64,000 nucleotides of DNA from a virus (lineage: Duplodnaviria; Caudoviricetes), in the IMG/VR virus record IMGVR_UViG_3300049988_000118, positions 9,989 to 73,988 of that record, one strand, 5' to 3'. The translations under genes were made by a program, and so were the position numbers. Of the stretch, positions 1 to 64,000 are shown piece after piece; position 1 is the first letter of the stretch; every line of letters starts with the position of its first letter. The notes under the pieces were generated by a model, which did not search any database, was not told where the DNA came from, and was given only the letters and a program-made list of their open reading frames with translations.

Positions 1-2
1 TT

Positions 3-1076
3 TCCCCACTCGTCAGCAAGGCGACGGCGACCGCCCTCGACACCACGGGTGTCCCGAAGCGCGGAGGCGACTTCGTCGCCGGGGCTTTGGAAGCGGCCGT
101 CGACATTGACGCGATCACGCAGTCGGCCGTCGACGAGATGGTGCATTTCGGCGAGCTCAGGCGCTCTTGGCTCGCGTTCTGCGCCGGCGTGAAGCACGCG
201 GGCCACGTCCGCGACGCGATCCGGGCACGGGGGCTGACGTGCGAGGTCGTGTCGGGGGAGACCCCGAGCGGGGAGCGCGACCGCATCATCACGGCGTTCC
301 GCGCCGGCCGGATCCGTTGCCTGACCTCCGTGGGGGTGCTTTCGACCGGCTTCAACGTGCCGAGCGTGGATCTCGTTTCCCTGTTGCGCCCAACGGCGAG
401 CACCGGCCTGTACGTCCAGCAGGTCGGGCGCGCGCTCCGGCGGAGCCCGGGCAAAGAAGACGCCCTGATCCTCGACTATGCGGGCCTCGTGAAGACGCAT
501 GGCCCTATCGACGCCATCACGGCCAAGGGCAAGCCCAAGGCGCTGAAGGCGAAGGACGGCGAGGACGAGCCGCGCGCCAAGGAATGCCCGGACTGCCAGA
601 GCCTTGTCGCGCTCAATACTCGGACCTGCGTGACCTGCGGGCACGAATGGAGCTCCGAAGACACCGGCCCGAAGCACGAGGCCGTGGCTGACGCCGAGCA
701 TGCCATTCTCTCGGGCGGGGGTCCTGCTTGGCTCGACGTCTCCGGCGTCACCTTCGCCCGCCACCGCAAGATCGGCGGGACGGACAGCCTACGCGCCGAG
801 TTCCACTGCGGGATCGCGACCCATCGGGTGTGGTGCTGCCTGGAGCACGACGGTGGAGCTCGCAACAAGGCCCATGGCTGGTGGCGCCGCATGGGCGGCG
901 GTGAGCCGCCCCTCACCGTCGAAGACGGCTTGGCCCGCGCCGACGTCGAGCTCGTCTGGCCTCACGCCATTCAGGTCCGCCAGACCGGCAAGTTCTTCGA
1001 GGTGGTCGGCTATCGGTTCGCGGCCGGAGACGGTTGGTCGAGCCGAGCTGTCCTGAACGTGGAGGAGGCGGCGTGA
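3..1076 (+). CDS. SF2 (DEAD/DEAH-like) helicase, 5'-partial, with C-terminal Zn ribbon
   Basis: Helicase C-terminal motifs (VLSTGFNVPSVD, LYVQQVGRALR) and CxxC pairs (CPDC, CVTC). Frame stays open upstream of 87 to the window start. Confidence 0.85.
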   Translation, partial: SPLVSKATATALDTTGVPKRGGDFVAGALEAAVDIDAITQSAVDEMVHFGELRRSWLAFCAGVKHAGHVRDAIRARGLTCEVVSGETPSGERDRIITAFRAGRIRCLTSVGVLSTGFNVPSVDLVSLLRPTASTGLYVQQVGRALRRSPGKEDALILDYAGLVKTHGPIDAITAKGKPKALKAKDGEDEPRAKECPDCQSLVALNTRTCVTCGHEWSSEDTGPKHEAVADAEHAILSGGGPAWLDVSGVTFARHRKIGGTDSLRAEFHCGIATHRVWCCLEHDGGARNKAHGWWRRMGGGEPPLTVEDGLARADVELVWPHAIQVRQTGKFFEVVGYRFAAGDGWSSRAVLNVEEAA

Positions 1077-1444
1077 AGCGCCTTCAACCCGAGAAGCCGG
1101 GCTCCCCAGCCTATCGCCAGATCTGGCGCATCGTGGACGGCGCCGTAGCTTCGGCCTTTGCCGCTCACCCTGATTACGTAGCCTCGAATAAGCGCCTGCG
1201 GACCGTGCGCAACAGCATCGTCAAGCGGGTCGTCGGGGCGGTCACGAGCCATGCCGAGCAATCGGCACGGGTGCGGTCCGGGTCCAGCCCGGCGCACGAA
1301 AGGCCGGCGGTGGCGCTAACCGCCGCCGTGGGAGGCATCCGCGAAATGTCTCCCGACGACTGCCGCTGCTTCACGGTGGTCGTAGCCGGGGAGGTGGTCC
1401 AGCCCTCCCCGGCGCCATCACTCGGCGAAGGGATATTGCCATGA
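1073..1444 (+). CDS. Hypothetical phage protein
   Basis: GTGA overlap with the helicase stop; operon context. Confidence 0.55.
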   Translation: MKRLQPEKPGSPAYRQIWRIVDGAVASAFAAHPDYVASNKRLRTVRNSIVKRVVGAVTSHAEQSARVRSGSSPAHERPAVALTAAVGGIREMSPDDCRCFTVVVAGEVVQPSPAPSLGEGILP

Positions 1445-1830
1445 GCAACGTGATTGACCTGTTTTCCGAACGCGAGAAGCGAAAAGCCGAACCGGCGCAC
1501 GACGAGTTTCAGTTCACCGTTGATGTCTACGCCAACACCGAAGGCGACGTGTCCGGCAAGCTCTTCAATGTTGAAATCTTCGACGGCGTGTCGGACGCGG
1601 ATCGTTTCCGCATGATGGCCACTCGCCTCGAAGCGCTCGCGGTCATCTGCCACGACAAAGCAACCCATCTGGAGCCTGACGAAGACGGCTTCACACTGGC
1701 ACGGATCAAGGTGTTTGAGAGCAGCCGCGTGCGGGCTTGGTACAGCGACAAGATCGAAGGCGCCGAAAGCATCCAGTGGATGGAGCGCCGATTAGATGAC
1801 GCCAAGAGCATCATTGCTCCCCCGGCATGA
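1441..1830 (+). CDS. Hypothetical phage protein
   Basis: ATGA coupling on both sides. Confidence 0.6.
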   Translation: MSNVIDLFSEREKRKAEPAHDEFQFTVDVYANTEGDVSGKLFNVEIFDGVSDADRFRMMATRLEALAVICHDKATHLEPDEDGFTLARIKVFESSRVRAWYSDKIEGAESIQWMERRLDDAKSIIAPPA

Positions 1831-2231
1831 CCTTTCACCTCGACAACCCCGAGTCCTGCTTTCTCTGCCGACGCAGAGCGGACGGCCTCGGGGTCCTCAA
1901 AGGCAACCACGTCGGATGGCTGTGCCAGCAGTGCACCGATGGTGGCTACGGAATGAAAGCCATAGCGATGCGTGCCAGAGCATTCAACGAATATGAAACC
2001 CGAGCTCTCCAGGCGGCGGGGAACGCCGCAGGGGGCTACCTCGACCAGATCGGGCAGACCGACCTAGCGACGCTGGACCCGGCGAATTGGGATGTGTTCT
2101 GCCGCGTCCTCGTGGAGGAATTTGGCGAAGCCATCCGACGGGAGGTGGGGGTCGGTGTGATCCGTGTTCCGGAGGATCCAGGGGCAGCACCCCTTGAGCA
2201 CGAAGAGGTTTTTGACGCCGAGGTGCTGTGA
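1827..2231 (+). CDS. DUF6511-like Zn-binding protein that typically precedes phage primases
   Basis: CFLC...CQQC motif then the AGNAAGGYLDQIGQTDLATL segment. Confidence 0.6.
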   Translation: MTFHLDNPESCFLCRRRADGLGVLKGNHVGWLCQQCTDGGYGMKAIAMRARAFNEYETRALQAAGNAAGGYLDQIGQTDLATLDPANWDVFCRVLVEEFGEAIRREVGVGVIRVPEDPGAAPLEHEEVFDAEVL

Positions 2232-4630
2232 TGGCGAACCTCGGCTTTCCCTTTGACCCCGATGCCGTCGCGCGCCCATGCGCGTTTTCCGACTTGCCCG
2301 ACATTCCGGCGATCCAACGTTTGAAGAGCCGCCCGCAATGGGTGAGCTGGAAGTACGTCCAGCGCGAAGCGCACACCAAGCCCACAAAGCCACTCTACCA
2401 GCCTGCCAGCGGCATGCCGGCGAGCCACAGCAATCCATCGCACTGGGCGAGCTACGATGCGGCCGTGGCGCGGTCCGTGCGCTCGCGCATGAACGGCGTC
2501 GGGTACGTTCTGAGCTCCGATGATGACCTCACGGGCTACGACCTCGACAACTGCCGGGATCCGGACACGGGCGATATCGAGGCCTGGGCGCAGGCGATCG
2601 TCGATCTGGCCGAAACCTATTGCGAGGTGTCGCCGTCCGAGACCGGGTTGCGGCTCATCGCCGAGGGCAAGGTCGAAGCTGCCATCAAGCGTGATCCCGC
2701 AAGCGTCGAGGTCTACGGGGTCAGCCGTTACCTCACCATCACGGGCTGGCATCTGCCGGGCACGCCGACGGAAATCCGGCCAGCGCCGAAGACCCTTGCC
2801 GCCCTGAAGGCCCGCGTGGCCGAGTTCGACGCGGCCCTCGCCGCGGAGCGCGCTACCGGGTCCGAAGCCGGCATGACCGTTCCGAGCTCGGGTGAAGCGC
2901 TCGCGACGCACGTCCCGCAGGCGTCGGATGGAGGTTCGCCGTTCTTCCGCAACGTGAATTCCGCCGCGCTGGCGAGCCTGCACACCTGGGTGCCGTCGAT
3001 CTTCGGCGCGGCTGCCCGCTTTCAGCCTTCGACGGGGGCGTTCCGCGTCTCGTCCAAGGCACTCGGACGCAATCTTCAGGAAGACCTCTCCATCGCGCCG
3101 ACCGGCATCCGGGATTGGGGCGTGGGCGACATGGGCGACGCGCGCGGTGGAGCTCGCACGCCTATCGACCTCGTCATCACGTTCGGGTTCGAGCGGGAAG
3201 CGAAGGACGCTGCATTCTGGCTGTGCAATCGCCTGAGCAAGGATCCGGCCTCGTTCGGCTACGTCGATCGTGAAGCCGTGGGGGCCGAAGCCGCTACCAG
3301 CATCCTCGCCCGCAAGGTCGTCGAGGCCGAGGATGGGACGTTGGCGGACGCTGAGACGGGCGAGGTCATCGAGGCCCCTAGCCCCGAGCTCGGCGAGCTC
3401 CCGTCTCACCTTGCGACCCCGCCCGGACTTCTCGGCGAGGTAGCGGACTGGATCTGCGACACGGCTAGGCGCCCGCAACGCTCGCTCGCCATCGGGGCTG
3501 CCCTGTCGATCATCGGGACGCTCGCGGGCCGCCATATCGCCGGGCCGACAGGGTCGGGGACGCATCTCTATGTCGTGGGGCTGGCGCCGACAGGCGCCGG
3601 AAAAGACCACGCCATGCAGCAGATCCTGACCGCCATGACGGGCGCTGGTTGCGCCCACTTCATCGGGCCGGGCCAGTTCATTTCGATGCCGGCCGTCATC
3701 AACTTTCTCGTGCGCGCGCCGCTTAGCATCTGCGCCATGGACGAGTTCGGATCCTTCCTGAAGCGCATCAACTCCCGCAAGGCGTCGAGTTTCGAGGGCG
3801 CGATCTCCGGCATCATGCGGACGGCCTGGGGATCGTCGTTCAAGCCGATGCCGACGCCTGAATGGGCCGGTAAGCCGTCGGAGGTCATCATGGCGCCGGC
3901 CATGTCGATCTACGGCGTGTCGACGGCCGACGAGTTCTACGGGGCCATGGAAGGCGGCGATAGCACGAACGGCGTTCTGAACCGCCTTCTCGTCATCGAG
4001 ACCCGCAAGCGGCCGCAGGACCGCCCGCCAAAGCGACAGGAACACACGCTGACGCCGGAGCTCGAAGATCGGCTAAAGGCGGTCGTGAACCGCGGGGGGG
4101 CGATGGCCTTCGCCCAACTTCAACAGTTCGACCGGCCCCCGGCCATTCATCGTGTGCCGTGGGGTGCGGGGGCTGAAGCCGCGTTCGCCGCTATGGTCGA
4201 GGAAATCCACACGATCTGCGACGGCGACGTGATGGCCCAAGCCTTCTTCGCACGCGCCGCAGAGACGGCTGTTCGTATCGCGACCATCCTTGCCATCGGC
4301 ATCAATCCGGACCGGCCAGTGCTGACGCTGGAGGCGTTCGAGTGGGCGCGCGGGTTCTCGATGTGGTGCGCCAGAAACCTGCAACGCGGCGGCACGGAGC
4401 ACATCGCGGACAGCGAAAACCAATCCGCGGCAAACGCCGTCAGGCGGGCCGTGCGCGAGGCTGGAGGACGCATGAAGCACCGGGATCTGTTGCGTCGGCT
4501 CAACCACCGGATCAAGAACCGAGACCTCATCGACATCGTGAAGGCCCTCGTCGAGGCCGAGCAAATCACGGTCGAAAAGGTGGTGCCTGAGGGGGGCGGG
4601 CCACCGACAACGTGGTACAGCCTATGCTAA
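2228..4630 (+). CDS. Helper primase-polymerase (AEP-like) fused to P-loop helicase (DUF3987/D5-like)
   Basis: N-terminal prim-pol motifs (GYDLDNCRD, EVSPSETGLR); Walker A GLAPTGAGKD; Walker B ICAMDEFG. Confidence 0.8.
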   Translation: MMANLGFPFDPDAVARPCAFSDLPDIPAIQRLKSRPQWVSWKYVQREAHTKPTKPLYQPASGMPASHSNPSHWASYDAAVARSVRSRMNGVGYVLSSDDDLTGYDLDNCRDPDTGDIEAWAQAIVDLAETYCEVSPSETGLRLIAEGKVEAAIKRDPASVEVYGVSRYLTITGWHLPGTPTEIRPAPKTLAALKARVAEFDAALAAERATGSEAGMTVPSSGEALATHVPQASDGGSPFFRNVNSAALASLHTWVPSIFGAAARFQPSTGAFRVSSKALGRNLQEDLSIAPTGIRDWGVGDMGDARGGARTPIDLVITFGFEREAKDAAFWLCNRLSKDPASFGYVDREAVGAEAATSILARKVVEAEDGTLADAETGEVIEAPSPELGELPSHLATPPGLLGEVADWICDTARRPQRSLAIGAALSIIGTLAGRHIAGPTGSGTHLYVVGLAPTGAGKDHAMQQILTAMTGAGCAHFIGPGQFISMPAVINFLVRAPLSICAMDEFGSFLKRINSRKASSFEGAISGIMRTAWGSSFKPMPTPEWAGKPSEVIMAPAMSIYGVSTADEFYGAMEGGDSTNGVLNRLLVIETRKRPQDRPPKRQEHTLTPELEDRLKAVVNRGGAMAFAQLQQFDRPPAIHRVPWGAGAEAAFAAMVEEIHTICDGDVMAQAFFARAAETAVRIATILAIGINPDRPVLTLEAFEWARGFSMWCARNLQRGGTEHIADSENQSAANAVRRAVREAGGRMKHRDLLRRLNHRIKNRDLIDIVKALVEAEQITVEKVVPEGGGPPTTWYSLC

Positions 4631-5145
4631 ACGAAAACGTCCCACGCCGTCGAAAACCCAAGCTTTTTGGTGATGGCAAAAATATTACAACTCAAAACCC
4701 CAACGTCTTTACAGACGTCTGGAACTTTTCTGTTGGATCTTTTCCGGCTAGGTTGTGACGTCTCTCCTGTCACTACACATCTATTCGAGGGTGAGGCAAG
4801 ACAATATGAAATTAGAAACGGATCTTGCCCGATATTATCTATCTCTATGTCACTTAAATTCGGGGCATATCCCTTGCTGACAACCATTTGAACATGAGTC
4901 AAGTTTGCCTCCTCATCTAGAAGCAACTTATTTTTTACCTCTGAACTTTGTATCCAATCGTAAAGTTTGTCCTTATCACTATTTCCAGTACCTCCTTTGA
5001 CTTCTTCGAAGGTTTCTATGGGCATCTTTATTTTGCCTGCGTCAGCATAATGGACAACCCAAGTCCAAAACTCTGGGACTCGCTCAATTGGATAATAAGT
5101 ATTGTGAGCGGTAATAAGCGTATTGGCATCAAGAAGATACAACAC
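4627..5145 (-). CDS. DUF4411/PIN-like protein (putative toxin)
   Basis: YLLDANTLI N-terminus, DPFLISYC, CVVTGE, KVPDVC pattern. GTG start with AGGAG RBS; AT-rich. Confidence 0.75.
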   Translation of the reverse strand: MLYLLDANTLITAHNTYYPIERVPEFWTWVVHYADAGKIKMPIETFEEVKGGTGNSDKDKLYDWIQSSEVKNKLLLDEEANLTHVQMVVSKGYAPNLSDIEIDNIGQDPFLISYCLASPSNRCVVTGETSQPSRKRSNRKVPDVCKDVGVLSCNIFAITKKLGFSTAWDVFV

Positions 5146-6333
5146 TTAGGCAGCACTCCTCGATATTAACGCATCAACGTTTCTTGCTTTAACTCCAAGT
5201 ATCTTAGCGGCTCGCGTTGGTGTTATATTTCCCCCATCGAGGTTTCTTTTTACAAGAGCCAATAGTGGTGAGCCGAGCTTATGCCGTTTCACCACGTAAT
5301 AATCTGGCCCACTCTTTGACCTCGACTCTTTTGACTTAATTGCCGCTCTTTCTTGAAGGTATTCTTCACGAAAGTTTTTTGAGACAGATCTCCACGCTAC
5401 GCCCGAGATAGTCTTGTTAAGATAGAGACGATAAGCTATGGCCGATCGACTAACATTCAAGCCATTAGCAATTTCATTAATCGCCAGAATAATCTCATCA
5501 ATAGTGGTCAGATTTCTGCTCGATATTTTACCAACTTCTTCTTCCGCAACAAGAACAAGACTTGCAACATTATTGCAAAATTGCTCCAGTTTGCCATCAG
5601 CAAAAGCGTTGCTGATGCCGGTAGCTCCCAGCATAAGGTGAGCGATCTCATGAAGAAGAGTAAATGACCAAGCCGATTTTGCATCCTGGTCGTTTATTAC
5701 AATGAACGGCGCAATCGGGTCGGCAATTGCTATTCCACGAAACACCTCTGGATCTATCGAACTATGGTGCGATCCTAGATTTCCGATCAGTAGTACAAAT
5801 ATTCCAGCGGCCTCCGCCTGACTACGAACATATCTGAAAGCTTCTTCAACACCACGCCGCTTCCTGAATTCCTGTTTATCAAATCCAATAGTATCTATTA
5901 GAAAAGCAGATGCCGATTTAGGGCCAATGTCTATATCAATACAGCCGACAAAACTAAGCGGAGGAGTTTCTTCATCTTCCAGAATCGCACGAACGCCAGC
6001 CTGCCGTGCCCTCACGTCGCGCAAAAGCGCGTCAATGGCTGCAGCGCTCTCAGCCCTGCGATCGTCAGGCAAGCTTCGAAAGTCTTCGCCACGATCGGCT
6101 CGTGCCGGTGGCTCGGGGAGGTAGAATGTAAGGAGAGGGCGCCGGTAGGCTTTTGACATGGCCAGGAGCATTGGCCGTGTCGGCTCGTCGACGCCGGTCT
6201 CGAGCAGGCCGAGCCGGGTGACGGCACTCACGTATTTCGTATCACGCAGGCCGACTTTCGGCGCAGCCTGCTCCAGCGTGAGCCCTGAGGTCTCACGGGC
6301 CCATAGCAGGATCGCTGGGTTCACTCGGGTCAT
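5146..6333 (-). CDS. XRE-HTH + ImmA/IrrE (COG2856) metallopeptidase
   Basis: N-terminal HTH (LLWARETSGLTLEQAA), HEXXH in TLLHEIAH, EQFCNNVAS motif. Start placed at MTRVNP (6333). Confidence 0.85.
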   Translation of the reverse strand: MTRVNPAILLWARETSGLTLEQAAPKVGLRDTKYVSAVTRLGLLETGVDEPTRPMLLAMSKAYRRPLLTFYLPEPPARADRGEDFRSLPDDRRAESAAAIDALLRDVRARQAGVRAILEDEETPPLSFVGCIDIDIGPKSASAFLIDTIGFDKQEFRKRRGVEEAFRYVRSQAEAAGIFVLLIGNLGSHHSSIDPEVFRGIAIADPIAPFIVINDQDAKSAWSFTLLHEIAHLMLGATGISNAFADGKLEQFCNNVASLVLVAEEEVGKISSRNLTTIDEIILAINEIANGLNVSRSAIAYRLYLNKTISGVAWRSVSKNFREEYLQERAAIKSKESRSKSGPDYYVVKRHKLGSPLLALVKRNLDGGNITPTRAAKILGVKARNVDALISRSAA

Positions 6334-6436
6334 GCTCTTTTCATGCCCTAAAACGATCGTTTGCGCGACACCGCGATGCGCCACAGTTTGTAGATGAGCA
6401 TGGAACCATGAACGCTCCGTTCTGGTGCCGCTTCGG

Positions 6437-6700
6437 CTGACAGGACCACTGTCAGGAATGGTCGTTTGTCAGGATGACAAACGACGGTCACTTGGCTCGT
6501 ATGAGGCCAGCCACCCCAAAAATCGTGAGCGTTTGTCCGTTTGTCAGGCGTTCGTCAGGTCGAACCTGACAGTGCTAAACCATTGATTTATATCTTATAT
6601 ATATTCGTTTGTCATTTGTCAGTTAGAGAGAGGTAGCATACACACCCTTGTATGTAAGGGGTGTAGGGGGTAGAGAATACGCGTGCGCGCCTGACAAACG
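6437..6700. repeat. Iteron cluster, putative helper replication origin
   Basis: Many TGTCAG/CTGACA copies in both orientations, AT tract TATATCTTATATATAT, and dyad ACACCCTT..AAGGGGTGT. Confidence 0.65.
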
Positions 6701-6710
6701 GGGTTCGGCC

Positions 6711-7064
6711 ATGCTGACGGAAGCCTTCAAGCATATCGATCTCAAGGAGATCGCCGCCCGGGTCGAGCCGAGCGTGCAGAGGGTTTCGGCGCGCGGTCGG
6801 ACTTACGTGAAGACTGAGCCTGGAATGGCGGACTACGCGACGGTCGTGACGGGCTACGCCCTGGCCGAGATCTGGAAGGCCGACCCAGAGAAGGCGGTGC
6901 GGATGCCCGAGGTGGAGCCAACCCTGAAACAGTGGCTTGGGCCCGAGGCCGTGATACGCCTTGCGGCCGCGCTTAAGCGTCTGGCCCGAATCGGGCAGAT
7001 CAAACTGGATTTTGACCGCGATGGCGTCACTGTACGCCCAGGTTCAGCATGGATTGAGACATGA
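6711..7064 (+). CDS. Hypothetical protein
   Basis: ORF from ATG 6711; ATGA overlap with the next gene. Confidence 0.45.
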   Translation: MLTEAFKHIDLKEIAARVEPSVQRVSARGRTYVKTEPGMADYATVVTGYALAEIWKADPEKAVRMPEVEPTLKQWLGPEAVIRLAAALKRLARIGQIKLDFDRDGVTVRPGSAWIET

Positions 7065-7315
7065 CGCAGACATACAATCTACGGTTCACGGTTGTCGTTG
7101 ACAGCATTGCAGTCATCGCCCGCGATGGCACTGCTATGGCTCGCGGTCTAGCCGACAAGGCCAAAGAGAACGGAATGGACATCGGAGAGCCGCGCTATGC
7201 CGGAGCATCTCCTAAAATCGGTTATGCAGAAGCATACTATGATTGCTTCAACATTGATCCCGATTCTGCCATGTGGCTTCGGATGATGACGAGCGCGTCG
7301 GATATTTTGAGGTAG
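7061..7315 (+). CDS. Hypothetical protein
   Basis: ORF track; coupled start. Confidence 0.4.
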   Translation: MTQTYNLRFTVVVDSIAVIARDGTAMARGLADKAKENGMDIGEPRYAGASPKIGYAEAYYDCFNIDPDSAMWLRMMTSASDILR

Positions 7316-7421
7316 GTCAAAGATATCGGGGGTACGCCTTGCCTCCGCCGCCCACCTCGCTATTCTCGGATCCGCGCATACCCGACTGTTACCGCGGCGA
7401 CCCCGAGAGAGGCCGCCGAGG

Positions 7422-7604
7422 ATGTTTGAAACCGAACAGCACGAGCGCAACGCTCGCGCCTACTGCCGGAGTATCGGTGCCGACCCCGACGAGTGGGTCG
7501 AGGGCGTCGACGAGCTTCGCTTCGGCACGCGCGAACGCATGTCCTGCCCCCGTTGGCGCTGGTACGTCGGCGCCTCCGCCCCGCGCCTCCAAGCGGAGGG
7601 CTGA
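7422..7604 (+). CDS. Small hypothetical protein
   Basis: GAGG RBS; ends 3 nt before the NusG-like gene. Confidence 0.5.
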   Translation: MFETEQHERNARAYCRSIGADPDEWVEGVDELRFGTRERMSCPRWRWYVGASAPRLQAEG

Positions 7605-7607
7605 CCC

Positions 7608-8411
7608 ATGGGTGCGAAGCTCAACGGCCTGCGCCGACTGCCCCTGAACGACAACCTGCCGAAGCTCCAGCGTGGCTTGGACGAGATCCCGATCCCGGCC
7701 GAGGATTTTCGTCGGCCCCCGATGATCGAGCGGGAGACGGGCTTCCGCTGGTACTGCCTCGTCACAGGCGCGATGGGCGAGTACCGCTGCGCCGAGGGTC
7801 TGTCCGATCTCGGCATCGCCAGTTACGTCCCGACGGAGACGAAGTGGGTGTTTCGCACTCGGGGCCGTGAGCGGCGGCGTGAGCAGGTTCAGTCCCCACT
7901 GTTTCGCGCCTACGTGTTTGCCCGGCTGTCGCACGCCTTCGTTGAGGCAGAGGGCACGTTCGAGCGCCGCCTGGTGCTGGGCCCCGACTGGACGCCGATC
8001 TACGAGCGCGACGCCTTCCTGAAGAATCCACTCGGCATCCTCGGGGTGATGAGCAACTACGGCACCCCATCGCCGATGCCGCTGCGCGATGCGCACGCAG
8101 CCCGCTCAGGCCTGTCGGACCTCGCAGACGACGAACGGGCAGGCTGGTTCGACGAACGGCGCGTGGCGGCCCTCGTTGCCGGAAAGAACGCCAAGCCGCG
8201 CCCGGTGGTGATGAAAGGTGAGGAAGTGCGCCTTACGGCTGGCCCGCTCGCGAGCTTCCAGGGGGTTGCCGAGAACGACAACGACAAGACCGGGGTGCGC
8301 GTGTCGGTGGAGATCTTTGGCCGCTCTACACCCGTCTTCGTGCCGATCGCGGATCTCGAGAACCTGACGCGGCCGAATGCGAAAGCTGATGTCGCCGTGC
8401 GAAGGGCTTGA
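7608..8411 (+). CDS. Phage NusG-family transcription antitermination factor (late regulator)
   Basis: NGN-like RWYCLVT..GIASYVP..PLFRAYVFA and KOW GEEVRLTAGPLASFQG..VSVEIFGRSTPV; sits where lambda Q would. Confidence 0.85.
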   Translation: MGAKLNGLRRLPLNDNLPKLQRGLDEIPIPAEDFRRPPMIERETGFRWYCLVTGAMGEYRCAEGLSDLGIASYVPTETKWVFRTRGRERRREQVQSPLFRAYVFARLSHAFVEAEGTFERRLVLGPDWTPIYERDAFLKNPLGILGVMSNYGTPSPMPLRDAHAARSGLSDLADDERAGWFDERRVAALVAGKNAKPRPVVMKGEEVRLTAGPLASFQGVAENDNDKTGVRVSVEIFGRSTPVFVPIADLENLTRPNAKADVAVRRA

Positions 8412-8456
8412 GTTTCTAAACGTTGTCGCGAAAGCCGCTTTTGCCCTCGTGGCCTT

Positions 8457-8747
8457 ATGCCATTTCCCTTGGCACCAGACCGACTAGGTTGGTGGTGGTA
8501 TAGATGTGGCGAAGGAGGCCAGTGGATCATGGACCTTGATGAAAAACTTGACGGCCGAGACGTCCGCGATGCGATAGAGGAGGCCATCGAGAACTGGGCA
8601 TACGGCTACAACGATAAATTTCTAGCGCGCATCAAGGGTGATGATGCGGATGTGACTGCGATCAGATTGCGCGGGGAGTTGTCCAATCGCATCGTCATCG
8701 CGATCAAAAGCGTTTTGAAAGATCAAAACAGCGCCAATTCGGATTGA
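8457..8747 (+). CDS. Hypothetical moron
   Basis: ORF track; AT-richer than flanks. Confidence 0.4.
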   Translation: MPFPLAPDRLGWWWYRCGEGGQWIMDLDEKLDGRDVRDAIEEAIENWAYGYNDKFLARIKGDDADVTAIRLRGELSNRIVIAIKSVLKDQNSANSD

Positions 8748-8771
8748 CACGCCATAGTCTGCCTCTACTAT
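8744..8771 (+). promoter_or_regulatory. Sigma70-type promoter, candidate late promoter
   Basis: TTGACA (8744-8749), 16-nt spacer, TACTAT (8766-8771), upstream of the packaging/head operon. Confidence 0.6.
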
Positions 8772-8938
8772 GCGCCTTGCGTCGGATAGAGGCGGCCTAT
8801 CTTGAGGGCGCCACCATGAGGGTGAAACCCCGCCCCGATGCGAGAACGGATGTGGCCCTACACAGGCGCCTGCCGCTTCTCACGACGGGAAAGTTGTCCC
8901 AAAACGGTAGCAGCTAGACCTGCACGGCCTTACGATAC

Positions 8939-9157
8939 TCAGTCTGCCATGACCGGCTCAGGTTCGGGCAGCTCCTCACGCTTCATCCACAGTATGCCGG
9001 CGGGCGAATGGATGGCGTGCACGATCTGACCCTCAGCGATCTTGGCTTTGGCAGCCGCAAGAGCGTCGTCCGATGTCTTGAATTCGCCGCGATGCCAATC
9101 GCCTGTCGCCTCGTTCGAGCTGTCGCCCCAAAGAAGAACCCACATCGCTTCCTCCAT
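8939..9157 (-). CDS. Small hypothetical moron
   Basis: ORF track; plausible composition. Confidence 0.4.
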   Translation of the reverse strand: MEEAMWVLLWGDSSNEATGDWHRGEFKTSDDALAAAKAKIAEGQIVHAIHSPAGILWMKREELPEPEPVMAD

Positions 9158-9293
9158 TGCTGGAGTAGTAGCGGTTCACGGGCCCGTGAGGTTCCAACGA
9201 GCGGCACATGCCGCCCATGCCAGTCAGCTGTGCCGACGCTCATCCCCTATTCACCCCGCCGCACCCCGGTGGGCTTTGTCATCCGAGGCCATC

Positions 9294-9875
9294 ATGACCG
9301 GCCTGACGTTCTCTGGCGGTGGTGTGCTCCAGCGCTTTGCAGGTCAGCTCGACGAGCTCGGTGCCCGCGCCCCTGTCGCCCTGGCCCGCGCCCTCAACCA
9401 CACTGGCGCCAAGGCCAAGACAGCGGTTATCCGAAACCTCGTCGTTCAGACCGGACTGAAGCGCTCGACCATCGTGCGCGCGGTCCGGACGAACAGGGCC
9501 GCAGGACCGTCTGGCCTCACCAGCTACGGCGGCAGCCTCACCTACACGCTGACGACCACTGGCGGTGATATCAGCCTCAAGTTCTTCGGAGCGAAGGAGA
9601 CCAAAGCTGGCGTCTCGGCTGCACCTCGTGGGCGCCGTCAGGTCTTCTCCGGCACGTTCACAAAGGGCGGTCGCTTCCCGAACCGTAGGGGGTCGGTCAG
9701 CGGCGGCCACGTGTTCAGCAACATCGGCGGCCGTGCTGTCCGGTTCGAGAACTCCGGCGTGGTCATCCCCGACGAGATGATCCAGGGCGCTACGGCCGCG
9801 GCCTTCGACAAGATTATGGGGGACGAGCTTGAGGCTCGCATCGCCCACGACATCGGCACGTTCCTCGGTGGGTAG
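9294..9875 (+). CDS. Lambda gpZ-like minor tail/neck protein
   Basis: ALARALNHTGAKAKT..., GGDISLKFFG, GTF..GG.F pattern; GAGG RBS before ATG 9294. Confidence 0.65.
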   Translation: MTGLTFSGGGVLQRFAGQLDELGARAPVALARALNHTGAKAKTAVIRNLVVQTGLKRSTIVRAVRTNRAAGPSGLTSYGGSLTYTLTTTGGDISLKFFGAKETKAGVSAAPRGRRQVFSGTFTKGGRFPNRRGSVSGGHVFSNIGGRAVRFENSGVVIPDEMIQGATAAAFDKIMGDELEARIAHDIGTFLGG

Positions 9876-9976
9876 GCCCTCCGACCCCGCCCCGCATGCT
9901 GCGCCTCACTACCGCAGCGCACAATGGGTCCTCCGGAGACACCCCACCCCTCTGCGGGCAGAGTTGCTCCCGACTT
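9856..9976 (+). repeat. Helper cos region (121 bp, identical to 19466-19586)
   Basis: Read base by base as identical. Contains GGGTCCT (lambda cosQ sequence, 9926-9932), then 17 nt, then dyad CTCTGC-GG-GCAGAG (9950-9963). Directly upstream of terS. Confidence 0.85.
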
Positions 9977-10021
9977 CTGCCTCCCTGCAGGTCCGAAATT
10001 ATAGGTGAACGAGCGAACGAA

Positions 10022-10633
10022 ATGGCCGAACTCATCAGCCTGAGCGAGCTGGCTCGGCGCCTCGGCCGGGCCAAGTCCGGCCTCCACAAGCTCGCGGCCA
10101 ACGGGCAGATTCCGAAGGGGGGCGACGGCAAGTTCGACGAGGCGGCCGTGCGCGAGGCGCTCGCCGCCAACACCGATCCGTCCCGCCAATCGGAGCCGTT
10201 CACGACTGTTCACGGAACAGAGAACGCTGAGAACGGTGAACGCCCGGCCGCGCTGGCCGCCGTCGTTGCCCAAGCCACCGTCGAGGCTCACCTCGCCACC
10301 ACCCGCGTCCGCGAGATCCTGGCGGCCGAGGGCGTTGTCATCGCCGCCGACGAGCCGCTCACATTCAACCATGCCCGGACCGCCGAGAAGATCGTCCAGA
10401 CCTGGGAGCGCGACCGAGCGCATGCCGAGGCCGCCGGCCGGATGATCGACGCAGCGGTCGCAGAGCGTCGATGGGCAGACGAGATGGTGAAGTTCAGGGC
10501 TCGGCTTCTCGCGATCGCGGGCAAGGTCGCGATGCAGCTGTCCCACCTCACCCCGCACGAGGTGCAGGCAATCGACCAGGTGGTGCGGGATACGATGACG
10601 GACGCGGCGGGGGACGATGACGACGCTGCTTGA
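10022..10633 (+). CDS. terS: Terminase small subunit (helper)
   Basis: N-terminal wHTH (SLSELARRLGRAKSGL), C-terminal helical segment, overlaps terL start. Confidence 0.8.
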   Translation: MAELISLSELARRLGRAKSGLHKLAANGQIPKGGDGKFDEAAVREALAANTDPSRQSEPFTTVHGTENAENGERPAALAAVVAQATVEAHLATTRVREILAAEGVVIAADEPLTFNHARTAEKIVQTWERDRAHAEAAGRMIDAAVAERRWADEMVKFRARLLAIAGKVAMQLSHLTPHEVQAIDQVVRDTMTDAAGDDDDAA

Positions 10634-12518
10634 CCGCACCGTCGCCTTAGCGCTCCGCAAGGTCCGTCCCCCGCCCCGCCTGCCCCTGTCGCAATGGATC
10701 GAGGCCGGCAAGAAGAAGGGCCTGTGCCTGCCGGAGGGACTGGTCGCCGACCCCGGCCCCGTCCGTCTCTGGGCGTTCCAGCGAGAGATTGCCGACGCCA
10801 TCGGCGATCCGACCATCCCGCGGGTGACCGTCAAGAAATGCGTCCGCGTCGGCTACACCACCATCCTGGTCGGTGCGATTGCGGGCCACGTCGTCAACGA
10901 GCCGGCGCCGATCATGGTGCTGCTGCCCACCGACGACAGCTGCCGCGACTTCGTGGTGTCCGACCTCGAGCCGATCTTCGATTCGAGCGCGGTCGTTGCC
11001 GGCATCCTCGCGACAGATGCGGACGAGACCGGCCGCAACACGATGATGTACCGCCGCTTCCCCGGCGGCTCGCTCAAGATCAAGGCTGCCCGGTCGCCGC
11101 GCAACCTTCGGGCTCACACGGTCCGCGTCCTGCTGATCGACGAAGAGGATGCGATCGAGGTCACGGCGGAGGGCGACGCCCTCACGCTGGCGATCAACCG
11201 GACGCTGACCTTCTCCAACCGCAAGATCGTCCGCGGCTCGACCCCGAAGGACGAAGACACCTCGACGATCTGCCGGGAGTACGATGCCAGCGACCGCCGG
11301 ATCTATGAGATCCAGTGCGTCGAATGCGAGAAGTTCGCCGAGCCGAAATGGTCCCACATGGAGTGGGACAAGGAGAAGGACGCCCAGGGTCGGACGATCC
11401 GCCATCTGACCGAGACCGCGAAGTGGGCCTGCCCGAACTGTGGGGTGATGATCCCGGAGCGGCGCAAGGCCGAGATGGTCACGAAGGGCCGATGGCGCGC
11501 AACCCGTCCGGAGGTGAAGGGCCACGCTGGCTTCGCCCTGTCGGCTCTGATCTCGCCTCACGTCAACGCGTCCTGGTCGGAATTGGCGGCCGAGTACGTG
11601 GCGGCCTCCGGTCAGCCGGATCTGCTGCGCACCTTCCACAACACGAAGCTGGGCGAGGGCTGGTCCGAGAGCGTCGACCAGACCACCGCCGATGCGCTGG
11701 CCGACCGGGTCGAGGCCTTCGGTCTCAACATTGAGGTGCCGGACCCGAACGCGCCGGGCGGCAAGCGGATCCTGACAATTCCCGAGGCGGTCCTGCTCAT
11801 AACCGCCGGCGTCGACGTCCAGCCGGACCGCCTCGAAATCTCGATCTACGGCTGGGACCGCGATGGCGTCGCCTATGCGCTCGGCCACTTCGTCCTCTGG
11901 GGCAACACGCTGGAGGGTTTTGTCTGGCGCGAGCTCGACGAGTTGCTGCTCCAGCGCTGGGTTCACCCGTTCAGCGGCAAGATCGGCATCGAAGTTACCT
12001 GCGTCGATTCCGGCGACGGCGGCACGACGGAGGCGGTCTACGGATTCTGCTGGCCAAAGCTGAAGCGCGGAGTCCTGCCAATCAAGGGCATGGGCGGACG
12101 CCGGGCGATCATCGAAGCGTCCAAGGGCACGGTCTCGGGCGGCGCGCTCGGCGGTAAGGGCCGGCTTTGGATCGTTGGCGTCGACGAGGTGAAGCAGATC
12201 CTCCTAACCAAGTTCTCCCGGTATCCGGATCAGGTCCGGTTCTCGGAAAGCCTGCCGCTGTCGTGGTTCTCGCAGCTGACGTCCGAGCGTCGCATCGTAA
12301 AGCGCGTAGGTGGCCGACCGGTGCGGAAGTTCGAGCGGCTGAAGGGTGAGGCCGCCGAAGCGCTTGACGCCACTGTCTACGCTTTCGCCGCCCGCTACGT
12401 CCTGCCGCCGATCGATTTTGATGCACGCGAGAAGCGCCTTCGTGATCCTAGCTTTGCGCCGCTCGCGCCGACTGCGCCGCCACGTGACGTGCGTCGATCT
12501 AAGTACATGGAGCGCTGA
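10617..12518 (+). CDS. terL: Terminase large subunit, lambda GpA family
   Basis: KKCVRVGYT Walker A-like, LLIDEED Walker B, GSTP, CPNCG, TAGVDVQ.DRLE nuclease motif, EALDATVYA. Confidence 0.95.
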   Translation: MTTLLDRTVALALRKVRPPPRLPLSQWIEAGKKKGLCLPEGLVADPGPVRLWAFQREIADAIGDPTIPRVTVKKCVRVGYTTILVGAIAGHVVNEPAPIMVLLPTDDSCRDFVVSDLEPIFDSSAVVAGILATDADETGRNTMMYRRFPGGSLKIKAARSPRNLRAHTVRVLLIDEEDAIEVTAEGDALTLAINRTLTFSNRKIVRGSTPKDEDTSTICREYDASDRRIYEIQCVECEKFAEPKWSHMEWDKEKDAQGRTIRHLTETAKWACPNCGVMIPERRKAEMVTKGRWRATRPEVKGHAGFALSALISPHVNASWSELAAEYVAASGQPDLLRTFHNTKLGEGWSESVDQTTADALADRVEAFGLNIEVPDPNAPGGKRILTIPEAVLLITAGVDVQPDRLEISIYGWDRDGVAYALGHFVLWGNTLEGFVWRELDELLLQRWVHPFSGKIGIEVTCVDSGDGGTTEAVYGFCWPKLKRGVLPIKGMGGRRAIIEASKGTVSGGALGGKGRLWIVGVDEVKQILLTKFSRYPDQVRFSESLPLSWFSQLTSERRIVKRVGGRPVRKFERLKGEAAEALDATVYAFAARYVLPPIDFDAREKRLRDPSFAPLAPTAPPRDVRRSKYMER

Positions 12519-12520
12519 GC

Positions 12521-12775
12521 ATGGCCGGCACTGTGAAGACGCCGGCCGAGATCCGGGCGGACAAGCTCGCCGAGATCGAGCGCATCAACCGGAACCTCAC
12601 TCGGGGCATCAAGAAGGTCCGGGAAGAGGATCGCGAGATCGAGCACGTAGATCCGAAATACCTCATCCGCCGGCGCGACGAGCTTCTCGCCGAGACGGGC
12701 GGCGCCAACGAGACCGGGCCCGAACTAACGGCCCGCGTGCGGCAGGTCCGCATGATCGGGCGAAAGGGATACTGA
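12521..12775 (+). CDS. Head-tail joining protein (lambda gpW-like)
   Basis: Small ORF between terL and portal; TGATG coupling. Confidence 0.65.
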   Translation: MAGTVKTPAEIRADKLAEIERINRNLTRGIKKVREEDREIEHVDPKYLIRRRDELLAETGGANETGPELTARVRQVRMIGRKGY

Positions 12776-13943
12776 TGGGCCTTCTCAGCCGGATGTTCGG
12801 CGGCGCCAAGCGAGGTGCCGCGCGCGCCTTCTTCGCCCCAGGCTTCGGCTACGAGGGGGCACGCTTTTCGCGCCGGCTTCGCAGCTGGCTGCCGGAGCGC
12901 GCCAGCATCAACGCGCTGCAGGCGCAGGGCGGCGAGCTTCTCCGCGCCCGCGCCCGCCAGCTGGTGCGCGACAACGCCCTGGCCGCGTCCGCGATCGACA
13001 CGTGGGTCGGCTCCGTCGTGGGCGACGGCATCACGCCGTCTCCGACGATCGACGACAAGGCCCTGAAGACGGCCATCAAGGAGGCGTGGCTACGCTGGAC
13101 CGACGAGGCCGATGCCGACGGCCTGACGGATTTCTACGGCCTGCAGGCCCTCGTCGCCCGGTCGATGTTCACCGGTGGCGAGTGCTTCGTCCGGTTTCGG
13201 CCTCGCCGGATCGAGGACGGGTTCAGCGTTCCGCTGCAGCTTCAGATCTACGAGGCCGAGCAGCTGCCGCTGTCCTTCAACGTGCAGCGCTCGGACATCG
13301 GCAACGAGATTCGACACGGCATCGAGTTCGACCGGATCGGCCGGCGCCTCGCCTACCACTTCCTGAAGGTCCGGCCCGGCGACGGCGCCTATGCCTACGG
13401 CCTGGAGAATGGCGATCGCGTGCGCGTGGCGGCTTCCGAGGTCATGCACATCTACCGCCCCCTGGAGGCTGGACAGATCCGAGGGCAGACGCAGCTCGCC
13501 GCCGCGATGGTGCGGATGCACCTGCTCGACAGCTACGATGACGCCGAGCTCGACCGGAAGCGCGTCGCTGCGATGTTCGCAGGCTTCATCAAGAAGAACG
13601 CCATCGGCGACCCGCTCCCGGTCCCGGCCGGGTCCGACGCCTTCGGCGGTTTCGGTGGCGTGGGGGATCAGCCGCCTCCGATGGAGATCGAGCAGACCGT
13701 CGCCGACATGGAACCGGGCACGATGAACGTGCTCAACCCCGGCGAGGAGATCACGTTCTCGAACCCGGCCGACGTCGGCGGCTCCTACGAAGCCTTCATG
13801 TATCGGAACCTGCTCGCCATCGCGGCGGGGTGTGGCGTTCCCTACGCGGCCATGACCGGCGACCCGAGCAAGGGCAACTTCTCGTCCCAGCGCAGCATCG
13901 AGCTCGAATACAAGCGCCGGGTCTCGCAGTTCCAACATCAGAC
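12775..13943 (+). CDS. Portal protein, lambda family, 5' segment (interrupted by satellite)
   Basis: LRARARQLVRDN, GECFVRFR, GIEFDRIGRRLAYH, GQIRG, YAAMTGD.S..NFSS motifs. Junction at ...QFQHQT; continues at 31834. Confidence 0.95.
13934..13943 (+). repeat. attL core AACATCAGAC
   Basis: Exact 10-bp direct repeat with 31824-31833 at both portal breakpoints. Confidence 0.92.
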
Positions 13944-13979
13944 TATGTGCTTTGGGCTAAGCCCTTCGTAAATAACGAG

Positions 13980-14003
13980 AAAGCCGCTTTCGGGCGGCTT
14001 TTT
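13980..14003 (+). terminator. Intrinsic (likely bidirectional) terminator just inside attL
   Basis: AAAGCCGC-TTTCGG-GCGGCTTT-TT. Confidence 0.8.
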
Positions 14004-14128
14004 CTGTGGGCGCGCGGGTGGCCTGAGAAGTCTGCCTAAGTCGTTGAAGTCCCATGAGGACCGGCGGCGCCACGCGACATGCGCGCGACATTCGATGCGA
14101 CAACGAACGCGACAAAATCGGAGGGCCT

Positions 14129-14341
14129 ATGTCCATGCACCCTGAGCAGGATTTGCTCTACGGCGTCCCTGCCATTGCGACTTTCCTCGGCATCCGGCCA
14201 CGTCAGGCCAAGCACCGAGTTGCAACGGGCGAGATCCCCTCGTTCCGCATTGGGGAATCCATCTGCGCTCGCCGCTCAACTCTGACGGCGTGGCTTGCCG
14301 AGCGCGAGGCCGAGGCCCAGCGGAGCCGGTCCAATGCCTGA
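14129..14341 (+). CDS. Excisionase-like HTH protein
   Basis: LLYGVPAIATFLG..GEIPSFRIG.SICARRSTL..W (HTH_17/Xis pattern); GGAGG RBS; adjacent to att. Confidence 0.7.
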   Translation: MSMHPEQDLLYGVPAIATFLGIRPRQAKHRVATGEIPSFRIGESICARRSTLTAWLAEREAEAQRSRSNA

Positions 14342-14657
14342 CATCGCCAACACCAGCCTGTCCCCGGTCACGGCCAACCCGACCGCCCACCGCAACACTG
14401 ATGTCGCGCGCTTCGTCTGCCAGATCGGCGGCATCCGTCTCACGGGTGTCCGGCTGATGCGGATGCCCAACGGCGGCCACTTTGCCCAGCCGCAGTTGCG
14501 AACGAAGGGCAGGGGCACCCCGTCCGTCGGTACGACGATCACCGACCCGAACCTCATGAGCGCCATCACCTACGCGGCGCTCGCCCGCCTCTCCACGACG
14601 GACACCGACACGGCCGACGAAGGCCACAGGCACCGTGCCGTCCGCCGCCGGACTTAA
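14334..14657 (+). CDS. Satellite hypothetical protein
   Basis: ATG 14334 overlapping the xis end. Confidence 0.45.
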   Translation: MPDIANTSLSPVTANPTAHRNTDVARFVCQIGGIRLTGVRLMRMPNGGHFAQPQLRTKGRGTPSVGTTITDPNLMSAITYAALARLSTTDTDTADEGHRHRAVRRRT

Positions 14658-14946
14658 CCCCGACCGCCGAGCCGATCTCGCCGACGAGATCGCCGACCTC
14701 CGGCACCGGCTGGCCTGCATCGAGGCCGAACTAGGCTTAGGCTCGCCAGGATTGGCCCAGGACGGGCGAGACCCGTTCGCCGAGGGCCATCTCACCTTGC
14801 AGCGAGCCGCGGGCGCCTGGGGCGTCACCGACGAGGCGGCGCGGAAGAGGGCGCTTCGTCTCGCATCGCTGGGGATGGCCGAGCGGCGCCGGCCCGGCGG
14901 CTGGCGGATCTCGACAGCCGGTGTACGGTTCTATCTCGGAGGGTGA
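14635..14946 (+). CDS. Satellite hypothetical protein, possible HTH
   Basis: LTLQRAAGAWGVTDEAARKRA pattern. Confidence 0.5.
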   Translation: MPSAAGLNPDRRADLADEIADLRHRLACIEAELGLGSPGLAQDGRDPFAEGHLTLQRAAGAWGVTDEAARKRALRLASLGMAERRRPGGWRISTAGVRFYLGG

Positions 14947-14949
14947 CCC

Positions 14950-15456
14950 ATGCCGGACTATTCAGCGGAGATCGGCCGGGTGCTGGCCGAGCGCGACGGC
15001 GTGGATCCGCACGGGGACATCGCCGTGATGACCCGGGCGCTGATGAAGCGATTCCCCGGCGTCACCACCGAGATGATCTTGCGCGGTTGGGAGATCGCAC
15101 GGGAGATCATCGCCACCGACGCCAGGATGGCACCGAGCGTCCGGAAGGTGCCGGTGGTGTTCGGGGAGCCGACCTTGGCTTGGCGTTGCACGGAGCTGGA
15201 TCGGCTGTGGCTGAGCGCCAACGGCCGCGCCTACTTCATCCGCCCCGCGCTTGAAAACGAGACCTGGACCCTCGGAAAAAGCCTCCCCGCCGGCATGACC
15301 GCTCTTGCAATCGTCCGGGGCACCGATGGGTCGACGATCGCCTTCGCGTGCCGCGACCCCAGCGCGCTGACCGAAGCCTCGGACGATGCCCTTGCCGGCG
15401 TGTTCGATGACGAGATCGACGCGGCCGTCGAGCGGACCGCGCGCGGGCCGGAATGA
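14950..15456 (+). CDS. Satellite hypothetical protein
   Basis: GGAGG RBS; operon context. Confidence 0.5.
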   Translation: MPDYSAEIGRVLAERDGVDPHGDIAVMTRALMKRFPGVTTEMILRGWEIAREIIATDARMAPSVRKVPVVFGEPTLAWRCTELDRLWLSANGRAYFIRPALENETWTLGKSLPAGMTALAIVRGTDGSTIAFACRDPSALTEASDDALAGVFDDEIDAAVERTARGPE

Positions 15457-15569
15457 TGGCTCGCGCACGTCAGCGGGCAGGAGAATGGCCCGCCGGAGCT
15501 GGCGATAGGTTTTAGCCCCGGCAGGTAGCGGGTGCGGGGGAAAGCACTCTTGCGGTGATTCCGAGACAG

Positions 15570-16004
15570 CTAGACGGCCGTACCGTCGAACCACGCCAGG
15601 ACGCGTCCTTCCAGCAACCCGCGGAAGAGTTCGTAATCACTTGAGGCATATTTCGGCCCGCGACCGGAGGATCTTCCGTTGATCCATGGGTCTTCAGTGC
15701 CAATACTGTTTTCCCACAATCCAAATGCGAAGGCGGTCTGCTTGCAATTTGGGTCGGTCAACGTAACCGTTACGGTAATGCAGCCGCTTACGCCCTCGGC
15801 GCGGGCACTCGTATATTTCAGATTGCTCGTCTCTGTCGGGTCGCTCGCCGAGATAGCATCAGCCATAGCATTCAGATCATTGAAGATAAAATGATACTTC
15901 TGCATTATATGAGCTTCGAGGCCGGCGCGAGCGACTGGCTCGAATCTGTTAATGTACCGCGCAATACTTGTTCGAAACTCTGAGTAATCCCGCTCGTTAG
16001 CCAT
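15570..16004 (-). CDS. Satellite cargo, unknown function (AT-richer)
   Basis: GAAGGAG RBS before ATG 16004; counter-oriented. Confidence 0.6.
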   Translation of the reverse strand: MANERDYSEFRTSIARYINRFEPVARAGLEAHIMQKYHFIFNDLNAMADAISASDPTETSNLKYTSARAEGVSGCITVTVTLTDPNCKQTAFAFGLWENSIGTEDPWINGRSSGRGPKYASSDYELFRGLLEGRVLAWFDGTAV

Positions 16005-16070
16005 ACTCACTCCTTCGGCGCCGGCACCCATACCGCGCTCTGCTTCCCATTCATATCGGAGCATCTCAGC

Positions 16071-16469
16071 ATGCCGAAGTCGAGACGCCGCCCGCAAGCG
16101 GCCGATTCCGCGCGCCTGCCCGTCGTCCCCGAGGACTTCGAGGCGGTGACTGAGGCGGATCGCCGGTTCTTCCTACGGTATCCGCAGCGGTCCTATCGGG
16201 TTCGGCATACAAGCCGGGCAGAGATAGACCAGGGCGCACGCGCCGGCAGTGCGTTCGAGGCGCCTTACGCCAAGTTCCGCTGGTTCACCGCGATCCGACA
16301 GGTGGCGCCGGGGTGTCGGCTGCGTGTGTATCTCCAGGCGCCCGCGCTGTGCGAGACGGACATACCGGAAGCACTGGCGGCCGATATCTACCATCGGTTC
16401 GAGGGGCAAAGCGCTCGCGACACGACAATTCTTATGATGGATGCCCTGAGAAAGGCGGGCGCCCTATGA
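16071..16469 (+). CDS. Satellite hypothetical protein preceding primase
   Basis: GGAG RBS; ATGA coupling to primase. Confidence 0.55.
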   Translation: MPKSRRRPQAADSARLPVVPEDFEAVTEADRRFFLRYPQRSYRVRHTSRAEIDQGARAGSAFEAPYAKFRWFTAIRQVAPGCRLRVYLQAPALCETDIPEALAADIYHRFEGQSARDTTILMMDALRKAGAL

Positions 16470-18763
16470 CGACCGCCGCCGCGGGTGAGCGCCCGCCGAA
16501 ACCCGCCTATCAGCCCTTCACCGGCCTGCCGGACTTGCCGGCGCTGTGCGAGATGCGCGCCCGGCCTCAGTGGCTTGCCTGGGACTACGTGTGGCGCCCG
16601 GAAAAGGCGAAGTGGGACAAGCCCCCAATGAACGCCCGGACGGGCGGGGCCGGCTCGTCAACCGACGCCTCGACGTGGTCCACCTATGACCAGGCCGCGG
16701 CGCGTGCCTCTCGTGAGGGGCTGCCAGGCGTCGGCTACGTCCTGTCGCCGGAGGTCGAGGACAGCGGTGTCGACCTCGACAAGTGCCGCGATCCCGAGAC
16801 GGGTATACTTCAGGCATGGGCGCAGGTGGCCGTCGATTTCGCCGAGACCTACACCGAGGTGTCGCCGTCCGGTCGCGGGCTGCGCTTCTTCGTCAAGGGG
16901 TTAGTCGACGGTCGCAAGATCGATGCGGCCCAAGTGGAGATCTACACCAAGGGCCGATACCTGACCGTCACCGGGCAGCATATCCCTGGCACGCCCACGG
17001 AGATTCGGGAGGCGCCCCGGCTCATCGCCTACCTTCAGGAGCGCGCCGACCAGTTCCGAGAGGTCGAGCGTGCCGCCGCTGATCGCGCCCGAGAGAACGA
17101 GCGCAAGAAGGCCGAGAAGCATGCCGCCCGCGAGCCCCGCCCTGAGCCGGGCCCGACAGTCAGCGAGCGGGCCTCGGCGAGCGCTCGGCAGCGTGGTCCG
17201 CGCGAGGGCGGCGACTTCTGGCGAACCGTCAACGACCGCGCCCTTGCGAACCTTGGCGCATGGGTCCCGAGCGTGTTCCCCGGCGCCCGTTGGCAGGCTG
17301 GCACAGGCGCCTACCGCGTTGAGCAAAGCGCGCTTGGCGAGGGCTACGAGGAAGACCTGTCCCTGCACCCGGACGGCATTCGGGACTTTGGCAGCGGTGA
17401 CATGGGAGACTCGCGCGACGGCGCGCGGACGCCGATCGACGTGGTGGAAGCCTACCTGCCGGCGAGCGACGCCGCGGCGGCGGCCATGTGGCTGTGCGAT
17501 CGGCTCGGCATCCGGCCCGAGGACATCGGGTGGCGTGGCGGGCGTAACGAGGGTGCGGAGCGCCCGCGGTACGAGGGGCCCCAATCCGATCCGGGCCCCA
17601 CCGCCGAGTCGCCGCCGGCATTCCGGGCGCGTCCGTTCGTGTGGAAGGACCCGCACACCCTGCCGATGCGCGAATGGCTTCTCGGCCGGCACCTGATCCG
17701 AAAATACACGAGCGCCACCGTCTCGCCGGGTGGCCTGGGCAAGTCGTCCATCATCATCGTGGACGCGCTGGCCCTCGTGACGGGTCGCAACCTCATCGGA
17801 CACCAGCCGCATGGACGTCACCGGGCGATGATCTGGAACGGCGAAGACCCGATGGACGAATTGCAGAAGCGCATCACGGCGGCCTGCCTCTATTTCGAGA
17901 TCGACCGGACCGAGATCGAGGGGCGCTTGTTCGTCAACTCCGGACGCGACGACCCGATCACGGTGGCGAGAATGCACAGGGGTGACGTGGTGATTGCCGT
18001 GCCGGTGGTGGACGCTCTTAAGGCGACCATCTTGGCGAACGAGATCGACGTCGTGTTCGTGGACCCGTTCGTGTCCTGCCATGAGGTGACGGAGAACGAC
18101 AACAACGCCATTGATCGTGTGGCGAAGCTGTGGGGCCGGATCGCAGGCGAAACGAATTGCAGCATCGAGCTCGTCCACCATTCGCGGAAAACCGGCGGCG
18201 CCGAGATCACCGTCGAGGACGCGCGCGGCGCCGTGGCTTTGCTCGCCGCGGTTCGCTCGGCCCGGACCCTCAACGGCATGCAAAGGGACGAGGCTGAGAA
18301 GTGGGGTATTACGGATCGCGGGCTGTATTTCCGAGTGGACAACGGCAAGGCAAATCTCGCCCCGCCGCCGTCTGAAGGCTCGGCGTGGTTCAAGAAGCAA
18401 TCCGTTTCCCTCGGCAACGGCGGCAGCGTTGGGAGCATCGTGCTCGACGGTGACAGCGTTGGCGTGGTGGCAGCGTGGGAGCCGCCGAACCCAATGGATG
18501 GCGTGTCAGTCGATGATCTGAGAAAAGCTCAGGCAGCGACAAGGGAAGGCCGCTGGCGCGAGAACTCACAGGCTCGCGACTGGATCGGCAAGCCGATCGC
18601 CTACGCCCTCAGGCTCGACGCAGACAACAAGGCCGACCGCGCCCGCATCAAAGGGATGCTCGCCGTCTGGATGAAGACTGGCATGTTCGTGGCCGTCACC
18701 GGCAAGGACGACAAGGCGATGGACCGGACCTTCATTGAGGTTGGCGAGAGCGCAGTCGACTGA
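16466..18763 (+). CDS. Satellite primase-polymerase fused to AAA_25/RepA-like SF4 helicase
   Basis: Prim-pol N-terminus homologous to 2228-4630; Walker A SPGGLGKSS, VFVDPF, LVHHSRK, DARGA. Confidence 0.85.
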   Translation: MTTAAAGERPPKPAYQPFTGLPDLPALCEMRARPQWLAWDYVWRPEKAKWDKPPMNARTGGAGSSTDASTWSTYDQAAARASREGLPGVGYVLSPEVEDSGVDLDKCRDPETGILQAWAQVAVDFAETYTEVSPSGRGLRFFVKGLVDGRKIDAAQVEIYTKGRYLTVTGQHIPGTPTEIREAPRLIAYLQERADQFREVERAAADRARENERKKAEKHAAREPRPEPGPTVSERASASARQRGPREGGDFWRTVNDRALANLGAWVPSVFPGARWQAGTGAYRVEQSALGEGYEEDLSLHPDGIRDFGSGDMGDSRDGARTPIDVVEAYLPASDAAAAAMWLCDRLGIRPEDIGWRGGRNEGAERPRYEGPQSDPGPTAESPPAFRARPFVWKDPHTLPMREWLLGRHLIRKYTSATVSPGGLGKSSIIIVDALALVTGRNLIGHQPHGRHRAMIWNGEDPMDELQKRITAACLYFEIDRTEIEGRLFVNSGRDDPITVARMHRGDVVIAVPVVDALKATILANEIDVVFVDPFVSCHEVTENDNNAIDRVAKLWGRIAGETNCSIELVHHSRKTGGAEITVEDARGAVALLAAVRSARTLNGMQRDEAEKWGITDRGLYFRVDNGKANLAPPPSEGSAWFKKQSVSLGNGGSVGSIVLDGDSVGVVAAWEPPNPMDGVSVDDLRKAQAATREGRWRENSQARDWIGKPIAYALRLDADNKADRARIKGMLAVWMKTGMFVAVTGKDDKAMDRTFIEVGESAVD

Positions 18764-18765
18764 GC

Positions 18766-18891
18766 TTCCACACCCGAGGTTCGGGCCTTCGCGCGTCCAC
18801 ACCCCACCCCACACCCCTATAGGGGTGGTGGTGTGGAATGGAGTTTCCACACTTCCACACCATTCCACACCACGCCTCGCAAGGTGTGGGA
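18766..18891. repeat. Iteron cluster, putative satellite origin
   Basis: TTCCACAC at 18766, 18845, 18853, 18863; inverted GTGTGGAA at 18831; palindrome ACCCCTATAGGGGT at 18813-18826; directly after the primase stop. Confidence 0.75.
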
Positions 18892-19008
18892 GGCGACGAC
18901 ACGGCATGCTGTCACGATGGCCCTAATGCACGTGGTCGGGGACGATGCGGCTTGATGCATCCCGGGCGACCTGCGGTGTCACCCGGGATACCTGGTTCGT
19001 GAGCGGCG

Positions 19009-19383
19009 CTAGACCCGATTGAACTCGCGTGCGTGCAAGTTGCTACCCGCGCGCACCATCGTCACGTTGAGCCGCTTGAAGCACGCCAGGAAGTCGGCGA
19101 GCGACAGGGGAACGTCGACAGCGACCAGATCGATCGGCCCGTCCTGAGGCATGGCCTTCGTGGCCTCGTCGTAGCTGTTGCCCAGGGCATAGTGGGCCGT
19201 CAGCTTAGTGGACCCGTCTACCTCGCTCTGCCAGAGGTCGAAGGCCACGAGGAAGCGGCCGGCAGGGGCAAGCCCGCGGGCAGCGAGCGTCGCCCCCAAG
19301 TCATCGACGGCGGCATTGTCGGCCGCGGCCGAGCCCTCCCAATCGCCGTACTGCGTCTCAGCCTGCAAGCGCTCCATGACCAT
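19009..19383 (-). CDS. Satellite cargo, unknown function
   Basis: GGAG RBS before ATG 19383; counter-oriented between ori and cos. Confidence 0.55.
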   Translation of the reverse strand: MVMERLQAETQYGDWEGSAAADNAAVDDLGATLAARGLAPAGRFLVAFDLWQSEVDGSTKLTAHYALGNSYDEATKAMPQDGPIDLVAVDVPLSLADFLACFKRLNVTMVRAGSNLHAREFNRV

Positions 19384-19465
19384 GCTCCGTACAACCGTGG
19401 GCGGACGGCATACGACCAAGCGGAGGCCGGGCCTAGGGGCCAAGCGGCGATCGTCACGGAGACCC

Positions 19466-19586
19466 GCACGTTCCTCGGTGGGTAGGCCCTCCGACCCCGC
19501 CCCGCATGCTGCGCCTCACTACCGCAGCGCACAATGGGTCCTCCGGAGACACCCCACCCCTCTGCGGGCAGAGTTGCTCCCGACTT
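19466..19586 (+). repeat. Satellite copy of helper cos region (121 bp identical)
   Basis: Identical to 9856-9976; upstream of satellite terS. Confidence 0.9.
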
Positions 19587-19668
19587 TCGGCTCTCTGCAA
19601 GTTTGCCAAAAATAGGGGGGGCCGCTTCTTTTCGGTCCCTCGAAGCCTCGCTCCCGATGGAGAAACCG

Positions 19669-20187
19669 ATGAACGAGACCGCTTCGAACGCCGAGATGAT
19701 GGAGCTGTTCGGGGTCTCAGACCGGACCGTCGCGAAGCACGCCGCCAGCGGGATATTCGTGCGTGTTGGCCGCGGCCAGTACGACGTGAAGGCCTCGATC
19801 CGCACCTACGCTGAGCACCTCCGCAGCGCCGCATCCGGGCGGCCCAGCACCAACGAAGAGCTGCGAGCCGAGAAGATTCGACTGACCGCCGCCCAAGCTG
19901 ACCGCGCAGAGATGGACCGGGACGCCGAGGCCGAGGTGATGGTCAACGTGAAGGAATTCGACGACGCGTGGGGCCATGAAATCGTCAAGCTTCGGCAGGG
20001 GTTTCTCGGCTTGGCAAATAAGATCGCGGAGGCTCACCCCCACTTCACGCGCCACGAGATCCACACCATCGACGAAGTGATCCGCGCGATGATGGAGCGG
20101 GTTGCCGACGATGCCGATACACGCCTGGAAATCGCTCAGGCCAAAGAAGACAAGGGCGGAAAGTCGCGGCGCCGGTCCCGCCGCTGA
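19669..20187 (+). CDS. Satellite small terminase / Rpp-like (Nu1 family)
   Basis: MMELFGVSDRTV..AASG HTH; EELRAEKIRLTAAQADRAEM coiled coil typical of Nu1; GGAG RBS. Confidence 0.8.
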   Translation: MNETASNAEMMELFGVSDRTVAKHAASGIFVRVGRGQYDVKASIRTYAEHLRSAASGRPSTNEELRAEKIRLTAAQADRAEMDRDAEAEVMVNVKEFDDAWGHEIVKLRQGFLGLANKIAEAHPHFTRHEIHTIDEVIRAMMERVADDADTRLEIAQAKEDKGGKSRRRSRR

Positions 20188-20207
20188 ACGCGTAATTCGA
20201 TTTAATG

Positions 20208-20247
20208 GTTGGTTTTGGTTGGTTTTCCCCGGTCCAAAGTTGGTTTT
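20208..20247 (+). promoter_or_regulatory. Three helically phased direct repeats GTTGGTTTT
   Basis: Copies at 20208, 20218 and 20239 in the only AT-rich gap before the satellite morphogenesis operon. Confidence 0.5.
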
Positions 20248-20288
20248 CTCTCGTTGAATTAGGCCCTCGTCCGCCGGACACTTCCGGC

Positions 20289-20636
20289 ATGACAACCGCC
20301 AGCTTCCCCCGCTTCAGCACAACGCTGGACCACGAGACGGCCCGCGCCGTCACCCTCGCCGCCGCCGAACGGATGCAGAGTCGCGCCGACTTCATTCGTG
20401 ACGCGGTGGCCCACGAACTGAGCGTCCGACAGGCCGCCGCCGACGCCGTGCGATCCGAGGTCGAGCGCCAGGGAGCCGCCGCCCGCCGCCTCACCGCCGC
20501 ACTGGATCGGGGGCCGGGTGCAACCTCCCGTCTCACCGCCTCGCGCGTCGCCGCGCTCGCCCGGCCGGCCGCGCACACCATCCCCAACATCTCCACCCTC
20601 GACGCGGCCGAAGCCGCCGGAAAGGCATGCCCATGA
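20289..20636 (+). CDS. Ribbon-helix-helix-like regulator
   Basis: RFSTTLD beta-strand followed by two helices (..SRADFIRDAV). Confidence 0.5.
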   Translation: MTTASFPRFSTTLDHETARAVTLAAAERMQSRADFIRDAVAHELSVRQAAADAVRSEVERQGAAARRLTAALDRGPGATSRLTASRVAALARPAAHTIPNISTLDAAEAAGKACP

Positions 20637-21718
20637 AATCGCCGACGAAGCTGCTCAAGGCCACCGCCACGGCGTTCGGCCTTGCCCGTAAGGCCACCGA
20701 CGCCGAGGTCATCGAGGCTGCAATCGCGGAGGCACGCACGGCCATTGCGGAGGGCGAGCGCGACGGGGCCGAGGCCCAAGCGCGCTACGACGAATCCCTG
20801 CTCGCCGATGACGGCGACCCGGCCTTGATGCTCAACGCGATCCAGGCCGCCAAGATCAAGCGGGACCGCGGCGAGGCCCAGGTGGCCACCCTCACCGTGC
20901 GCCTGAACGATGTGCGGGAGGCCAGCGAGCAAGAACGCCGCGGCGCGATCTATCGGGATGCGGAGGCAAAAGCCGAAGCCGCCCGCGTTGCCCTGGTTCA
21001 GGAATACCCCGCCATCGCCCGACAGATGCATGGGCTACTCCGGCTTCTGGCCGAAGCCGAGATCAGGGTAGCGCAGGCGAACGCGGACCTACCGCACGGG
21101 GCCGCGCCCATCGCTTCGCCCGAGTGGCAGGTTCGGTATCCCGGGGCCAACCTGCCGCCGCTGCCGGCCCCAACGATGGTGAAGCTTTGGGCGCCCATGG
21201 GTGGAAGCGAGCCCGTGCCGGAGGAAGACCAGCAACGGGTTCGCCCGATGCCCGGTCGAGCGGAGTGGGTCGGCGCCCTCCGGCGTGATGACGGCTCCAC
21301 GCTGGAGTGTCATCGCCGTACCTTTCGGAAGTCGCTGGAATACGAGAAGCCCCACGGGGATTGGGGCACCAATCTGGCCGGGTCCGTGTGCCTGCCGGCC
21401 CTGTATCCCTTCACCCCGCCCGTGTGGCCGCAGAACCTCATCAACGGCAAGACATTCGACCGATCTGCTGATGTTGCGCTGTCGACCTTGGATGATGTTG
21501 AGCCCCTGAGCGCGGCAGTCTGGCGACGAGCGGAGGCGATTTTGAAGGTCGTCACCCGCTTCCGGGAGGAGGGCCGCCCCCTCAACGTAGTGGACGACGG
21601 AGCACCGCGCGTACCGCGCCACCAGCCTGTCACGGATCTCGCCCTTCGCCACCAGCCTGTCACGGATCTCGCCCTTTACGACGAGGATGACGGCGAAGCG
21701 GAGGGCGAGGCAGCATGA
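20633..21718 (+). CDS. Satellite protein with long helical/coiled-coil N-terminus, unknown function
   Basis: Ala/Glu/Arg-rich N-terminal half; ATGA coupling both sides. Confidence 0.65.
   Translation: MKSPTKLLKATATAFGLARKATDAEVIEAAIAEARTAIAEGERDGAEAQARYDESLLADDGDPALMLNAIQAAKIKRDRGEAQVATLTVRLNDVREASEQERRGAIYRDAEAKAEAARVALVQEYPAIARQMHGLLRLLAEAEIRVAQANADLPHGAAPIASPEWQVRYPGANLPPLPAPTMVKLWAPMGGSEPVPEEDQQRVRPMPGRAEWVGALRRDDGSTLECHRRTFRKSLEYEKPHGDWGTNLAGSVCLPALYPFTPPVWPQNLINGKTFDRSADVALSTLDDVEPLSAAVWRRAEAILKVVTRFREEGRPLNVVDDGAPRVPRHQPVTDLALRHQPVTDLALYDEDDGEAEGEAA
21617..21676 (+). repeat. 30-bp perfect tandem duplication (RHQPVTDLAL x2)
   Basis: CGCCACCAGCCTGTCACGGATCTCGCCCTT twice. Confidence 0.95.
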
Positions 21719-21978
21719 TGCGCGTCGTGCCGAAAGTCGATGGCGCCGAAGACGAACGGCGGGCGGCCAAGCGCCAACGGCTCACCGAAACCCTGGCCCT
21801 GCCGGAAGCGCAGGGCAGGGGCAACCTCCTCCCCTTCGCCCTGGCGTGCCGTTTCGATCTTCCCATGGCCCGCGTGAAGCAAGCCCTGGTCGACGCACCC
21901 GAGATGACCGACCCGAACGAAGTTGCCGAGTGGGCGGAGGCATACCCCGTCCGCTCAAAACTGGAGATCGTGAAATGA
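21715..21978 (+). CDS. Small protein resembling the lambda Nu3/gpC scaffold motif
   Basis: LALPEAQGR...L..AP pattern; coupled to the protease gene. Confidence 0.45.
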   Translation: MMRVVPKVDGAEDERRAAKRQRLTETLALPEAQGRGNLLPFALACRFDLPMARVKQALVDAPEMTDPNEVAEWAEAYPVRSKLEIVK

Positions 21979-23231
21979 ACGACTACGATGGCCGCCGCCT
22001 GATCTGCGAAGGTGCCTTGGTCCTCTATGGTGACGTGGGCGAGGCCGGATGGGCGGACGTCGATGGCTTCACCGCCTCCGATGTGCTGTTCGCGCTCGCG
22101 GAGATCGGCGCAGACCGTGACGTGACGGTGCGGATCAACTCTGGCGGCGGCAATGCCTTCGAGGGCCTCGCCATCCACGCGATCCTCTCGGCGCACCGCG
22201 GCAAGATCACCACCGTAGTCGAGGGCATCGCCGCGTCCGCCGCCTCCATCATCGCGATGGCGGGGAAGGACCGGATCGTCGCGCCCGGGTCGCTCATGAT
22301 GATCCACGACCCGTCGGGCCTGACGGTCGGCACGGCGGACGATCACGACGACACCGCCGCCATGCTGCGCACCCTGTCGGATGCGCTTGCGACCGTCTAC
22401 GCGACCGCCACCGGCCGAGCGAAGGCCGTCATCCTGGAGGAGATGAAGGCCGAGACGTGGCTCGACGCCGACGAATCCCTTGCCCGGCGGTACGCCACGG
22501 CGATCGGAACCGCCCCCGCCTCGACCGCCATGCTCCCGTTTCCGTTCGGAGCCTATGCGAAGGCACCCGCCCACCTCGTCGCCCTTGCGGAAACGAAGGG
22601 GTGGAGCGCCCGCCAGTTCACCGCCTCGCACGCCCTGGGCAAGTCGCGTTCCGAGCGCCACGCCGCTGCACCGCGCTCCTTCGATAAGGCGGCCACCGCG
22701 TCGGCGCCTGACGCCATCGCCCAGACGTGCGCTCTTGCCGGGTGCCCGGAGAGGGCCGCCGAGTTCATTGCGGCTGGGGCGTCGTCGGCCGACGTAGCGA
22801 AGCAGCTGCTAGCGGAAGCGGTGACCGGCACGGCCACCCAGGGCGCGAGCCAGAACCGTCTGTCTCGCGCCGATTCGGCGTCGGTCGCGACCCTGTGTCT
22901 CGACGCGAGCATTCCCGAGATGACGCCGACCATCCTCGCCCGAGCCACCACCGTGGATCAGGCCAAGGCGCTGATCCAGACCGGCACCGAAATGAAGGAC
23001 GTCGTGACCCTGGCGCGCCGGCACTGCCCGAGCGTGCCCGAGGATTTGGCGGTCACAGCGTTCGCCGCCGGAAAGACGGTCAAGCAGGTCCGCGACGAGG
23101 CCGTGAACCTGATGGCGGAAGAGGGCGACCGAACCGAAGTCCAGGGGAGCCGCCACCCCGCCGCGATCAATTCCGGCCCCGGGGCGGCGAAGCGGAACAT
23201 GCTGGCCCAACTCGCGCGGGCCACCCGCTGA
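21975..23231 (+). CDS. Satellite ClpP-like head maturation protease with scaffold extension
   Basis: INSGGG, GIAASAAS, MMIHDP, ETWLDA; paralog of 32215-33423. Confidence 0.9.
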   Translation: MNDYDGRRLICEGALVLYGDVGEAGWADVDGFTASDVLFALAEIGADRDVTVRINSGGGNAFEGLAIHAILSAHRGKITTVVEGIAASAASIIAMAGKDRIVAPGSLMMIHDPSGLTVGTADDHDDTAAMLRTLSDALATVYATATGRAKAVILEEMKAETWLDADESLARRYATAIGTAPASTAMLPFPFGAYAKAPAHLVALAETKGWSARQFTASHALGKSRSERHAAAPRSFDKAATASAPDAIAQTCALAGCPERAAEFIAAGASSADVAKQLLAEAVTGTATQGASQNRLSRADSASVATLCLDASIPEMTPTILARATTVDQAKALIQTGTEMKDVVTLARRHCPSVPEDLAVTAFAAGKTVKQVRDEAVNLMAEEGDRTEVQGSRHPAAINSGPGAAKRNMLAQLARATR

Positions 23232-23422
23232 TGGCCCTGGCAACCTCCGCCCTCCGCGTCCGCATCGTGGACACCCCGTCGGCCGGCGCTCTCCTCGACC
23301 TCGCCGACCGCTTGCGCCGACTCGCCCCGTCGCCCCGCGATCCGGAGCGCTTCCACGTCGAGAAGTCCGAGATTGAGGGCGAACTGCGCCGGCTCGCCCT
23401 GCCGCCCGCCCGGAGATCCTAA
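23231..23422 (+). CDS. Small satellite hypothetical protein (63 aa)
   Basis: TGATG coupling; LRRLAPSPRDPERFHVEKSEI. Confidence 0.55.
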   Translation: MALATSALRVRIVDTPSAGALLDLADRLRRLAPSPRDPERFHVEKSEIEGELRRLALPPARRS

Positions 23423-23425
23423 ACA

Positions 23426-23955
23426 ATGCCCAAAAGCTCCACTCGGAAGCGCGCCCCTGCCGCGCGGTCCCCCGCCCCGGACCTCCCGCCGCCGCGCTTC
23501 GTCATGCCGGTGCCGGATCATACCGTTCCGCTGATCCACCCGGTCGAGTACGCCGGCCGAACCTTCGCCAGCATCACCCGTCGACGCCCGTCTAGCGCCG
23601 TGCTGGGCCGGTGGTTCGAGCAGTTCACCGAGGGCGCGGCGGTCCCGGGCGACACGAATCTCAACGTGCCGATTTTCGTCGACGAGGCCGGCGACCTCGT
23701 ACCGGATGCGGTGCTCGGCTTTCTCGACGACGATGACCGGCAGGTCGTGTTCGAGGATGCTGACCGTTTTTTTCCCAAGCGGCTCGCGGTTGCCCTGGAA
23801 GCTCTGACGCAGGACTCAGCCCCTTCGTCTGGCGAACCTGCCGAGCCGACATCATCCGCTTGATAGGGGGCTCGCGGGCTGAGCTCGACGCCATGACCTG
23901 GGGCGAGTTCACCCGCGAGTGGTTCGAAGCCAAACGCGTTTCTGAGGGCCGCTGA
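23426..23955 (+). CDS. Satellite tail assembly chaperone (gpE-like, 23426-23863) with -1 frameshift extension to 23955
   Basis: Homologous to 48451-48834; T7 slippery run at 23767-23773; -1 frame open to TGA 23953-23955. Confidence 0.85.
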
Positions 23956-23956
23956 G

Positions 23957-26647
23957 ATGTCGACACGCACCGCAACCCTGATCGCCAACTTGGTCGATCA
24001 GGTCTCAGGTCCGGCCAAGGGCATGGCCGGCGCCCTGAAAAGCACCGCATCCGCCCTCGATGCACTGAAGGCCAAGGCCGGCAAGATCGACGCCTTCAAG
24101 CAGGCGAGCAAGTCGCTGGACGACGCCGCGCAGAAGTTCAGGCTGGCGCAGCAGAACGTGCGCAAGATCAAGGCCGAGATGGAGGCCGGCGGCGACGGCG
24201 CCAAAAAGCTCGGGAGCGCGCTGAAGGGCGCCGAGCGCAACGCCGATGCGGCGCGGGCCGCGTTCAAGAATCAGGGGCAGGAGGTCCGCGCGTTGCGCAC
24301 CGCCCTGGAGCAGGCCGGCGTGCCGCTCAACGCGCTCGCCGCGCACGAGCGCCAGTTGCAGACCCAGATCAACCACACCACCGAGGCGCTCAAGCGACGG
24401 AAGAAGGCGCTTGCGGATGTTGGCGCCGGGGCGCCGGCGAGCCGGATGGGGCCAGCCGCAGGCGGGCACGGGCCTCAAGCAGGGCGCGGGGGCGGTGGCA
24501 CGGGCGCCGCCGGGAGCGCCGTAGTGGGCGCCGGCGTGGCGCGCTTCGGCGTGGCAGCGGCCGGAATCGGTGGGGGTGCCTACATCATCGGCGATCAGAT
24601 CCGCCGGGCTGCGAAGTCGTCGATAGATTTCGAGCGCAGCATGATCGAGGTCGGCAAGGCCACCGACGCATCAGGGGCCGATCTCGAAAAATACTCCGAG
24701 GGCATCCTGGCGCTGGCCCGCGCCACCGGCAAGACGAAGGAAGACCTCGCCTCGATGCTCTCCTCGGCGGGCTTTGCCGGCCGCCCGAAGGAGGAGCTAA
24801 TGAACTTCACCGAGTACGCGGCGAAAGCGACCGTGGCTTGGGGCACGAGCGCCGAAGACACCGGCCAGGCGTTGGCCGAGATCGGCAACATCTACGACGC
24901 GAATCAGAAGCGCATCGAGGAGATCGGCGACGCGATCAACACGATGGCGGACAGCTCGGCATCGAAGGAATCCGACCTACTCGACTTCATGCGTCGGGCG
25001 GGTGCCTCGTCGAAGCAGGCCGGCATCTCAGCCGAGCATATGCTGGCGTTCGGCGCCTCGATGAAGGAAGTGGGCGTCCGGACCGACGTGGCCGCCACCG
25101 GCTTCGAGGCACTCCTGAACGTGATGAAGCTCGGCGAGGAGTTTTCGAAGAAAGCAGGCGAAGGTCTGAAGGATCTCGGCGTCAACTCCACCAAGATGCG
25201 CAAGGCGTTCGTCGCCAAGCCGGTCGAGACGATGCTTGGCCTGCTGGAAAAGATCAACAAGGTCGCGGACCCGCTCAAGAAAGCGGAGATTATGACCAAC
25301 CTTTTTGGCAAGGAATATCAGGACGACATCGCCAAGATGCTCAACGCCTTGCCGAAGGTGAACAAGTACATCGGCATCATGAGCGATCAGGCGAAGATTG
25401 CCGCCGGTGGCGTCCGGTTCCAGTTCGGTCAGAACCTCGACAAGGACGTGTCGAAGATCGACCGGGCCACGCAATCCATCGACGTTCTCTACAAGCGCAT
25501 CGGCGACCCGATCAAGATCCAGATCGGCGGCATCTCCGAGCAGGTCAATACGCTCGTCGACAGCCTGGAAAAGGGCGACACGATCCTTCAGCGCCTGGTG
25601 AAGCGCCTCAACGGCGGCGAAGCTGGCAAGCCGATCGAGCTGCCCGAAATGAATGGCGAAGGCGGCCTGGAAAAATGGTTCGAGGAAAAGCTGCCCTGGC
25701 TGAGCGGCAAGAAGTGGAACGACGAGGTCGACAAGCGGATCGGCAAGACCGGCGCTGACACGGACCGGATGAACCGCGAGGACGCCGACGGGCGGCGCGC
25801 CGCGGCCGAGCGGGAGGTGCTCGACCGCCCGGCCGACATCGAGACGAAGATCCAGCGCCAGCGCCGCGCACAGGATCAGGCCCGGCGGGAAGCGGTCGGG
25901 GCTACGGGGATGCGGCGCTCGCTGGCGGTGGAGCAGATCGGCAAGTCCGACGCCGAGGTGAAGCGCTTGGAGGGCGAGCTTGCCAAGGCTTGGGAGGCGA
26001 TCGGAGCCCTTCGCGCTCAGCACAAGCGGGACAAGGGGGCGTTCAGCGTCGACGGTCCGGCTGCGAAGGACGTGGAGACCATCGGCCCGGGCCGCTTCGG
26101 GCTTGGCCTACACGGCACGGACGTGCTGCCCTCGCGCCGGGTGCCGCTACCGCCGCCGCGACCCGCAGGGCTGACGCCCGGCGCAGAAATCACCATGCCG
26201 GAGATCAAGGTCGAGGTGGACACCTCCGGCTTCGATGAGGCCAGCCGCAAGGCCGATGAACTCGGTGCGCGGACCATCGCGCCGAAGGGCGACGGCGCCG
26301 GCTTGGCCCCCATCGGGACAGCGGCCGACGAGGCCAAGGCGAAGCTCTCTGAAATCAATGCCACCACCGTCACACCGAAGGGAGATGCCGCAGGGCTCGC
26401 GCCGCTCGGGACGGCCGCCGACGAAGCCAAGGCAAAGCTTTCGGCCCTCGCCGGGGTGAGCGTCGCGCCGACCGTCGACGCCTCATCCATCGCGGCGGCA
26501 GAAACCGCAGTAGATCGCCTCCTGGCGAAAATCGCCCGGGTCGGCCCAGCCCTGAAAGGCGCCAACGGGGCTGTTGCCTCGGGTGTCGTCCGTTCCGGCA
26601 ACGTCGCCCAGCGCCTCCAGAACACTTTCACCGACAAGGGGATGTGA
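23957..26647 (+). CDS. Satellite tail tape measure protein (896 aa)
   Basis: TP901-type core (SIDFERSMIEVGK...); N- and C-termini match helper TMP; follows chaperone. Confidence 0.92.
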   Translation: MSTRTATLIANLVDQVSGPAKGMAGALKSTASALDALKAKAGKIDAFKQASKSLDDAAQKFRLAQQNVRKIKAEMEAGGDGAKKLGSALKGAERNADAARAAFKNQGQEVRALRTALEQAGVPLNALAAHERQLQTQINHTTEALKRRKKALADVGAGAPASRMGPAAGGHGPQAGRGGGGTGAAGSAVVGAGVARFGVAAAGIGGGAYIIGDQIRRAAKSSIDFERSMIEVGKATDASGADLEKYSEGILALARATGKTKEDLASMLSSAGFAGRPKEELMNFTEYAAKATVAWGTSAEDTGQALAEIGNIYDANQKRIEEIGDAINTMADSSASKESDLLDFMRRAGASSKQAGISAEHMLAFGASMKEVGVRTDVAATGFEALLNVMKLGEEFSKKAGEGLKDLGVNSTKMRKAFVAKPVETMLGLLEKINKVADPLKKAEIMTNLFGKEYQDDIAKMLNALPKVNKYIGIMSDQAKIAAGGVRFQFGQNLDKDVSKIDRATQSIDVLYKRIGDPIKIQIGGISEQVNTLVDSLEKGDTILQRLVKRLNGGEAGKPIELPEMNGEGGLEKWFEEKLPWLSGKKWNDEVDKRIGKTGADTDRMNREDADGRRAAAEREVLDRPADIETKIQRQRRAQDQARREAVGATGMRRSLAVEQIGKSDAEVKRLEGELAKAWEAIGALRAQHKRDKGAFSVDGPAAKDVETIGPGRFGLGLHGTDVLPSRRVPLPPPRPAGLTPGAEITMPEIKVEVDTSGFDEASRKADELGARTIAPKGDGAGLAPIGTAADEAKAKLSEINATTVTPKGDAAGLAPLGTAADEAKAKLSALAGVSVAPTVDASSIAAAETAVDRLLAKIARVGPALKGANGAVASGVVRSGNVAQRLQNTFTDKGM

Positions 26648-26705
26648 CGACGGCAGTCGGCCGCGCAGAGACGGTCAGTAAATGGCTTGTGACGATCTGG
26701 GCAGC

Positions 26706-27050
26706 CTACCGCGCGTCCACGATGCGACAGGACGCGGCGCCGAGAGTTTTCCCGTCCGCCTCGGCGATGCCGATGAAGTTCCGGCCTGTGACGGTAGCGC
26801 CCGGTTTGATGTTGCGGATAACCGAGGCCGCTTCACCCACGGGAGACCCGCCCGGACTTGCTACGGAGCAACTGACCTCGGCGACCTCCACCCGCGCCGA
26901 GCCGGCATTCCTCACCTGAATCACGGTCTCGACGGTCTCGCCGATGGCGCGCGGGCGTCCGGCCGTGACCGAGAGGTCATCCGCCATCCCCGCCGCGTGT
27001 GCGGCGTACGATGACACGATCAGAGCGAGGGCGAGCAGGGCAGGGCGCAT
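26706..27050 (-). CDS. Secreted protein (FxLYD-like Ig fold)
   Basis: Signal peptide MRPALLALALIVSSYAAHA; V.N.G..V...V.C...G pattern. Confidence 0.55.
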   Translation of the reverse strand: MRPALLALALIVSSYAAHAAGMADDLSVTAGRPRAIGETVETVIQVRNAGSARVEVAEVSCSVASPGGSPVGEAASVIRNIKPGATVTGRNFIGIAEADGKTLGAASCRIVDAR

Positions 27051-27093
27051 GCCGGCAAGATAGCCGCCGGGGTGCAGTTGTCGAGACTAGCCC

Positions 27094-27246
27094 TCAACCG
27101 CGTACGGCATGCTGTTCACCCGCCGGGGCAGGCCGCTCGGCATGTGGATGCTTCCGGTTGAATCGGTACTTCAGCAGCGCGAAAAAACCGCCGCCTCCGA
27201 CCACTGCCAAGCCGAGAGCGGACCATAGGAGCAGGGTAGGTGTCAC
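27094..27246 (-). CDS. 50-aa single-TM protein (not in ORF track)
   Basis: GAGGAG RBS + GTG; MTPTLLLWSALGLAVVGGGGFFALLKYRFNRKHPH... Confidence 0.55.
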   Translation of the reverse strand: MTPTLLLWSALGLAVVGGGGFFALLKYRFNRKHPHAERPAPAGEQHAVRG

Positions 27247-27249
27247 GGA

Positions 27250-27621
27250 TCACTCCTCTGATTGCATCACAAGGAAATTTAGAACGTACGGGAAGATATG
27301 GAAGCCCAAAGAAATAACACACCATTGAACCGCGTTTCCGTCCAGAACCGCATCCGCGTCCCGAACGAACGGCACGATCGCCGCTGCCCCTAGAATGCCG
27401 GCCGCGAGAGTGTTGCAGAGCGCGTTGAAGTGCTTGAGGCACTCATTGATGCGCTTGGCGTCAAGCTTCCGCAATGCTGGGTTATCAGACGATGGCGGCG
27501 GTTTTCCTGAACCAAAACTTGGAGAATTTATTTTTCGAGCCAGTGCCTCTGCTTCACCTTCAGCGAAGCTGTCAATCGATCGAAGGGGTGTTGTGCTTTT
27601 CTTAATGGCGCCAGTCATCAA
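27250..27621 (-). CDS. Membrane protein, two TM segments (cargo)
   Basis: Hydrophobic segments in C-terminal half; AT-rich. Confidence 0.5.
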   Translation of the reverse strand: MMTGAIKKSTTPLRSIDSFAEGEAEALARKINSPSFGSGKPPPSSDNPALRKLDAKRINECLKHFNALCNTLAAGILGAAAIVPFVRDADAVLDGNAVQWCVISLGFHIFPYVLNFLVMQSEE

Positions 27622-27986
27622 CGTGACTGCCTTAAGATATTATAATTCATCAAATAAATCTCTCCCTTCGACGATCTAAAGGACATGATCACGAAGGATA
27701 GATAAAACTTGTGCGTTTCATCTTGAGCAAAGCTTTGGGTAATTCGCGCTCCGGTCGAGATTATATTGTCTCGACTTCGACGATGCACAAGAGATAGTAT
27801 TTGATCATCGTCCAATTGAATTGTGGTTTCGGTATCCGTGCTTTCGTCGATACTCAACTTAAATCTGAATCGATATTCAGGATCGTCGTCGAAGGGCATC
27901 ATAACGATGGTTTCTTCGGCGCCAAGAATAATTGAGCCTGAATGAATCAGCTCTCTTTTTCCGACTATGGCAGTGGGCCGAGTCAT
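27618..27986 (-). CDS. Cargo protein, unknown (possibly DUF6864-like)
   Basis: AT-rich; start at MTRPTAIV; overlaps the next gene by 4 nt. Confidence 0.5.
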   Translation of the reverse strand: MTRPTAIVGKRELIHSGSIILGAEETIVMMPFDDDPEYRFRFKLSIDESTDTETTIQLDDDQILSLVHRRSRDNIISTGARITQSFAQDETHKFYLSFVIMSFRSSKGEIYLMNYNILRQSR

Positions 27987-28224
27987 ATGCAGATCCCAAG
28001 CGCGATCGGTGGGCAAGCCGCACACGGCTCGATCCAAGCGCTGTGCCTCTACCCTACGCGCACGACGAAACCCCCATCGCCTTGCAGGGCGTGGGGTTGT
28101 CGTGTCATGATGAACGTAGAGCCTGAGAACTCTCGCGACGGTCCCTTGCAGGGGATAGCGTCGCATCCTGTGACGGAAGCCCAACACCTTGCAGGGTGAT
28201 GTGCCCCGTAATGAACGTGCTCAC

Positions 28225-28395
28225 CTCCCGGTGAGCGCGACCGGCTCACTATGCCGGGAGTGCGGCGACACGGTCAAGCAGAAATGCTCGACTGCGATAC
28301 AAGAGCCCTTCGGGGTAAAGGTCGCCGCGCACGTTCTCACAGGCGTGTTCTCAGCCTCCCGGCGCCAGCACCGCATGCTGGCGTGGCCGAAAGCC
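28225..28395 (+). ncRNA. Candidate structured immunity RNA (P4 CI / P1 c4-like)
   Basis: Multiple stems, plus GTTCTCACAGG and GTTCTCAG segments complementary to flanking upstream and downstream repeats. Confidence 0.45.
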
Positions 28396-28457
28396 CCTGA
28401 GAAGGCTCGAGGCCCCGGCCCTGAGAAGCCGGTTCGTACCTGTGAGAACCGAGATCC

Positions 28458-29147
28458 ATGACCACCACACAGACCCGCACGGCGCCTTCCCGGCGCGTGC
28501 CGCCGGCTGCCCGTCAGCCCGGCCCGGTGACGCTCGCCATACGCGCGCTGCGCCCGAACGAAGCCCCCACCTGGGAACAGCGTCAACGGGAGATCGATGC
28601 GGAGGAGCGGGCCACCCTGCGCGCCCTTCGCAAGCGCGTCGCTCAAGCCGTGTCGGACGGCATCGATTTCCTTGACGCAACCGGCAGGGATCCGGACCTC
28701 GATGCGGACTACACGACCACTGAGCGCGCCCCGGACGGCGGCCTACACACCGTCGGCCGCAGCACCGATGACGAGCCGAGCCTATGTGGCATCGGCGGCC
28801 ACTTCGCGTTCGGGCATCAGCACGAGTTCCCGCAGACGGGTGGCGGCTGCGGTGAAAACGCCCACGACCTTGAGGGTGAGGACGAGCACGGGAGCGACTG
28901 CGACCGTGGGGAGGATTCGCTAGGCTCGCTCGGGGGCACCGCAAATGCTGTCGGCCACTCCCAACTGAATTGGGCGGGCGGCGGTGCGAACGATCTGGAG
29001 GCCGTGGACGAGGACGGCGGCGATATCCAAGACGCCCCTCACGATGGTGACGAGCGCGAGGACGGCGACGACAACGGCATCGGCGACCTTGAAGGCTTGC
29101 ACGAACAGTTCGCCGGCACCCGGTACGCCTTCGCTGGTGCCGTATGA
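28458..29147 (+). CDS. Satellite hypothetical protein, acidic Gly/Asp-rich C-terminus
   Basis: ORF track; first gene after the structured leader. Confidence 0.55.
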   Translation: MTTTQTRTAPSRRVPPAARQPGPVTLAIRALRPNEAPTWEQRQREIDAEERATLRALRKRVAQAVSDGIDFLDATGRDPDLDADYTTTERAPDGGLHTVGRSTDDEPSLCGIGGHFAFGHQHEFPQTGGGCGENAHDLEGEDEHGSDCDRGEDSLGSLGGTANAVGHSQLNWAGGGANDLEAVDEDGGDIQDAPHDGDEREDGDDNGIGDLEGLHEQFAGTRYAFAGAV

Positions 29148-29605
29148 GCGCCCCCGCATCGCGCCGGGGATTCCTCTCCGGTCTCGCCGTCCTGCCGTCT
29201 CTCACGGTAGTGGCAACTGCCGCTGCAAGCCCCGACGCGCCGTTACTTGATTTGGCGCCGCGCCTTGTCCCGCTGCTGGACCGATACGACCGGCTTTGGG
29301 CGGCGCAGGGTGGCACCTACGAGGCCGGCATCGCTGAAGTGCAGCGAGCAACGAGGAGAGGGGCATCTTGGGGGGAGGCACAATCGGCTTCTCCCTTGTG
29401 GCGGAAGTACATGAGCGCCAGGGCGCCGGCCGATCGCATAGGGGACATAATCGACCCTCTGATTGAACCTTTATGGGATCATCGCGCGGTCACCGTGCCG
29501 GGCCTGTTACTCAAAGCCAGGATCGCCGCGACCTTCGATAGCTGGGAAGGCGACGTCTTCGATGACGTTCGCGCCATGGTGAAGGCAGGTACTCTCCTGA
29601 CTTAA
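29144..29605 (+). CDS. Satellite hypothetical protein with twin-arginine-like N-terminus
   Basis: SRRGFLSGLAVL; ATGA coupling. Confidence 0.55.
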   Translation: MSAPASRRGFLSGLAVLPSLTVVATAAASPDAPLLDLAPRLVPLLDRYDRLWAAQGGTYEAGIAEVQRATRRGASWGEAQSASPLWRKYMSARAPADRIGDIIDPLIEPLWDHRAVTVPGLLLKARIAATFDSWEGDVFDDVRAMVKAGTLLT

Positions 29606-29760
29606 CCCCCGGCCCGGCCGCCCGCACGGACGCCTCAGATCTGAGGGCGCGGTGCCGTACCGCGCCAATCCGGAGCCCGGCCGGGCCTCACGAACGCCGC
29701 TCGCGCAATCCCGCGCGGGCGGCATTCGCCGTACCGCACGGCGCAATTCGTGAGGATGCC

Positions 29761-30549
29761 ATGACCACGACACCCACGGTCCACATCACCGACGGCAAAC
29801 CCATGGCGGACAGCCGTGAGATCGCCGCCACTTTCGGCCGGCAGCACAAAGACGTGCTCCGAGCCTATCGAGAGCTCGCATGCTCCGCGGATTTCAGGCA
29901 GCGCAATTTTGCGCCGTTTCATTCCAAGGACTTAAGCGGGTCCACCCTCTCCCACGTCCTGATGACCAAGAACGGGTTCGCCTTCCTCGTCCTCGGCTTC
30001 ACCGGCGCGCCGGCCGCCGTCTTCAAGGAGGCGTACATCGAGCGGTTCGACGCGATGGAGGAGGCGCTACGGGGCAAGGCGATCCTGGCCGTTCCGACCA
30101 CCTTCGCCGAGGCCCTACAGCTTGCCGCCGACAACCAACGGCAGGTTGAAGCGCAGGCCGCACAGATCGCCGTCCTGGCCCCACGCAGCGAGGCCCTGGC
30201 GACCATCGCCGACGGGGAGGGGACGTTCTGCATCCGCGACGCGGCCAAGATGCTTCAGGTCACGGAAAGCGGCCTGACGGCCTACCTGTCGGGCAACGAC
30301 TGGATCTATCGACGCGAGCCCGGCGGGCCATGGGTGGCGACCGCCCGGCGGTTCGGACAGGGCTGGATCACCACGAAGGTGATTCCGGTCGAGGTCGGCA
30401 ACGGCAAGGTCTGGAACAAGCCGCAGGCCCGCATCACGAGCGCCGGCTTGACGGTCCTGGCGATGCGCTTGGGCAAGCCCGTGCCGGCGGGCCTCGCAGC
30501 ATCGGCCCCGCTCATCGAACACGCGGCTCGGCCGCAGGGAGGACACTGA
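29761..30549 (+). CDS. Rha-family regulator fused to ANT/KilAC antirepressor domain
   Basis: DSREIAATFGRQHKDVLRA, MTKNGFAFLVLGFTG..A..FKEAYIERF; then VPTTFAEALQLAAD and IRDAAKML...RITSAGL. Confidence 0.88.
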   Translation: MTTTPTVHITDGKPMADSREIAATFGRQHKDVLRAYRELACSADFRQRNFAPFHSKDLSGSTLSHVLMTKNGFAFLVLGFTGAPAAVFKEAYIERFDAMEEALRGKAILAVPTTFAEALQLAADNQRQVEAQAAQIAVLAPRSEALATIADGEGTFCIRDAAKMLQVTESGLTAYLSGNDWIYRREPGGPWVATARRFGQGWITTKVIPVEVGNGKVWNKPQARITSAGLTVLAMRLGKPVPAGLAASAPLIEHAARPQGGH

Positions 30550-30550
30550 G

Positions 30551-31753
30551 ATGGCGAGCGTCAGGAAGCTCAAGAAGGATGACCCCGCGTCTCCATGGAT
30601 CGTTGAATACACGGACCCGTCGACGGGCAAGCGGGTGCGCAAGACCCCTAAGTCGGGACTGAAAAAGGACGCCGATGCCCTGCGTCGGAAGATCGAGGCG
30701 GAGATCGATGGAGGCATTCACACCGCCCCTTCGACCTCGCCCACGATCGCTGACCTGGGCGACACCTTCGTTCGGAACGCGGCGGAGCGCCTATCGGACG
30801 GCCGGATCGGGCGAAGCCGTTATGCCATCATCGTCTACACGGTGGAGAATTGCCTAAAACCGCACCTTGGTCGCATGAAGCTTTGTGGCCTGAAGCGCGA
30901 GGACGTGGAGGGCTGGTATAACTGGCTGCGCAAGGAAAAGAAGCTTGCCCCGGTCACGTCGAAAGGGCGGGTCATCATTTTCCAGATGATCGAGGACTTT
31001 GCGGTCCGCCGGTCATGGACGAAGCTGACGCCGGTGCGCGACTACCTCAAGGATCTCACCGGCATCCGGCAATCACGTGTGCGGACCTTCAGCGCGGAGC
31101 AGGCCGCGCAGGTGCTCGCGACTGCCGCCCATCGAGCCCCCGGCTTCAAGCTGCGGGCGCACGCCTACACCGAATGCATGGTTAACCTCGCGGCTTGCTG
31201 TGGCCTCCGGTACGGGGAGATCCTGGGATTGTCCCTCGATGACGTGTTCTTCGATGACCGGCGCCTCTACATCCGGCACAGCCTCACGGACTGGGACGAG
31301 TTAAAGGGGCCGAAGACAGTCGCCGGCGTCCGCAACATTCCTTTGCCGCAGCACGTCGCTGACATGCTCACGGCCTGGATCGCCAACGGCTACGTGGCGA
31401 ACGAGCGCCGGTTGCTGTTCCGGACATCATCGGGCGGCATCATCAGTGCCGCGAGCTTCCACAAGGCGACGTGGGGGCCGTTGCTGATCCGTGCAGGGCT
31501 CGGCGAAGGGAAGCGTTTCCACTTCCACGCCCTGCGCCATTTCGCGTCGAGCTGGATGATCGCGAACGGCCTGCCCGTGACCGACGTGGCGCGCCTCATG
31601 GGGCACAGCCATTTCGACACGACGCTCCAGGTCTACGCGCACCCGGTCATCGCGAACCACCGGCACCAGGAGGCTTTCGACCGGATGGCGAGCAATCTGA
31701 AGCTGGAATTGCCTGCGCCAGGGGAGACCTCGCGCGACATGGCGCCGGCCTGA
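30551..31753 (+). CDS. int: Tyrosine integrase (satellite)
   Basis: Intact catalytic set: GLRYGE (R), KTVAG (K), FHALRH (HxxR), MGH, QVY (Y); ends 70 nt before attR. Confidence 0.95.
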   Translation: MASVRKLKKDDPASPWIVEYTDPSTGKRVRKTPKSGLKKDADALRRKIEAEIDGGIHTAPSTSPTIADLGDTFVRNAAERLSDGRIGRSRYAIIVYTVENCLKPHLGRMKLCGLKREDVEGWYNWLRKEKKLAPVTSKGRVIIFQMIEDFAVRRSWTKLTPVRDYLKDLTGIRQSRVRTFSAEQAAQVLATAAHRAPGFKLRAHAYTECMVNLAACCGLRYGEILGLSLDDVFFDDRRLYIRHSLTDWDELKGPKTVAGVRNIPLPQHVADMLTAWIANGYVANERRLLFRTSSGGIISAASFHKATWGPLLIRAGLGEGKRFHFHALRHFASSWMIANGLPVTDVARLMGHSHFDTTLQVYAHPVIANHRHQEAFDRMASNLKLELPAPGETSRDMAPA

Positions 31754-31823
31754 ACGCGACATAAATGCGGATGCGGCTGGACGCATCCAGCGTTTTCAAT
31801 GACTTAGCACATGGGTAAGAGTT

Positions 31824-31833
31824 AACATCAGAC
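31824..31833 (+). repeat. attR core AACATCAGAC
   Basis: Matches 13934-13943; portal frame resumes right after. Confidence 0.92.
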
Positions 31834-32200
31834 GCTCGTGTTCCAACTGTGCCGGCCGGTCTGGGCGCGCTGGATCGCGACCGCCGCGCTTGCCGGCTCC
31901 ATCCCGGGGCTGACGCCGGCGACCTTCGCCCGCAATCGCGCGGCGCTTTCGACGGTGAAGTGGCAGCCCCCGAAGTGGGACTGGGTCGATCCGCTAAAAG
32001 ACCTCAAGGCCGACGAGCTCGCGATCAAGATGGGCATCCTGCCCAGGTCGGACGCGATCGAGGCCCGCGGCGGCGACGCCGAAGAGGTCGATGCGCGGCG
32101 CAAGGAAGACCAGGACCGCGCCAACAGCCTCGAGCTTCGGCTCGACGGCGGCACGGTCGACGATCCGAACCCGGTCACCGACGCCGCTGACGCGGCCTGA
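31834..32200 (+). CDS. Portal protein 3' segment
   Basis: LVFQLCRPVW..WQPPKWDWVDPLKD..G.LPRSDAIEARGGDAEEV; in frame with the 5' segment after excision. Confidence 0.95.
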
Positions 32201-32214
32201 ACGGACACCCCATC

Positions 32215-33423
32215 ATGGATTATGGCTACGGCTCCGGCCGCGACCTCTTGGTCGATGGCTGCCTCGTGCTTCACGGCATGGTCGGCGGTGACTTCTGGGA
32301 CGAGGGCTTCACCTCGACCGACGTCATCCGCGCGCTCGCCGTCCTCGGCCGCAACGCCGACGTGACGGTGCGGATCAACTCCGGTGGCGGCATCGCCACC
32401 GAGGGCTCGGCGATCCACGCCATCCTCACGGCCCACAAGGGCCGCGTCACCACCGTCGTCGAGGGCATCGCCGCGTCCGCCGCCTCCATCATCGCGATGG
32501 CCGGCGACGAGCGCGTCATGGCGATGGGCGCCCTGATGATGATCCACGATCCGTCGGGCCTGACCATGGGCACGGCCGAGGACCACCTCGACACCGCCCA
32601 GGCGCTTGAGGTGATCGCGGCGTCGATGGCGTCGATATACGCCGAGGCCACCAAGCGGCCCGTCGAAGAGATCCGTGCCGAGATGTCGGCCGAGACGTGG
32701 CTGACGGCCGAAGAGGCCATCGCCAAGGGCTATTCCGATCGCGTCGGCGCCGCCAACGACGACGAGCCCGCACCCTTCCCCTTCCGCTCCTACGCACACG
32801 CCCCTGAGCGCTTCGTCGCCATGGCGGATGCCCGGGGCTGGAGCGGGCGAAAGCCCGTCACCCCGCGAGCCCCTGCGCTCGCGTCCACCCATCCCACCAA
32901 GGAGGCACCCATGCCGGGTTCCGACACCACGGCTGCGGGCGCTTCCGCGGCCGACACCACGGCCAACACCGACAACGTCGTCCAGCTCGACGAGGCCCGC
33001 GCCGCCGGCCGCGCCGAGGCCCTCGCCACCGCCGTGCCGCGCGCGGCGGCCTCCGAGATCGCCAAGCTGTGCCTCGACGGCGGCGTGGCGGAGATGACCG
33101 CTTCGCTCCTCGCCGAGGGCGCCTCGGTCGAGCAGGCCAAGGGCCGCATCCAGGCGGCCGGCCAGATCAAGGAGCTCGTCGCCCTGGCGCGCCGCTCCAA
33201 CCCGCAGATCCCCGAGGTTTTCGCCTCGACCATGCTGTCCGAGGGCAAGACCCTCGACCAGGCCCGCGCGGCGCTCTTCGACCAGATGGTCGCCCGCGAC
33301 GAGGAGACCACGGTCACCTCACACCAGCCCTCGACCCGCCAGGGGCCCGCCGGGCCCGCCGCGGCGAAGGCGAACATGCGCGCTCAGCTCGAGCGGTCCG
33401 GCCTCATTAAGAAGGGAGCCTGA
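32215..33423 (+). CDS. Helper ClpP-like head maturation protease/scaffold
   Basis: INSGGG, GIAASAAS, MIHDP, ETWLTAEEA; between portal and decoration/capsid genes. Confidence 0.92.
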   Translation: MDYGYGSGRDLLVDGCLVLHGMVGGDFWDEGFTSTDVIRALAVLGRNADVTVRINSGGGIATEGSAIHAILTAHKGRVTTVVEGIAASAASIIAMAGDERVMAMGALMMIHDPSGLTMGTAEDHLDTAQALEVIAASMASIYAEATKRPVEEIRAEMSAETWLTAEEAIAKGYSDRVGAANDDEPAPFPFRSYAHAPERFVAMADARGWSGRKPVTPRAPALASTHPTKEAPMPGSDTTAAGASAADTTANTDNVVQLDEARAAGRAEALATAVPRAAASEIAKLCLDGGVAEMTASLLAEGASVEQAKGRIQAAGQIKELVALARRSNPQIPEVFASTMLSEGKTLDQARAALFDQMVARDEETTVTSHQPSTRQGPAGPAAAKANMRAQLERSGLIKKGA

Positions 33424-33425
33424 AC

Positions 33426-33809
33426 ATGGCACTGACCCTGAACAGCCCCGTCTATGTGGCGGACTGGCTGAAGTACGAATCCCCCAGCTACCATTCGCGG
33501 GACACCGCCACCATTGCCTCGGGTAGCGGGGTGCTGGTCTCTGGCACCGTGCTGGCCAAGGTCACGGCGACCGGCAAGTACGTGCCCGCCGCGGCCACGG
33601 GTGCCGATGGCTCCCAGACCGCCGTCGCTTGCCTTATCACCCCCGTCGACGCGACCAGCGCCGACGTCAAGGCGGTGATCCTCACCCGCCACGCCGACGT
33701 GAGCCACGCCGGCATCACCTATGGCCCCACCATCACCGATGCAACGAAGCGCGCGACTGTTCAGACACAGCTCGCTGCGGTGGGCATCGTCACGCGTGAA
33801 GGAGCGTAA
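33426..33809 (+). CDS. Head decoration protein (lambda gpD-like)
   Basis: SRDTATIASG..GTVLAKVTATGKY..A..GSQTAVACL. Confidence 0.8.
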   Translation: MALTLNSPVYVADWLKYESPSYHSRDTATIASGSGVLVSGTVLAKVTATGKYVPAAATGADGSQTAVACLITPVDATSADVKAVILTRHADVSHAGITYGPTITDATKRATVQTQLAAVGIVTREGA

Positions 33810-33812
33810 CCG

Positions 33813-34859
33813 ATGCCCGAGATCCTCGACATCTTCAACGACGCCGCGTTCAGCGCCGTCTCGCTGACGGACACCGTCAATATCGTCCCGAACACCTACG
33901 GGCGGATCAACGAACTCGGCCTGTTCCAGAACGAGCCCGTGAGCACCACGTCGGTGGCGATCGACATCGCCAACGGCGTGCTCAACCTGCTGCCGATGCG
34001 CCCCCGCGGCGGGCCGGCCAGCGTTGGCACCCGTGAGCGCCAGAACCTCCAGGCGTTCGTAGTCCCGCACATCCCGCACGACGACAGCGTCCTGGCGCTC
34101 GACGTGCAGAACATGCTGGCCCGGGCCCCGCAGCTCGGCCTGGAATCGGTGATCGGCGCGGTGAACCGCAAGCTCATCACCATGCGCCGGAAGCATGCGA
34201 TCACCCTGGAGAACCTCCGCATGGGGGCGCTCAAGGGCCGGATCCTCGACTACGACGGCACCGTCGTGATCGACCTGTTTGCCCGCTTCGGCGTCACCGA
34301 GAAGACGATCGACTTCGCTCTCGGCACGCCCGGCACGGACGTCGGCGGCAAGCTCCGTGAGCTTTCGGGCTACATGGAAGACAGCCTGATGGGCGACACC
34401 ATGACGGGCGTCCATGGCTTCGCGTCGCCCACGTGGTTCGCGAAGTACATCGCCCACGCCAGCGTCAAGGACGCCTTCAAGTTCTACACCTCGACGCAGG
34501 ACCCGAATCGCCAGGATGTGCGGCGCGGCTTCACCTACCAGGGCGTGACCATCGAGGAGTACCGCGGCTCGGCGACCTACCTCAATGCTGACGGCACCAC
34601 CTCGACCGTGACCCGCTTCATCCCCGATGGCGACGTGCGGTTTTTCCCCATCGGTACTGGCGAGACCTTCGTCAACTGGTGGGCCCCACCGGACTTCGTC
34701 GACGAGGTCAACACGGCCCCGGGCCTCGAAGCCCAGGTCTTCGTCGCTCCCCTCGAGCGGATGAAGTTCGGCAAGGGCGTGGACGTCCACACCGAGTCCA
34801 ACCCGCTCCCCCTCTGCAAGCGCCCGAACCTACTGGTTCGCGGCTTCTCCTCGAACTGA
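33813..34859 (+). CDS. Major capsid protein, lambda gpE family
   Basis: FSAVSLTDTVN.VPN..GRINELGLF, ITLENLRMGALKG, ESNPLPLCKRP. Confidence 0.92.
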   Translation: MPEILDIFNDAAFSAVSLTDTVNIVPNTYGRINELGLFQNEPVSTTSVAIDIANGVLNLLPMRPRGGPASVGTRERQNLQAFVVPHIPHDDSVLALDVQNMLARAPQLGLESVIGAVNRKLITMRRKHAITLENLRMGALKGRILDYDGTVVIDLFARFGVTEKTIDFALGTPGTDVGGKLRELSGYMEDSLMGDTMTGVHGFASPTWFAKYIAHASVKDAFKFYTSTQDPNRQDVRRGFTYQGVTIEEYRGSATYLNADGTTSTVTRFIPDGDVRFFPIGTGETFVNWWAPPDFVDEVNTAPGLEAQVFVAPLERMKFGKGVDVHTESNPLPLCKRPNLLVRGFSSN

Positions 34860-34870
34860 CGGAGGCCGAC

Positions 34871-35092
34871 ATGGCACTGATCAAGGAAAAGGGCGGCAAG
34901 GACGAGGACGCCGTGCCCATGGACTTCGGGCAGGCTCAGTCCGCGCTCGCTACGGGCAAGTACGTCGAGGTCCTGCCGGAAGGCGCCGAGGCCGGCCCGG
35001 AGATCCACGGCGGCGTCTGGGGCAACGAGCCCGTGGACGCGAAGGCCGAGGATGTGAAGGCCAAGGCCGACGCCGGACACAAGGGCAAGTAG
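34871..35092 (+). CDS. Small head-associated protein
   Basis: GGAGG RBS; follows MCP. Confidence 0.55.
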   Translation: MALIKEKGGKDEDAVPMDFGQAQSALATGKYVEVLPEGAEAGPEIHGGVWGNEPVDAKAEDVKAKADAGHKGK

Positions 35093-35099
35093 CCCGCAC

Positions 35100-35513
35100 G
35101 TGTCCGTCTTTAACGACGTCGACGACGACATGCAGGATGCCCTCGACGACGCGTTCGGCGAGGGCATCCGCATCATCCCGCAGGGTGAGCGGGGCTGGCG
35201 CGGGCAGGGTGGTATCGACCCCAATCGCCCGGTCCGGGACATTCAGGGCCGGTATCGCTCGACACCGACCACCTCCGAGATGGAGGGCAACCGCGAGGGC
35301 TCGCGCTTCCAGAGCATGAGCCGGATCTCGACCCGGTCGCATGCCCTGCGGATCTCCCCGGCTGAGATCACAGCGCTGGGCTATGCACCGATCGCCGGCG
35401 ACACCGTCACTCTCACCACCCGCATCGACCAACCGACGTTCACCGTCACTTCCGTCGGCCTGCGCGATAGCGGGGAGACGCAGCTCGAACTCGTCTCCGG
35501 AGCGGTCGCATGA
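35100..35513 (+). CDS. Head-tail connector (FII-like)
   Basis: Position; GDTV.L.....TV..V motif. Confidence 0.55.
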   Translation: MSVFNDVDDDMQDALDDAFGEGIRIIPQGERGWRGQGGIDPNRPVRDIQGRYRSTPTTSEMEGNREGSRFQSMSRISTRSHALRISPAEITALGYAPIAGDTVTLTTRIDQPTFTVTSVGLRDSGETQLELVSGAVA

Positions 35514-36301
35514 GCCTCGTCGCCTACGCGATCCGAACCTGCCTCGGAGCGGCCTTGGTGAACCGGACCCTCGCCGAGGGCCGGGTCTACGATTCCGCCG
35601 TCCAGGCCATTGACGAGATGATCAAGCCGGGCGTGAAGCCCTTCATTGTCATCTCGACGGACGACGAGGAATACGACCTCCAGGGCTGGCAGCTTCTCGA
35701 CGCCAGCCGCGCCGTCAACGTCGTCATTGAGATCGCCGTCGGCGGCATCACGGCGGTCGACCTCCCGGCCGAGGAGGGCGGGGGTCAGGCGATGCGCCTC
35801 GACATTCCCCACACCGACGAGGGCCTCGAGACCTCGCTCAACATGATCGGCCGGCAGGTCTTCCGTGAGATCCTCGTCGGCGGCCCATGGTCGGACCTGC
35901 TGCGCAGCATCGTCTTCATGCCGAAGAAGATGACCGTCCGCCGGGGCGCCAACGCCGAAGGTGGCGTGCGCTTCGCGGCGCGCCAGTACGTCATCACGGC
36001 CGACACCATCGCCGAGCCGGACTTCGGCATCGAGGCCGAGGGGCATTTCGCGCGCCTGCTGGACATGATGCGCGCCGATCCGCGCCTCGCCGGCGACGTC
36101 CCGCTCCTTGAGACCATGATCGTCGGCGACGTTCTCCCGGACTGGCGCCGCATACAGGCCGATCTCGGCCTCACAGACGCGTCCTACCTCGCCCTGGGCC
36201 TCGGCCCGCTGTTCCGGGAGGTCGGCGAGCCGCTGGCCCAGCGCTTCACCCTTCGCGGCCAGAGCCGCGCCACCGTCGTCGAGGCCGAGCTTACGCCGTG
36301 A
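35510..36301 (+). CDS. Tail completion/terminator-like protein
   Basis: Position between neck and baseplate genes; ATGA coupling. Confidence 0.5.
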   Translation: MSLVAYAIRTCLGAALVNRTLAEGRVYDSAVQAIDEMIKPGVKPFIVISTDDEEYDLQGWQLLDASRAVNVVIEIAVGGITAVDLPAEEGGGQAMRLDIPHTDEGLETSLNMIGRQVFREILVGGPWSDLLRSIVFMPKKMTVRRGANAEGGVRFAARQYVITADTIAEPDFGIEAEGHFARLLDMMRADPRLAGDVPLLETMIVGDVLPDWRRIQADLGLTDASYLALGLGPLFREVGEPLAQRFTLRGQSRATVVEAELTP

Positions 36302-36897
36302 GCGACTTCGACGATCTCCTCCGGGCTCACCTGAAGCTGCAGCACACCGTCGAGGAGCTGCGCCACCAGGCGGCCACCATGCTGCGCGTCGGCACCATCA
36401 AGGAGGTCGACGGCAAGAAGGGCTACCAGGTCGAATTCGGCAACGATGACGACGGAAAGCCCCTCCCGAGCGCGTGGTTTCCGCATCCCGAGCAGGGCGG
36501 CGCCTTCAAGACGTGGCGGCCCCTGACCAAGGGGCAGATCGTTCACGTGTTCGCCCCGGGCGGCGACCAGCGTCAGGCGCACATCATTCCGAAGGGCGGC
36601 TTCTCCGACGAGAACCCGCAGCCGTCCGAGAAGCTCGATGAGAACGTCGAGACCTACGGCAAGGTGCGCACGACTTGGAGCGCGGACGGCACGAAGAAAG
36701 AAGTCGGCGACAAGGTCTCGGTCACCACCACGACCGAGAGCAGCACCGTCAAGACCGAGAACGCCGGGCACGTCACCGGCAAGGACAACGTCGTCGCGTC
36801 CGCCGGAGCCAGCACCCACACCGTCGACCCAAAGCGGGTCGTCGCCGATGCGTCGCTGTTCCGGGCGACGCGCAAGGTCATCCTGGCGAGCGGCTGA
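36298..36897 (+). CDS. Baseplate spike gpV-like
   Basis: LRVGTIKEVD OB fold, WRPLTKGQIV.VFAPGGD, short C-terminal beta-helix. Confidence 0.8.
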   Translation: MSDFDDLLRAHLKLQHTVEELRHQAATMLRVGTIKEVDGKKGYQVEFGNDDDGKPLPSAWFPHPEQGGAFKTWRPLTKGQIVHVFAPGGDQRQAHIIPKGGFSDENPQPSEKLDENVETYGKVRTTWSADGTKKEVGDKVSVTTTTESSTVKTENAGHVTGKDNVVASAGASTHTVDPKRVVADASLFRATRKVILASG

Positions 36898-36900
36898 ACC

Positions 36901-37674
36901 ATGCCTATCGAGCTGCCCGCCGTCCTTAAGTTGCTCAACGGCAACCCGCTGATGAAGGTCAAGCAGGTCATCGGCGAGCACCTGCCCCTCACCAAGTCGC
37001 TCGACGGCGGAGCCGGCCTCGATGGGCTGGTGTCGAAGGTCATGTCTGGCGGTCTTGCATCCGTAATCCCGAACCCGATGGCGGCCATCACCGGCCAGCT
37101 TCAAGGCGTCCTCGGCAGCGCGGCGGGCCAGATCACCGGCTCGCTGGGCGAGGGCGGGGCCGGCTTGGTTTCGGCCCTCACCGGCGCGGGCGGTCTCGGC
37201 GGCGCCGTATCCGGCCTCGCCTCGGCCGGCAACGGCTTGCTCAGCGCCTCCGGCATCCTCTCCGTCGTCGGGCACGCCGGTGTCGCCGACATGGCTGGCG
37301 CCGCCCTGCCGGGTGGTCTCGGCATCGCCACCGTCCTCGGCCCGCTCAACGCCGATGCGGCGGTCGGCGGCATTACGCAGTGGGTGCCCTCAATGGTCGC
37401 TCAGGTCATCAACGGCACCCTGCCGGTGGACACCGCCATCGCTCAGGTCGAGGCGCATACCGCGACCCTGACCGGCATCACCAGCGCCAGCGCGACGGCG
37501 CTCGCGACCGTCGAGGCCATGGCGCCCAACCTCGCGGCGGTCTCCACCGTGGCGGCCGCCCTGGTCGCTGCGCCCGCCGAGATCCGCGCCGTCTTCGAAC
37601 GGGCCATCGCCCCCGAGGATCTTGCGACGATGCGCGCGTCCGTCGCCGGCCACTCCGCCGAACCCCAAGACTGA
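36901..37674 (+). CDS. Ala/Gly-rich hypothetical protein
   Basis: ORF track; operon context. Confidence 0.55.
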   Translation: MPIELPAVLKLLNGNPLMKVKQVIGEHLPLTKSLDGGAGLDGLVSKVMSGGLASVIPNPMAAITGQLQGVLGSAAGQITGSLGEGGAGLVSALTGAGGLGGAVSGLASAGNGLLSASGILSVVGHAGVADMAGAALPGGLGIATVLGPLNADAAVGGITQWVPSMVAQVINGTLPVDTAIAQVEAHTATLTGITSASATALATVEAMAPNLAAVSTVAAALVAAPAEIRAVFERAIAPEDLATMRASVAGHSAEPQD

Positions 37675-37688
37675 TCGGGAGACCCCCC

Positions 37689-37958
37689 ATGTCGAAGAAG
37701 ACCTACCGGGTTGGCGAAGGCGCCAACTTCGAAGCACTCCCCCGTGGCACCAAGGTCGGCGACGAGATCCGGCTGAGCCCGGCCGCCGCGATGTACGAGG
37801 TCGACATGGGCCGCATCATCGACGTCGAAGCCGAGGCAGCTGCCGCCAGCGAGCCCCACGCCGCCGAAACCGACGGCATCGAGAAGACGCCCGTCGAGGG
37901 CGATACCCTCGCCGTCCCCGAGGACGAGGCCATCGCGTCGAAGTCCCGGCGCCGCTGA
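37689..37958 (+). CDS. Small acidic hypothetical protein
   Basis: GGAG RBS before ATG 37689. Confidence 0.5.
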   Translation: MSKKTYRVGEGANFEALPRGTKVGDEIRLSPAAAMYEVDMGRIIDVEAEAAAASEPHAAETDGIEKTPVEGDTLAVPEDEAIASKSRRR

Positions 37959-37961
37959 TCC

Positions 37962-38372
37962 ATGACCTCGCACGGCCTCGACCGGTTCACCGGGCGCCAT
38001 CTGTCTGGTTGGGCGCACGTGCTGCAATCGGTCGACGTCATCTTCGAGACGGAGATCGGCAGCCGCATGATGCTCCGGCACTTCGGCGGCGGCCTGCGGC
38101 GCATGCTCGGCCGTCGGATCACGCCGGACGTCCTGGCCCTGGCCGCTTCGATCTTCGCGCTGTCGATCGCGATCTGGGAGCCGCGCCTGCGCGTCGTGCG
38201 CGTGGTGGTGGCGCCCTCGGTCGAAGAGGTCCGGCAGGGCACCGTCTCCTTCATCATGCAGGTCGCCTACCGGCCGAACGGCCACCGCGGCGATCCCACC
38301 GAGGAGGTCGCCTACATCGGCGTCGGGTTCGATGACGCCGGCGACCTCACCACCATGGCGGTGCCGGCATGA
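37962..38372 (+). CDS. Baseplate wedge gpW/gp25-like
   Basis: G.DRFTG..L.GW.HV.QS...I..T.IGSR.M.R.FG, WEPRLRV. Confidence 0.9.
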   Translation: MTSHGLDRFTGRHLSGWAHVLQSVDVIFETEIGSRMMLRHFGGGLRRMLGRRITPDVLALAASIFALSIAIWEPRLRVVRVVVAPSVEEVRQGTVSFIMQVAYRPNGHRGDPTEEVAYIGVGFDDAGDLTTMAVPA

Positions 38373-39235
38373 GCACGACCCTCACCGACCTGCAGAACCT
38401 GCCTGCGCCGAACCTCCTTCAGCCGGTCGATCACGCCGCTGCGCTCGCCGCCCGCCTTGACCGCCTCGTCGCGCTGCTGACCGAGGCCGGCATCCCGTTC
38501 GACGTCGAGAACCTGAAGACCGACCCCCTCGTCATCACCGAGGAGGCCGGCGCCTACCGTGACACGCTCCAGGCCCAGGCGATCAACGACGCGGCCCGCC
38601 AGCTGCTCGTCGCCTTCGCCCGCGGGACCAACCTCGACCACCGCGGCGCCGGTGTCTCCACCCCGCGCCTGCCGGCCGAGACCGACGACCACTACCGCGA
38701 GCGCATCGCCAACGCCCTGGAGCGCCCGTCCACTGCCGGATCCGCCGCGGGCTACCGCGAGCATGCCAAGGCCGCCGACCCGGACGTGTTCGATGTCGCC
38801 ATCGTGCGTCCCGGCCCGCCCCGGGTCAGGGTCTACGTGCTCGGGTACGCCGGCGCGCCTACATCCGCGACGCTGGCCGCCGTCACCGCCGCCGTGTCCG
38901 CCGAGGATGTGCGCCCGATGAACGACGTGGTTGAGGTCCTGGCGGCCGACGTCGTCGCGATCACGGTCACCGGCACCTACGACCTCTATCCCGGCGCCGA
39001 CGCGGGCAGCGTGAAGGCGGCGGGTGATGCCGGAATCGCCGCGTACTTCACCCGGCACTTCGCGCTCGGTCACGACATCACCCTCCCGGGCGTCATCGCC
39101 GCCGGCACCGTGGCCGGCGTGAAGAGCTTCCGGCCGCTCCTCGACGGTTCGGCCGACGACATCGTCCTCGATGGCACCCAGGCGCCGATCCTCGGCACGC
39201 TCGCCACCACCGTGAGCCCGATCCGCGATGTCTGA
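38369..39235 (+). CDS. Baseplate J-like protein
   Basis: DLQNLPAP.., FARGTNLDH, ETDDHYRERI, STAGSAAGY, VRPMND.V.V. Confidence 0.92.
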   Translation: MSTTLTDLQNLPAPNLLQPVDHAAALAARLDRLVALLTEAGIPFDVENLKTDPLVITEEAGAYRDTLQAQAINDAARQLLVAFARGTNLDHRGAGVSTPRLPAETDDHYRERIANALERPSTAGSAAGYREHAKAADPDVFDVAIVRPGPPRVRVYVLGYAGAPTSATLAAVTAAVSAEDVRPMNDVVEVLAADVVAITVTGTYDLYPGADAGSVKAAGDAGIAAYFTRHFALGHDITLPGVIAAGTVAGVKSFRPLLDGSADDIVLDGTQAPILGTLATTVSPIRDV

Positions 39236-40385
39236 GGCCGTCGCCCACCTTCTCCCGCCGGAGAGTTCGACGCCGCTCGAGCGCGCGCTGTCGGTCATCG
39301 ATGGCGAGCGCCTAGCGCTTTACCCCCCGGCCCGGCTTCTCGACGTCCTCGACCCAGCCACGTGCCCGGCGGCCTTCCTCCCAGCCCTGGCCTACGAGAG
39401 TTCGGTCGAGGAGGAATGGCATCTCGCGACGACCGAGGCGCAGCAGCGCGCGCTGATCGCCAACGCCTACGCCCTGAACACGAAGAAAGGCACGCCGTTC
39501 GCGATCAAGCGCGGGCTCGCCGTCATCGGTTATCCGGGTGTCACCCTGGTGGAGGGCTTCCCCGCCCTCGCGCACGACGCGGCGATCCTGAAGCGCAACG
39601 GCCGGGTCAGCTACAATTCGGACGGCCGCTGGGCGCTGTTCGATGTCCGTGTGCCCCTGACGGGCGACCAGGCCTTCGACGACCCCGAGCGCCTGCGCGT
39701 CCTGCGCGGCATCGAGATCTGGCAGCGCGCCGCCTGCTACCTGCGCGCCCTCAGCCTCACCACCATCCTCACCGTCATCCGCCCGGAGGCGGCCAGCGCC
39801 CTCCTGCGCGCGCATGTCGGGCTCCACCTCACCACCCGCCGCGACACGCCGCGCGACGGTCGCTTCCGGCGGGCCGGCCTGCGCCGCATTCGATACGACG
39901 GCGCGGTCGCGCATGATGGCGCGCCGATTCGCGACGGCGCCGCGCTGCCCCTGGCCGGCGACGTTCTGCGCTTTGGCGTCCAGCAGATTGATCCGCGCTT
40001 CGGCGTCCACCTTCAGGTGACGCAGGCGCGCCCGGCGTCGATCCGATTCGATGCCGCCATCCGCCGCGATGGCAGCCTCCCCCGGGGCTACACCGGCGCG
40101 CTGATGCGCCGGCATCGTCGATCCGACCTCGGCGGGTTCTCGGTGGTCGCCCTGCGGCCGACCCTGCGCGATGGCTCGGCCCTCTTCGGCGGCGCCCTCC
40201 AGCGCGGCACAGGCGTGCCGGCGGCGTCCACCGACCTGCGCATGCATCGCCTGCTGCGCCACGACGGCAAGCGGCTCCGCAGCGGCCAGACCTACGACGG
40301 GATCGCGGCGCGTGCCGGCGCCCTCCACCGCGACACGGCCCCCCGCTTCACGGCCACCGGCCGCATCACCGCGAGCGTCCCATGA
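39228..40385 (+). CDS. P2 gpI-like tail protein with C-terminal extension
   Basis: LLPPESSTPLERAL, CPAAFLPALA, KKGTPFAIKRGL. Confidence 0.85.
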   Translation: MSEAVAHLLPPESSTPLERALSVIDGERLALYPPARLLDVLDPATCPAAFLPALAYESSVEEEWHLATTEAQQRALIANAYALNTKKGTPFAIKRGLAVIGYPGVTLVEGFPALAHDAAILKRNGRVSYNSDGRWALFDVRVPLTGDQAFDDPERLRVLRGIEIWQRAACYLRALSLTTILTVIRPEAASALLRAHVGLHLTTRRDTPRDGRFRRAGLRRIRYDGAVAHDGAPIRDGAALPLAGDVLRFGVQQIDPRFGVHLQVTQARPASIRFDAAIRRDGSLPRGYTGALMRRHRRSDLGGFSVVALRPTLRDGSALFGGALQRGTGVPAASTDLRMHRLLRHDGKRLRSGQTYDGIAARAGALHRDTAPRFTATGRITASVP

Positions 40386-40732
40386 TCTACCGCGCCTATT
40401 ACGACGCCCTGCGCCGGCTCCTCGGGGACGGCAACCTCGCCAAGCAGGTGACGCACATCGGCTTCGGCTCGTCGGCCGCTTCGCCGAACGCCGAGGTCTC
40501 CACGCTCACCACCCCGGTGCTGACCCCGATCGCCGCCGTCGTTCACCACCCCACCGACACGCGCCGGACGGCCTTCCACTTCCTGCTGCCCCTCGACGAA
40601 GGCGTGGGCCTGACCATCCGCGAGATCGGACTTCTCACCGCCGACGGCACCCTCGTCTACCGCGAGGTCCGGGCGCCCATCACGAAGACCGCCGACATGG
40701 AGTTCGGCGACGTCCTCAACCTTCAGGTCTGA
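40382..40732 (+). CDS. Tail-fibre N-terminal/collar-like protein
   Basis: VTHIGFG..., TIREIGL.TADGTL. Confidence 0.65.
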   Translation: MIYRAYYDALRRLLGDGNLAKQVTHIGFGSSAASPNAEVSTLTTPVLTPIAAVVHHPTDTRRTAFHFLLPLDEGVGLTIREIGLLTADGTLVYREVRAPITKTADMEFGDVLNLQV

Positions 40733-40745
40733 CGAGGAACCCATC

Positions 40746-43700
40746 ATGGATTACCTGCCCCCCGTGTCCGATCCGGCGTTCCGCGATGTGTCGATCCTCG
40801 GCGTCGACGAGCCCGTGCTCGGCGGATTCGACGGCGTCGACAACCGGCCCCACCGTGAGCTCGCCGAACGCGACGACTTCCTGCTGGCCAAGGCCAAGGG
40901 CCAGGACGAGCTGATCAAGCTGCTCAAGGCGCAGGTCGACAGCCTGAACCTGAACTCGTCCTCGGCCGTCCGCACCGCCGTTCTGCTCAACTGGCTCTAC
41001 GGCGACGCCTCGCCGAGCTTCGAGTTGTGGGGGGCCGGCTTCTCCTGGCGGGACATCGCCCCCATCGCCATCACGGCCACGGTCGCCGGCGACGACACGG
41101 TCGACGTGGTCTCCACCGCCGGCCTGATCCAGGGCCGGACCTACTGCATCGTCAACCCGGCCGGCGTGCAGCTGGAGACCGTCAAGGTCTCCGTGATCCT
41201 CACCGCCACCCGCTTCCGGGCCGAACTCAACCTCGCGAACTCTCTCAATGCCCAGAGCGGCGCCGTCGTCGCCCGCACCGCCGCCCAGGTCCTCGACGGC
41301 TACGCCGTCTTCAGCCACGGCGACCACTTCTACAGCCGCGTCATCGATGAGCTGCGCGCGCAGACCAGCGGCCAGCTCGTGCTGCGCCGCTCGGCCGACG
41401 GCATCGGCACCTTCGCCGTCTCCTACCGCGCCGCCGGCTCGGAGGCCTGGGCGCTCGCGCCGCTGGCCAGCACCGCGTCCCGCGCCGCCAACACCCGCGA
41501 CGAGACCTTCACCATCGGCATCGGCGGCCGGATCGAGCTGCGCATCGTCTACACCGCCCCGGCCGGCAACCTCACCGCCACCGATCGCGTCGAGCACATG
41601 GCCCTCCTGCCACCGTCGCGCGCAGACGCGGCCTCGGCCGTGTCGCGCCCGTCGAACGTCTCCCCGGCGGATCAGGCGGCCAACGTCGGCCAGACCCCGA
41701 CCCTGACCGGCTCGGCCTTCCTGAGCCTCTACGGCCTCGCCCAGGCCGGTGCCGAGTTCCGAGTGTCGCGTAACCCGTCGATGTCGGACCTGGTGTTCAA
41801 CTCGTCGACGGATTTCCTCGCGGCGTGGCTCGCCGTGTCGGGCCAGTCGACGTCGTTCGCCGACCTCGTCGCCACCGGCCCAAAGGCTTTCACCGCCATC
41901 GCCAACGCCGTGTCGATCCGGACCACGGATGGCGGCCTGACCTGGGCCACGGGCACCGTCACGGGCGACCTGCGCCGGGTCCATGCCGACCCCGCCGCCA
42001 ACCTGCTCGCGGCCGTTGGCGCATCCGGCGCGATTCGCACCTCGGCCGACCTCGGCCTGAGCTACACCACCCGCACCCCGGCCAACTCCTACACCGGCAC
42101 CTTCGCGGGCGTGTTCGTGCGCGGCGCCTTCGTCACCGTGGTCGGCGACGCCGGTACGATCCAGCGCTCGATCAACGGCGGCGCCATCTTCAACGCCGTG
42201 ACCCAGGCGGCCGCCTACGCCGGCACATTCACGGATCTCGCCGGCGACGCCAACGGCAACCTCATCGCCGTGGGCTCGGCCGGCGAGATCCAGACGTCCA
42301 GCAACGACGGCCAGACGTGGACCCACCGCAACAGCCCGGGCGGCTACGCGGGGGCCTATCAGGCCGTCTCCATGGATGACCTCGGCAACGCCGTCGCGGT
42401 CGGCGCCAACGGCGCGGTCCACACCTCGGCCGACTATGGCGCGACCTGGACCGCCCGGGCGGCGGCCGGGGCCTTCGCCGGCACGTTCTACGGCGTTGCG
42501 ATCCGGGGCAAGCGCGTGGTCGTCGTCGGCACCGGCGGCGAGATCCAGACCTCGAACGACCTTGGCGCGACGTGGGTCAAGCGGGCGGCCGGCGGTGGCG
42601 CCACGGCGCAGATCAACGCGGTGGCGCTCGATGCCAACGCCTATGGCCTCGCCGTCGGTGCTGCTGGCCTCGTCCAGCGCACCAACCGCGTCGACAGCGC
42701 CACCACCACGTACACCGTTCCGGCCGGGACCGACTTCCTCCAGACCAACGCCGTCTACTGGTGGCAGGTCCGGTATCAGGACACGGCGGGGGCCTACTCG
42801 CCGTGGTCGGTGCCGACCGCCTTCGCCACCATGGCGGTGTTCAACTACGTCGCCGCCCCGTCCAATCTGTCGCCGGCCGCCGGGGACACCGGCGTGTCGC
42901 TCCTGCCGACCCTCCAGTCCTCGGCCTTCGCCTTCGTCGGCGCGGCCGACACGCACAGCCGGAGCCAGTGGCAGATCGCGAGCGCCGCGAGCTTCGCCTC
43001 GGTGTTCTACGACAGCGGCGAGGTCACCGATCTCACCGCGCACACCGTCGCGTCGAACGGCCTCCTGGCCTCGCAGGCGACCTACTTCTGGCGCGTCCGG
43101 CACAAGGGCACGAACAACGGCTACGGCGCCTGGTCGGAGCCGACGAGCTTCACGGCGCAGGCCCGGCCGAGCAAGCCCGCGATCACGGCGCCGACGGACG
43201 GCGCCACGGGCGTCGCTCTGGCACCGACGCTCACCAGCTCGGCGTTCTCCATGCCGGGCGGCGGCACCCATAGCCGTTCGCAGTGGCAGGTGTCCCAGCT
43301 GTCATCGTTCGCCTCCGTCTTCCACGACAGCGGCGACGTGACCAGCCTGACGGCCTACACCCTGCCGGCCGGCACCCTCGCGCTCAAGACGACGTACTAT
43401 GCCCGGGTCCGGCACAAGGAGACCGGCGGCACTTACAGCGCTTGGTCGAACGTGGTCGGGTTCACCACGATCCAGGCGGCACAGGTCGCGGACCTTTTCA
43501 ACGCCAACGTCCGCAACGGTACAGGCGGCGTCGCCAGCATCTACACTGGCGTCGATCTGACCTCGGCTGGCGGGCTCATCATCTCGGCGAACCGCATTCC
43601 GCCCTCGACCATCGCTAACGGCCCCAACTCGATCGTGGCTGTCGACACGGTGCGGGGCATCGCCCCGCTCGGGACCAACACGTCCATCCTCGACCTGACG

Positions 43701-44438
43701 TACACGAACCCCGAGCAGTCCAACGCAGACTTCCTCGGTAGCCTTACGGCTACGGGCTTTTCGGCCGGCTCCATCGCCAGCATGAACGGCAAGCCGTACC
43801 TCGATCTGACCTTCAAGCAGGCCCCCAAGTTCTTCAAGGTAGTGCAGGTCAACCACGTGGCAGGGACGGCCGATGCCGTCGATCTGTCGAGCCTCGGGAC
43901 CCCAGGGTTCATCCTGGCCCGCAGCCGAAACTTCGGCTTCGCGGAGCAGGTCGAGGCGACGTGGTACGCGTGGCACCGTGGTCTCGCCACTGGCGAGACG
44001 ATCCCCTTCGCCGACGGCGGCGTGAAGCAGAACAACAACCTGTTGCGCGTGAACGCCGGCACGCTCGTGCTGAGCGCCAGCCTCCCGACCGGGAACTACA
44101 TGGTCTACGGCTGGGCTCATGATCCGGACGACGCGACCGGCATCGTGAAGTGCCTGAGCTTCTCGACCAACGCGTCGGGCGCTGCCGCCGTCCCGACGGG
44201 GTGGGGCAACAATGCCCAGCTCGCCCTGATCAAGCGCGTCAACGGCGGGAATATCGAGCTGTTCGACACGGCTCGCTCTCCCGGCTTCACCGGGCAGGAC
44301 AAGTCGCTCCGGTTCTACCAGGGCGAGCCCGAGTTCAGCAGCGACCGTCTCAGCATCGGCGCCGACGGCATCCTGAACGTGCAGAACACCCAGCCGAGCA
44401 GCGATTTTATCGCGATGTTCGTCCGGGCGGCCTCCTGA
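40746..44438 (+). CDS. Large tail fibre/receptor-binding protein (3 FN3-like repeats, Asp-box beta-propeller)
   Basis: Fibre N-terminus EPVLGG.DG.DN.P.RELAER; repeated S.D.G.TW Asp-boxes; Y.WRVR...W FN3 motifs. Confidence 0.85.
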   Translation: MDYLPPVSDPAFRDVSILGVDEPVLGGFDGVDNRPHRELAERDDFLLAKAKGQDELIKLLKAQVDSLNLNSSSAVRTAVLLNWLYGDASPSFELWGAGFSWRDIAPIAITATVAGDDTVDVVSTAGLIQGRTYCIVNPAGVQLETVKVSVILTATRFRAELNLANSLNAQSGAVVARTAAQVLDGYAVFSHGDHFYSRVIDELRAQTSGQLVLRRSADGIGTFAVSYRAAGSEAWALAPLASTASRAANTRDETFTIGIGGRIELRIVYTAPAGNLTATDRVEHMALLPPSRADAASAVSRPSNVSPADQAANVGQTPTLTGSAFLSLYGLAQAGAEFRVSRNPSMSDLVFNSSTDFLAAWLAVSGQSTSFADLVATGPKAFTAIANAVSIRTTDGGLTWATGTVTGDLRRVHADPAANLLAAVGASGAIRTSADLGLSYTTRTPANSYTGTFAGVFVRGAFVTVVGDAGTIQRSINGGAIFNAVTQAAAYAGTFTDLAGDANGNLIAVGSAGEIQTSSNDGQTWTHRNSPGGYAGAYQAVSMDDLGNAVAVGANGAVHTSADYGATWTARAAAGAFAGTFYGVAIRGKRVVVVGTGGEIQTSNDLGATWVKRAAGGGATAQINAVALDANAYGLAVGAAGLVQRTNRVDSATTTYTVPAGTDFLQTNAVYWWQVRYQDTAGAYSPWSVPTAFATMAVFNYVAAPSNLSPAAGDTGVSLLPTLQSSAFAFVGAADTHSRSQWQIASAASFASVFYDSGEVTDLTAHTVASNGLLASQATYFWRVRHKGTNNGYGAWSEPTSFTAQARPSKPAITAPTDGATGVALAPTLTSSAFSMPGGGTHSRSQWQVSQLSSFASVFHDSGDVTSLTAYTLPAGTLALKTTYYARVRHKETGGTYSAWSNVVGFTTIQAAQVADLFNANVRNGTGGVASIYTGVDLTSAGGLIISANRIPPSTIANGPNSIVAVDTVRGIAPLGTNTSILDLTYTNPEQSNADFLGSLTATGFSAGSIASMNGKPYLDLTFKQAPKFFKVVQVNHVAGTADAVDLSSLGTPGFILARSRNFGFAEQVEATWYAWHRGLATGETIPFADGGVKQNNNLLRVNAGTLVLSASLPTGNYMVYGWAHDPDDATGIVKCLSFSTNASGAAAVPTGWGNNAQLALIKRVNGGNIELFDTARSPGFTGQDKSLRFYQGEPEFSSDRLSIGADGILNVQNTQPSSDFIAMFVRAAS

Positions 44439-44472
44439 CCCTCATGACGAGCAACAGAGAAGGACGGATCGC

Positions 44473-45078
44473 ATGAGCGACGGCATGTACTATCTGGCGA
44501 CGCTGGCCAACCCGGCGCCGCAGGCGCTCCCGCCGGTGTTCGCGGGGCGCTACGACCTGCGCGCCCTCGACGACAACGCGCTGGCGCGCATCGCCTGGGT
44601 CCGGGCGGCGCCCCCGACCGTCGACCCCGACTTCGAGCGGGTCGCGGTCGCGTTCGCCGAGGGTGAGGACGGCTGGCAGGCAACCTACAGCGTCGTGCCG
44701 GTCGACCTGCCCCAGGCGCTCGACAACGCCTTCCGGCTGCTCGCCACGCGCGCGTGGATGGCCGAGGTCGGCGGAATGACCTTCAACGGCGCCACCATCC
44801 CGACCGACCGCGAGGTGACGCAGCCCCGCGCGATCAGCGTCGGCATCGCCGCTCAGAACGATCCGGACCTCACCGTCACCAACTGGAAGCTCGCTCCGGG
44901 CGTGTTCCTCACCCTCGACAATGCTCGGCTGATCGAACTCGGCAAAGCCATGTCCGCCCACGTCCAGGCCCGGTTCGACCGCGAGGCCGCGATCACCAAG
45001 CTCCTGCAGGCCAAGAAGAAGACCGAGAGCATCAGCGCGACCCTCGCCGAAGAGCTCGACAAGGGCTGGCCGGCCTAA
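44473..45078 (+). CDS. Tail fibre assembly protein (DUF4376-like)
   Basis: Follows fibre; EVGGMTFNG..IPTDRE..WK...G.F.TL..HVQARFDRE. Confidence 0.7.
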   Translation: MSDGMYYLATLANPAPQALPPVFAGRYDLRALDDNALARIAWVRAAPPTVDPDFERVAVAFAEGEDGWQATYSVVPVDLPQALDNAFRLLATRAWMAEVGGMTFNGATIPTDREVTQPRAISVGIAAQNDPDLTVTNWKLAPGVFLTLDNARLIELGKAMSAHVQARFDREAAITKLLQAKKKTESISATLAEELDKGWPA

Positions 45079-45168
45079 GGCCGCCCGACACCACCACGCT
45101 CAACCCGCGATCCCTCTCGTCTCCCCTGCCGCTTCGCCGGTGGGGTCTCTCACCGTGGAGACAGCATC

Positions 45169-46428
45169 ATGACCTCCGGCGTCACCTTCGGCACCATCGA
45201 CCAGCGGTTCGCAGACGAGCCGCTGCCCACCGGCCCGGTGGACTTCTCCAAGATCGCCTTCGTCTCGACCTCGACGGGCGCGGACGCGGCCAAGTTCCCC
45301 CCGGGTGAGCCCGTGCGGTTCACCTCGTCCGACGTGTCCTTCACCTCGAAGCTCGGCACCGGCTACCTCGCCGACGCCGTGCGCGGCGTGAACGCCCAGA
45401 TCGCCCCCGGCGGGCAGGCGGCCGACATCACCGTGATCCGCGTCGAGGAAGGGGTCTCCGCGACCCCGGCGACGAAACTCGAGCAGACGATGGCCAACGT
45501 CATCGCCGGGCTCAGCACCCTCAAGCGCGTGCCGTCCCGCATCAACGCCACCCCGCGCCTCGTCGGCACCCCGGGCTATACCGCCCAGACGCTCGGCTCC
45601 GACGCCAACCCGGTGATCGCGGCCCTGCCGGAGACCTTGGCGGCCCTGCTCGCCATCGCGGTGGTCGACGTGGACGACACCAGCCGCGACGGCGCCATCG
45701 AGGCGCGCGAGGCCATCGGCTCCGACCGCATCATGCCGGTCGGCGTGGCCGCGCGCGTGTTCGACGTGGACGGCACCACGGTGCTGACCCGGCCCATGGC
45801 CTCGCGCATCCTCGGCCTCATCAACCGGGTCGATTTCCAGAACGGCGGCAAGCCGTTCGAGCCCTTCGCCAACCGCCAGATCTTCGGCCTGGTGAACACC
45901 AGCCGCGCCATCGAGTTCGACCTGCGCGACGGTTCGGTCGAGGGCCAGCAGCTGCTCGCCTCCGAGGTGTCGATCGTCGTGCGCGGTGAGACCGACGTCG
46001 ACGGCGCCATCGCCGACGGCGGGTTCGTCTTCATCGGCACCGACAACGGCGCTTCCGACGGCGACCTCTGGCAGCAGATCCACCAGGTGCGCGGCGCCGA
46101 CATCATCGACGTCGAGCACATGCGTCTGACCCGGCAGTTCCTGGGCCGTAAGATCTCGGCCGGCAACGCCGAGGCCTGGATCAACTCGCTCCGGTTCAAC
46201 CTGCGCGACCACAAGGCCGACACCGACATCCTCGGCTACAAGACCGAGTTCAAGCCGGACCAGAACAGCCCCGAGGAAGTGCGAGCCGGCCGCCTCACCA
46301 TCGACCTCGGCATCGAGACGGCGCCGGTCTTCCGCGTCGCGAAGCGCAACGTGCGCCGCTACCGCCAGGCCGTGAACGACCTCGTGGCCGACATCGCCGC
46401 CCGCATCAACGCGTCCTCCATCCTCTGA
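45169..46428 (+). CDS. Contractile tail sheath (P2 FI-like)
   Basis: PRLVGTPG, RILGL..RVD...G.PF..FAN, A.LLASEV. Confidence 0.9.
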   Translation: MTSGVTFGTIDQRFADEPLPTGPVDFSKIAFVSTSTGADAAKFPPGEPVRFTSSDVSFTSKLGTGYLADAVRGVNAQIAPGGQAADITVIRVEEGVSATPATKLEQTMANVIAGLSTLKRVPSRINATPRLVGTPGYTAQTLGSDANPVIAALPETLAALLAIAVVDVDDTSRDGAIEAREAIGSDRIMPVGVAARVFDVDGTTVLTRPMASRILGLINRVDFQNGGKPFEPFANRQIFGLVNTSRAIEFDLRDGSVEGQQLLASEVSIVVRGETDVDGAIADGGFVFIGTDNGASDGDLWQQIHQVRGADIIDVEHMRLTRQFLGRKISAGNAEAWINSLRFNLRDHKADTDILGYKTEFKPDQNSPEEVRAGRLTIDLGIETAPVFRVAKRNVRRYRQAVNDLVADIAARINASSIL

Positions 46429-46475
46429 TCGGCCGCCGCGCCGCCTCTCATCCCTCGCGCTGAAGGAACGCCGTC

Positions 46476-47009
46476 ATGGCTGCCCAGTACCCCTACATCA
46501 TGGAAGCGATCGACGTGCGCCGGGCGACCCAGCCCGACAGCTCGCGGCGCCGGATCATCAAGTCGATGGCGCTGCCCGCGCTGACCCGCGTCACGGCGGA
46601 GATGATGTCGGGCGGATCGATCGCGAAGCTCAACCTGAGCTTCCCTCAGATCGAGGCGCTCGAGCCGAAGTTCTCCACCTTCGGCCCCGACCTCGACGTG
46701 CTGAAGAACTTCGGCCTCACCCCCGGCAACGCGATGGACCGGTGGGTCTTCGCCGGATCGATGCGTATCCGCAAAAGCCAGGACCCTGTGCCGGTCCGGG
46801 CGACCATCGAGGGCGTCGTCAACGCTTGGGAGCCCGACGAGAACACGCCCACGGAGCTGATGGGCTGCAACCACACCCTGGCCGAGGTGACACACTACGA
46901 GCTCGTCATCGACGGTGTGGAAATGTTCTACTTCGACGACGACGAGAACGAGGCCCGGTCGAACGGCAAGTCGTGGTTCGCAGCCACCCGCCGGGCCCTG
47001 GGCATCTGA
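46476..47009 (+). CDS. Tail tube (P2 FII-like)
   Basis: LPALTRV...GG, LEPKF, HYEL.IDG.E..YFD. Confidence 0.88.
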   Translation: MAAQYPYIMEAIDVRRATQPDSSRRRIIKSMALPALTRVTAEMMSGGSIAKLNLSFPQIEALEPKFSTFGPDLDVLKNFGLTPGNAMDRWVFAGSMRIRKSQDPVPVRATIEGVVNAWEPDENTPTELMGCNHTLAEVTHYELVIDGVEMFYFDDDENEARSNGKSWFAATRRALGI

Positions 47010-47687
47010 TCAGCCGCGGGGCGGCCGCCACCCGGCCGCCTTCGCCTCGTCCTCCGAACAAAACATCCGCTCGCCGGACTTCTCGCTGATCCGGGTCCGC
47101 TCGTAATCGCGGGTTCCGGGTACGTGATAGATCTTGTCGCCCTTCGCCGAGATATTGCCCTTAATGGCGCAGCCGCCGGCCGCGACCGCTGCCGGCGCCG
47201 TGTCTTCGCCGCCCGATCGCTTCGCCTTGCGATAGTCGCTGGGCTCCTGGAACGTCCCCGCCCAGATCCCGCGCTTCGTCGCCTTGGCGGTGGTCTCGGC
47301 CGCAACGTAGTCGGTGGAGTATCGCCGGTAGGCGATGGCGTGCCCCTGGGCGACCATCCAGGCGTTCAAGTCTTCGCTGCCCTTCCGGCATACCGCGACG
47401 GTCCGGCCATAGCGGTCGGTGTCGCGCGGCTCGCACGAGATCGGGGATTCGCCGATGCGGTCGGACAGGGCCAGCGCCGCGGCCTGGCCGCATCGGTAGT
47501 CCTTGCCCGCCGCGTCCTGGCAGGTCTGAGCGCTCTCCGGTGCGTCGATGCCGTGGAGGCGGATGCGGGTGTTCCGGATCACCACCGTGTCGCCATCGGT
47601 GACGCTGGCGCGGCCGACGATGGGTTCGGCGGCAAGGGCGGGCGTGGCGATCAGGAGGAGGGCGAAAAGGCCACGCACTCCGATCAC
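47010..47687 (-). CDS. Secreted thermonuclease (SNase) with C-terminal ExoI/sunset-like domain
   Basis: V.DGDT, RIRLHGIDAPE, DRYGRTVA, KRGIWAG; CAIKGNIS..KIYHVPG...FCSE.EA.AAGWR. Confidence 0.88.
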   Translation of the reverse strand: MIGVRGLFALLLIATPALAAEPIVGRASVTDGDTVVIRNTRIRLHGIDAPESAQTCQDAAGKDYRCGQAAALALSDRIGESPISCEPRDTDRYGRTVAVCRKGSEDLNAWMVAQGHAIAYRRYSTDYVAAETTAKATKRGIWAGTFQEPSDYRKAKRSGGEDTAPAAVAAGGCAIKGNISAKGDKIYHVPGTRDYERTRISEKSGERMFCSEDEAKAAGWRPPRG

Positions 47688-47869
47688 TTGCCGGAGCACT
47701 TCGTTTTCGAAGAGCTGAGCGAGCCGTCGTTGCAGAGGTACTTGTCGCCTTGGCAGGCTTTGACGCCGCCCTTCTTCTGCGAGCACGGATAGTTGCGAGC
47801 TTCCGCCGTGGTCCCAACCGTGAGAAGTGCGCCGGCCCCGACGAGGGCCAGCGTGAGAGCGCGAATCAT
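47684..47869 (-). CDS. Small secreted Cys-rich protein (YdcA-like)
   Basis: Signal peptide + RNYPCSQKKGGVKAC..KYLCNDGSLSSSKTKC. Confidence 0.75.
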   Translation of the reverse strand: MIRALTLALVGAGALLTVGTTAEARNYPCSQKKGGVKACQGDKYLCNDGSLSSSKTKCSGK

Positions 47870-47978
47870 TCTGTTGTTCCTCCCGTGGTTGCAGAGGATG
47901 TGCAGAGGCGAGGTGAGGACGCAAGCTCAGGATAGATCGCAAATTGTCCGTTCGGCACTCCGAGAGGTAAGCCGCGGC

Positions 47979-48461
47979 CTACTCAACGCTGAACCATATG
48001 CCGGCCACTCCTTGCGGCATCAGTTTGTAGGTTGCACCGTCCAGAATAACTTGCGTTTTTCGCCCTTCTTTGAGGCCGCGGAGAAGTTCGCGAAAAGCTT
48101 GCCCTCTTTCTTCTTTACTTGCGCTGGGCGACCAAGCGAGAATTGAAACTACTACGGCTTCAGTGAAGTAAACTGGATCTGAGTTTTTTGCGAGCATGAT
48201 CGTAAGATCGCTCGCTTTTGAAAGATCTGCGGTATCGGACGCAGCAACCGCGCCTAACTGTCCGGTCAATGAGATTGTACAAACTCGGGCCTTATCAGAA
48301 GAGCATTCTCTAAGAACCATCCGTGATTTAAATCCACCCTTCTCGGCCGCCTTGTTATAGGCTTCGTGCGCCTTTTCGATGCTTCCTAACGATACAGCGC
48401 CGGCTTCAATTGGAGCCATGGCGACCAGGGCAACAACTGCGAGCTTGAAAATGGACACCAC
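47979..48461 (-). CDS. Secreted hypothetical moron
   Basis: N-terminal signal peptide; AT-richer. Confidence 0.55.
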   Translation of the reverse strand: MVSIFKLAVVALVAMAPIEAGAVSLGSIEKAHEAYNKAAEKGGFKSRMVLRECSSDKARVCTISLTGQLGAVAASDTADLSKASDLTIMLAKNSDPVYFTEAVVVSILAWSPSASKEERGQAFRELLRGLKEGRKTQVILDGATYKLMPQGVAGIWFSVE

Positions 48462-48932
48462 GTCTCAATCTCCCCGTTATGTGAACGACAAGCCTCGCCA
48501 CGCGACGATTACGCTCGACTGGCCCATCGAGTTCGAGGGGACCACATACACCGAGATCGGGTTGCGGCGCCTGACCGCCGGCGAGGTTGCGGCGTTCATG
48601 GACACCGCGCGCGCGAAGGTCGAGGCCGACCCCGAAGCAAACCCCCGCGCGCCCATTTTCATCGACGCCGACGGTGAGCCCATCCCGGATGGTCTGTTCG
48701 ATGCCCTCGACGACGACGACGGCTTCAAGCTGGACGGGGCAGCGAAGGATTTTTTGCCCCGCCGATTCCAGGCGGTTCCAAGGGTGAGCGATTCCACCCC
48801 GATGGATGGCAGCGATACCGAGCCGACATCCTGAAGCAGATCGGCGGTACCCGGGCAGAGCTTATGGCGATGCCTTGGTCCGAGTTTTTCGACGAGTGGG
48901 TGATCGCGCGCGCGATGGCCCGGGGGCGCTAA
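48451..48932 (+). CDS. Helper tail assembly chaperone gpE-like (to 48834) with -1 frameshift extension (to 48932); exact start uncertain
   Basis: ITLDWPIEFEG...LRRL; TTTTTTG at 48750-48756; -1 frame ends TAA 48930-48932, 3 nt before TMP. Confidence 0.85.
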
Positions 48933-48935
48933 TCG

Positions 48936-51842
48936 ATGGCCAACCGTACCGCGACCCTCACCGCGCGTCTTATCGACGACATCAGCGGCCCTGCCAAAGG
49001 GGCTGCCGGTGCGCTGAAGGGGCTCGGTGCGTCCGCCGGCGAACTGAACAAGCTCGGCGCAGCCAACCCGAAGCTTGGGAAGCTGCTGGCCGATCTCGAA
49101 AGGCTGAAAGCCGCTCAGAAGGGCATCGGCGATTATCGGGATGCCGGTCGGTCGTGGATGGATCTGGGCAAGCGGCTGCGCTCGACCCAGGACGAAATCA
49201 AGCAGACCCTCACGGCCCTCGACCAAGCGAAGAAGAAAGCCGCGTCCTTCGACGGGGTGAAGGGGTTCGCTCGCGGTGGCGCCATCGCCAAGGAGATGGC
49301 CGACGCCCGTAAGGAGGTCGTCCGCCTCGAGAGCACCTACAAGAACCTCCAGCGCGACGCTGCCGGCGTTGCGGCCGCCTTCGAGAAGCAGGGGCAGGCG
49401 ACCCGCGGACTGAAGGCTGGCCTGCTGGAAGCGGGCGTTTCGCTCAAGAGCCTGCGTACCGCCGAATCCGGGGTGAAGGCCGCGATCGACGCGACCACTT
49501 CGTCGATCGAGCGGCAGGCCAACGCCATCCGGCAGAACGCCGCTGCTACGGATCGGATGCGGGAGAGCGCACGGGCGCAGCTTCGTGCCGCCGTTGAGAG
49601 CGGAAAGGCCCAGCGCCGCGAGCGCCAGGAGGCGCAGGCCGCCGCCGTCAAGGCGCGGGAGCACGCCACGCTGGAGCACCAGGCTCTACGGGACCGGCGC
49701 TTGGGCGCTGTCGGCGCCACCGCTGGAATCGTGGGGGGCTACAAGGCCAAGGAGTTCGGGGTCAACGCGATCAACCAAGCCGCCGACATGGACATCGCTG
49801 TCCGCAAACAGCGGATCGCGACCGACGTCACGGAGGCCATGCAGAACCGGTTGCTGATCCCGCAGGCCAAGCGGATCGGCCAGGACACCCAGTATTCGAA
49901 CATCGACATCGTCAAGGCGCAGACCGCGACGATGCAGAGCCTGCCCTTCAACGATGCCGACCTAAAAGCTGAGATCGGCGCCGGCATCATCGGCGAGGTG
50001 AAAAACTACGCGCAGATCATGGAAGCGGACATGACGCGCTCGGCCGAGGGCCTGCGGTCGTTTTTGCAGACTACGAACAAGGACATCTCATCGAAGGAAA
50101 AGGCCATCGCCGAGGCCACGCGCGGCACCAACCTGTTGGTGAAGATGGCCAAGCGGGGCGGCATGTCGGACGACGACGTGCAGGCCTTCGTGAAGTTCGG
50201 GTTTCCGACCGCCACCCAGGCAGGGTTCACCGACACCACCACTGCGGCCCTCGGATCGGTCGGCCGACGCGGTGGCTTGCGCGGTGATGAGCTCGGCGTG
50301 TTCGTGCGTGCCGCGGCCTCGAAGCTCATCGCACCAACTCAGAAAGGTCGCGAGGCCGAGATCGCGGCCGGCATTGATCGCGACAAGTACACGCGTATGC
50401 CGGGCGGTCTCAGCACCGACACGCTGGAGAAGTTTCAGAAAAACCGCTTCGGCAAGTCCTTCAGCGATGATCAGCGCGCGCGGATCACCGGCATCATTCA
50501 GAACGAGGATACAGGTCTCCCCGAACGGGAAGACTTCATTACGCAAATCTCGGCTATCGTATCCGAGAGCTTTGATAAGACGAAGAAGGGAAAAACCAAA
50601 GCCCAGGATGCCCAGAAGATAGCTAAAATGGTTGGCGACTTCTACAAGATGTCGGTTGAAAGTACCGATATCGAAGGCCTGCTGCGAGAGCATCTTGCCA
50701 ACCCCCGCATGACGCCCGCCCTCCGGAACGCGTTCTGGACGGACAAGCACGGCGGCAAGATGGGCGTCATCGCCAACAAGTCCGACCAGCTGCGCGAGGA
50801 TAAGGCGGAACTGGACCACGTGACCCAAGATCCCGGGTTCGCCGCGCGCAAGGCGGTCGAGATCATGGCCGGCATGGGCGGTTCGCTGAACCAGCTGAAG
50901 GGCGCGGTCGAGACGCTCACCCTGTCGTTTGGTGAAGCGAACTCCAGCATCGCCAAGAGCGGCTTCGACAAGCTCTCGGGTGTCGCCGAGGCCCTCACTG
51001 CGCTGCCGGATGGAGCGAAACAGGCAGCAACGGCGCTCGCGGCCGTTGGGGCGACCTACGGCGCCGTGAAGGGCGTTCAAGGCTTCCTCGGCGGCTTCGG
51101 CCTTGCCGCGTCCGCGACGGCGCTCGACGGCTCGGCTGCCGCCCTGACGGCCGCTGCCGTGAAGCTCGGGGCAACCGGCGGCCTGCCGGACGTGCCGGGC
51201 GGGGCGAGCAAGGGCGGCAAGGCCGGCCGGTTCGGAAAGCTCGGGGGCCTGGGCTTCATCGGTGCCGCCGGTCTTGGCGTCGGCGCAGTCGCGCTCGCGG
51301 CCGATTTGCTCGACCAGAACGATCCTCACGCCAATCGCGCGAACGGGTATCGCGGCGGGCGGGGCCGGCCGAACCTACAGTCCTACCCCTCATCGTGGGG
51401 TGCGGGAGGTACGAACGTTTCGGCCGGCATGGGCGTCCCGGGTGGCGGCTACTCCACCAATCGGCCCAAGACTTGGAACGAGACGCTCTTCGGCGGGACG
51501 GCCACCTTCCGCGGCGGCCGCGATCCCACGAAGGTCGACCTGCCGATTCCGGCCAGCATGGGCAACGCCACGCCGAAAGTGGACGTGTCGTCGGTCGAAG
51601 CGGTGAAGCCGAAGGCGGATGAGGCCAAGGCGGCAATTGAGGGTCTCAACGTCACCGCAACGCCCAACATCGTTGCCACGTCCATCATGGCCGCCAACGC
51701 CGCCGTGCTGGAGCTGCTCGGCAATCTCAACCGCGTCCCTGGCGCGGTTGCAGCTGGCGTGGCGGCAGCAACGGCCGGCGCAGCGAAAACCGGCAACGTC
51801 GCACAGCGCCTCCAGAACGCGCGCACCGACACGGGGATGTAG
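48936..51842 (+). CDS. Helper tape measure protein (968 aa)
   Basis: Long helical Ala-rich ORF between chaperone and gpU. Confidence 0.92.
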   Translation: MANRTATLTARLIDDISGPAKGAAGALKGLGASAGELNKLGAANPKLGKLLADLERLKAAQKGIGDYRDAGRSWMDLGKRLRSTQDEIKQTLTALDQAKKKAASFDGVKGFARGGAIAKEMADARKEVVRLESTYKNLQRDAAGVAAAFEKQGQATRGLKAGLLEAGVSLKSLRTAESGVKAAIDATTSSIERQANAIRQNAAATDRMRESARAQLRAAVESGKAQRRERQEAQAAAVKAREHATLEHQALRDRRLGAVGATAGIVGGYKAKEFGVNAINQAADMDIAVRKQRIATDVTEAMQNRLLIPQAKRIGQDTQYSNIDIVKAQTATMQSLPFNDADLKAEIGAGIIGEVKNYAQIMEADMTRSAEGLRSFLQTTNKDISSKEKAIAEATRGTNLLVKMAKRGGMSDDDVQAFVKFGFPTATQAGFTDTTTAALGSVGRRGGLRGDELGVFVRAAASKLIAPTQKGREAEIAAGIDRDKYTRMPGGLSTDTLEKFQKNRFGKSFSDDQRARITGIIQNEDTGLPEREDFITQISAIVSESFDKTKKGKTKAQDAQKIAKMVGDFYKMSVESTDIEGLLREHLANPRMTPALRNAFWTDKHGGKMGVIANKSDQLREDKAELDHVTQDPGFAARKAVEIMAGMGGSLNQLKGAVETLTLSFGEANSSIAKSGFDKLSGVAEALTALPDGAKQAATALAAVGATYGAVKGVQGFLGGFGLAASATALDGSAAALTAAAVKLGATGGLPDVPGGASKGGKAGRFGKLGGLGFIGAAGLGVGAVALAADLLDQNDPHANRANGYRGGRGRPNLQSYPSSWGAGGTNVSAGMGVPGGGYSTNRPKTWNETLFGGTATFRGGRDPTKVDLPIPASMGNATPKVDVSSVEAVKPKADEAKAAIEGLNVTATPNIVATSIMAANAAVLELLGNLNRVPGAVAAGVAAATAGAAKTGNVAQRLQNARTDTGM

Positions 51843-51845
51843 CGG

Positions 51846-52292
51846 ATGCTGTTCATCGTCGGCCCGCTGGTCATCTCCCGGCGTCCCTACAACATCGAGG
51901 AGTGGGACCGGGAGACGAACGCCTCGTGGGCGAAGCAGGATCTCCTCGACCGCCGGCCCGACCGTCAGTTCACCGGTGAGGGCGACGAGACACTCAACCT
52001 TTCCGGCACCCTGTACCCGTTCAACCGGAACGCCCTCGCCGGCCTGTCGAGCCTGGAGCTCGCGGAATCGCTGTGCCGCGCGGGCCAGCCCGTGTTCGTC
52101 ACCCGGGGCGACGGTCAGGTTTTCGGCTTCTACGCGATCGAGAGCGTGAAGCAGAGCAACAGCGCCATCGGTCCGCAGACCGGGGGCGTCGGCCAGGCGA
52201 TCAAGCACGAGCTGAAGCTGGTCCCCGTGGGCCAGCCCAGCGCCACCGTCGGCGCCAACATGCTGTCCGACCTCATCAGCCTCTTCGGGTAG
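51846..52292 (+). CDS. P2 gpU-like tail protein
   Basis: WA..D.L.RRP..QFTGEG.ETL.LSG.L.P. Confidence 0.88.
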   Translation: MLFIVGPLVISRRPYNIEEWDRETNASWAKQDLLDRRPDRQFTGEGDETLNLSGTLYPFNRNALAGLSSLELAESLCRAGQPVFVTRGDGQVFGFYAIESVKQSNSAIGPQTGGVGQAIKHELKLVPVGQPSATVGANMLSDLISLFG

Positions 52293-52299
52293 CAGCGCC

Positions 52300-52539
52300 A
52301 TGGCCACGCCGATCACGGTCAAGCGGGACTACCTGACGGTCGAGCTACTGCTATGGCAGCACGGCAAGCGCCGCGGCGCGACCTCGGCCCGACTGTCGGA
52401 GACCCTGGAGATGAATCCGGGCCTCGCCGCCCTCGGCCCGTACCTGCCGCTCGGTACCGTGGTGGTGATCCCCGACCTGCCGCCGATCTCTGACCGCACC
52501 GCTATGGCGCCGGCGGCCGTGTCCCTGTTCGACGACTGA
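52300..52539 (+). CDS. P2 gpX-like tail protein
   Basis: LEMNPGLAALGPYLPLGT.V.IP. Confidence 0.88.
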   Translation: MATPITVKRDYLTVELLLWQHGKRRGATSARLSETLEMNPGLAALGPYLPLGTVVVIPDLPPISDRTAMAPAAVSLFDD

Positions 52540-52546
52540 GGCCGCG

Positions 52547-53590
52547 ATGCCCCTGACCGTTCCCTGGTCCATCTCCATCGCCGGCAAGCCCGCGACGAGT
52601 GCGTTCAACCCCTACGTCGTGGAGATCGAGGTCACCGACGGCTCGGGCGAGGACGGAGATTCCGCCCGGATCACCCTGCGCGACGATGGCCGGATCATCA
52701 TGCCCCGCAAGGGAGCCGAGATCACCATCAGCATCATGGGGCAGCAGGTCTTCACCGGTATCCTGAAATCGCCCCGCTGCACCACCGCCAAGGGCCAGGG
52801 CGGGCTGATGATGCTCAACGCCACCGGCCACGACACCGAGGGCAAGGGCAAAGAGGGGCAGCGGTTCGTCAAGGAGGACGGCACCCTCGAGGAGTACCTC
52901 ACCGGGCTCGGCAAGAAGGCCGGGTTCACGGTGAAAATCGACCCGGCCCTGGCGAAGATCAAGCGCACCCTCTGGGCCTCGGACGGACGCTCGTTCCTCC
53001 ACCACGCCCAGCAGCTCGCCACCGAAAACGGCGCCACCCTCAAGATCTCAGGCAAGAAGGCGGTGATCGCCAAGCGCGGGGCCGGGATGACGCCGTCGGG
53101 CAAGGCGCTCCCGACGATCCGGGCGACGGCTGGCGTGAACCTGATCTCGGCCGACATCGAGCCGTTCGAGGCCAGCGCGGTCTACCGCGACGTGCGGTTC
53201 TCGTTCTTCGACCGGAAGAAGGCGAAGTTCGAGGAGGAGAAGGCCGACATCCGGACTGGTACTGGCGCCTCCGGAGGAGCCACGGCGGTCCTGCGGGGCA
53301 AGGCGGCCGACAAGCAGGACGCCAAGGACCGGAGCGAGGGACGGAAGAACGAGGCCGAGCGCGACAAAGGCGGCGGCTCCGTTGAGATCCAGATCGAGCC
53401 CCTGGCCAAGGCCGAGGGCACCTGCATCCTCGCGGGCGTGAGGGCCGGCATCGGTGGCAGCTACCGGATCGAGAGCGCGACCCACACCCTGCGCGCGGCC
53501 GAGAGCGGTGGTGCGAGCACGAAGCTCACGCTGAAGCAGCCCGACGACAAAGCCGGCAAGGACGACCGCAAGGCCGGCGACACCGAATAG
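52547..53590 (+). CDS. P2 gpD-like baseplate hub / late control protein
   Basis: TDG.G.D.D.A.I.L.D, SD..FL..LA..NGA.LK. Confidence 0.88.
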   Translation: MPLTVPWSISIAGKPATSAFNPYVVEIEVTDGSGEDGDSARITLRDDGRIIMPRKGAEITISIMGQQVFTGILKSPRCTTAKGQGGLMMLNATGHDTEGKGKEGQRFVKEDGTLEEYLTGLGKKAGFTVKIDPALAKIKRTLWASDGRSFLHHAQQLATENGATLKISGKKAVIAKRGAGMTPSGKALPTIRATAGVNLISADIEPFEASAVYRDVRFSFFDRKKAKFEEEKADIRTGTGASGGATAVLRGKAADKQDAKDRSEGRKNEAERDKGGGSVEIQIEPLAKAEGTCILAGVRAGIGGSYRIESATHTLRAAESGGASTKLTLKQPDDKAGKDDRKAGDTE

Positions 53591-53601
53591 GACTGCGCAG
53601 C

Positions 53602-53967
53602 ATGACGGCTTCCCCCGCGCCCCTCCAGGTGCCGCAGCGCGACGTCGCGATCTGGCGCGGCGACGACGACCCGCCCCTCGTCTGGGAATTCGGCGATACC
53701 TCGACGCCTGACATTCTGCAGGGCTCGACGTTCCTGCTCATCGTCCAATCAACGGGCTACGAGGTGGCCCTCCGATCGGAAGATCCGGCCTCCACCCTCA
53801 CCGTCGACGTTGCGGCTCGAACCGTGACCTGGGCCTACACACAAGCGGAGTCGGCCGCGCTCCCTCAGGGACCGGCCCGATACGAGCTGAAACGGATCAT
53901 CGCGGGCAAGACGCGCACCTGGGTTTGGGGCGCGCTCAGGGTCATGTCGGGGTTGCTCCATGCCTGA
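53602..53967 (+). CDS. Virion accessory protein (BppU-like N-domain?)
   Basis: WRGDD..L.W.F pattern; position only. Confidence 0.45.
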   Translation: MTASPAPLQVPQRDVAIWRGDDDPPLVWEFGDTSTPDILQGSTFLLIVQSTGYEVALRSEDPASTLTVDVAARTVTWAYTQAESAALPQGPARYELKRIIAGKTRTWVWGALRVMSGLLHA

Positions 53968-54589
53968 GTTTCCGGCGGTTCGGGTTCCTGCGATCTCGTG
54001 CGTGGCGGCCACCCTCGTGTCTGCACCTATGGTGCCGCCCGTCGCGATCGTGCGGCCCGGGCCCATCGGTCCGGCCGGCGGCCCCGGTCCGGAAGGCCCC
54101 GCCGGCGCCCCCGGCAACTATGGCGCCGTCCGCTTCGGCGAGATGATGGGCGCCGCCGTCACCGACATGGAGGCGAACACCGACACCGCCTTTATCGTCA
54201 CGGCGCCGCGCGAGGTCTTTAACGGGCTGCAGGGGCCGTTCCACGGCTTCGACTTCCTCGACGAGGCCGGCGTGCTGCGCGCGCGCAAGGCCGGCGATTC
54301 CTACCAGCTGTCCCTGCGCGTCACCGCGATCCCGCAGCTGTTCGGCGGCTGGATCAAGATCGGCATCTACATCGCCGGCAACATCTCCGGCCTCGACGGG
54401 GCCACGTCGGAGCGCACCGTGCCGCTCACCGAAGCCGCCGGCACCCCGCATCGGATCGACGAGCTGTTCCAAGTCTTCCCGCGCGCCGGGTTCATCGCCA
54501 ACGGCGCGGTGATCATGCTGCGCGCGTCCGTGCCGGTCCGCCTGTCCCAAGAGACCCTATTCGTGACACCCCTGGTGGCCGCGCCGTGA
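53960..54589 (+). CDS. Protein with short collagen-like repeat
   Basis: GPIGPAGGPGPEGPAGAPG. Confidence 0.6.
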   Translation: MPEFPAVRVPAISCVAATLVSAPMVPPVAIVRPGPIGPAGGPGPEGPAGAPGNYGAVRFGEMMGAAVTDMEANTDTAFIVTAPREVFNGLQGPFHGFDFLDEAGVLRARKAGDSYQLSLRVTAIPQLFGGWIKIGIYIAGNISGLDGATSERTVPLTEAAGTPHRIDELFQVFPRAGFIANGAVIMLRASVPVRLSQETLFVTPLVAAP

Positions 54590-55191
54590 TCCTCGTCCAG
54601 TACCTGCCCGATCGGAACGTCCTGTGCGTCACGGGCGTGGCGACGCCGTTCCCCGCAGGCTCGCTCGAGGCGCGCCGCCAGGGCGACATGCTCGCCGTCG
54701 CTTCGCCGCACGAGGACTACCTGCTGACGCAGTGGACCGTCTTCAGCAGGTGGATCCGTCCGAACGGCCAGCCCTTCACCTCGACGGACGAGGCCTTCGC
54801 CTACCTTGATGCGACGTGCCGGGAGAAGCGTCCGGTCGGCTTGCCGCCGATCACCTTCACGGCCGGCGAGCCCCTGAGCGGACACCGGGCCGTGCGCCTC
54901 GCCGGATCCGGCACCGTGCGTGTCGCCTCCGCCGACGACATCGCCCAGGCCGGGCTCGTCGCGGGCGTCACGCTGCATGCAGCCGAAGAGGGCGAGCCGG
55001 TCGCGGTGGCCATCGTCGGAGAGGTCGTCGAGCCGTCGTGGTCCTTCGCCCCCGGCCCCGTATTCCTCGGCCTCAACGGCGCCCTCGTTCAGGCCCCGCC
55101 CGCCTCCGGCTTCGTCCAGCCCATGGGCACCGCCATCACGCCGACCCGGCTCATCGTCGAGCGCGGCGCCCCGATCATCCTCGCGCAGTAG
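54586..55191 (+). CDS. Putative virion cement/fibre-base protein (DUF2190-like C-domain)
   Basis: AGE.LSGHRAV...G...A...GE.V.V...G...W...PGPVFL. Confidence 0.5.
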   Translation: MILVQYLPDRNVLCVTGVATPFPAGSLEARRQGDMLAVASPHEDYLLTQWTVFSRWIRPNGQPFTSTDEAFAYLDATCREKRPVGLPPITFTAGEPLSGHRAVRLAGSGTVRVASADDIAQAGLVAGVTLHAAEEGEPVAVAIVGEVVEPSWSFAPGPVFLGLNGALVQAPPASGFVQPMGTAITPTRLIVERGAPIILAQ

Positions 55192-55200
55192 GAGCCTGCC

Positions 55201-55713
55201 ATGCCGGCCAAGAAGTACCTCGTCGCCCAGAACGGCCAGACCGCCGAGAGGTTCGCCACCGTCGTCAGCACCGGCGCGGCCAACGGGGGCGACATCCTCG
55301 CCGCCGACGACACGGGCCGCCTCGATGTCAGCGTCCTGCCTGTCGGCGTCGGCCCTGACGTGGCGAGCCTGCCGACCACCGAAGCCCTGGCCGCGGGCGA
55401 CTTCGTGAACCTCTACTCCAACGCCGGCGCGTTCGCGGTCCGCAAGGCCGATGCATCCGCGGCCGGCAAGGAGGCCCACGGCTACGTCCTGGGAGCCGTC
55501 ACGTCCGGCGCCACGGCCACCGTTTACTTCGACGGGCGCAACACCGCCGTCTCCGGCCAGTCGCCGGGCGTCGTGTTCCTGTCCGCCACCAACGCCGGCA
55601 AGGGCACCGCCACCTGTCCCACCGGCGCCGGCCAGATCCAGCAGCGCCTCGGCGTCGCGGTCGCGGCCACGGAGTTGAACTTCGAGGCGACGCCGCCGAT
55701 CCTGCTGGCGTAA
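55201..55713 (+). CDS. Putative virion cement protein (DUF2190-like)
   Basis: EALAAGDFVN..., G..ATVYFDG, PGVVFLS, QRLGVA. Confidence 0.55.
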   Translation: MPAKKYLVAQNGQTAERFATVVSTGAANGGDILAADDTGRLDVSVLPVGVGPDVASLPTTEALAAGDFVNLYSNAGAFAVRKADASAAGKEAHGYVLGAVTSGATATVYFDGRNTAVSGQSPGVVFLSATNAGKGTATCPTGAGQIQQRLGVAVAATELNFEATPPILLA

Positions 55714-55719
55714 CCCGCC

Positions 55720-56091
55720 ATGGCGCGCCGCCGTCCCCTCGTCGCCGGATCGGGCCAGCCCAGCGAGCTGTCTGCCGGCGACCGCCTCACTGGCCTCTGG
55801 GCCAAGGCCATCGCCGTCCCCGTCGGCGGCACGGTCTCCGTCACGATCCCGGCGGGGATCTTCGCAGCCCTGCCGGTGGTCAGCCATTCGATCCAGAGCA
55901 CGGGCACCCGGGACTACGTCCTGCGGATCTCCGGCCTCGCCCTCAACGCCGACAAAACCATCACCCTCACGGGCGTGGTCCGGCAGTCCCGAATGCTCCC
56001 CGGAACGCTGCTGGTGTCCGGAGGGAATGAGACCTTCGAGACGTTGGCGAGTGCCGTGACGCTGCATCTGGTGGCGATGGAGAGCGATTGA
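55720..56091 (+). CDS. Hypothetical virion protein
   Basis: Operon context. Confidence 0.45.
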   Translation: MARRRPLVAGSGQPSELSAGDRLTGLWAKAIAVPVGGTVSVTIPAGIFAALPVVSHSIQSTGTRDYVLRISGLALNADKTITLTGVVRQSRMLPGTLLVSGGNETFETLASAVTLHLVAMESD

Positions 56092-56266
56092 TGCCTTTCG
56101 CCATGACCGACACCGAGCGCGCCTACTGCACCCTCTGCTGGACCGTCTGGATGGCGGGGGTGGAGCTTTGGTTCGAGCGGTGGGGCTCCCCTCCTAAGCT
56201 CCCCTCCTAACGATCCCCCGCGCCGGCCGGGCAACGCCGCGCGATCCCCGCACCCGGAGAAAAACC

Positions 56267-57160
56267 ATGGCCGCTGCGAATTTCGCCGCGTGGCTGAAAC
56301 TTGAGCTGACCTTCGAGGGCGGCCGAGTGGATGACCCGCAAGATCCTGGCGGCCGGACCGCGTTCGGCGTCACCGCCCGCGTCTACAACGGCTACCGCAA
56401 GAAGCGCGGCTTGCCACTCCGGGACGTTTTCCTGATCGAGGCACAAGAGATCAAGGACATCTACGACGCCGGGTACTGGGACAAGGTCCGCGGCGACGAA
56501 CTGCCGGACGGGCTCGACATCGTCGTGGCGGACGGTGCGATCAACTCCGGCGTCGGCCAGTCCGTGAAATGGCTGCAGCGCGCCCTGGGCGAGGGCTACA
56601 GGGGCCGCGTCGATGGAATCATGGGCGACACCACCGTGGCAGCGGCCAAGGGCGTGGACGATGTGGACAAGCTCATCGCCGATGTCCTCGCCCGCCGCAT
56701 GGCCTTCCTGCGCTCTCTGAAGACGTTCAAGCGCTTCGGGCGCGGCTGGACCTCCCGTGTGGACCAGCTTCGGAAGATCGGCCAGGCACGCGCTACCGGC
56801 AGCGTCGGCCCGGCTCCGGTCAAGGCTCCCGAGATGTACCGCAAGGCACTCCTGGAGGACGCCAAGGCGCCGATCCCGAAGGCGGACGCGGTGTGGGGCG
56901 CCGGCGCCTCGGGCGGCACCATCGCTCAAGCCATCGAGGTCCTGACGCCGGTCAGCGACCGCATGCCGAGCCTCGGCACCATCCTCACCATCCTCACGGC
57001 GCTCGGCGTCGTCCTGACCATCGCCGGCCTGCTCTACCGCGACTGGGCCAAGTCCCGGAACGATGCGCTCACCGATGCGCTCGACACCCGCCCCCGGCTG
57101 CGCGTGGACACCAGCGCCAACGACGAGGCCCCCGAGGGCCTTGAGGAGCAACCCGCATGA
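56267..57160 (+). CDS. Endolysin, glycoside hydrolase family 108 with PG-binding domain and C-terminal TM
   Basis: FEGG..DDPQDPGG.T.FGVT, YWD.V.GD.LP.G.D..V.D.A.NSG..WLQ, FGRGW..R. Confidence 0.92.
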   Translation: MAAANFAAWLKLELTFEGGRVDDPQDPGGRTAFGVTARVYNGYRKKRGLPLRDVFLIEAQEIKDIYDAGYWDKVRGDELPDGLDIVVADGAINSGVGQSVKWLQRALGEGYRGRVDGIMGDTTVAAAKGVDDVDKLIADVLARRMAFLRSLKTFKRFGRGWTSRVDQLRKIGQARATGSVGPAPVKAPEMYRKALLEDAKAPIPKADAVWGAGASGGTIAQAIEVLTPVSDRMPSLGTILTILTALGVVLTIAGLLYRDWAKSRNDALTDALDTRPRLRVDTSANDEAPEGLEEQPA

Positions 57161-57597
57161 TCACGGTCGGCCTTTGGGCCGCATCCCTGTGGCCGCGCCT
57201 GCTTTCGTTCGCGGCGACCCTCCTCACCGCCTGCCTTGAGGTGCTCATCAAGCCAGCTGCGTGGCTCCTGCTGAGCGCGGCGATCCTCGGGGGCTACGTC
57301 TACGGCGGGCACGTCGAGAAAGCCGCCTGCGGTCGCGCCATGCAGGACAGCGTCAACGCCGCGCGCACCGTGGACCGCCAGGCCGCCGAGGCCGCCCACG
57401 CCACCATGCAGGACCAGATCGCCGCTCGCGATGCGCGGGCCATCGAGGCCGACCGCCAGATCAAGGAATACGAAGATGCCCTCGCGAAGCAGCCGGATCG
57501 CCGTTGCGACCTCGATGACGATGACCTGCGGGCTCTTGGCCGGATGCAACAGCACCGCGTTCCAGGCCGTCCGAAGGGATCTGCCGGTCAGCGCTGA
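57157..57597 (+). CDS. i-spanin (Rz-like)
   Basis: N-terminal TM then helical periplasmic domain; follows the lysin. Confidence 0.65.
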   Translation: MITVGLWAASLWPRLLSFAATLLTACLEVLIKPAAWLLLSAAILGGYVYGGHVEKAACGRAMQDSVNAARTVDRQAAEAAHATMQDQIAARDARAIEADRQIKEYEDALAKQPDRRCDLDDDDLRALGRMQQHRVPGRPKGSAGQR

Positions 57598-57766
57598 CGT
57601 GATCCCGGCCGTGGTGGCGTGCGCCCGCCCGGCCAAGGGGCAGAACGCCAAGGTCTACGCCGCGAAGCTGAAGGTGTGCGCCGAAGAGCGGGGCATCGCC
57701 TTGGATGACGCCCGAGTGAACTACGAGTCCGTGCGCGCGGCTTATGGGTCAGGGACGGCGCGCTGA
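57476..57766 (+). CDS. o-spanin lipoprotein (Rz1-like), overlapping i-spanin
   Basis: AAGGA RBS, ATG 57476, lipobox LLAGC. Confidence 0.7.
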   Translation: MPSRSSRIAVATSMTMTCGLLAGCNSTAFQAVRRDLPVSADVIPAVVACARPAKGQNAKVYAAKLKVCAEERGIALDDARVNYESVRAAYGSGTAR

Positions 57767-57858
57767 TGCTCGCCTCCCTCTACCCCGTCCTGACGGCATT
57801 CTGCGCGGTCGGCATCGTCGGGCTCGTCGTCTGCGCCTTCGTCCTCTGGGTGCGGTGA
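57766..57858 (+). CDS. 30-aa single-TM peptide (not in ORF track)
   Basis: TGATG coupling; MLASLYPVLTAFCAVGIVGLVVCAFVLWVR. Confidence 0.45.
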   Translation: MLASLYPVLTAFCAVGIVGLVVCAFVLWVR

Positions 57859-58070
57859 GATCGCGCCATGTGCCCGCCGCCGCGGATGCCGAAAAGCTGT
57901 GAGATGCAATGGCCGGTGAAGAGAACCGCTACACCGCTGCCGAGTGGGAGCGTATCCAGAGCCAGTATCAGGAACAGCCAAAACGGGGGGTTCGGGCGAT
58001 GTTCCCGGACCCCACGGAGGAATGCGAGCTCGGACCGTTCGTCCCGCAGGGTGGCTTTCGATCACCGCGC

Positions 58071-58376
58071 ATGACGACCCCATCCTTCGAGCCCCACCCC
58101 CATCTGCGGGTCTGGTTCGCCTCTCTCAGCGAGGACGACGTGAAGAGCCTTCAGGCTCTCCTCAGCCTTCGGCCGGAGACCATCACGTGGGTCGGGCAGA
58201 AGAACGACAAGGAGCTGAAGCAGCTCGACGGGGCGGTGGAGTTCATCACGTCGTCGCGCACCGCTGCGCGCGTCCTGATGTGGTGCTGCGGGACCGCCGT
58301 GGCCTTCGTCGCCGGTGTCGTCGCGCTCACGAAGAACGGCATCGACATGTTCCAGATCCTACGAGGGGGCAAATGA
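58071..58376 (+). CDS. Membrane protein, holin candidate
   Basis: C-terminal TM in lysis cassette. Confidence 0.45.
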   Translation: MTTPSFEPHPHLRVWFASLSEDDVKSLQALLSLRPETITWVGQKNDKELKQLDGAVEFITSSRTAARVLMWCCGTAVAFVAGVVALTKNGIDMFQILRGGK

Positions 58377-58831
58377 GCCTACGCATCTTTGGCTACGCCT
58401 GCCTCATGGTGATCTGCGCTGCGATCCTCGGCGCGGCGTCGCTGCTGGCCTACTATGCGGCCGACCGGCAGGTCCCCGTGGATGTTCTGGAGAGCGAGGT
58501 TCTGACGCCTATCGTGCGGCCCGGCGGAAAGCTCATCATTCGTCAGAAGCTCCGCTACACGCGGGAGTGCCGAGGGCACATCGACCGCGCGCTCTACGAC
58601 TCGCAGACGCACCGCAAATGGCTGTCGGACGTGGACTACGAGCGCCCGCCGCGCGGCCTCGGCGAGTTCACCGTCACCTTCGTGGAGGACGTGCCGAGCT
58701 ACTTCGATCCCGGGGAGGCGAGCTACCGAGCGACACCCGTCTACGCGTGCAATCTGCTCCACCAGTACGTCTGGCCCCTGGTGAGGAACGACACAGTCCT
58801 GCGGTTCAAGGTCGAGGGGCAACCGTTTTGA
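58373..58831 (+). CDS. Membrane-anchored periplasmic protein
   Basis: N-terminal TM; ATGA coupling. Confidence 0.55.
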   Translation: MSLRIFGYACLMVICAAILGAASLLAYYAADRQVPVDVLESEVLTPIVRPGGKLIIRQKLRYTRECRGHIDRALYDSQTHRKWLSDVDYERPPRGLGEFTVTFVEDVPSYFDPGEASYRATPVYACNLLHQYVWPLVRNDTVLRFKVEGQPF

Positions 58832-58995
58832 CTTGCCCGCCCGTCGAGCCGCAGGATCTCGGCCTCGTCTACACGCTGATCGCAGGCCTCATCGGCCTCA
58901 TCCTGGGAGGAACGGTCGGCAAGCCGTAGGGCTGGCACGGCCTATGCGAAGCATCGGGTTCCCCTCCAAGCCTCTCCTGGACTTGGATCCAACTC

Positions 58996-59026
58996 ACCCG
59001 CCCGGCTCACGCCGCGGCGGGTTTTT
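58996..59026 (+). terminator. Intrinsic terminator ending the late operon
   Basis: ACCCGCC...GGCGGGT followed by a T-run. Confidence 0.7.
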
Positions 59027-59092
59027 GCTTCCTACTCATTCTTAATTGACTCTATCGTTGTGACCGCCGATCAGCGGCGACGAGGTGCTCCA

Positions 59093-59461
59093 ATGGATAG
59101 CGAGAAGCTTGCGGCTGCTTTCGAGCAATTGGCTTCACAGGTTCGAAGCGCCCCGATCATTGGACAAAAGATTGTAGTCCACGCGGCCCAGGGAGCAGGT
59201 CCAACCGTAGGACTCAGCATCAACGTCACAGGCGGATCTGGATCGGGCGATGTGATCGGCCAGAAGATCTCGGTCTCGTCAGGGCAAAACGATGGGCTCG
59301 TCCAAGAACTACATGAAGCCGCACAACTGGTACGCTCCGGTACCGCCCCTGTGTCCATGCTAAAATCTCTCGCAAGCCGTGCTGCTGGCGCACTAGGTAA
59401 CGCAGCCGCCGGTGCGGGCACTACTGGGCTCATCGGGTATATAGTCTCGCAACTCGAGTGA
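59093..59461 (+). CDS. Hypothetical moron
   Basis: GAGG RBS; own downstream terminator. Confidence 0.5.
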   Translation: MDSEKLAAAFEQLASQVRSAPIIGQKIVVHAAQGAGPTVGLSINVTGGSGSGDVIGQKISVSSGQNDGLVQELHEAAQLVRSGTAPVSMLKSLASRAAGALGNAAAGAGTTGLIGYIVSQLE

Positions 59462-59477
59462 GCTGACCGACCTGTCT

Positions 59478-59512
59478 AGCCCGGCCGCCCATAATGGTGC
59501 GCCGGGCTTTTT
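59478..59512 (+). terminator. Intrinsic terminator
   Basis: AGCCCGG...CCGGGCT followed by a T-run. Confidence 0.65.
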
Positions 59513-59833
59513 GCGTTCTAGGCCCCGACCACTTACATCGACCGCCGCCGGATCTCGACCGCCCCTACTGCACCCGACCCTCGCCCGCCGGCTCGTCGAG
59601 GTTTCGCGCAATCACCACCCCAATCCGTAGCATCAGCGCTCGCATGAGCCCCGCCAACTGCGGGTCGTTCAGGGCGAACACGTCCTCGGCCAGCGCGATG
59701 GTCCGTTCCCCAAGGCGCTCGCGGGCCGCGGCATCCAGATCCTTGGGCTTCAGCGGATTGGGCACGGGGCCACTCCTTGCGAGACAACATAAATGCACGC
59801 CTTGGTTGCGCCGTCGAGGGGGCGGGCTCGCGC

Positions 59834-60088
59834 CTACCCGCCTTGGAGGCTCTCTGCGAAGTCCTCCGGGATCTCGCCGAACTGGCCGAGAATCGTCGCC
59901 GCCTCGAGTTCACCGGTCTCGTCGTCCGCCACGACCCGGATTGCGGCGGTACCCGGGAGCCTGCCCGCCATGGCCTCGGCTTTTTTCAGGGCGCCGTGCT
60001 CGGTTACCGCCACCTCACGGTCGCCGGGGACCAGACGCTTGCGCTTGATGGCGAAGGTCTGGACCAGGAACGTCGTTTTCATCGCCAT
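59834..60088 (-). CDS. Small hypothetical protein divergent from umuD
   Basis: FLVQTF..., A...AE.MA...G..AI..D.ETGE..LG.FGE.PE. Confidence 0.6.
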
Positions 60089-60182
60089 CAATCCACACTC
60101 CATACACAAGCGCCACGGGGCGTGATCCCCGCTATCCACACGCGGCATCCACGAGCTTGACCGTGGAACCGAACGCGCGCTT

Positions 60183-60197
60183 GTTCTCTTTCTGTTC
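60183..60197 (+). promoter_or_regulatory. Alphaproteobacterial LexA (SOS) box
   Basis: GTTC-TCTTTCT-GTTC = GTTC-N7-GTTC, 20 nt upstream of umuD. Confidence 0.85.
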
Positions 60198-60217
60198 TAT
60201 CACAGAGGGAACGTGCA

Positions 60218-60673
60218 GTGGGCCTTTTTCGGGTCGCGGAGCTTGTGAGGGACGGGGACAATCTCGTCCGGATCCCGATCATGGGACAGGCGCTGTGCGC
60301 AGGCTTCCCATCGCCGGCGGACGACTTTCTCGAAGGTGCCCTGGAGCTGCCGCGCTGGCTTGCGCCGAACCCGCCCGCGACCTTCGCCTGGAACATCTCT
60401 GGCGATTCGATGCGCGCGGCCGGTATCTTCGATCGCGACCTCGCGGTGGTGGATCGGAGCCTGAAGCCGGGCAACGGCAGCGTGGTGGTGGCCGCCATCG
60501 ACGGCGAGATGTCGGTGAAGCGCCTGCGCATCGAGGGCAACGTCGCGCGCCTGGCCTTCGAGAACCCAGACCTGCCAGCCTTCGCCGTTCAGGAGGCCGC
60601 CGAGGGCGAGATCTGGGGTGTGGTCCGTTTCTCGATCCGCTGGCACATCGCCCGCGCCGGCCTCGTCCGATGA
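60218..60673 (+). CDS. umuD: UmuD-like S24 peptidase
   Basis: [10 protein letters not shown] cleavage site, GDSM (Ser), SVKRL (Lys). Confidence 0.92.
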
Positions 60674-61962
60674 GCCGCGCGATCGCGCTCATCGACGGGA
60701 ACAGCTTCTATTGCTCGTGCGAGCGCGTGTTCGACCCCAAGCTCGCCCGCGTGCCGGTGATCGTGCTGAGCAATAATGATGGATGTGCGATAGCCCGCAC
60801 CGCCGAGGCCAAAGCCCTCGGGATCAAGATGGGCGACCCGTATTTCAAGATCCGCGAGCAGTGCCGGCGCGACGGCGTGCGGGTGTTCTCCTCGAACTAC
60901 ACCCTCTACGGCGACATGAGCTCGCGCACGAACGCGGTCTACCGGGACTTCTCCCCGCGGGTGGAGATCTACTCGATCGACGAATCCTTCCTCGACCTGT
61001 CGGACGTGCATCCGGACCTGCGCGTCGAGCTGGCGCGGGATCTTCGCGCGACAGTGCGGGCCTGGACCGGCATCCCGACCTGCGTCGGCATCGGCGCAAC
61101 GAAGACCCTGGCGAAGCTCGCCAACCACATCGCCAAGACGCAGCCCGACCTCGACGGCGTGTGCGACCTGACCGACCCCGTGGCCTACGACCACTGGCTC
61201 TGCCGGATCGCGGCGGCCGAGGTCTGGGGGATCGGCAGGGCTTCGGCCGCCAAGATCGAAGCCATGGGCGTCGACACCGTGGCGGACCTCCGCGACCTCG
61301 ATCCCCGGCCGGTGCGGAAAGCCATGACGGTGGTGGGCGAGCGCATCATCTACGAGCTGCGCGGTCTGTCGTGCCTGCCGCTTGAGCTGGTGCCGGCCCA
61401 GCGGAAGGGCTGCGCCGTCACGCGGTCGTTCTCCCGTCGGGTCGAGGATCGGGGGACGATCGAACAGGCGGTGGCGGCGCACGCGACGCGCCTCGGCGAG
61501 AAGCTCCGGCGCGAGGGGCTTGGCACTGACCAGATCACGATTTTCTACCACACCTCGACCCACGACCGCGGCGACCCGATGCGCTCGGTTTCCACGACCG
61601 TGACGCTGCCCGAGGCGACGAACGATTCCCTCGTGCTGATCCAGGCTGCGCAGCTCGGCGTTGCCCGGACCTGGCGCGAGGCGCCGGGCGACCGGCCGTG
61701 GCGGTTCAGCAAGGCAGGCGTCATCACCACCGACCTCACGCCGCTCCTGCACAGCCCGCGCGCGCTCATCGGCCGGCTCGACCGGGAGCGCAGTGGCCCA
61801 CTCATGGCGGCGATGGACGCGTGCAACAGCCGGTTCGGCCGAGGGGCGGTGGTGCCGGCTCGAGCCGGGCTCACCGAGAAGCGGACGTGGTCGACGAAGT
61901 TCGAGATGCGCTCGCCCCGCTACACCACGCAGGTGACCGAGCTGCCGACGGCACACGCGTAA
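60670..61962 (+). CDS. umuC: Y-family DNA polymerase V catalytic subunit
   Basis: [43 protein letters not shown]. Confidence 0.95.
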
Positions 61963-62113
61963 CGACCCCGCCGCCCGATCTGATCACGGGCCGGCGGGGT
62001 GGGACGCCCATCTCACGTTCGAGCCGGTACGCAACGTGGCTCGACCGCACGATGGCGGCCGACGGGTTATCGGCGGCTCAAGGGGCGAGCTGCGCTTCTC
62101 TCCCGATTCGGGA

Positions 62114-62398
62114 TCACACCTTCTCCGGCCGAGCAAGCAGGATGGCGGTACGCACGGCGGCGCGCTTGAGATGGTCGGTGGCCTCCCGGTTCGCGGTCGT
62201 GACGGAGGCCCATTCGTGCGCGCGCACCGCCTCGGCGAGGTCGAGGCGATAGCCCTCGCCGAACAGGAATGCCGTGGTGCACGGATCGGCCATGAAGGCG
62301 TCCACTGCGGCGGCGATATCCGCGTCGGTCACGGGCTTGGCCTTGAACAGCTCGCCGGTAGTCTGAGGAGCGTTGGCCATGAGCTTGAGATAGGGCAT
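62114..62398 (-). CDS. Hypothetical protein
   Basis: ORF from MPYLKL; plausible composition. Confidence 0.5.
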   Translation of the reverse strand: MPYLKLMANAPQTTGELFKAKPVTDADIAAAVDAFMADPCTTAFLFGEGYRLDLAEAVRAHEWASVTTANREATDHLKRAAVRTAILLARPEKV

Positions 62399-62496
62399 GG
62401 GCGCATAGCGCCAAGCTCGGCGTAGCTGATGCCGCCTCTGCCCAACTCGCGAACGGCTGGCATAGATGGGAATATCGGCAGTTACCGCGATCGATC

Positions 62497-62748
62497 CTAT
62501 AGGGGACCATCGCCAACCCATCGGCCGGAAAACGTAAGCGCCGCTGTGTAGACGGTCACATCATTCTCATCGCGCACCGAAAGTGCGAATTGCTGCCGGT
62601 CCCCGTCCTTGGGGATCGTGTCTTTTGCGATCGCAGTTAGCGTAGCCACCGCCTGATGCCGAGCACTTTGGAGGGTCGCGCACTCTGTTCCGACTGTATC
62701 CCTTGAAGATACGTCGCCATCGTCGATGTCGAAAAAGTAGCGAGCCAC
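62497..62748 (-). CDS. DUF6894-family small protein
   Basis: AAGGA RBS + GTG; ARYFFDIDDG..D..G.E...ARHQA. Confidence 0.7.
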   Translation of the reverse strand: MARYFFDIDDGDVSSRDTVGTECATLQSARHQAVATLTAIAKDTIPKDGDRQQFALSVRDENDVTVYTAALTFSGRWVGDGPL

Positions 62749-62889
62749 ACAATTTTCCTTATGCTTCCATAAGGCCAAATTTTTCATATGAACGGCATCG
62801 TTGCCAATCACCTGAAGCATGTTTGCGACTTTTATTTCAATTTTATTGCACGCTCCTAACGCGACCACTTTGAGTTGAGATTGGGCGAG

Positions 62890-63270
62890 CTACCCCGACC
62901 GCCCAAATAGCCAGATCGGCACGGCGCCCGTCGGCCGGCCCGGCGTGTCCCGGTAGTGGGCCGTGTTCAGGAACGCGATGCGGTTGGCGGTGAGGGCTGA
63001 GACCTTGTCGCCCGACATGACGATTCCGCCGCAAAAGTCCGGACGGATCAGGCCAGCCTCGGGGTGCACGCCGAACAATTCGAGGGTGGTCCACCCCAGG
63101 CCCGCGGCCTCATCGGCCCAGCGGTCGAGGAAGTCGACGCACTTCTCGTGGACGCCAGCCCAACTCTGCTGCGTCAGGCCCGGGCACGGCACGACGCTCG
63201 GACGAAGGTTCAGGAAGCCCTGGCGCCAGGCCTGAGGATCGGCGGGGATGATCGTGATTGCGGCTGACAT
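62890..63270 (-). CDS. Hypothetical prophage protein
   Basis: PCPG...W..FLDRWADEA..LGWTTLELFG. Confidence 0.6.
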   Translation of the reverse strand: MSAAITIIPADPQAWRQGFLNLRPSVVPCPGLTQQSWAGVHEKCVDFLDRWADEAAGLGWTTLELFGVHPEAGLIRPDFCGGIVMSGDKVSALTANRIAFLNTAHYRDTPGRPTGAVPIWLFGRSG

Positions 63271-63373
63271 GGGGTCCGGTGCGTGGTGGCCGGACGGGAT
63301 AGGCGGGCGCGGGGCAGGGGGCTAGGGATTGCCTGTCGCAGGCAAGAGTGTCCGCTGTACGCGCGAGCTAAGG

Positions 63374-63580
63374 CTACCCGCCGGCGGCCCGCGTATCAGC
63401 CCAGGCCTCGCTTTCGATCCGCCTCAGTTCGGCCAGTTCTTCGGCGGTGATCTGGCCCACCGGCGTATGGGCCGCAGATCCGTCATCGTAGCTGTCGAGG
63501 AAGGACACGCTCTCATTGGCGAGAACGATCCGCATGTAGCGCTTGAGCAGGTCGCGGTACTCGATCGCCTTCATATTCAT
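63374..63580 (-). CDS. Small hypothetical protein
   Basis: GGAGGAGG RBS before ATG 63580. Confidence 0.55.
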   Translation of the reverse strand: MNMKAIEYRDLLKRYMRIVLANESVSFLDSYDDGSAAHTPVGQITAEELAELRRIESEAWADTRAAGG

Positions 63581-64000
63581 CCTCCTCCGCTCCATCCCGA
63601 GCCAGGCCGTCATTCCGACGCGCCGGGCTCATTGCATTTTAGGCTACCCAAACTCCCCCGTCCCCAACACCTTCAACAACTCCCGCCCGGCCGGCGTCAG
63701 AAACCGCCCCAACTCCCCCGGCCTTGCCCCGTGCCACCGGGCCTGTCGTTCCTCGACGTATCCGAGTTCGATCAGAGCTGGCATGGAGGATGGGTGGGCT
63801 GAGAGCCGTAGCCCGCGCGGGTGAAGGGCGACGGCGCGCAGGGCTTACCCAGTCGCCGACCGCACACCTCATGACGCCCTCAAGCGTGTGGATCGCGATT
63901 TCATTGTCGGAAAGGAATGCGACCTTGCCCGTTGCGTTAGCGCCAGCCAGCCATGGCGGAACCTCATGCTTCAGATCGTGGTGATACGCCTCGACCAAAA

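Follow-up and report, generated by a model that had tools for sequence, protein, structure and literature searches.

A satellite tape measure protein with a recombinant, helper-type C-terminus in a Methylobacterium prophage

How does the tail of a helper phage accept a tape measure protein (TMP) that is encoded by a satellite? Function of a satellite tape measure was first demonstrated in 2025-2026, for the cholera PLEs, and how the helper tail accepts such a protein is a stated open question (PMC12987554). Here, we address it for a window of 64,000 nucleotides of viral DNA, in which a Methylobacterium prophage, the helper, is interrupted by a satellite with a tape measure gene of its own, TMP1 (23957-26647; all features given below lie on the + strand). 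We will argue that TMP1 is probably a working satellite tape measure protein with its own chaperone, mosaic in structure and adapted at its C-end, which would form chimeric tails with the helper. Satellite-encoded TMPs in hybrid tails are already known from the PLEs, and the recombinant C-terminal swap is what the present locus adds.

The satellite element (13944-31833, 17.9 kb) bears an integrase and is nested in the portal gene of the helper. The portal gene is split precisely by a 10-bp direct repeat, AACATCAGAC, the left copy of which (attL core, 13934-13943) lies within the gene, while the helper portal frame resumes at the right copy (attR core, 31824-31833). The content is restricted to a primase-helicase, TerS, an RHH protein, a protease-scaffold, a TAC, the TMP, Ant and the integrase, and no genes for a major capsid protein, portal, large terminase, sheath, tube or baseplate are present in the element. 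As expected for a satellite TMP of the PLE type, TMP1 is thus carried by a satellite that has no tube, sheath or baseplate genes, and a satellite-encoded chaperone accompanies it.

TMP1 closes the rightward morphogenesis operon of the satellite and encodes 896 aa in an intact ORF (GC3 = 0.85). Its assignment as a tape measure protein follows from the PhageMin_Tail core domain (PF10145; residues 251-451, 24707-25309), which scores 109.5 bits against a Pfam gathering score of 33.2 bits, and from its position directly 3' of a frameshifting chaperone gene; it also matches phrog_28 (E 7.5e-67). The zero frame of the gpE-like tail assembly chaperone (23426-23863) encodes 145 aa that are 32% identical to the helper chaperone (E 2e-16), 61% to that of a phage tail cluster, L011, and as much as 90% and 84% to those of the related satellites L005 and L010. 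A slippery T7 run (23767-23773) leads into an E'-like extension in the -1 frame (23767-23955 including the run), the stop of which lies 1 nt before the TMP1 start codon. The helper chaperone (48379-48834) is similarly extended in the -1 frame to 48932, after TTTTTTG at 48750-48756. The slippery run and an extension reaching the TMP start are hence kept in both, with 26/58 residues of the extensions identical (ca 57% over the last 37 residues). No terminator-like site was found on the + strand in 19000-28500, and there is no promoter or terminator signal of note around TMP1.

In a P2-type tail module the TMP is followed by gpU, gpX and gpD, and this order is present in the helper and in L011, the phage relative of TMP1. 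The satellite, on the other hand, has unrelated small ORFs after TMP1, which have no match in PHROGs or Pfam and no conserved counterparts in L005, L010 or L012. TMP1 is thus a detached part of such a module and not a full member.

The absence of genes for capsid, portal, large terminase, sheath, tube and baseplate could also mean that the element is what remains of a decaying prophage, and TMP1 a leftover with no present function. This explanation is already disfavored, and we consider it very improbable. The same compact layout, with replication genes, small conserved genes, chaperone, TMP and cargo, is found in at least four elements (the window, L005/L006, L010 and L012), the ORFs of which are all open. 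An integrase is seen in three of them (the window, L005/L006 and L010) in the stretch that was read; the conserved small genes of L005 gave nothing with PHROGs and Pfam. Residues 1-800 of TMP1 are 94-95% identical to the TMPs of the related satellites, with a dN/dS of 0.082 relative to L005 and 0.076 relative to L010 (dS 0.34-0.40), which means that the protein is under strong purifying selection. The conserved frameshift signal and the precise splitting of the portal gene by the att repeat also speak against decay.

We now compare TMP1 with the tape measure protein of the helper, TMP2 (48936-51842; 968 aa; phrog_28), in which PF10145 scores 40.9 bits over residues 310-516. Both ORFs were confirmed, and TMP1 is indeed 72 aa shorter, as an earlier note on this DNA had observed. 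Shortness is however not a trait of satellites, since their TMPs (848-954 aa) overlap in length with those of complete tail clusters (836-968 aa); length does not tell the two groups apart. The helper-matching ends described in that note are borne out at the protein level, with 20/28 identical residues in the N-terminal 28 aa and 13/16 in the last 16 (26597-26644, called C-end type A below). The corresponding binomial tails are 3e-7 (N) and 4e-6 (C), with p set to 0.25 against the 23% background of the centers. To call the ends near-identical at the DNA level was, on the other hand, an overstatement: the nucleotide identity is 62.5% over the first 40 codons and 76.7% over the last 20, and the sole near-identical run between the two genes is 29 nt long with one mismatch. 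The middles are different, as had been noted, with 17-42% identity per 40-aa window and a mean of 23%, but they are not unrelated, as the PF10145 domain is found in both. BLASTP aligns nothing beyond the C-terminal 91 aa (44%, E 1e-10) and, weakly, the N-terminus. Residues 800-880 of TMP1 are just 32-35% identical to TMP2, and the C-terminal match is confined to the last ca 20 residues.

The two ends are not equally informative. The N-terminal 28-aa motif (type N1, 23957-24040) recurs among the group's P2-type TMPs and is also found in P0003-P0009, P0005 (from L011), P0110, P0118 and others; the N-terminus of TMP1 is 21/28 identical to that of an unrelated phage versus 20/28 to TMP2. Because the motif is family-wide, the N-terminal match says nothing about this helper specifically, and only the C-terminal type of TMP1 looks matched to it.

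Where does this C-terminus come from? Judged by its alignments, TMP1 is a mosaic gene, with residues 1-800 from one lineage and the last ca 97 from another. The lineage of the first ca 800 residues, in which the chaperone-matched center lies, also occurs in other satellites from Methylobacterium and in one or more complete tail clusters of the P2 type. Up to a sharp boundary at ca residue 800, P0003 and P0004 are 85-100% identical to TMP1 (mostly >90%), while over the C-terminal module (residues 800-896, 26354-26644) they fall to 17-43%. Only seven database proteins match this module, which is 81-92% identical to P0127 and 67-92% to P0176; most of it, residues 800-880, is closer to these two than to TMP2. 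P0176, which like P0218 and P0013 is known as an nr protein only, matches the satellite TMP of L012 with 75-100% identity in residues 1-880, and yet has a type-A end. The donor of the module may itself be a satellite.

At the boundary there are two 31-aa units (26282-26467), covering residues 776-806 (26282-26374) and 807-837 (26375-26467). The earlier note had described repeats of about 33 aa; two copies are clear, while the period is 31. In the first 23 aa the copies agree at 21/23 positions, whereas their DNA agrees at just 67/99, and Tandem Repeats Finder makes no call for the repeat. A recent duplication of the unit in place was considered and rejected, since the copies differ at 32/99 nt despite encoding nearly the same protein over these 23 aa. 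Copy 1 is closer at the DNA level to the satellites L010 and L005 (63/72 and 61/72) than copy 2 (53/72 and 54/72), and copy 2 aligns together with everything downstream of it with P0127 and P0176. We therefore read the repeat as the putative junction of two parental TMP lineages. The last ca 97 residues were gained by unequal crossover with a different TMP lineage, inside a widely shared TMP motif, and this event left the 31-aa duplication and a type-A end, the same as that of the resident helper TMP.

The question is then whether the match to the helper is adaptive. The end similarity could instead reflect shared ancestry in one mosaic pool of TMPs, in which chaperone and TMP cassettes are swapped freely by recombination among phages and satellites, with the agreement at the C-end being a coincidence. 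Besides the family-wide N-terminal motif, this would account for the observation that every TMP examined is mosaic, including TMP2 itself (residues 1-160 are 87-100% identical to P0127, the center 62-85% to P0120 and P0121), and that residues 800-880 of TMP1 are not the helper's. It also agrees with genome G402, where the satellite has C-end type B and the co-resident prophage TMP, 93% identical to TMP2, has type A; the same genome yielded no phage of type B. Against coincidence, TMP1 has type A like its resident helper, while its two closest relatives have types B and C. In strain OTU13CASTA1, three TMPs with different backbones all have type A or A-like ends, whereas elsewhere their nearest relatives have type B. 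The end types furthermore track the hub: the N-end type varies together with the C-end type, and both with the type of the adjoining hub, independent of the center, such that N1 with C-ends A-D stands beside gpU/gpX/gpD (the window, L011 and L014), and N2 with C-end F beside a Mu-type hub (L007). Taken together, we regard a coincidental match as rather unlikely.

Some of the searches give the background to this comparison. Type-A C-ends are rare, with very few among 146 Methylobacterium species genomes. No co-resident TMP with matching ends was found in G454, G493, G409, G504, G496 or G180 by searches with PF10145 and the satellite TMPs, and in G454, G493 and G504 the satellite TMP is the sole TMP of its kind found. 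Viral contigs gave no relatives of TMP1, genome contigs gave two distant center-only matches, and 401 genomes of the family of a Bosea MAG gave only distant matches to the center.

Returning to TMP1 as a tape measure for helper tails, the tail cluster L011 is instructive. It is similar to the helper in sheath (86%), tube (85%) and gpU/gpX/gpD (65-69%), and natively uses a cassette of the TMP1 type, with a chaperone 61% and a TMP 65% identical to those of the satellite; to the TAC and TMP of the helper it has only local BLAST matches of 31-32%. A helper-like tail with such a cassette makes the use of TMP1 in helper tails credible.

As to the docking partners, the helper encodes a gpU-like tube initiator (51846-52292, phrog_76), a gpX-like protein (52300-52539, phrog_46) and a gpD-like hub (52547-53590, phrog_52), the roles of which are taken from a P2 cryo-EM preprint. 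In that structure the P2 TMP forms a three-helix bundle towards the spike within gpU6/gpD3, and gpX is a peripheral glue protein. By analogy, helper gpU and gpD are presumed to surround the TMP C-terminus, while gpX is an unlikely partner because of its peripheral position. The reading of the earlier note, with TMP1 docking on helper parts, is in part supported. A complex prediction for the C-terminal residues 826-896 of TMP1 and the gpU, gpX and gpD proteins of the helper scored 0.00, below the mark, in a run without controls, and speaks neither for nor against docking.

The following mechanism can then be proposed. The late operon of the satellite would make TMP1 together with its own frameshifting chaperone. 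The N-terminal motif and the type-A C-terminus would contact helper-encoded tail components, the latter probably in the lumen of the gpU tube initiator and the gpD hub, towards the spike. Because of these contacts, TMP1 could replace TMP2 as the core for polymerization of the helper tube and sheath, such that chimeric tails of TMP1 and helper parts are plausible; by the usual scaling with residue count they would be ca 8-11 nm, or two to three tube rings, shorter. By this the satellite might become independent of blocks directed at the TMP or escape them, or it might interfere with the helper. That TMP1 competes with the helper or evades defense, as suggested in the earlier note, is purely inferential.

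One version of this last option deserves separate consideration, namely that TMP1 is functional mainly in interference. It would compete with TMP2 for the tube, hub and terminator proteins of the helper and lower the helper yield by acting as a diverting or dominant-negative core, perhaps aided by a satellite factor that blocks the helper TMP, and its use in satellite particles would be secondary. Satellites commonly disturb helper assembly; PLE11 carries Rta, which inhibits the TMP of the helper, alongside a TMP of its own, and the prophage protein Tab also targets TMPs, with sensitivity mapping to the TMP C-terminus. Helper-type ends on a different center, together with a separate chaperone, would suit such a competitor. 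No Rta- or Tab-like gene was recognized, however, with the small ORFs after TMP1 lacking a family match, and a purely inhibitory protein needs neither an intact 896-aa ruler (dN/dS 0.08) nor a frameshifting chaperone. We therefore consider interference as the main role to be unlikely.

The helper-like parts at the locus are the 28-aa N-terminal motif, the last ca 17-20 residues and the frameshift extension of the chaperone, while the ca 750-aa center and the chaperone body are free to differ. A more general idea, which we put forward only tentatively, is that TMP ends are exchangeable adaptor cassettes, in which the last ca 17-100 residues decide the fit to the hub and one crossover retargets a satellite. 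The satellite TMPs of L005 and L012, with centers only 23% identical and last 100 aa 96% identical, indicate that C-terminal modules do move between backbones. If the idea is correct, a satellite can keep a private center and chaperone while switching helper by recombination with the tmp gene of the helper or a related one, its tails would be independent of or insensitive to agents acting on the helper TMP, and there would be a concrete answer to how helper tails accept satellite TMPs. The locus further shows that phages and satellites draw on one recombining pool of tape measure modules, and the traceable crossover that installed one end of TMP1 leads to testable domain-swap predictions in a harmless and culturable genus.

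It is finally instructive to compare the locus with known systems. The PLE satellites of Vibrio cholerae (PLE11, PLE1, PLE4) encode their own TMP, TAC and sometimes the hub BhuB, and form chimeric tails with ICP1 (Mathur, Boyd et al., Nature 2026, PMC12987554). TMP and TAC of PLE11 enter virions, and the tails are 10 nm shorter for a length difference of 95 aa (PMC12987554). In mechanism, to which the comparison is confined, the present satellite resembles them: it encodes a TMP and a chaperone with no sheath, tube or baseplate genes, the helper is contractile-tailed in both cases, the satellite TMP is the shorter one (by 72 aa here), and a tail ca 10 nm shorter is predicted. In the PLEs, however, incorporation has been demonstrated, whereas for TMP1 we infer it. 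The PLE TMPs are ca 20% identical to that of ICP1 with no conserved ends reported, while TMP1 has helper-like ends and a visibly recombinant C-terminal module; neither a hub gene nor an Rta-like inhibitor was recognized in the window satellite; and the helper here is a temperate prophage with a P2-type tail and an HK97-type head, in an alphaproteobacterium, with the satellite inside its portal gene. TMP genes are also carried by the EPIPs, satellites of the Mycolicibacterium aichiense prophage HerbertWM with altered tail length by EM (bioRxiv 2025, PMC12822802), and, putatively, by some cf-PICIs (Extended Data Fig. 10 of PMC12987554). Unlike the present case, the EPIP helpers are siphophages and the EPIP tails are longer and variable, and the cf-PICIs make their own capsids.

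TMPs are moreover known as targets in phage conflict, by Tab of Pseudomonas phage JBD26 (PMC10884400), Rta of PLE11 (PMC12987554) and, as cited in PMC11364771, HK97 gp15 exclusion. Such blocks might explain a satellite TMP with a different center; no TMP-directed inhibitor was identified in the window itself. A close parallel in layout is the module of P2 and the Peduoviridae (gpE/gpE+E', gpT), as the helper and L011 have the same order of chaperone with -1 frameshift, TMP, gpU, gpX and gpD. The likeness lies in the layout of the module, TMP1 belonging to PF10145 with a TP901-type core. The satellite version is pared down to chaperone and TMP, but it retains the chaperone, the frameshift and the end motifs.

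The window covers bases 9989-73988 of the 73,988-b IMG/VR virus record, has a G+C content of about 66%, and holds nearly all of its genes on the plus strand. PHROGs scans identify the resident prophage, called helper here, as a myophage whose head is of HK97 type and whose tail is of P2 type. In addition to a helicase, a primase and an antiterminator, it encodes TerS (9896-10633), TerL (10617-12518), the left part of a portal (from ca 12775), a head protease (32215-33423), a major capsid protein (33813-34859), baseplate J and I proteins, a tail fibre, sheath (45169-46428), tube (46476-47009), a tail assembly chaperone (48379-48834), the tape measure protein TMP2 (48936-51842), and gpU-, gpX- and gpD-like proteins (51846-53590). 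A minus-strand block of low G+C (0.50 vs ca 0.66) in the helper early region (4627-6384) contains two genes, for a 412-aa HTH and ImmA/IrrE-like metalloprotease regulator (phrog_2439, phrog_87) and a 172-aa phrog_11126 protein; the two resemble an acquired moron or defence pair.

The portal gene is split by a 17.9-kb element into parts at 12775-13943 and 31834-32200, and the 10-mer AACATCAGAC is present at 13934-13943 and again at 31824-31833. Just past the left AACATCAGAC, the portal frame runs through seven foreign codons into a stop. Past the right copy it resumes, with a 120-aa piece that is 62% identical to the C-terminus of the intact portal in the related locus L007, and excision of the element should restore the portal. 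The element encodes a primase-helicase (16313-18763), TerS (19534-20187), a second protease-scaffold (21687-23231), a chaperone (23426-23863), the tape measure protein TMP1 (23957-26647) and an integrase (30551-31753). It also has genes for a ribbon-helix-helix protein, for a 363-aa protein without known family and for an Ant/Rha-type protein, and small ORFs without assigned family. Genes for capsid, portal, TerL, sheath, tube and baseplate were not found in it by the PHROGs scans, and on this gene content we accept it as a satellite inside its helper. An exact 30-nt tandem duplication (21617-21676) occupies the 3′ end of the 363-aa gene, just before the protease-scaffold gene.

TMP1 (896 aa) and TMP2 (968 aa) are both tape measure proteins according to Pfam PF10145 and phrog_28. 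They share 20/28 of the first and 13/16 of the last residues, while the centre has a mean identity of 23% per 40-aa window. The end matches are beyond chance, with binomial tails of 3e-7 (N) and 4e-6 (C), computed with p = 0.25 against the centre background. BLASTP alignment is limited to the last 91 aa (44%, E 1e-10) plus a weak match in the N-terminal part. The earlier description of helper-matching ends around a differing centre was thus largely right, with two corrections. Near-identical DNA was also claimed, but the nucleotide identity is only 62.5% over the first 40 codons and 76.7% over the last 20, and the sole stretch that stands out is one 29-nt run with one mismatch. The reported repeat does exist, but it has a period of 31 aa rather than ca 33, in two copies (residues 776-806 and 807-837). 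A hydrophobic Gly-rich segment is located near the C-terminus in TMP2 (767-793) and near the N-terminus in TMP1 (183-212).

A database search found full-length relatives of TMP1 in Methylobacterium. Using identity in 40-aa windows, residues 1-800 were found to be 94-95% identical overall to the related proteins P0003 and P0004 (85-100% in most windows). Past residue 800 this identity drops to 17-43%, and that to P0127 and P0176 climbs from ca 20-30% to 81-92% and 67-92%, respectively. With residues 770-896 alone as query, only seven proteins among 5.8 billion were retrieved, P0127 and P0176 foremost. The boundary sits in the repeat, a unit that is present once in many of these TMPs and twice in TMP1: copy 1 continues the P0003/P0004 lineage and copy 2 starts the P0127/P0176-like part. 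A recent local duplication can be ruled out as its origin, because the copies are nearly the same in protein (21/23 over the first 23 aa), yet identical at only 67/99 positions in DNA. Moreover, in comparison with the units of the P0003 and P0004 genes, copy 1 matches at 63/72 and 61/72 DNA positions and copy 2 at 53/72 and 54/72, which places copy 1 nearer. The repeat is thus what an unequal crossover of two diverged tmp genes left behind. TMP2 is also mosaic, with residues 1-160 being 87-100% identical to P0127 and the centre 62-85% to P0120 and P0121; the centre of P0127 matches the satellite TMP of L020 at 72-90%.

Among roughly 215 collected TMPs, only a few N- and C-terminal types can be distinguished. 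The N1 motif, present in both TMP1 and TMP2, pairs with C-ends A-D and is found beside gpU/gpX/gpD hubs in the window, L011 and L014. Type N2 pairs with C-ends F and G, and is found beside a Mu-type hub in L007. Since the end types follow the hub, and each of two centre families occurs with each set of ends, it is the ends, and not the centre, that go with the tail machine. C-terminal modules, furthermore, clearly move. The TMPs of L005 and L012 are 23% identical over the first 700 residues and 96% over the last 100, and P0176 shows 75-100% identity to the TMP of the L012 satellite as far as residue 880, after which it is of type A. P0218 has an end identical to that of TMP2, and P0013 combines a TMP1-type centre with a type-B-like subterminal part and A-like last 17 residues; by database names, all three P proteins come from strain OTU13CASTA1.

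On helper matching, the C-end is more telling than the N-end. The N-terminal match is family-wide, with TMP1 vs P0005 (21/28) slightly above TMP1 vs its own helper. The C-end of TMP1 is of type A, like that of TMP2, and its nearest relatives have types C (P0003) and B (P0004). Other observations speak against a match to this helper in particular. Over residues 800-880, TMP1 has only 32-35% identity to TMP2. In addition, genome G402 holds the L012 satellite (type B) together with a prophage TMP of type A that is 93% identical to TMP2, the sheath and tube of this prophage being 88-90% identical to those of the helper; a third TMP in G402 is of yet another type. In G454, G493 and G504, no other TMP of that kind was found besides the satellite TMP.

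P0004 (L005/L006), P0003 (L010) and P0202 (L012) sit in compact elements in which replication genes and an HTH_17 gene are followed by conserved small genes, one of them for a relative of the 363-aa protein, and these by chaperone, TMP and cargo. No capsid genes and no other tail genes were found in these elements. An integrase is seen in L005/L006 and L010, and none in L012 within the stretch read; the L010 element is flanked by ordinary chromosomal genes. The annotated start of P0202 is ca 98 codons too late, as the frame opens at L012:7272 with the family N-terminal motif, giving 954 aa. Directly after this TMP (L012:10299-15015; G402, contig C5), there is defence-type cargo: a DNA methylase, a Z1-domain protein, a Vsr endonuclease and a Peptidase_U49 (Lit-like) protein. 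Relatives of the 363-aa protein occur in 32/146 Methylobacterium species genomes. A TMP-like gene is nearby in 8 of the 18 loci fetched, and none of the 18 matches the helper sheath, tube, gpU, gpX or gpD. L023 and L024 (G409, contig C3, 1-38021) are two satellite-like blocks ca 19.4 kb apart, each with a 363-aa-protein relative, a chaperone and a 1326-aa TMP, and are either tandem elements or an assembly repeat.

Three TMPs, on the other hand, belong to complete tail clusters, namely P0005 (L011, P2-type), P0219 (L013, P2-type) and P0016 (L007, Mu-type). P0005 is 65% identical to TMP1 over its whole length. L011 resembles the helper in sheath (86%), tube (85%), gpU (65%), gpX (69%) and gpD (66%), whereas its chaperone and TMP are 61% and 65% identical to those of the satellite and give only local BLAST matches (31-32%) to those of the helper. 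This indicates that chaperone and TMP form an exchangeable cassette in the phage lineage of the helper, and that in L011 a helper-like tail has a cassette of TMP1 type as its native one. Between the tube and chaperone genes, the helper has a minus-strand 310-aa gene (47010-47942) with nuclease-like and membrane-protein-like PHROG matches, and the related tail clusters have unrelated minus-strand ORFs there (L011:9045-9398 and L013:8067-8561). The position just upstream of the cassette may be a moron hotspot.

The TMP1 gene itself appears to be in use. Over residues 1-800, dN/dS is 0.082 relative to the P0004 gene (L005) and 0.076 relative to the P0003 gene (L010), with dS of 0.34-0.40. The 145-aa protein upstream is homologous to the chaperone of the helper (32%, E 2e-16) and travels with the TMP (90% identity in L005, 84% in L010). 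Both chaperone genes have kept a slippery T run, with the −1 frame open until 1-3 nt short of the TMP start codon. The −1 extensions of the two are 45% identical overall and ca 57% over the last 37 residues, which is above the chaperone bodies. The lambda chaperone pair G/GT binds the TMP and, through the T domain added by frameshifting, recruits the tube protein; P2 E/E′ is regarded as the homologue of this pair. The better conservation of the extension would fit a satellite chaperone that still has to recruit the helper tube protein.

In P2, the gpD trimer that makes up the hub carries a gpU hexamer, the tube initiator, as its cap; gpX is a peripheral glue protein, and the TMP occupies the tube lumen, with a three-helix bundle towards the spike (P2 cryo-EM preprint). 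By analogy with this preprint, the type-A C-terminus of TMP1 would be lodged in the gpU/gpD lumen of the helper, and the N1 motif would meet a conserved head-proximal partner. The satellite's own chaperone would handle the private centre and, through its frameshift extension, recruit helper tube protein, such that a satellite core is wrapped in helper tail parts. The 72 fewer residues would make tails ca 11 nm shorter at the lambda ratio of 0.15 nm per TMP residue, and ca 8 nm shorter at the PLE11 ratio (95 aa, 10 nm). Tail length is, however, unlikely to be the purpose of TMP1, because the TMPs of satellites of its family (848-954 aa) and of complete tail clusters (836-968 aa) overlap in length.

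Satellite TMPs in hybrid tails, the idea of the earlier note, have already been demonstrated in another system. PLE satellites of Vibrio cholerae encode TMP, TAC and sometimes a hub protein; their virions contain the PLE TMP, with the ICP1 TMP excluded, and have tails 10 nm shorter (PMC12987554). PLE11 Rta blocks the phage TMP, the mechanism of selective TMP incorporation is called unknown by the authors, and putative tmp genes are listed in PLE-like elements and cf-PICIs (PMC12987554). The EPIP satellites of Mycolicibacterium likewise encode a TMP, and their tails are altered (PMC12822802); Tab of phage JBD26 targets TMPs, with sensitivity mapping to the TMP C-terminus (PMC10884400). That TMP1 builds chimeric helper tails is plausible and has this precedent, but the interpretation is only partly specific to this helper. 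Particular to the TMP1 locus are the helper-like ends, the private centre for which the satellite has its own chaperone, and the datable crossover by which the C-terminal module was brought in.
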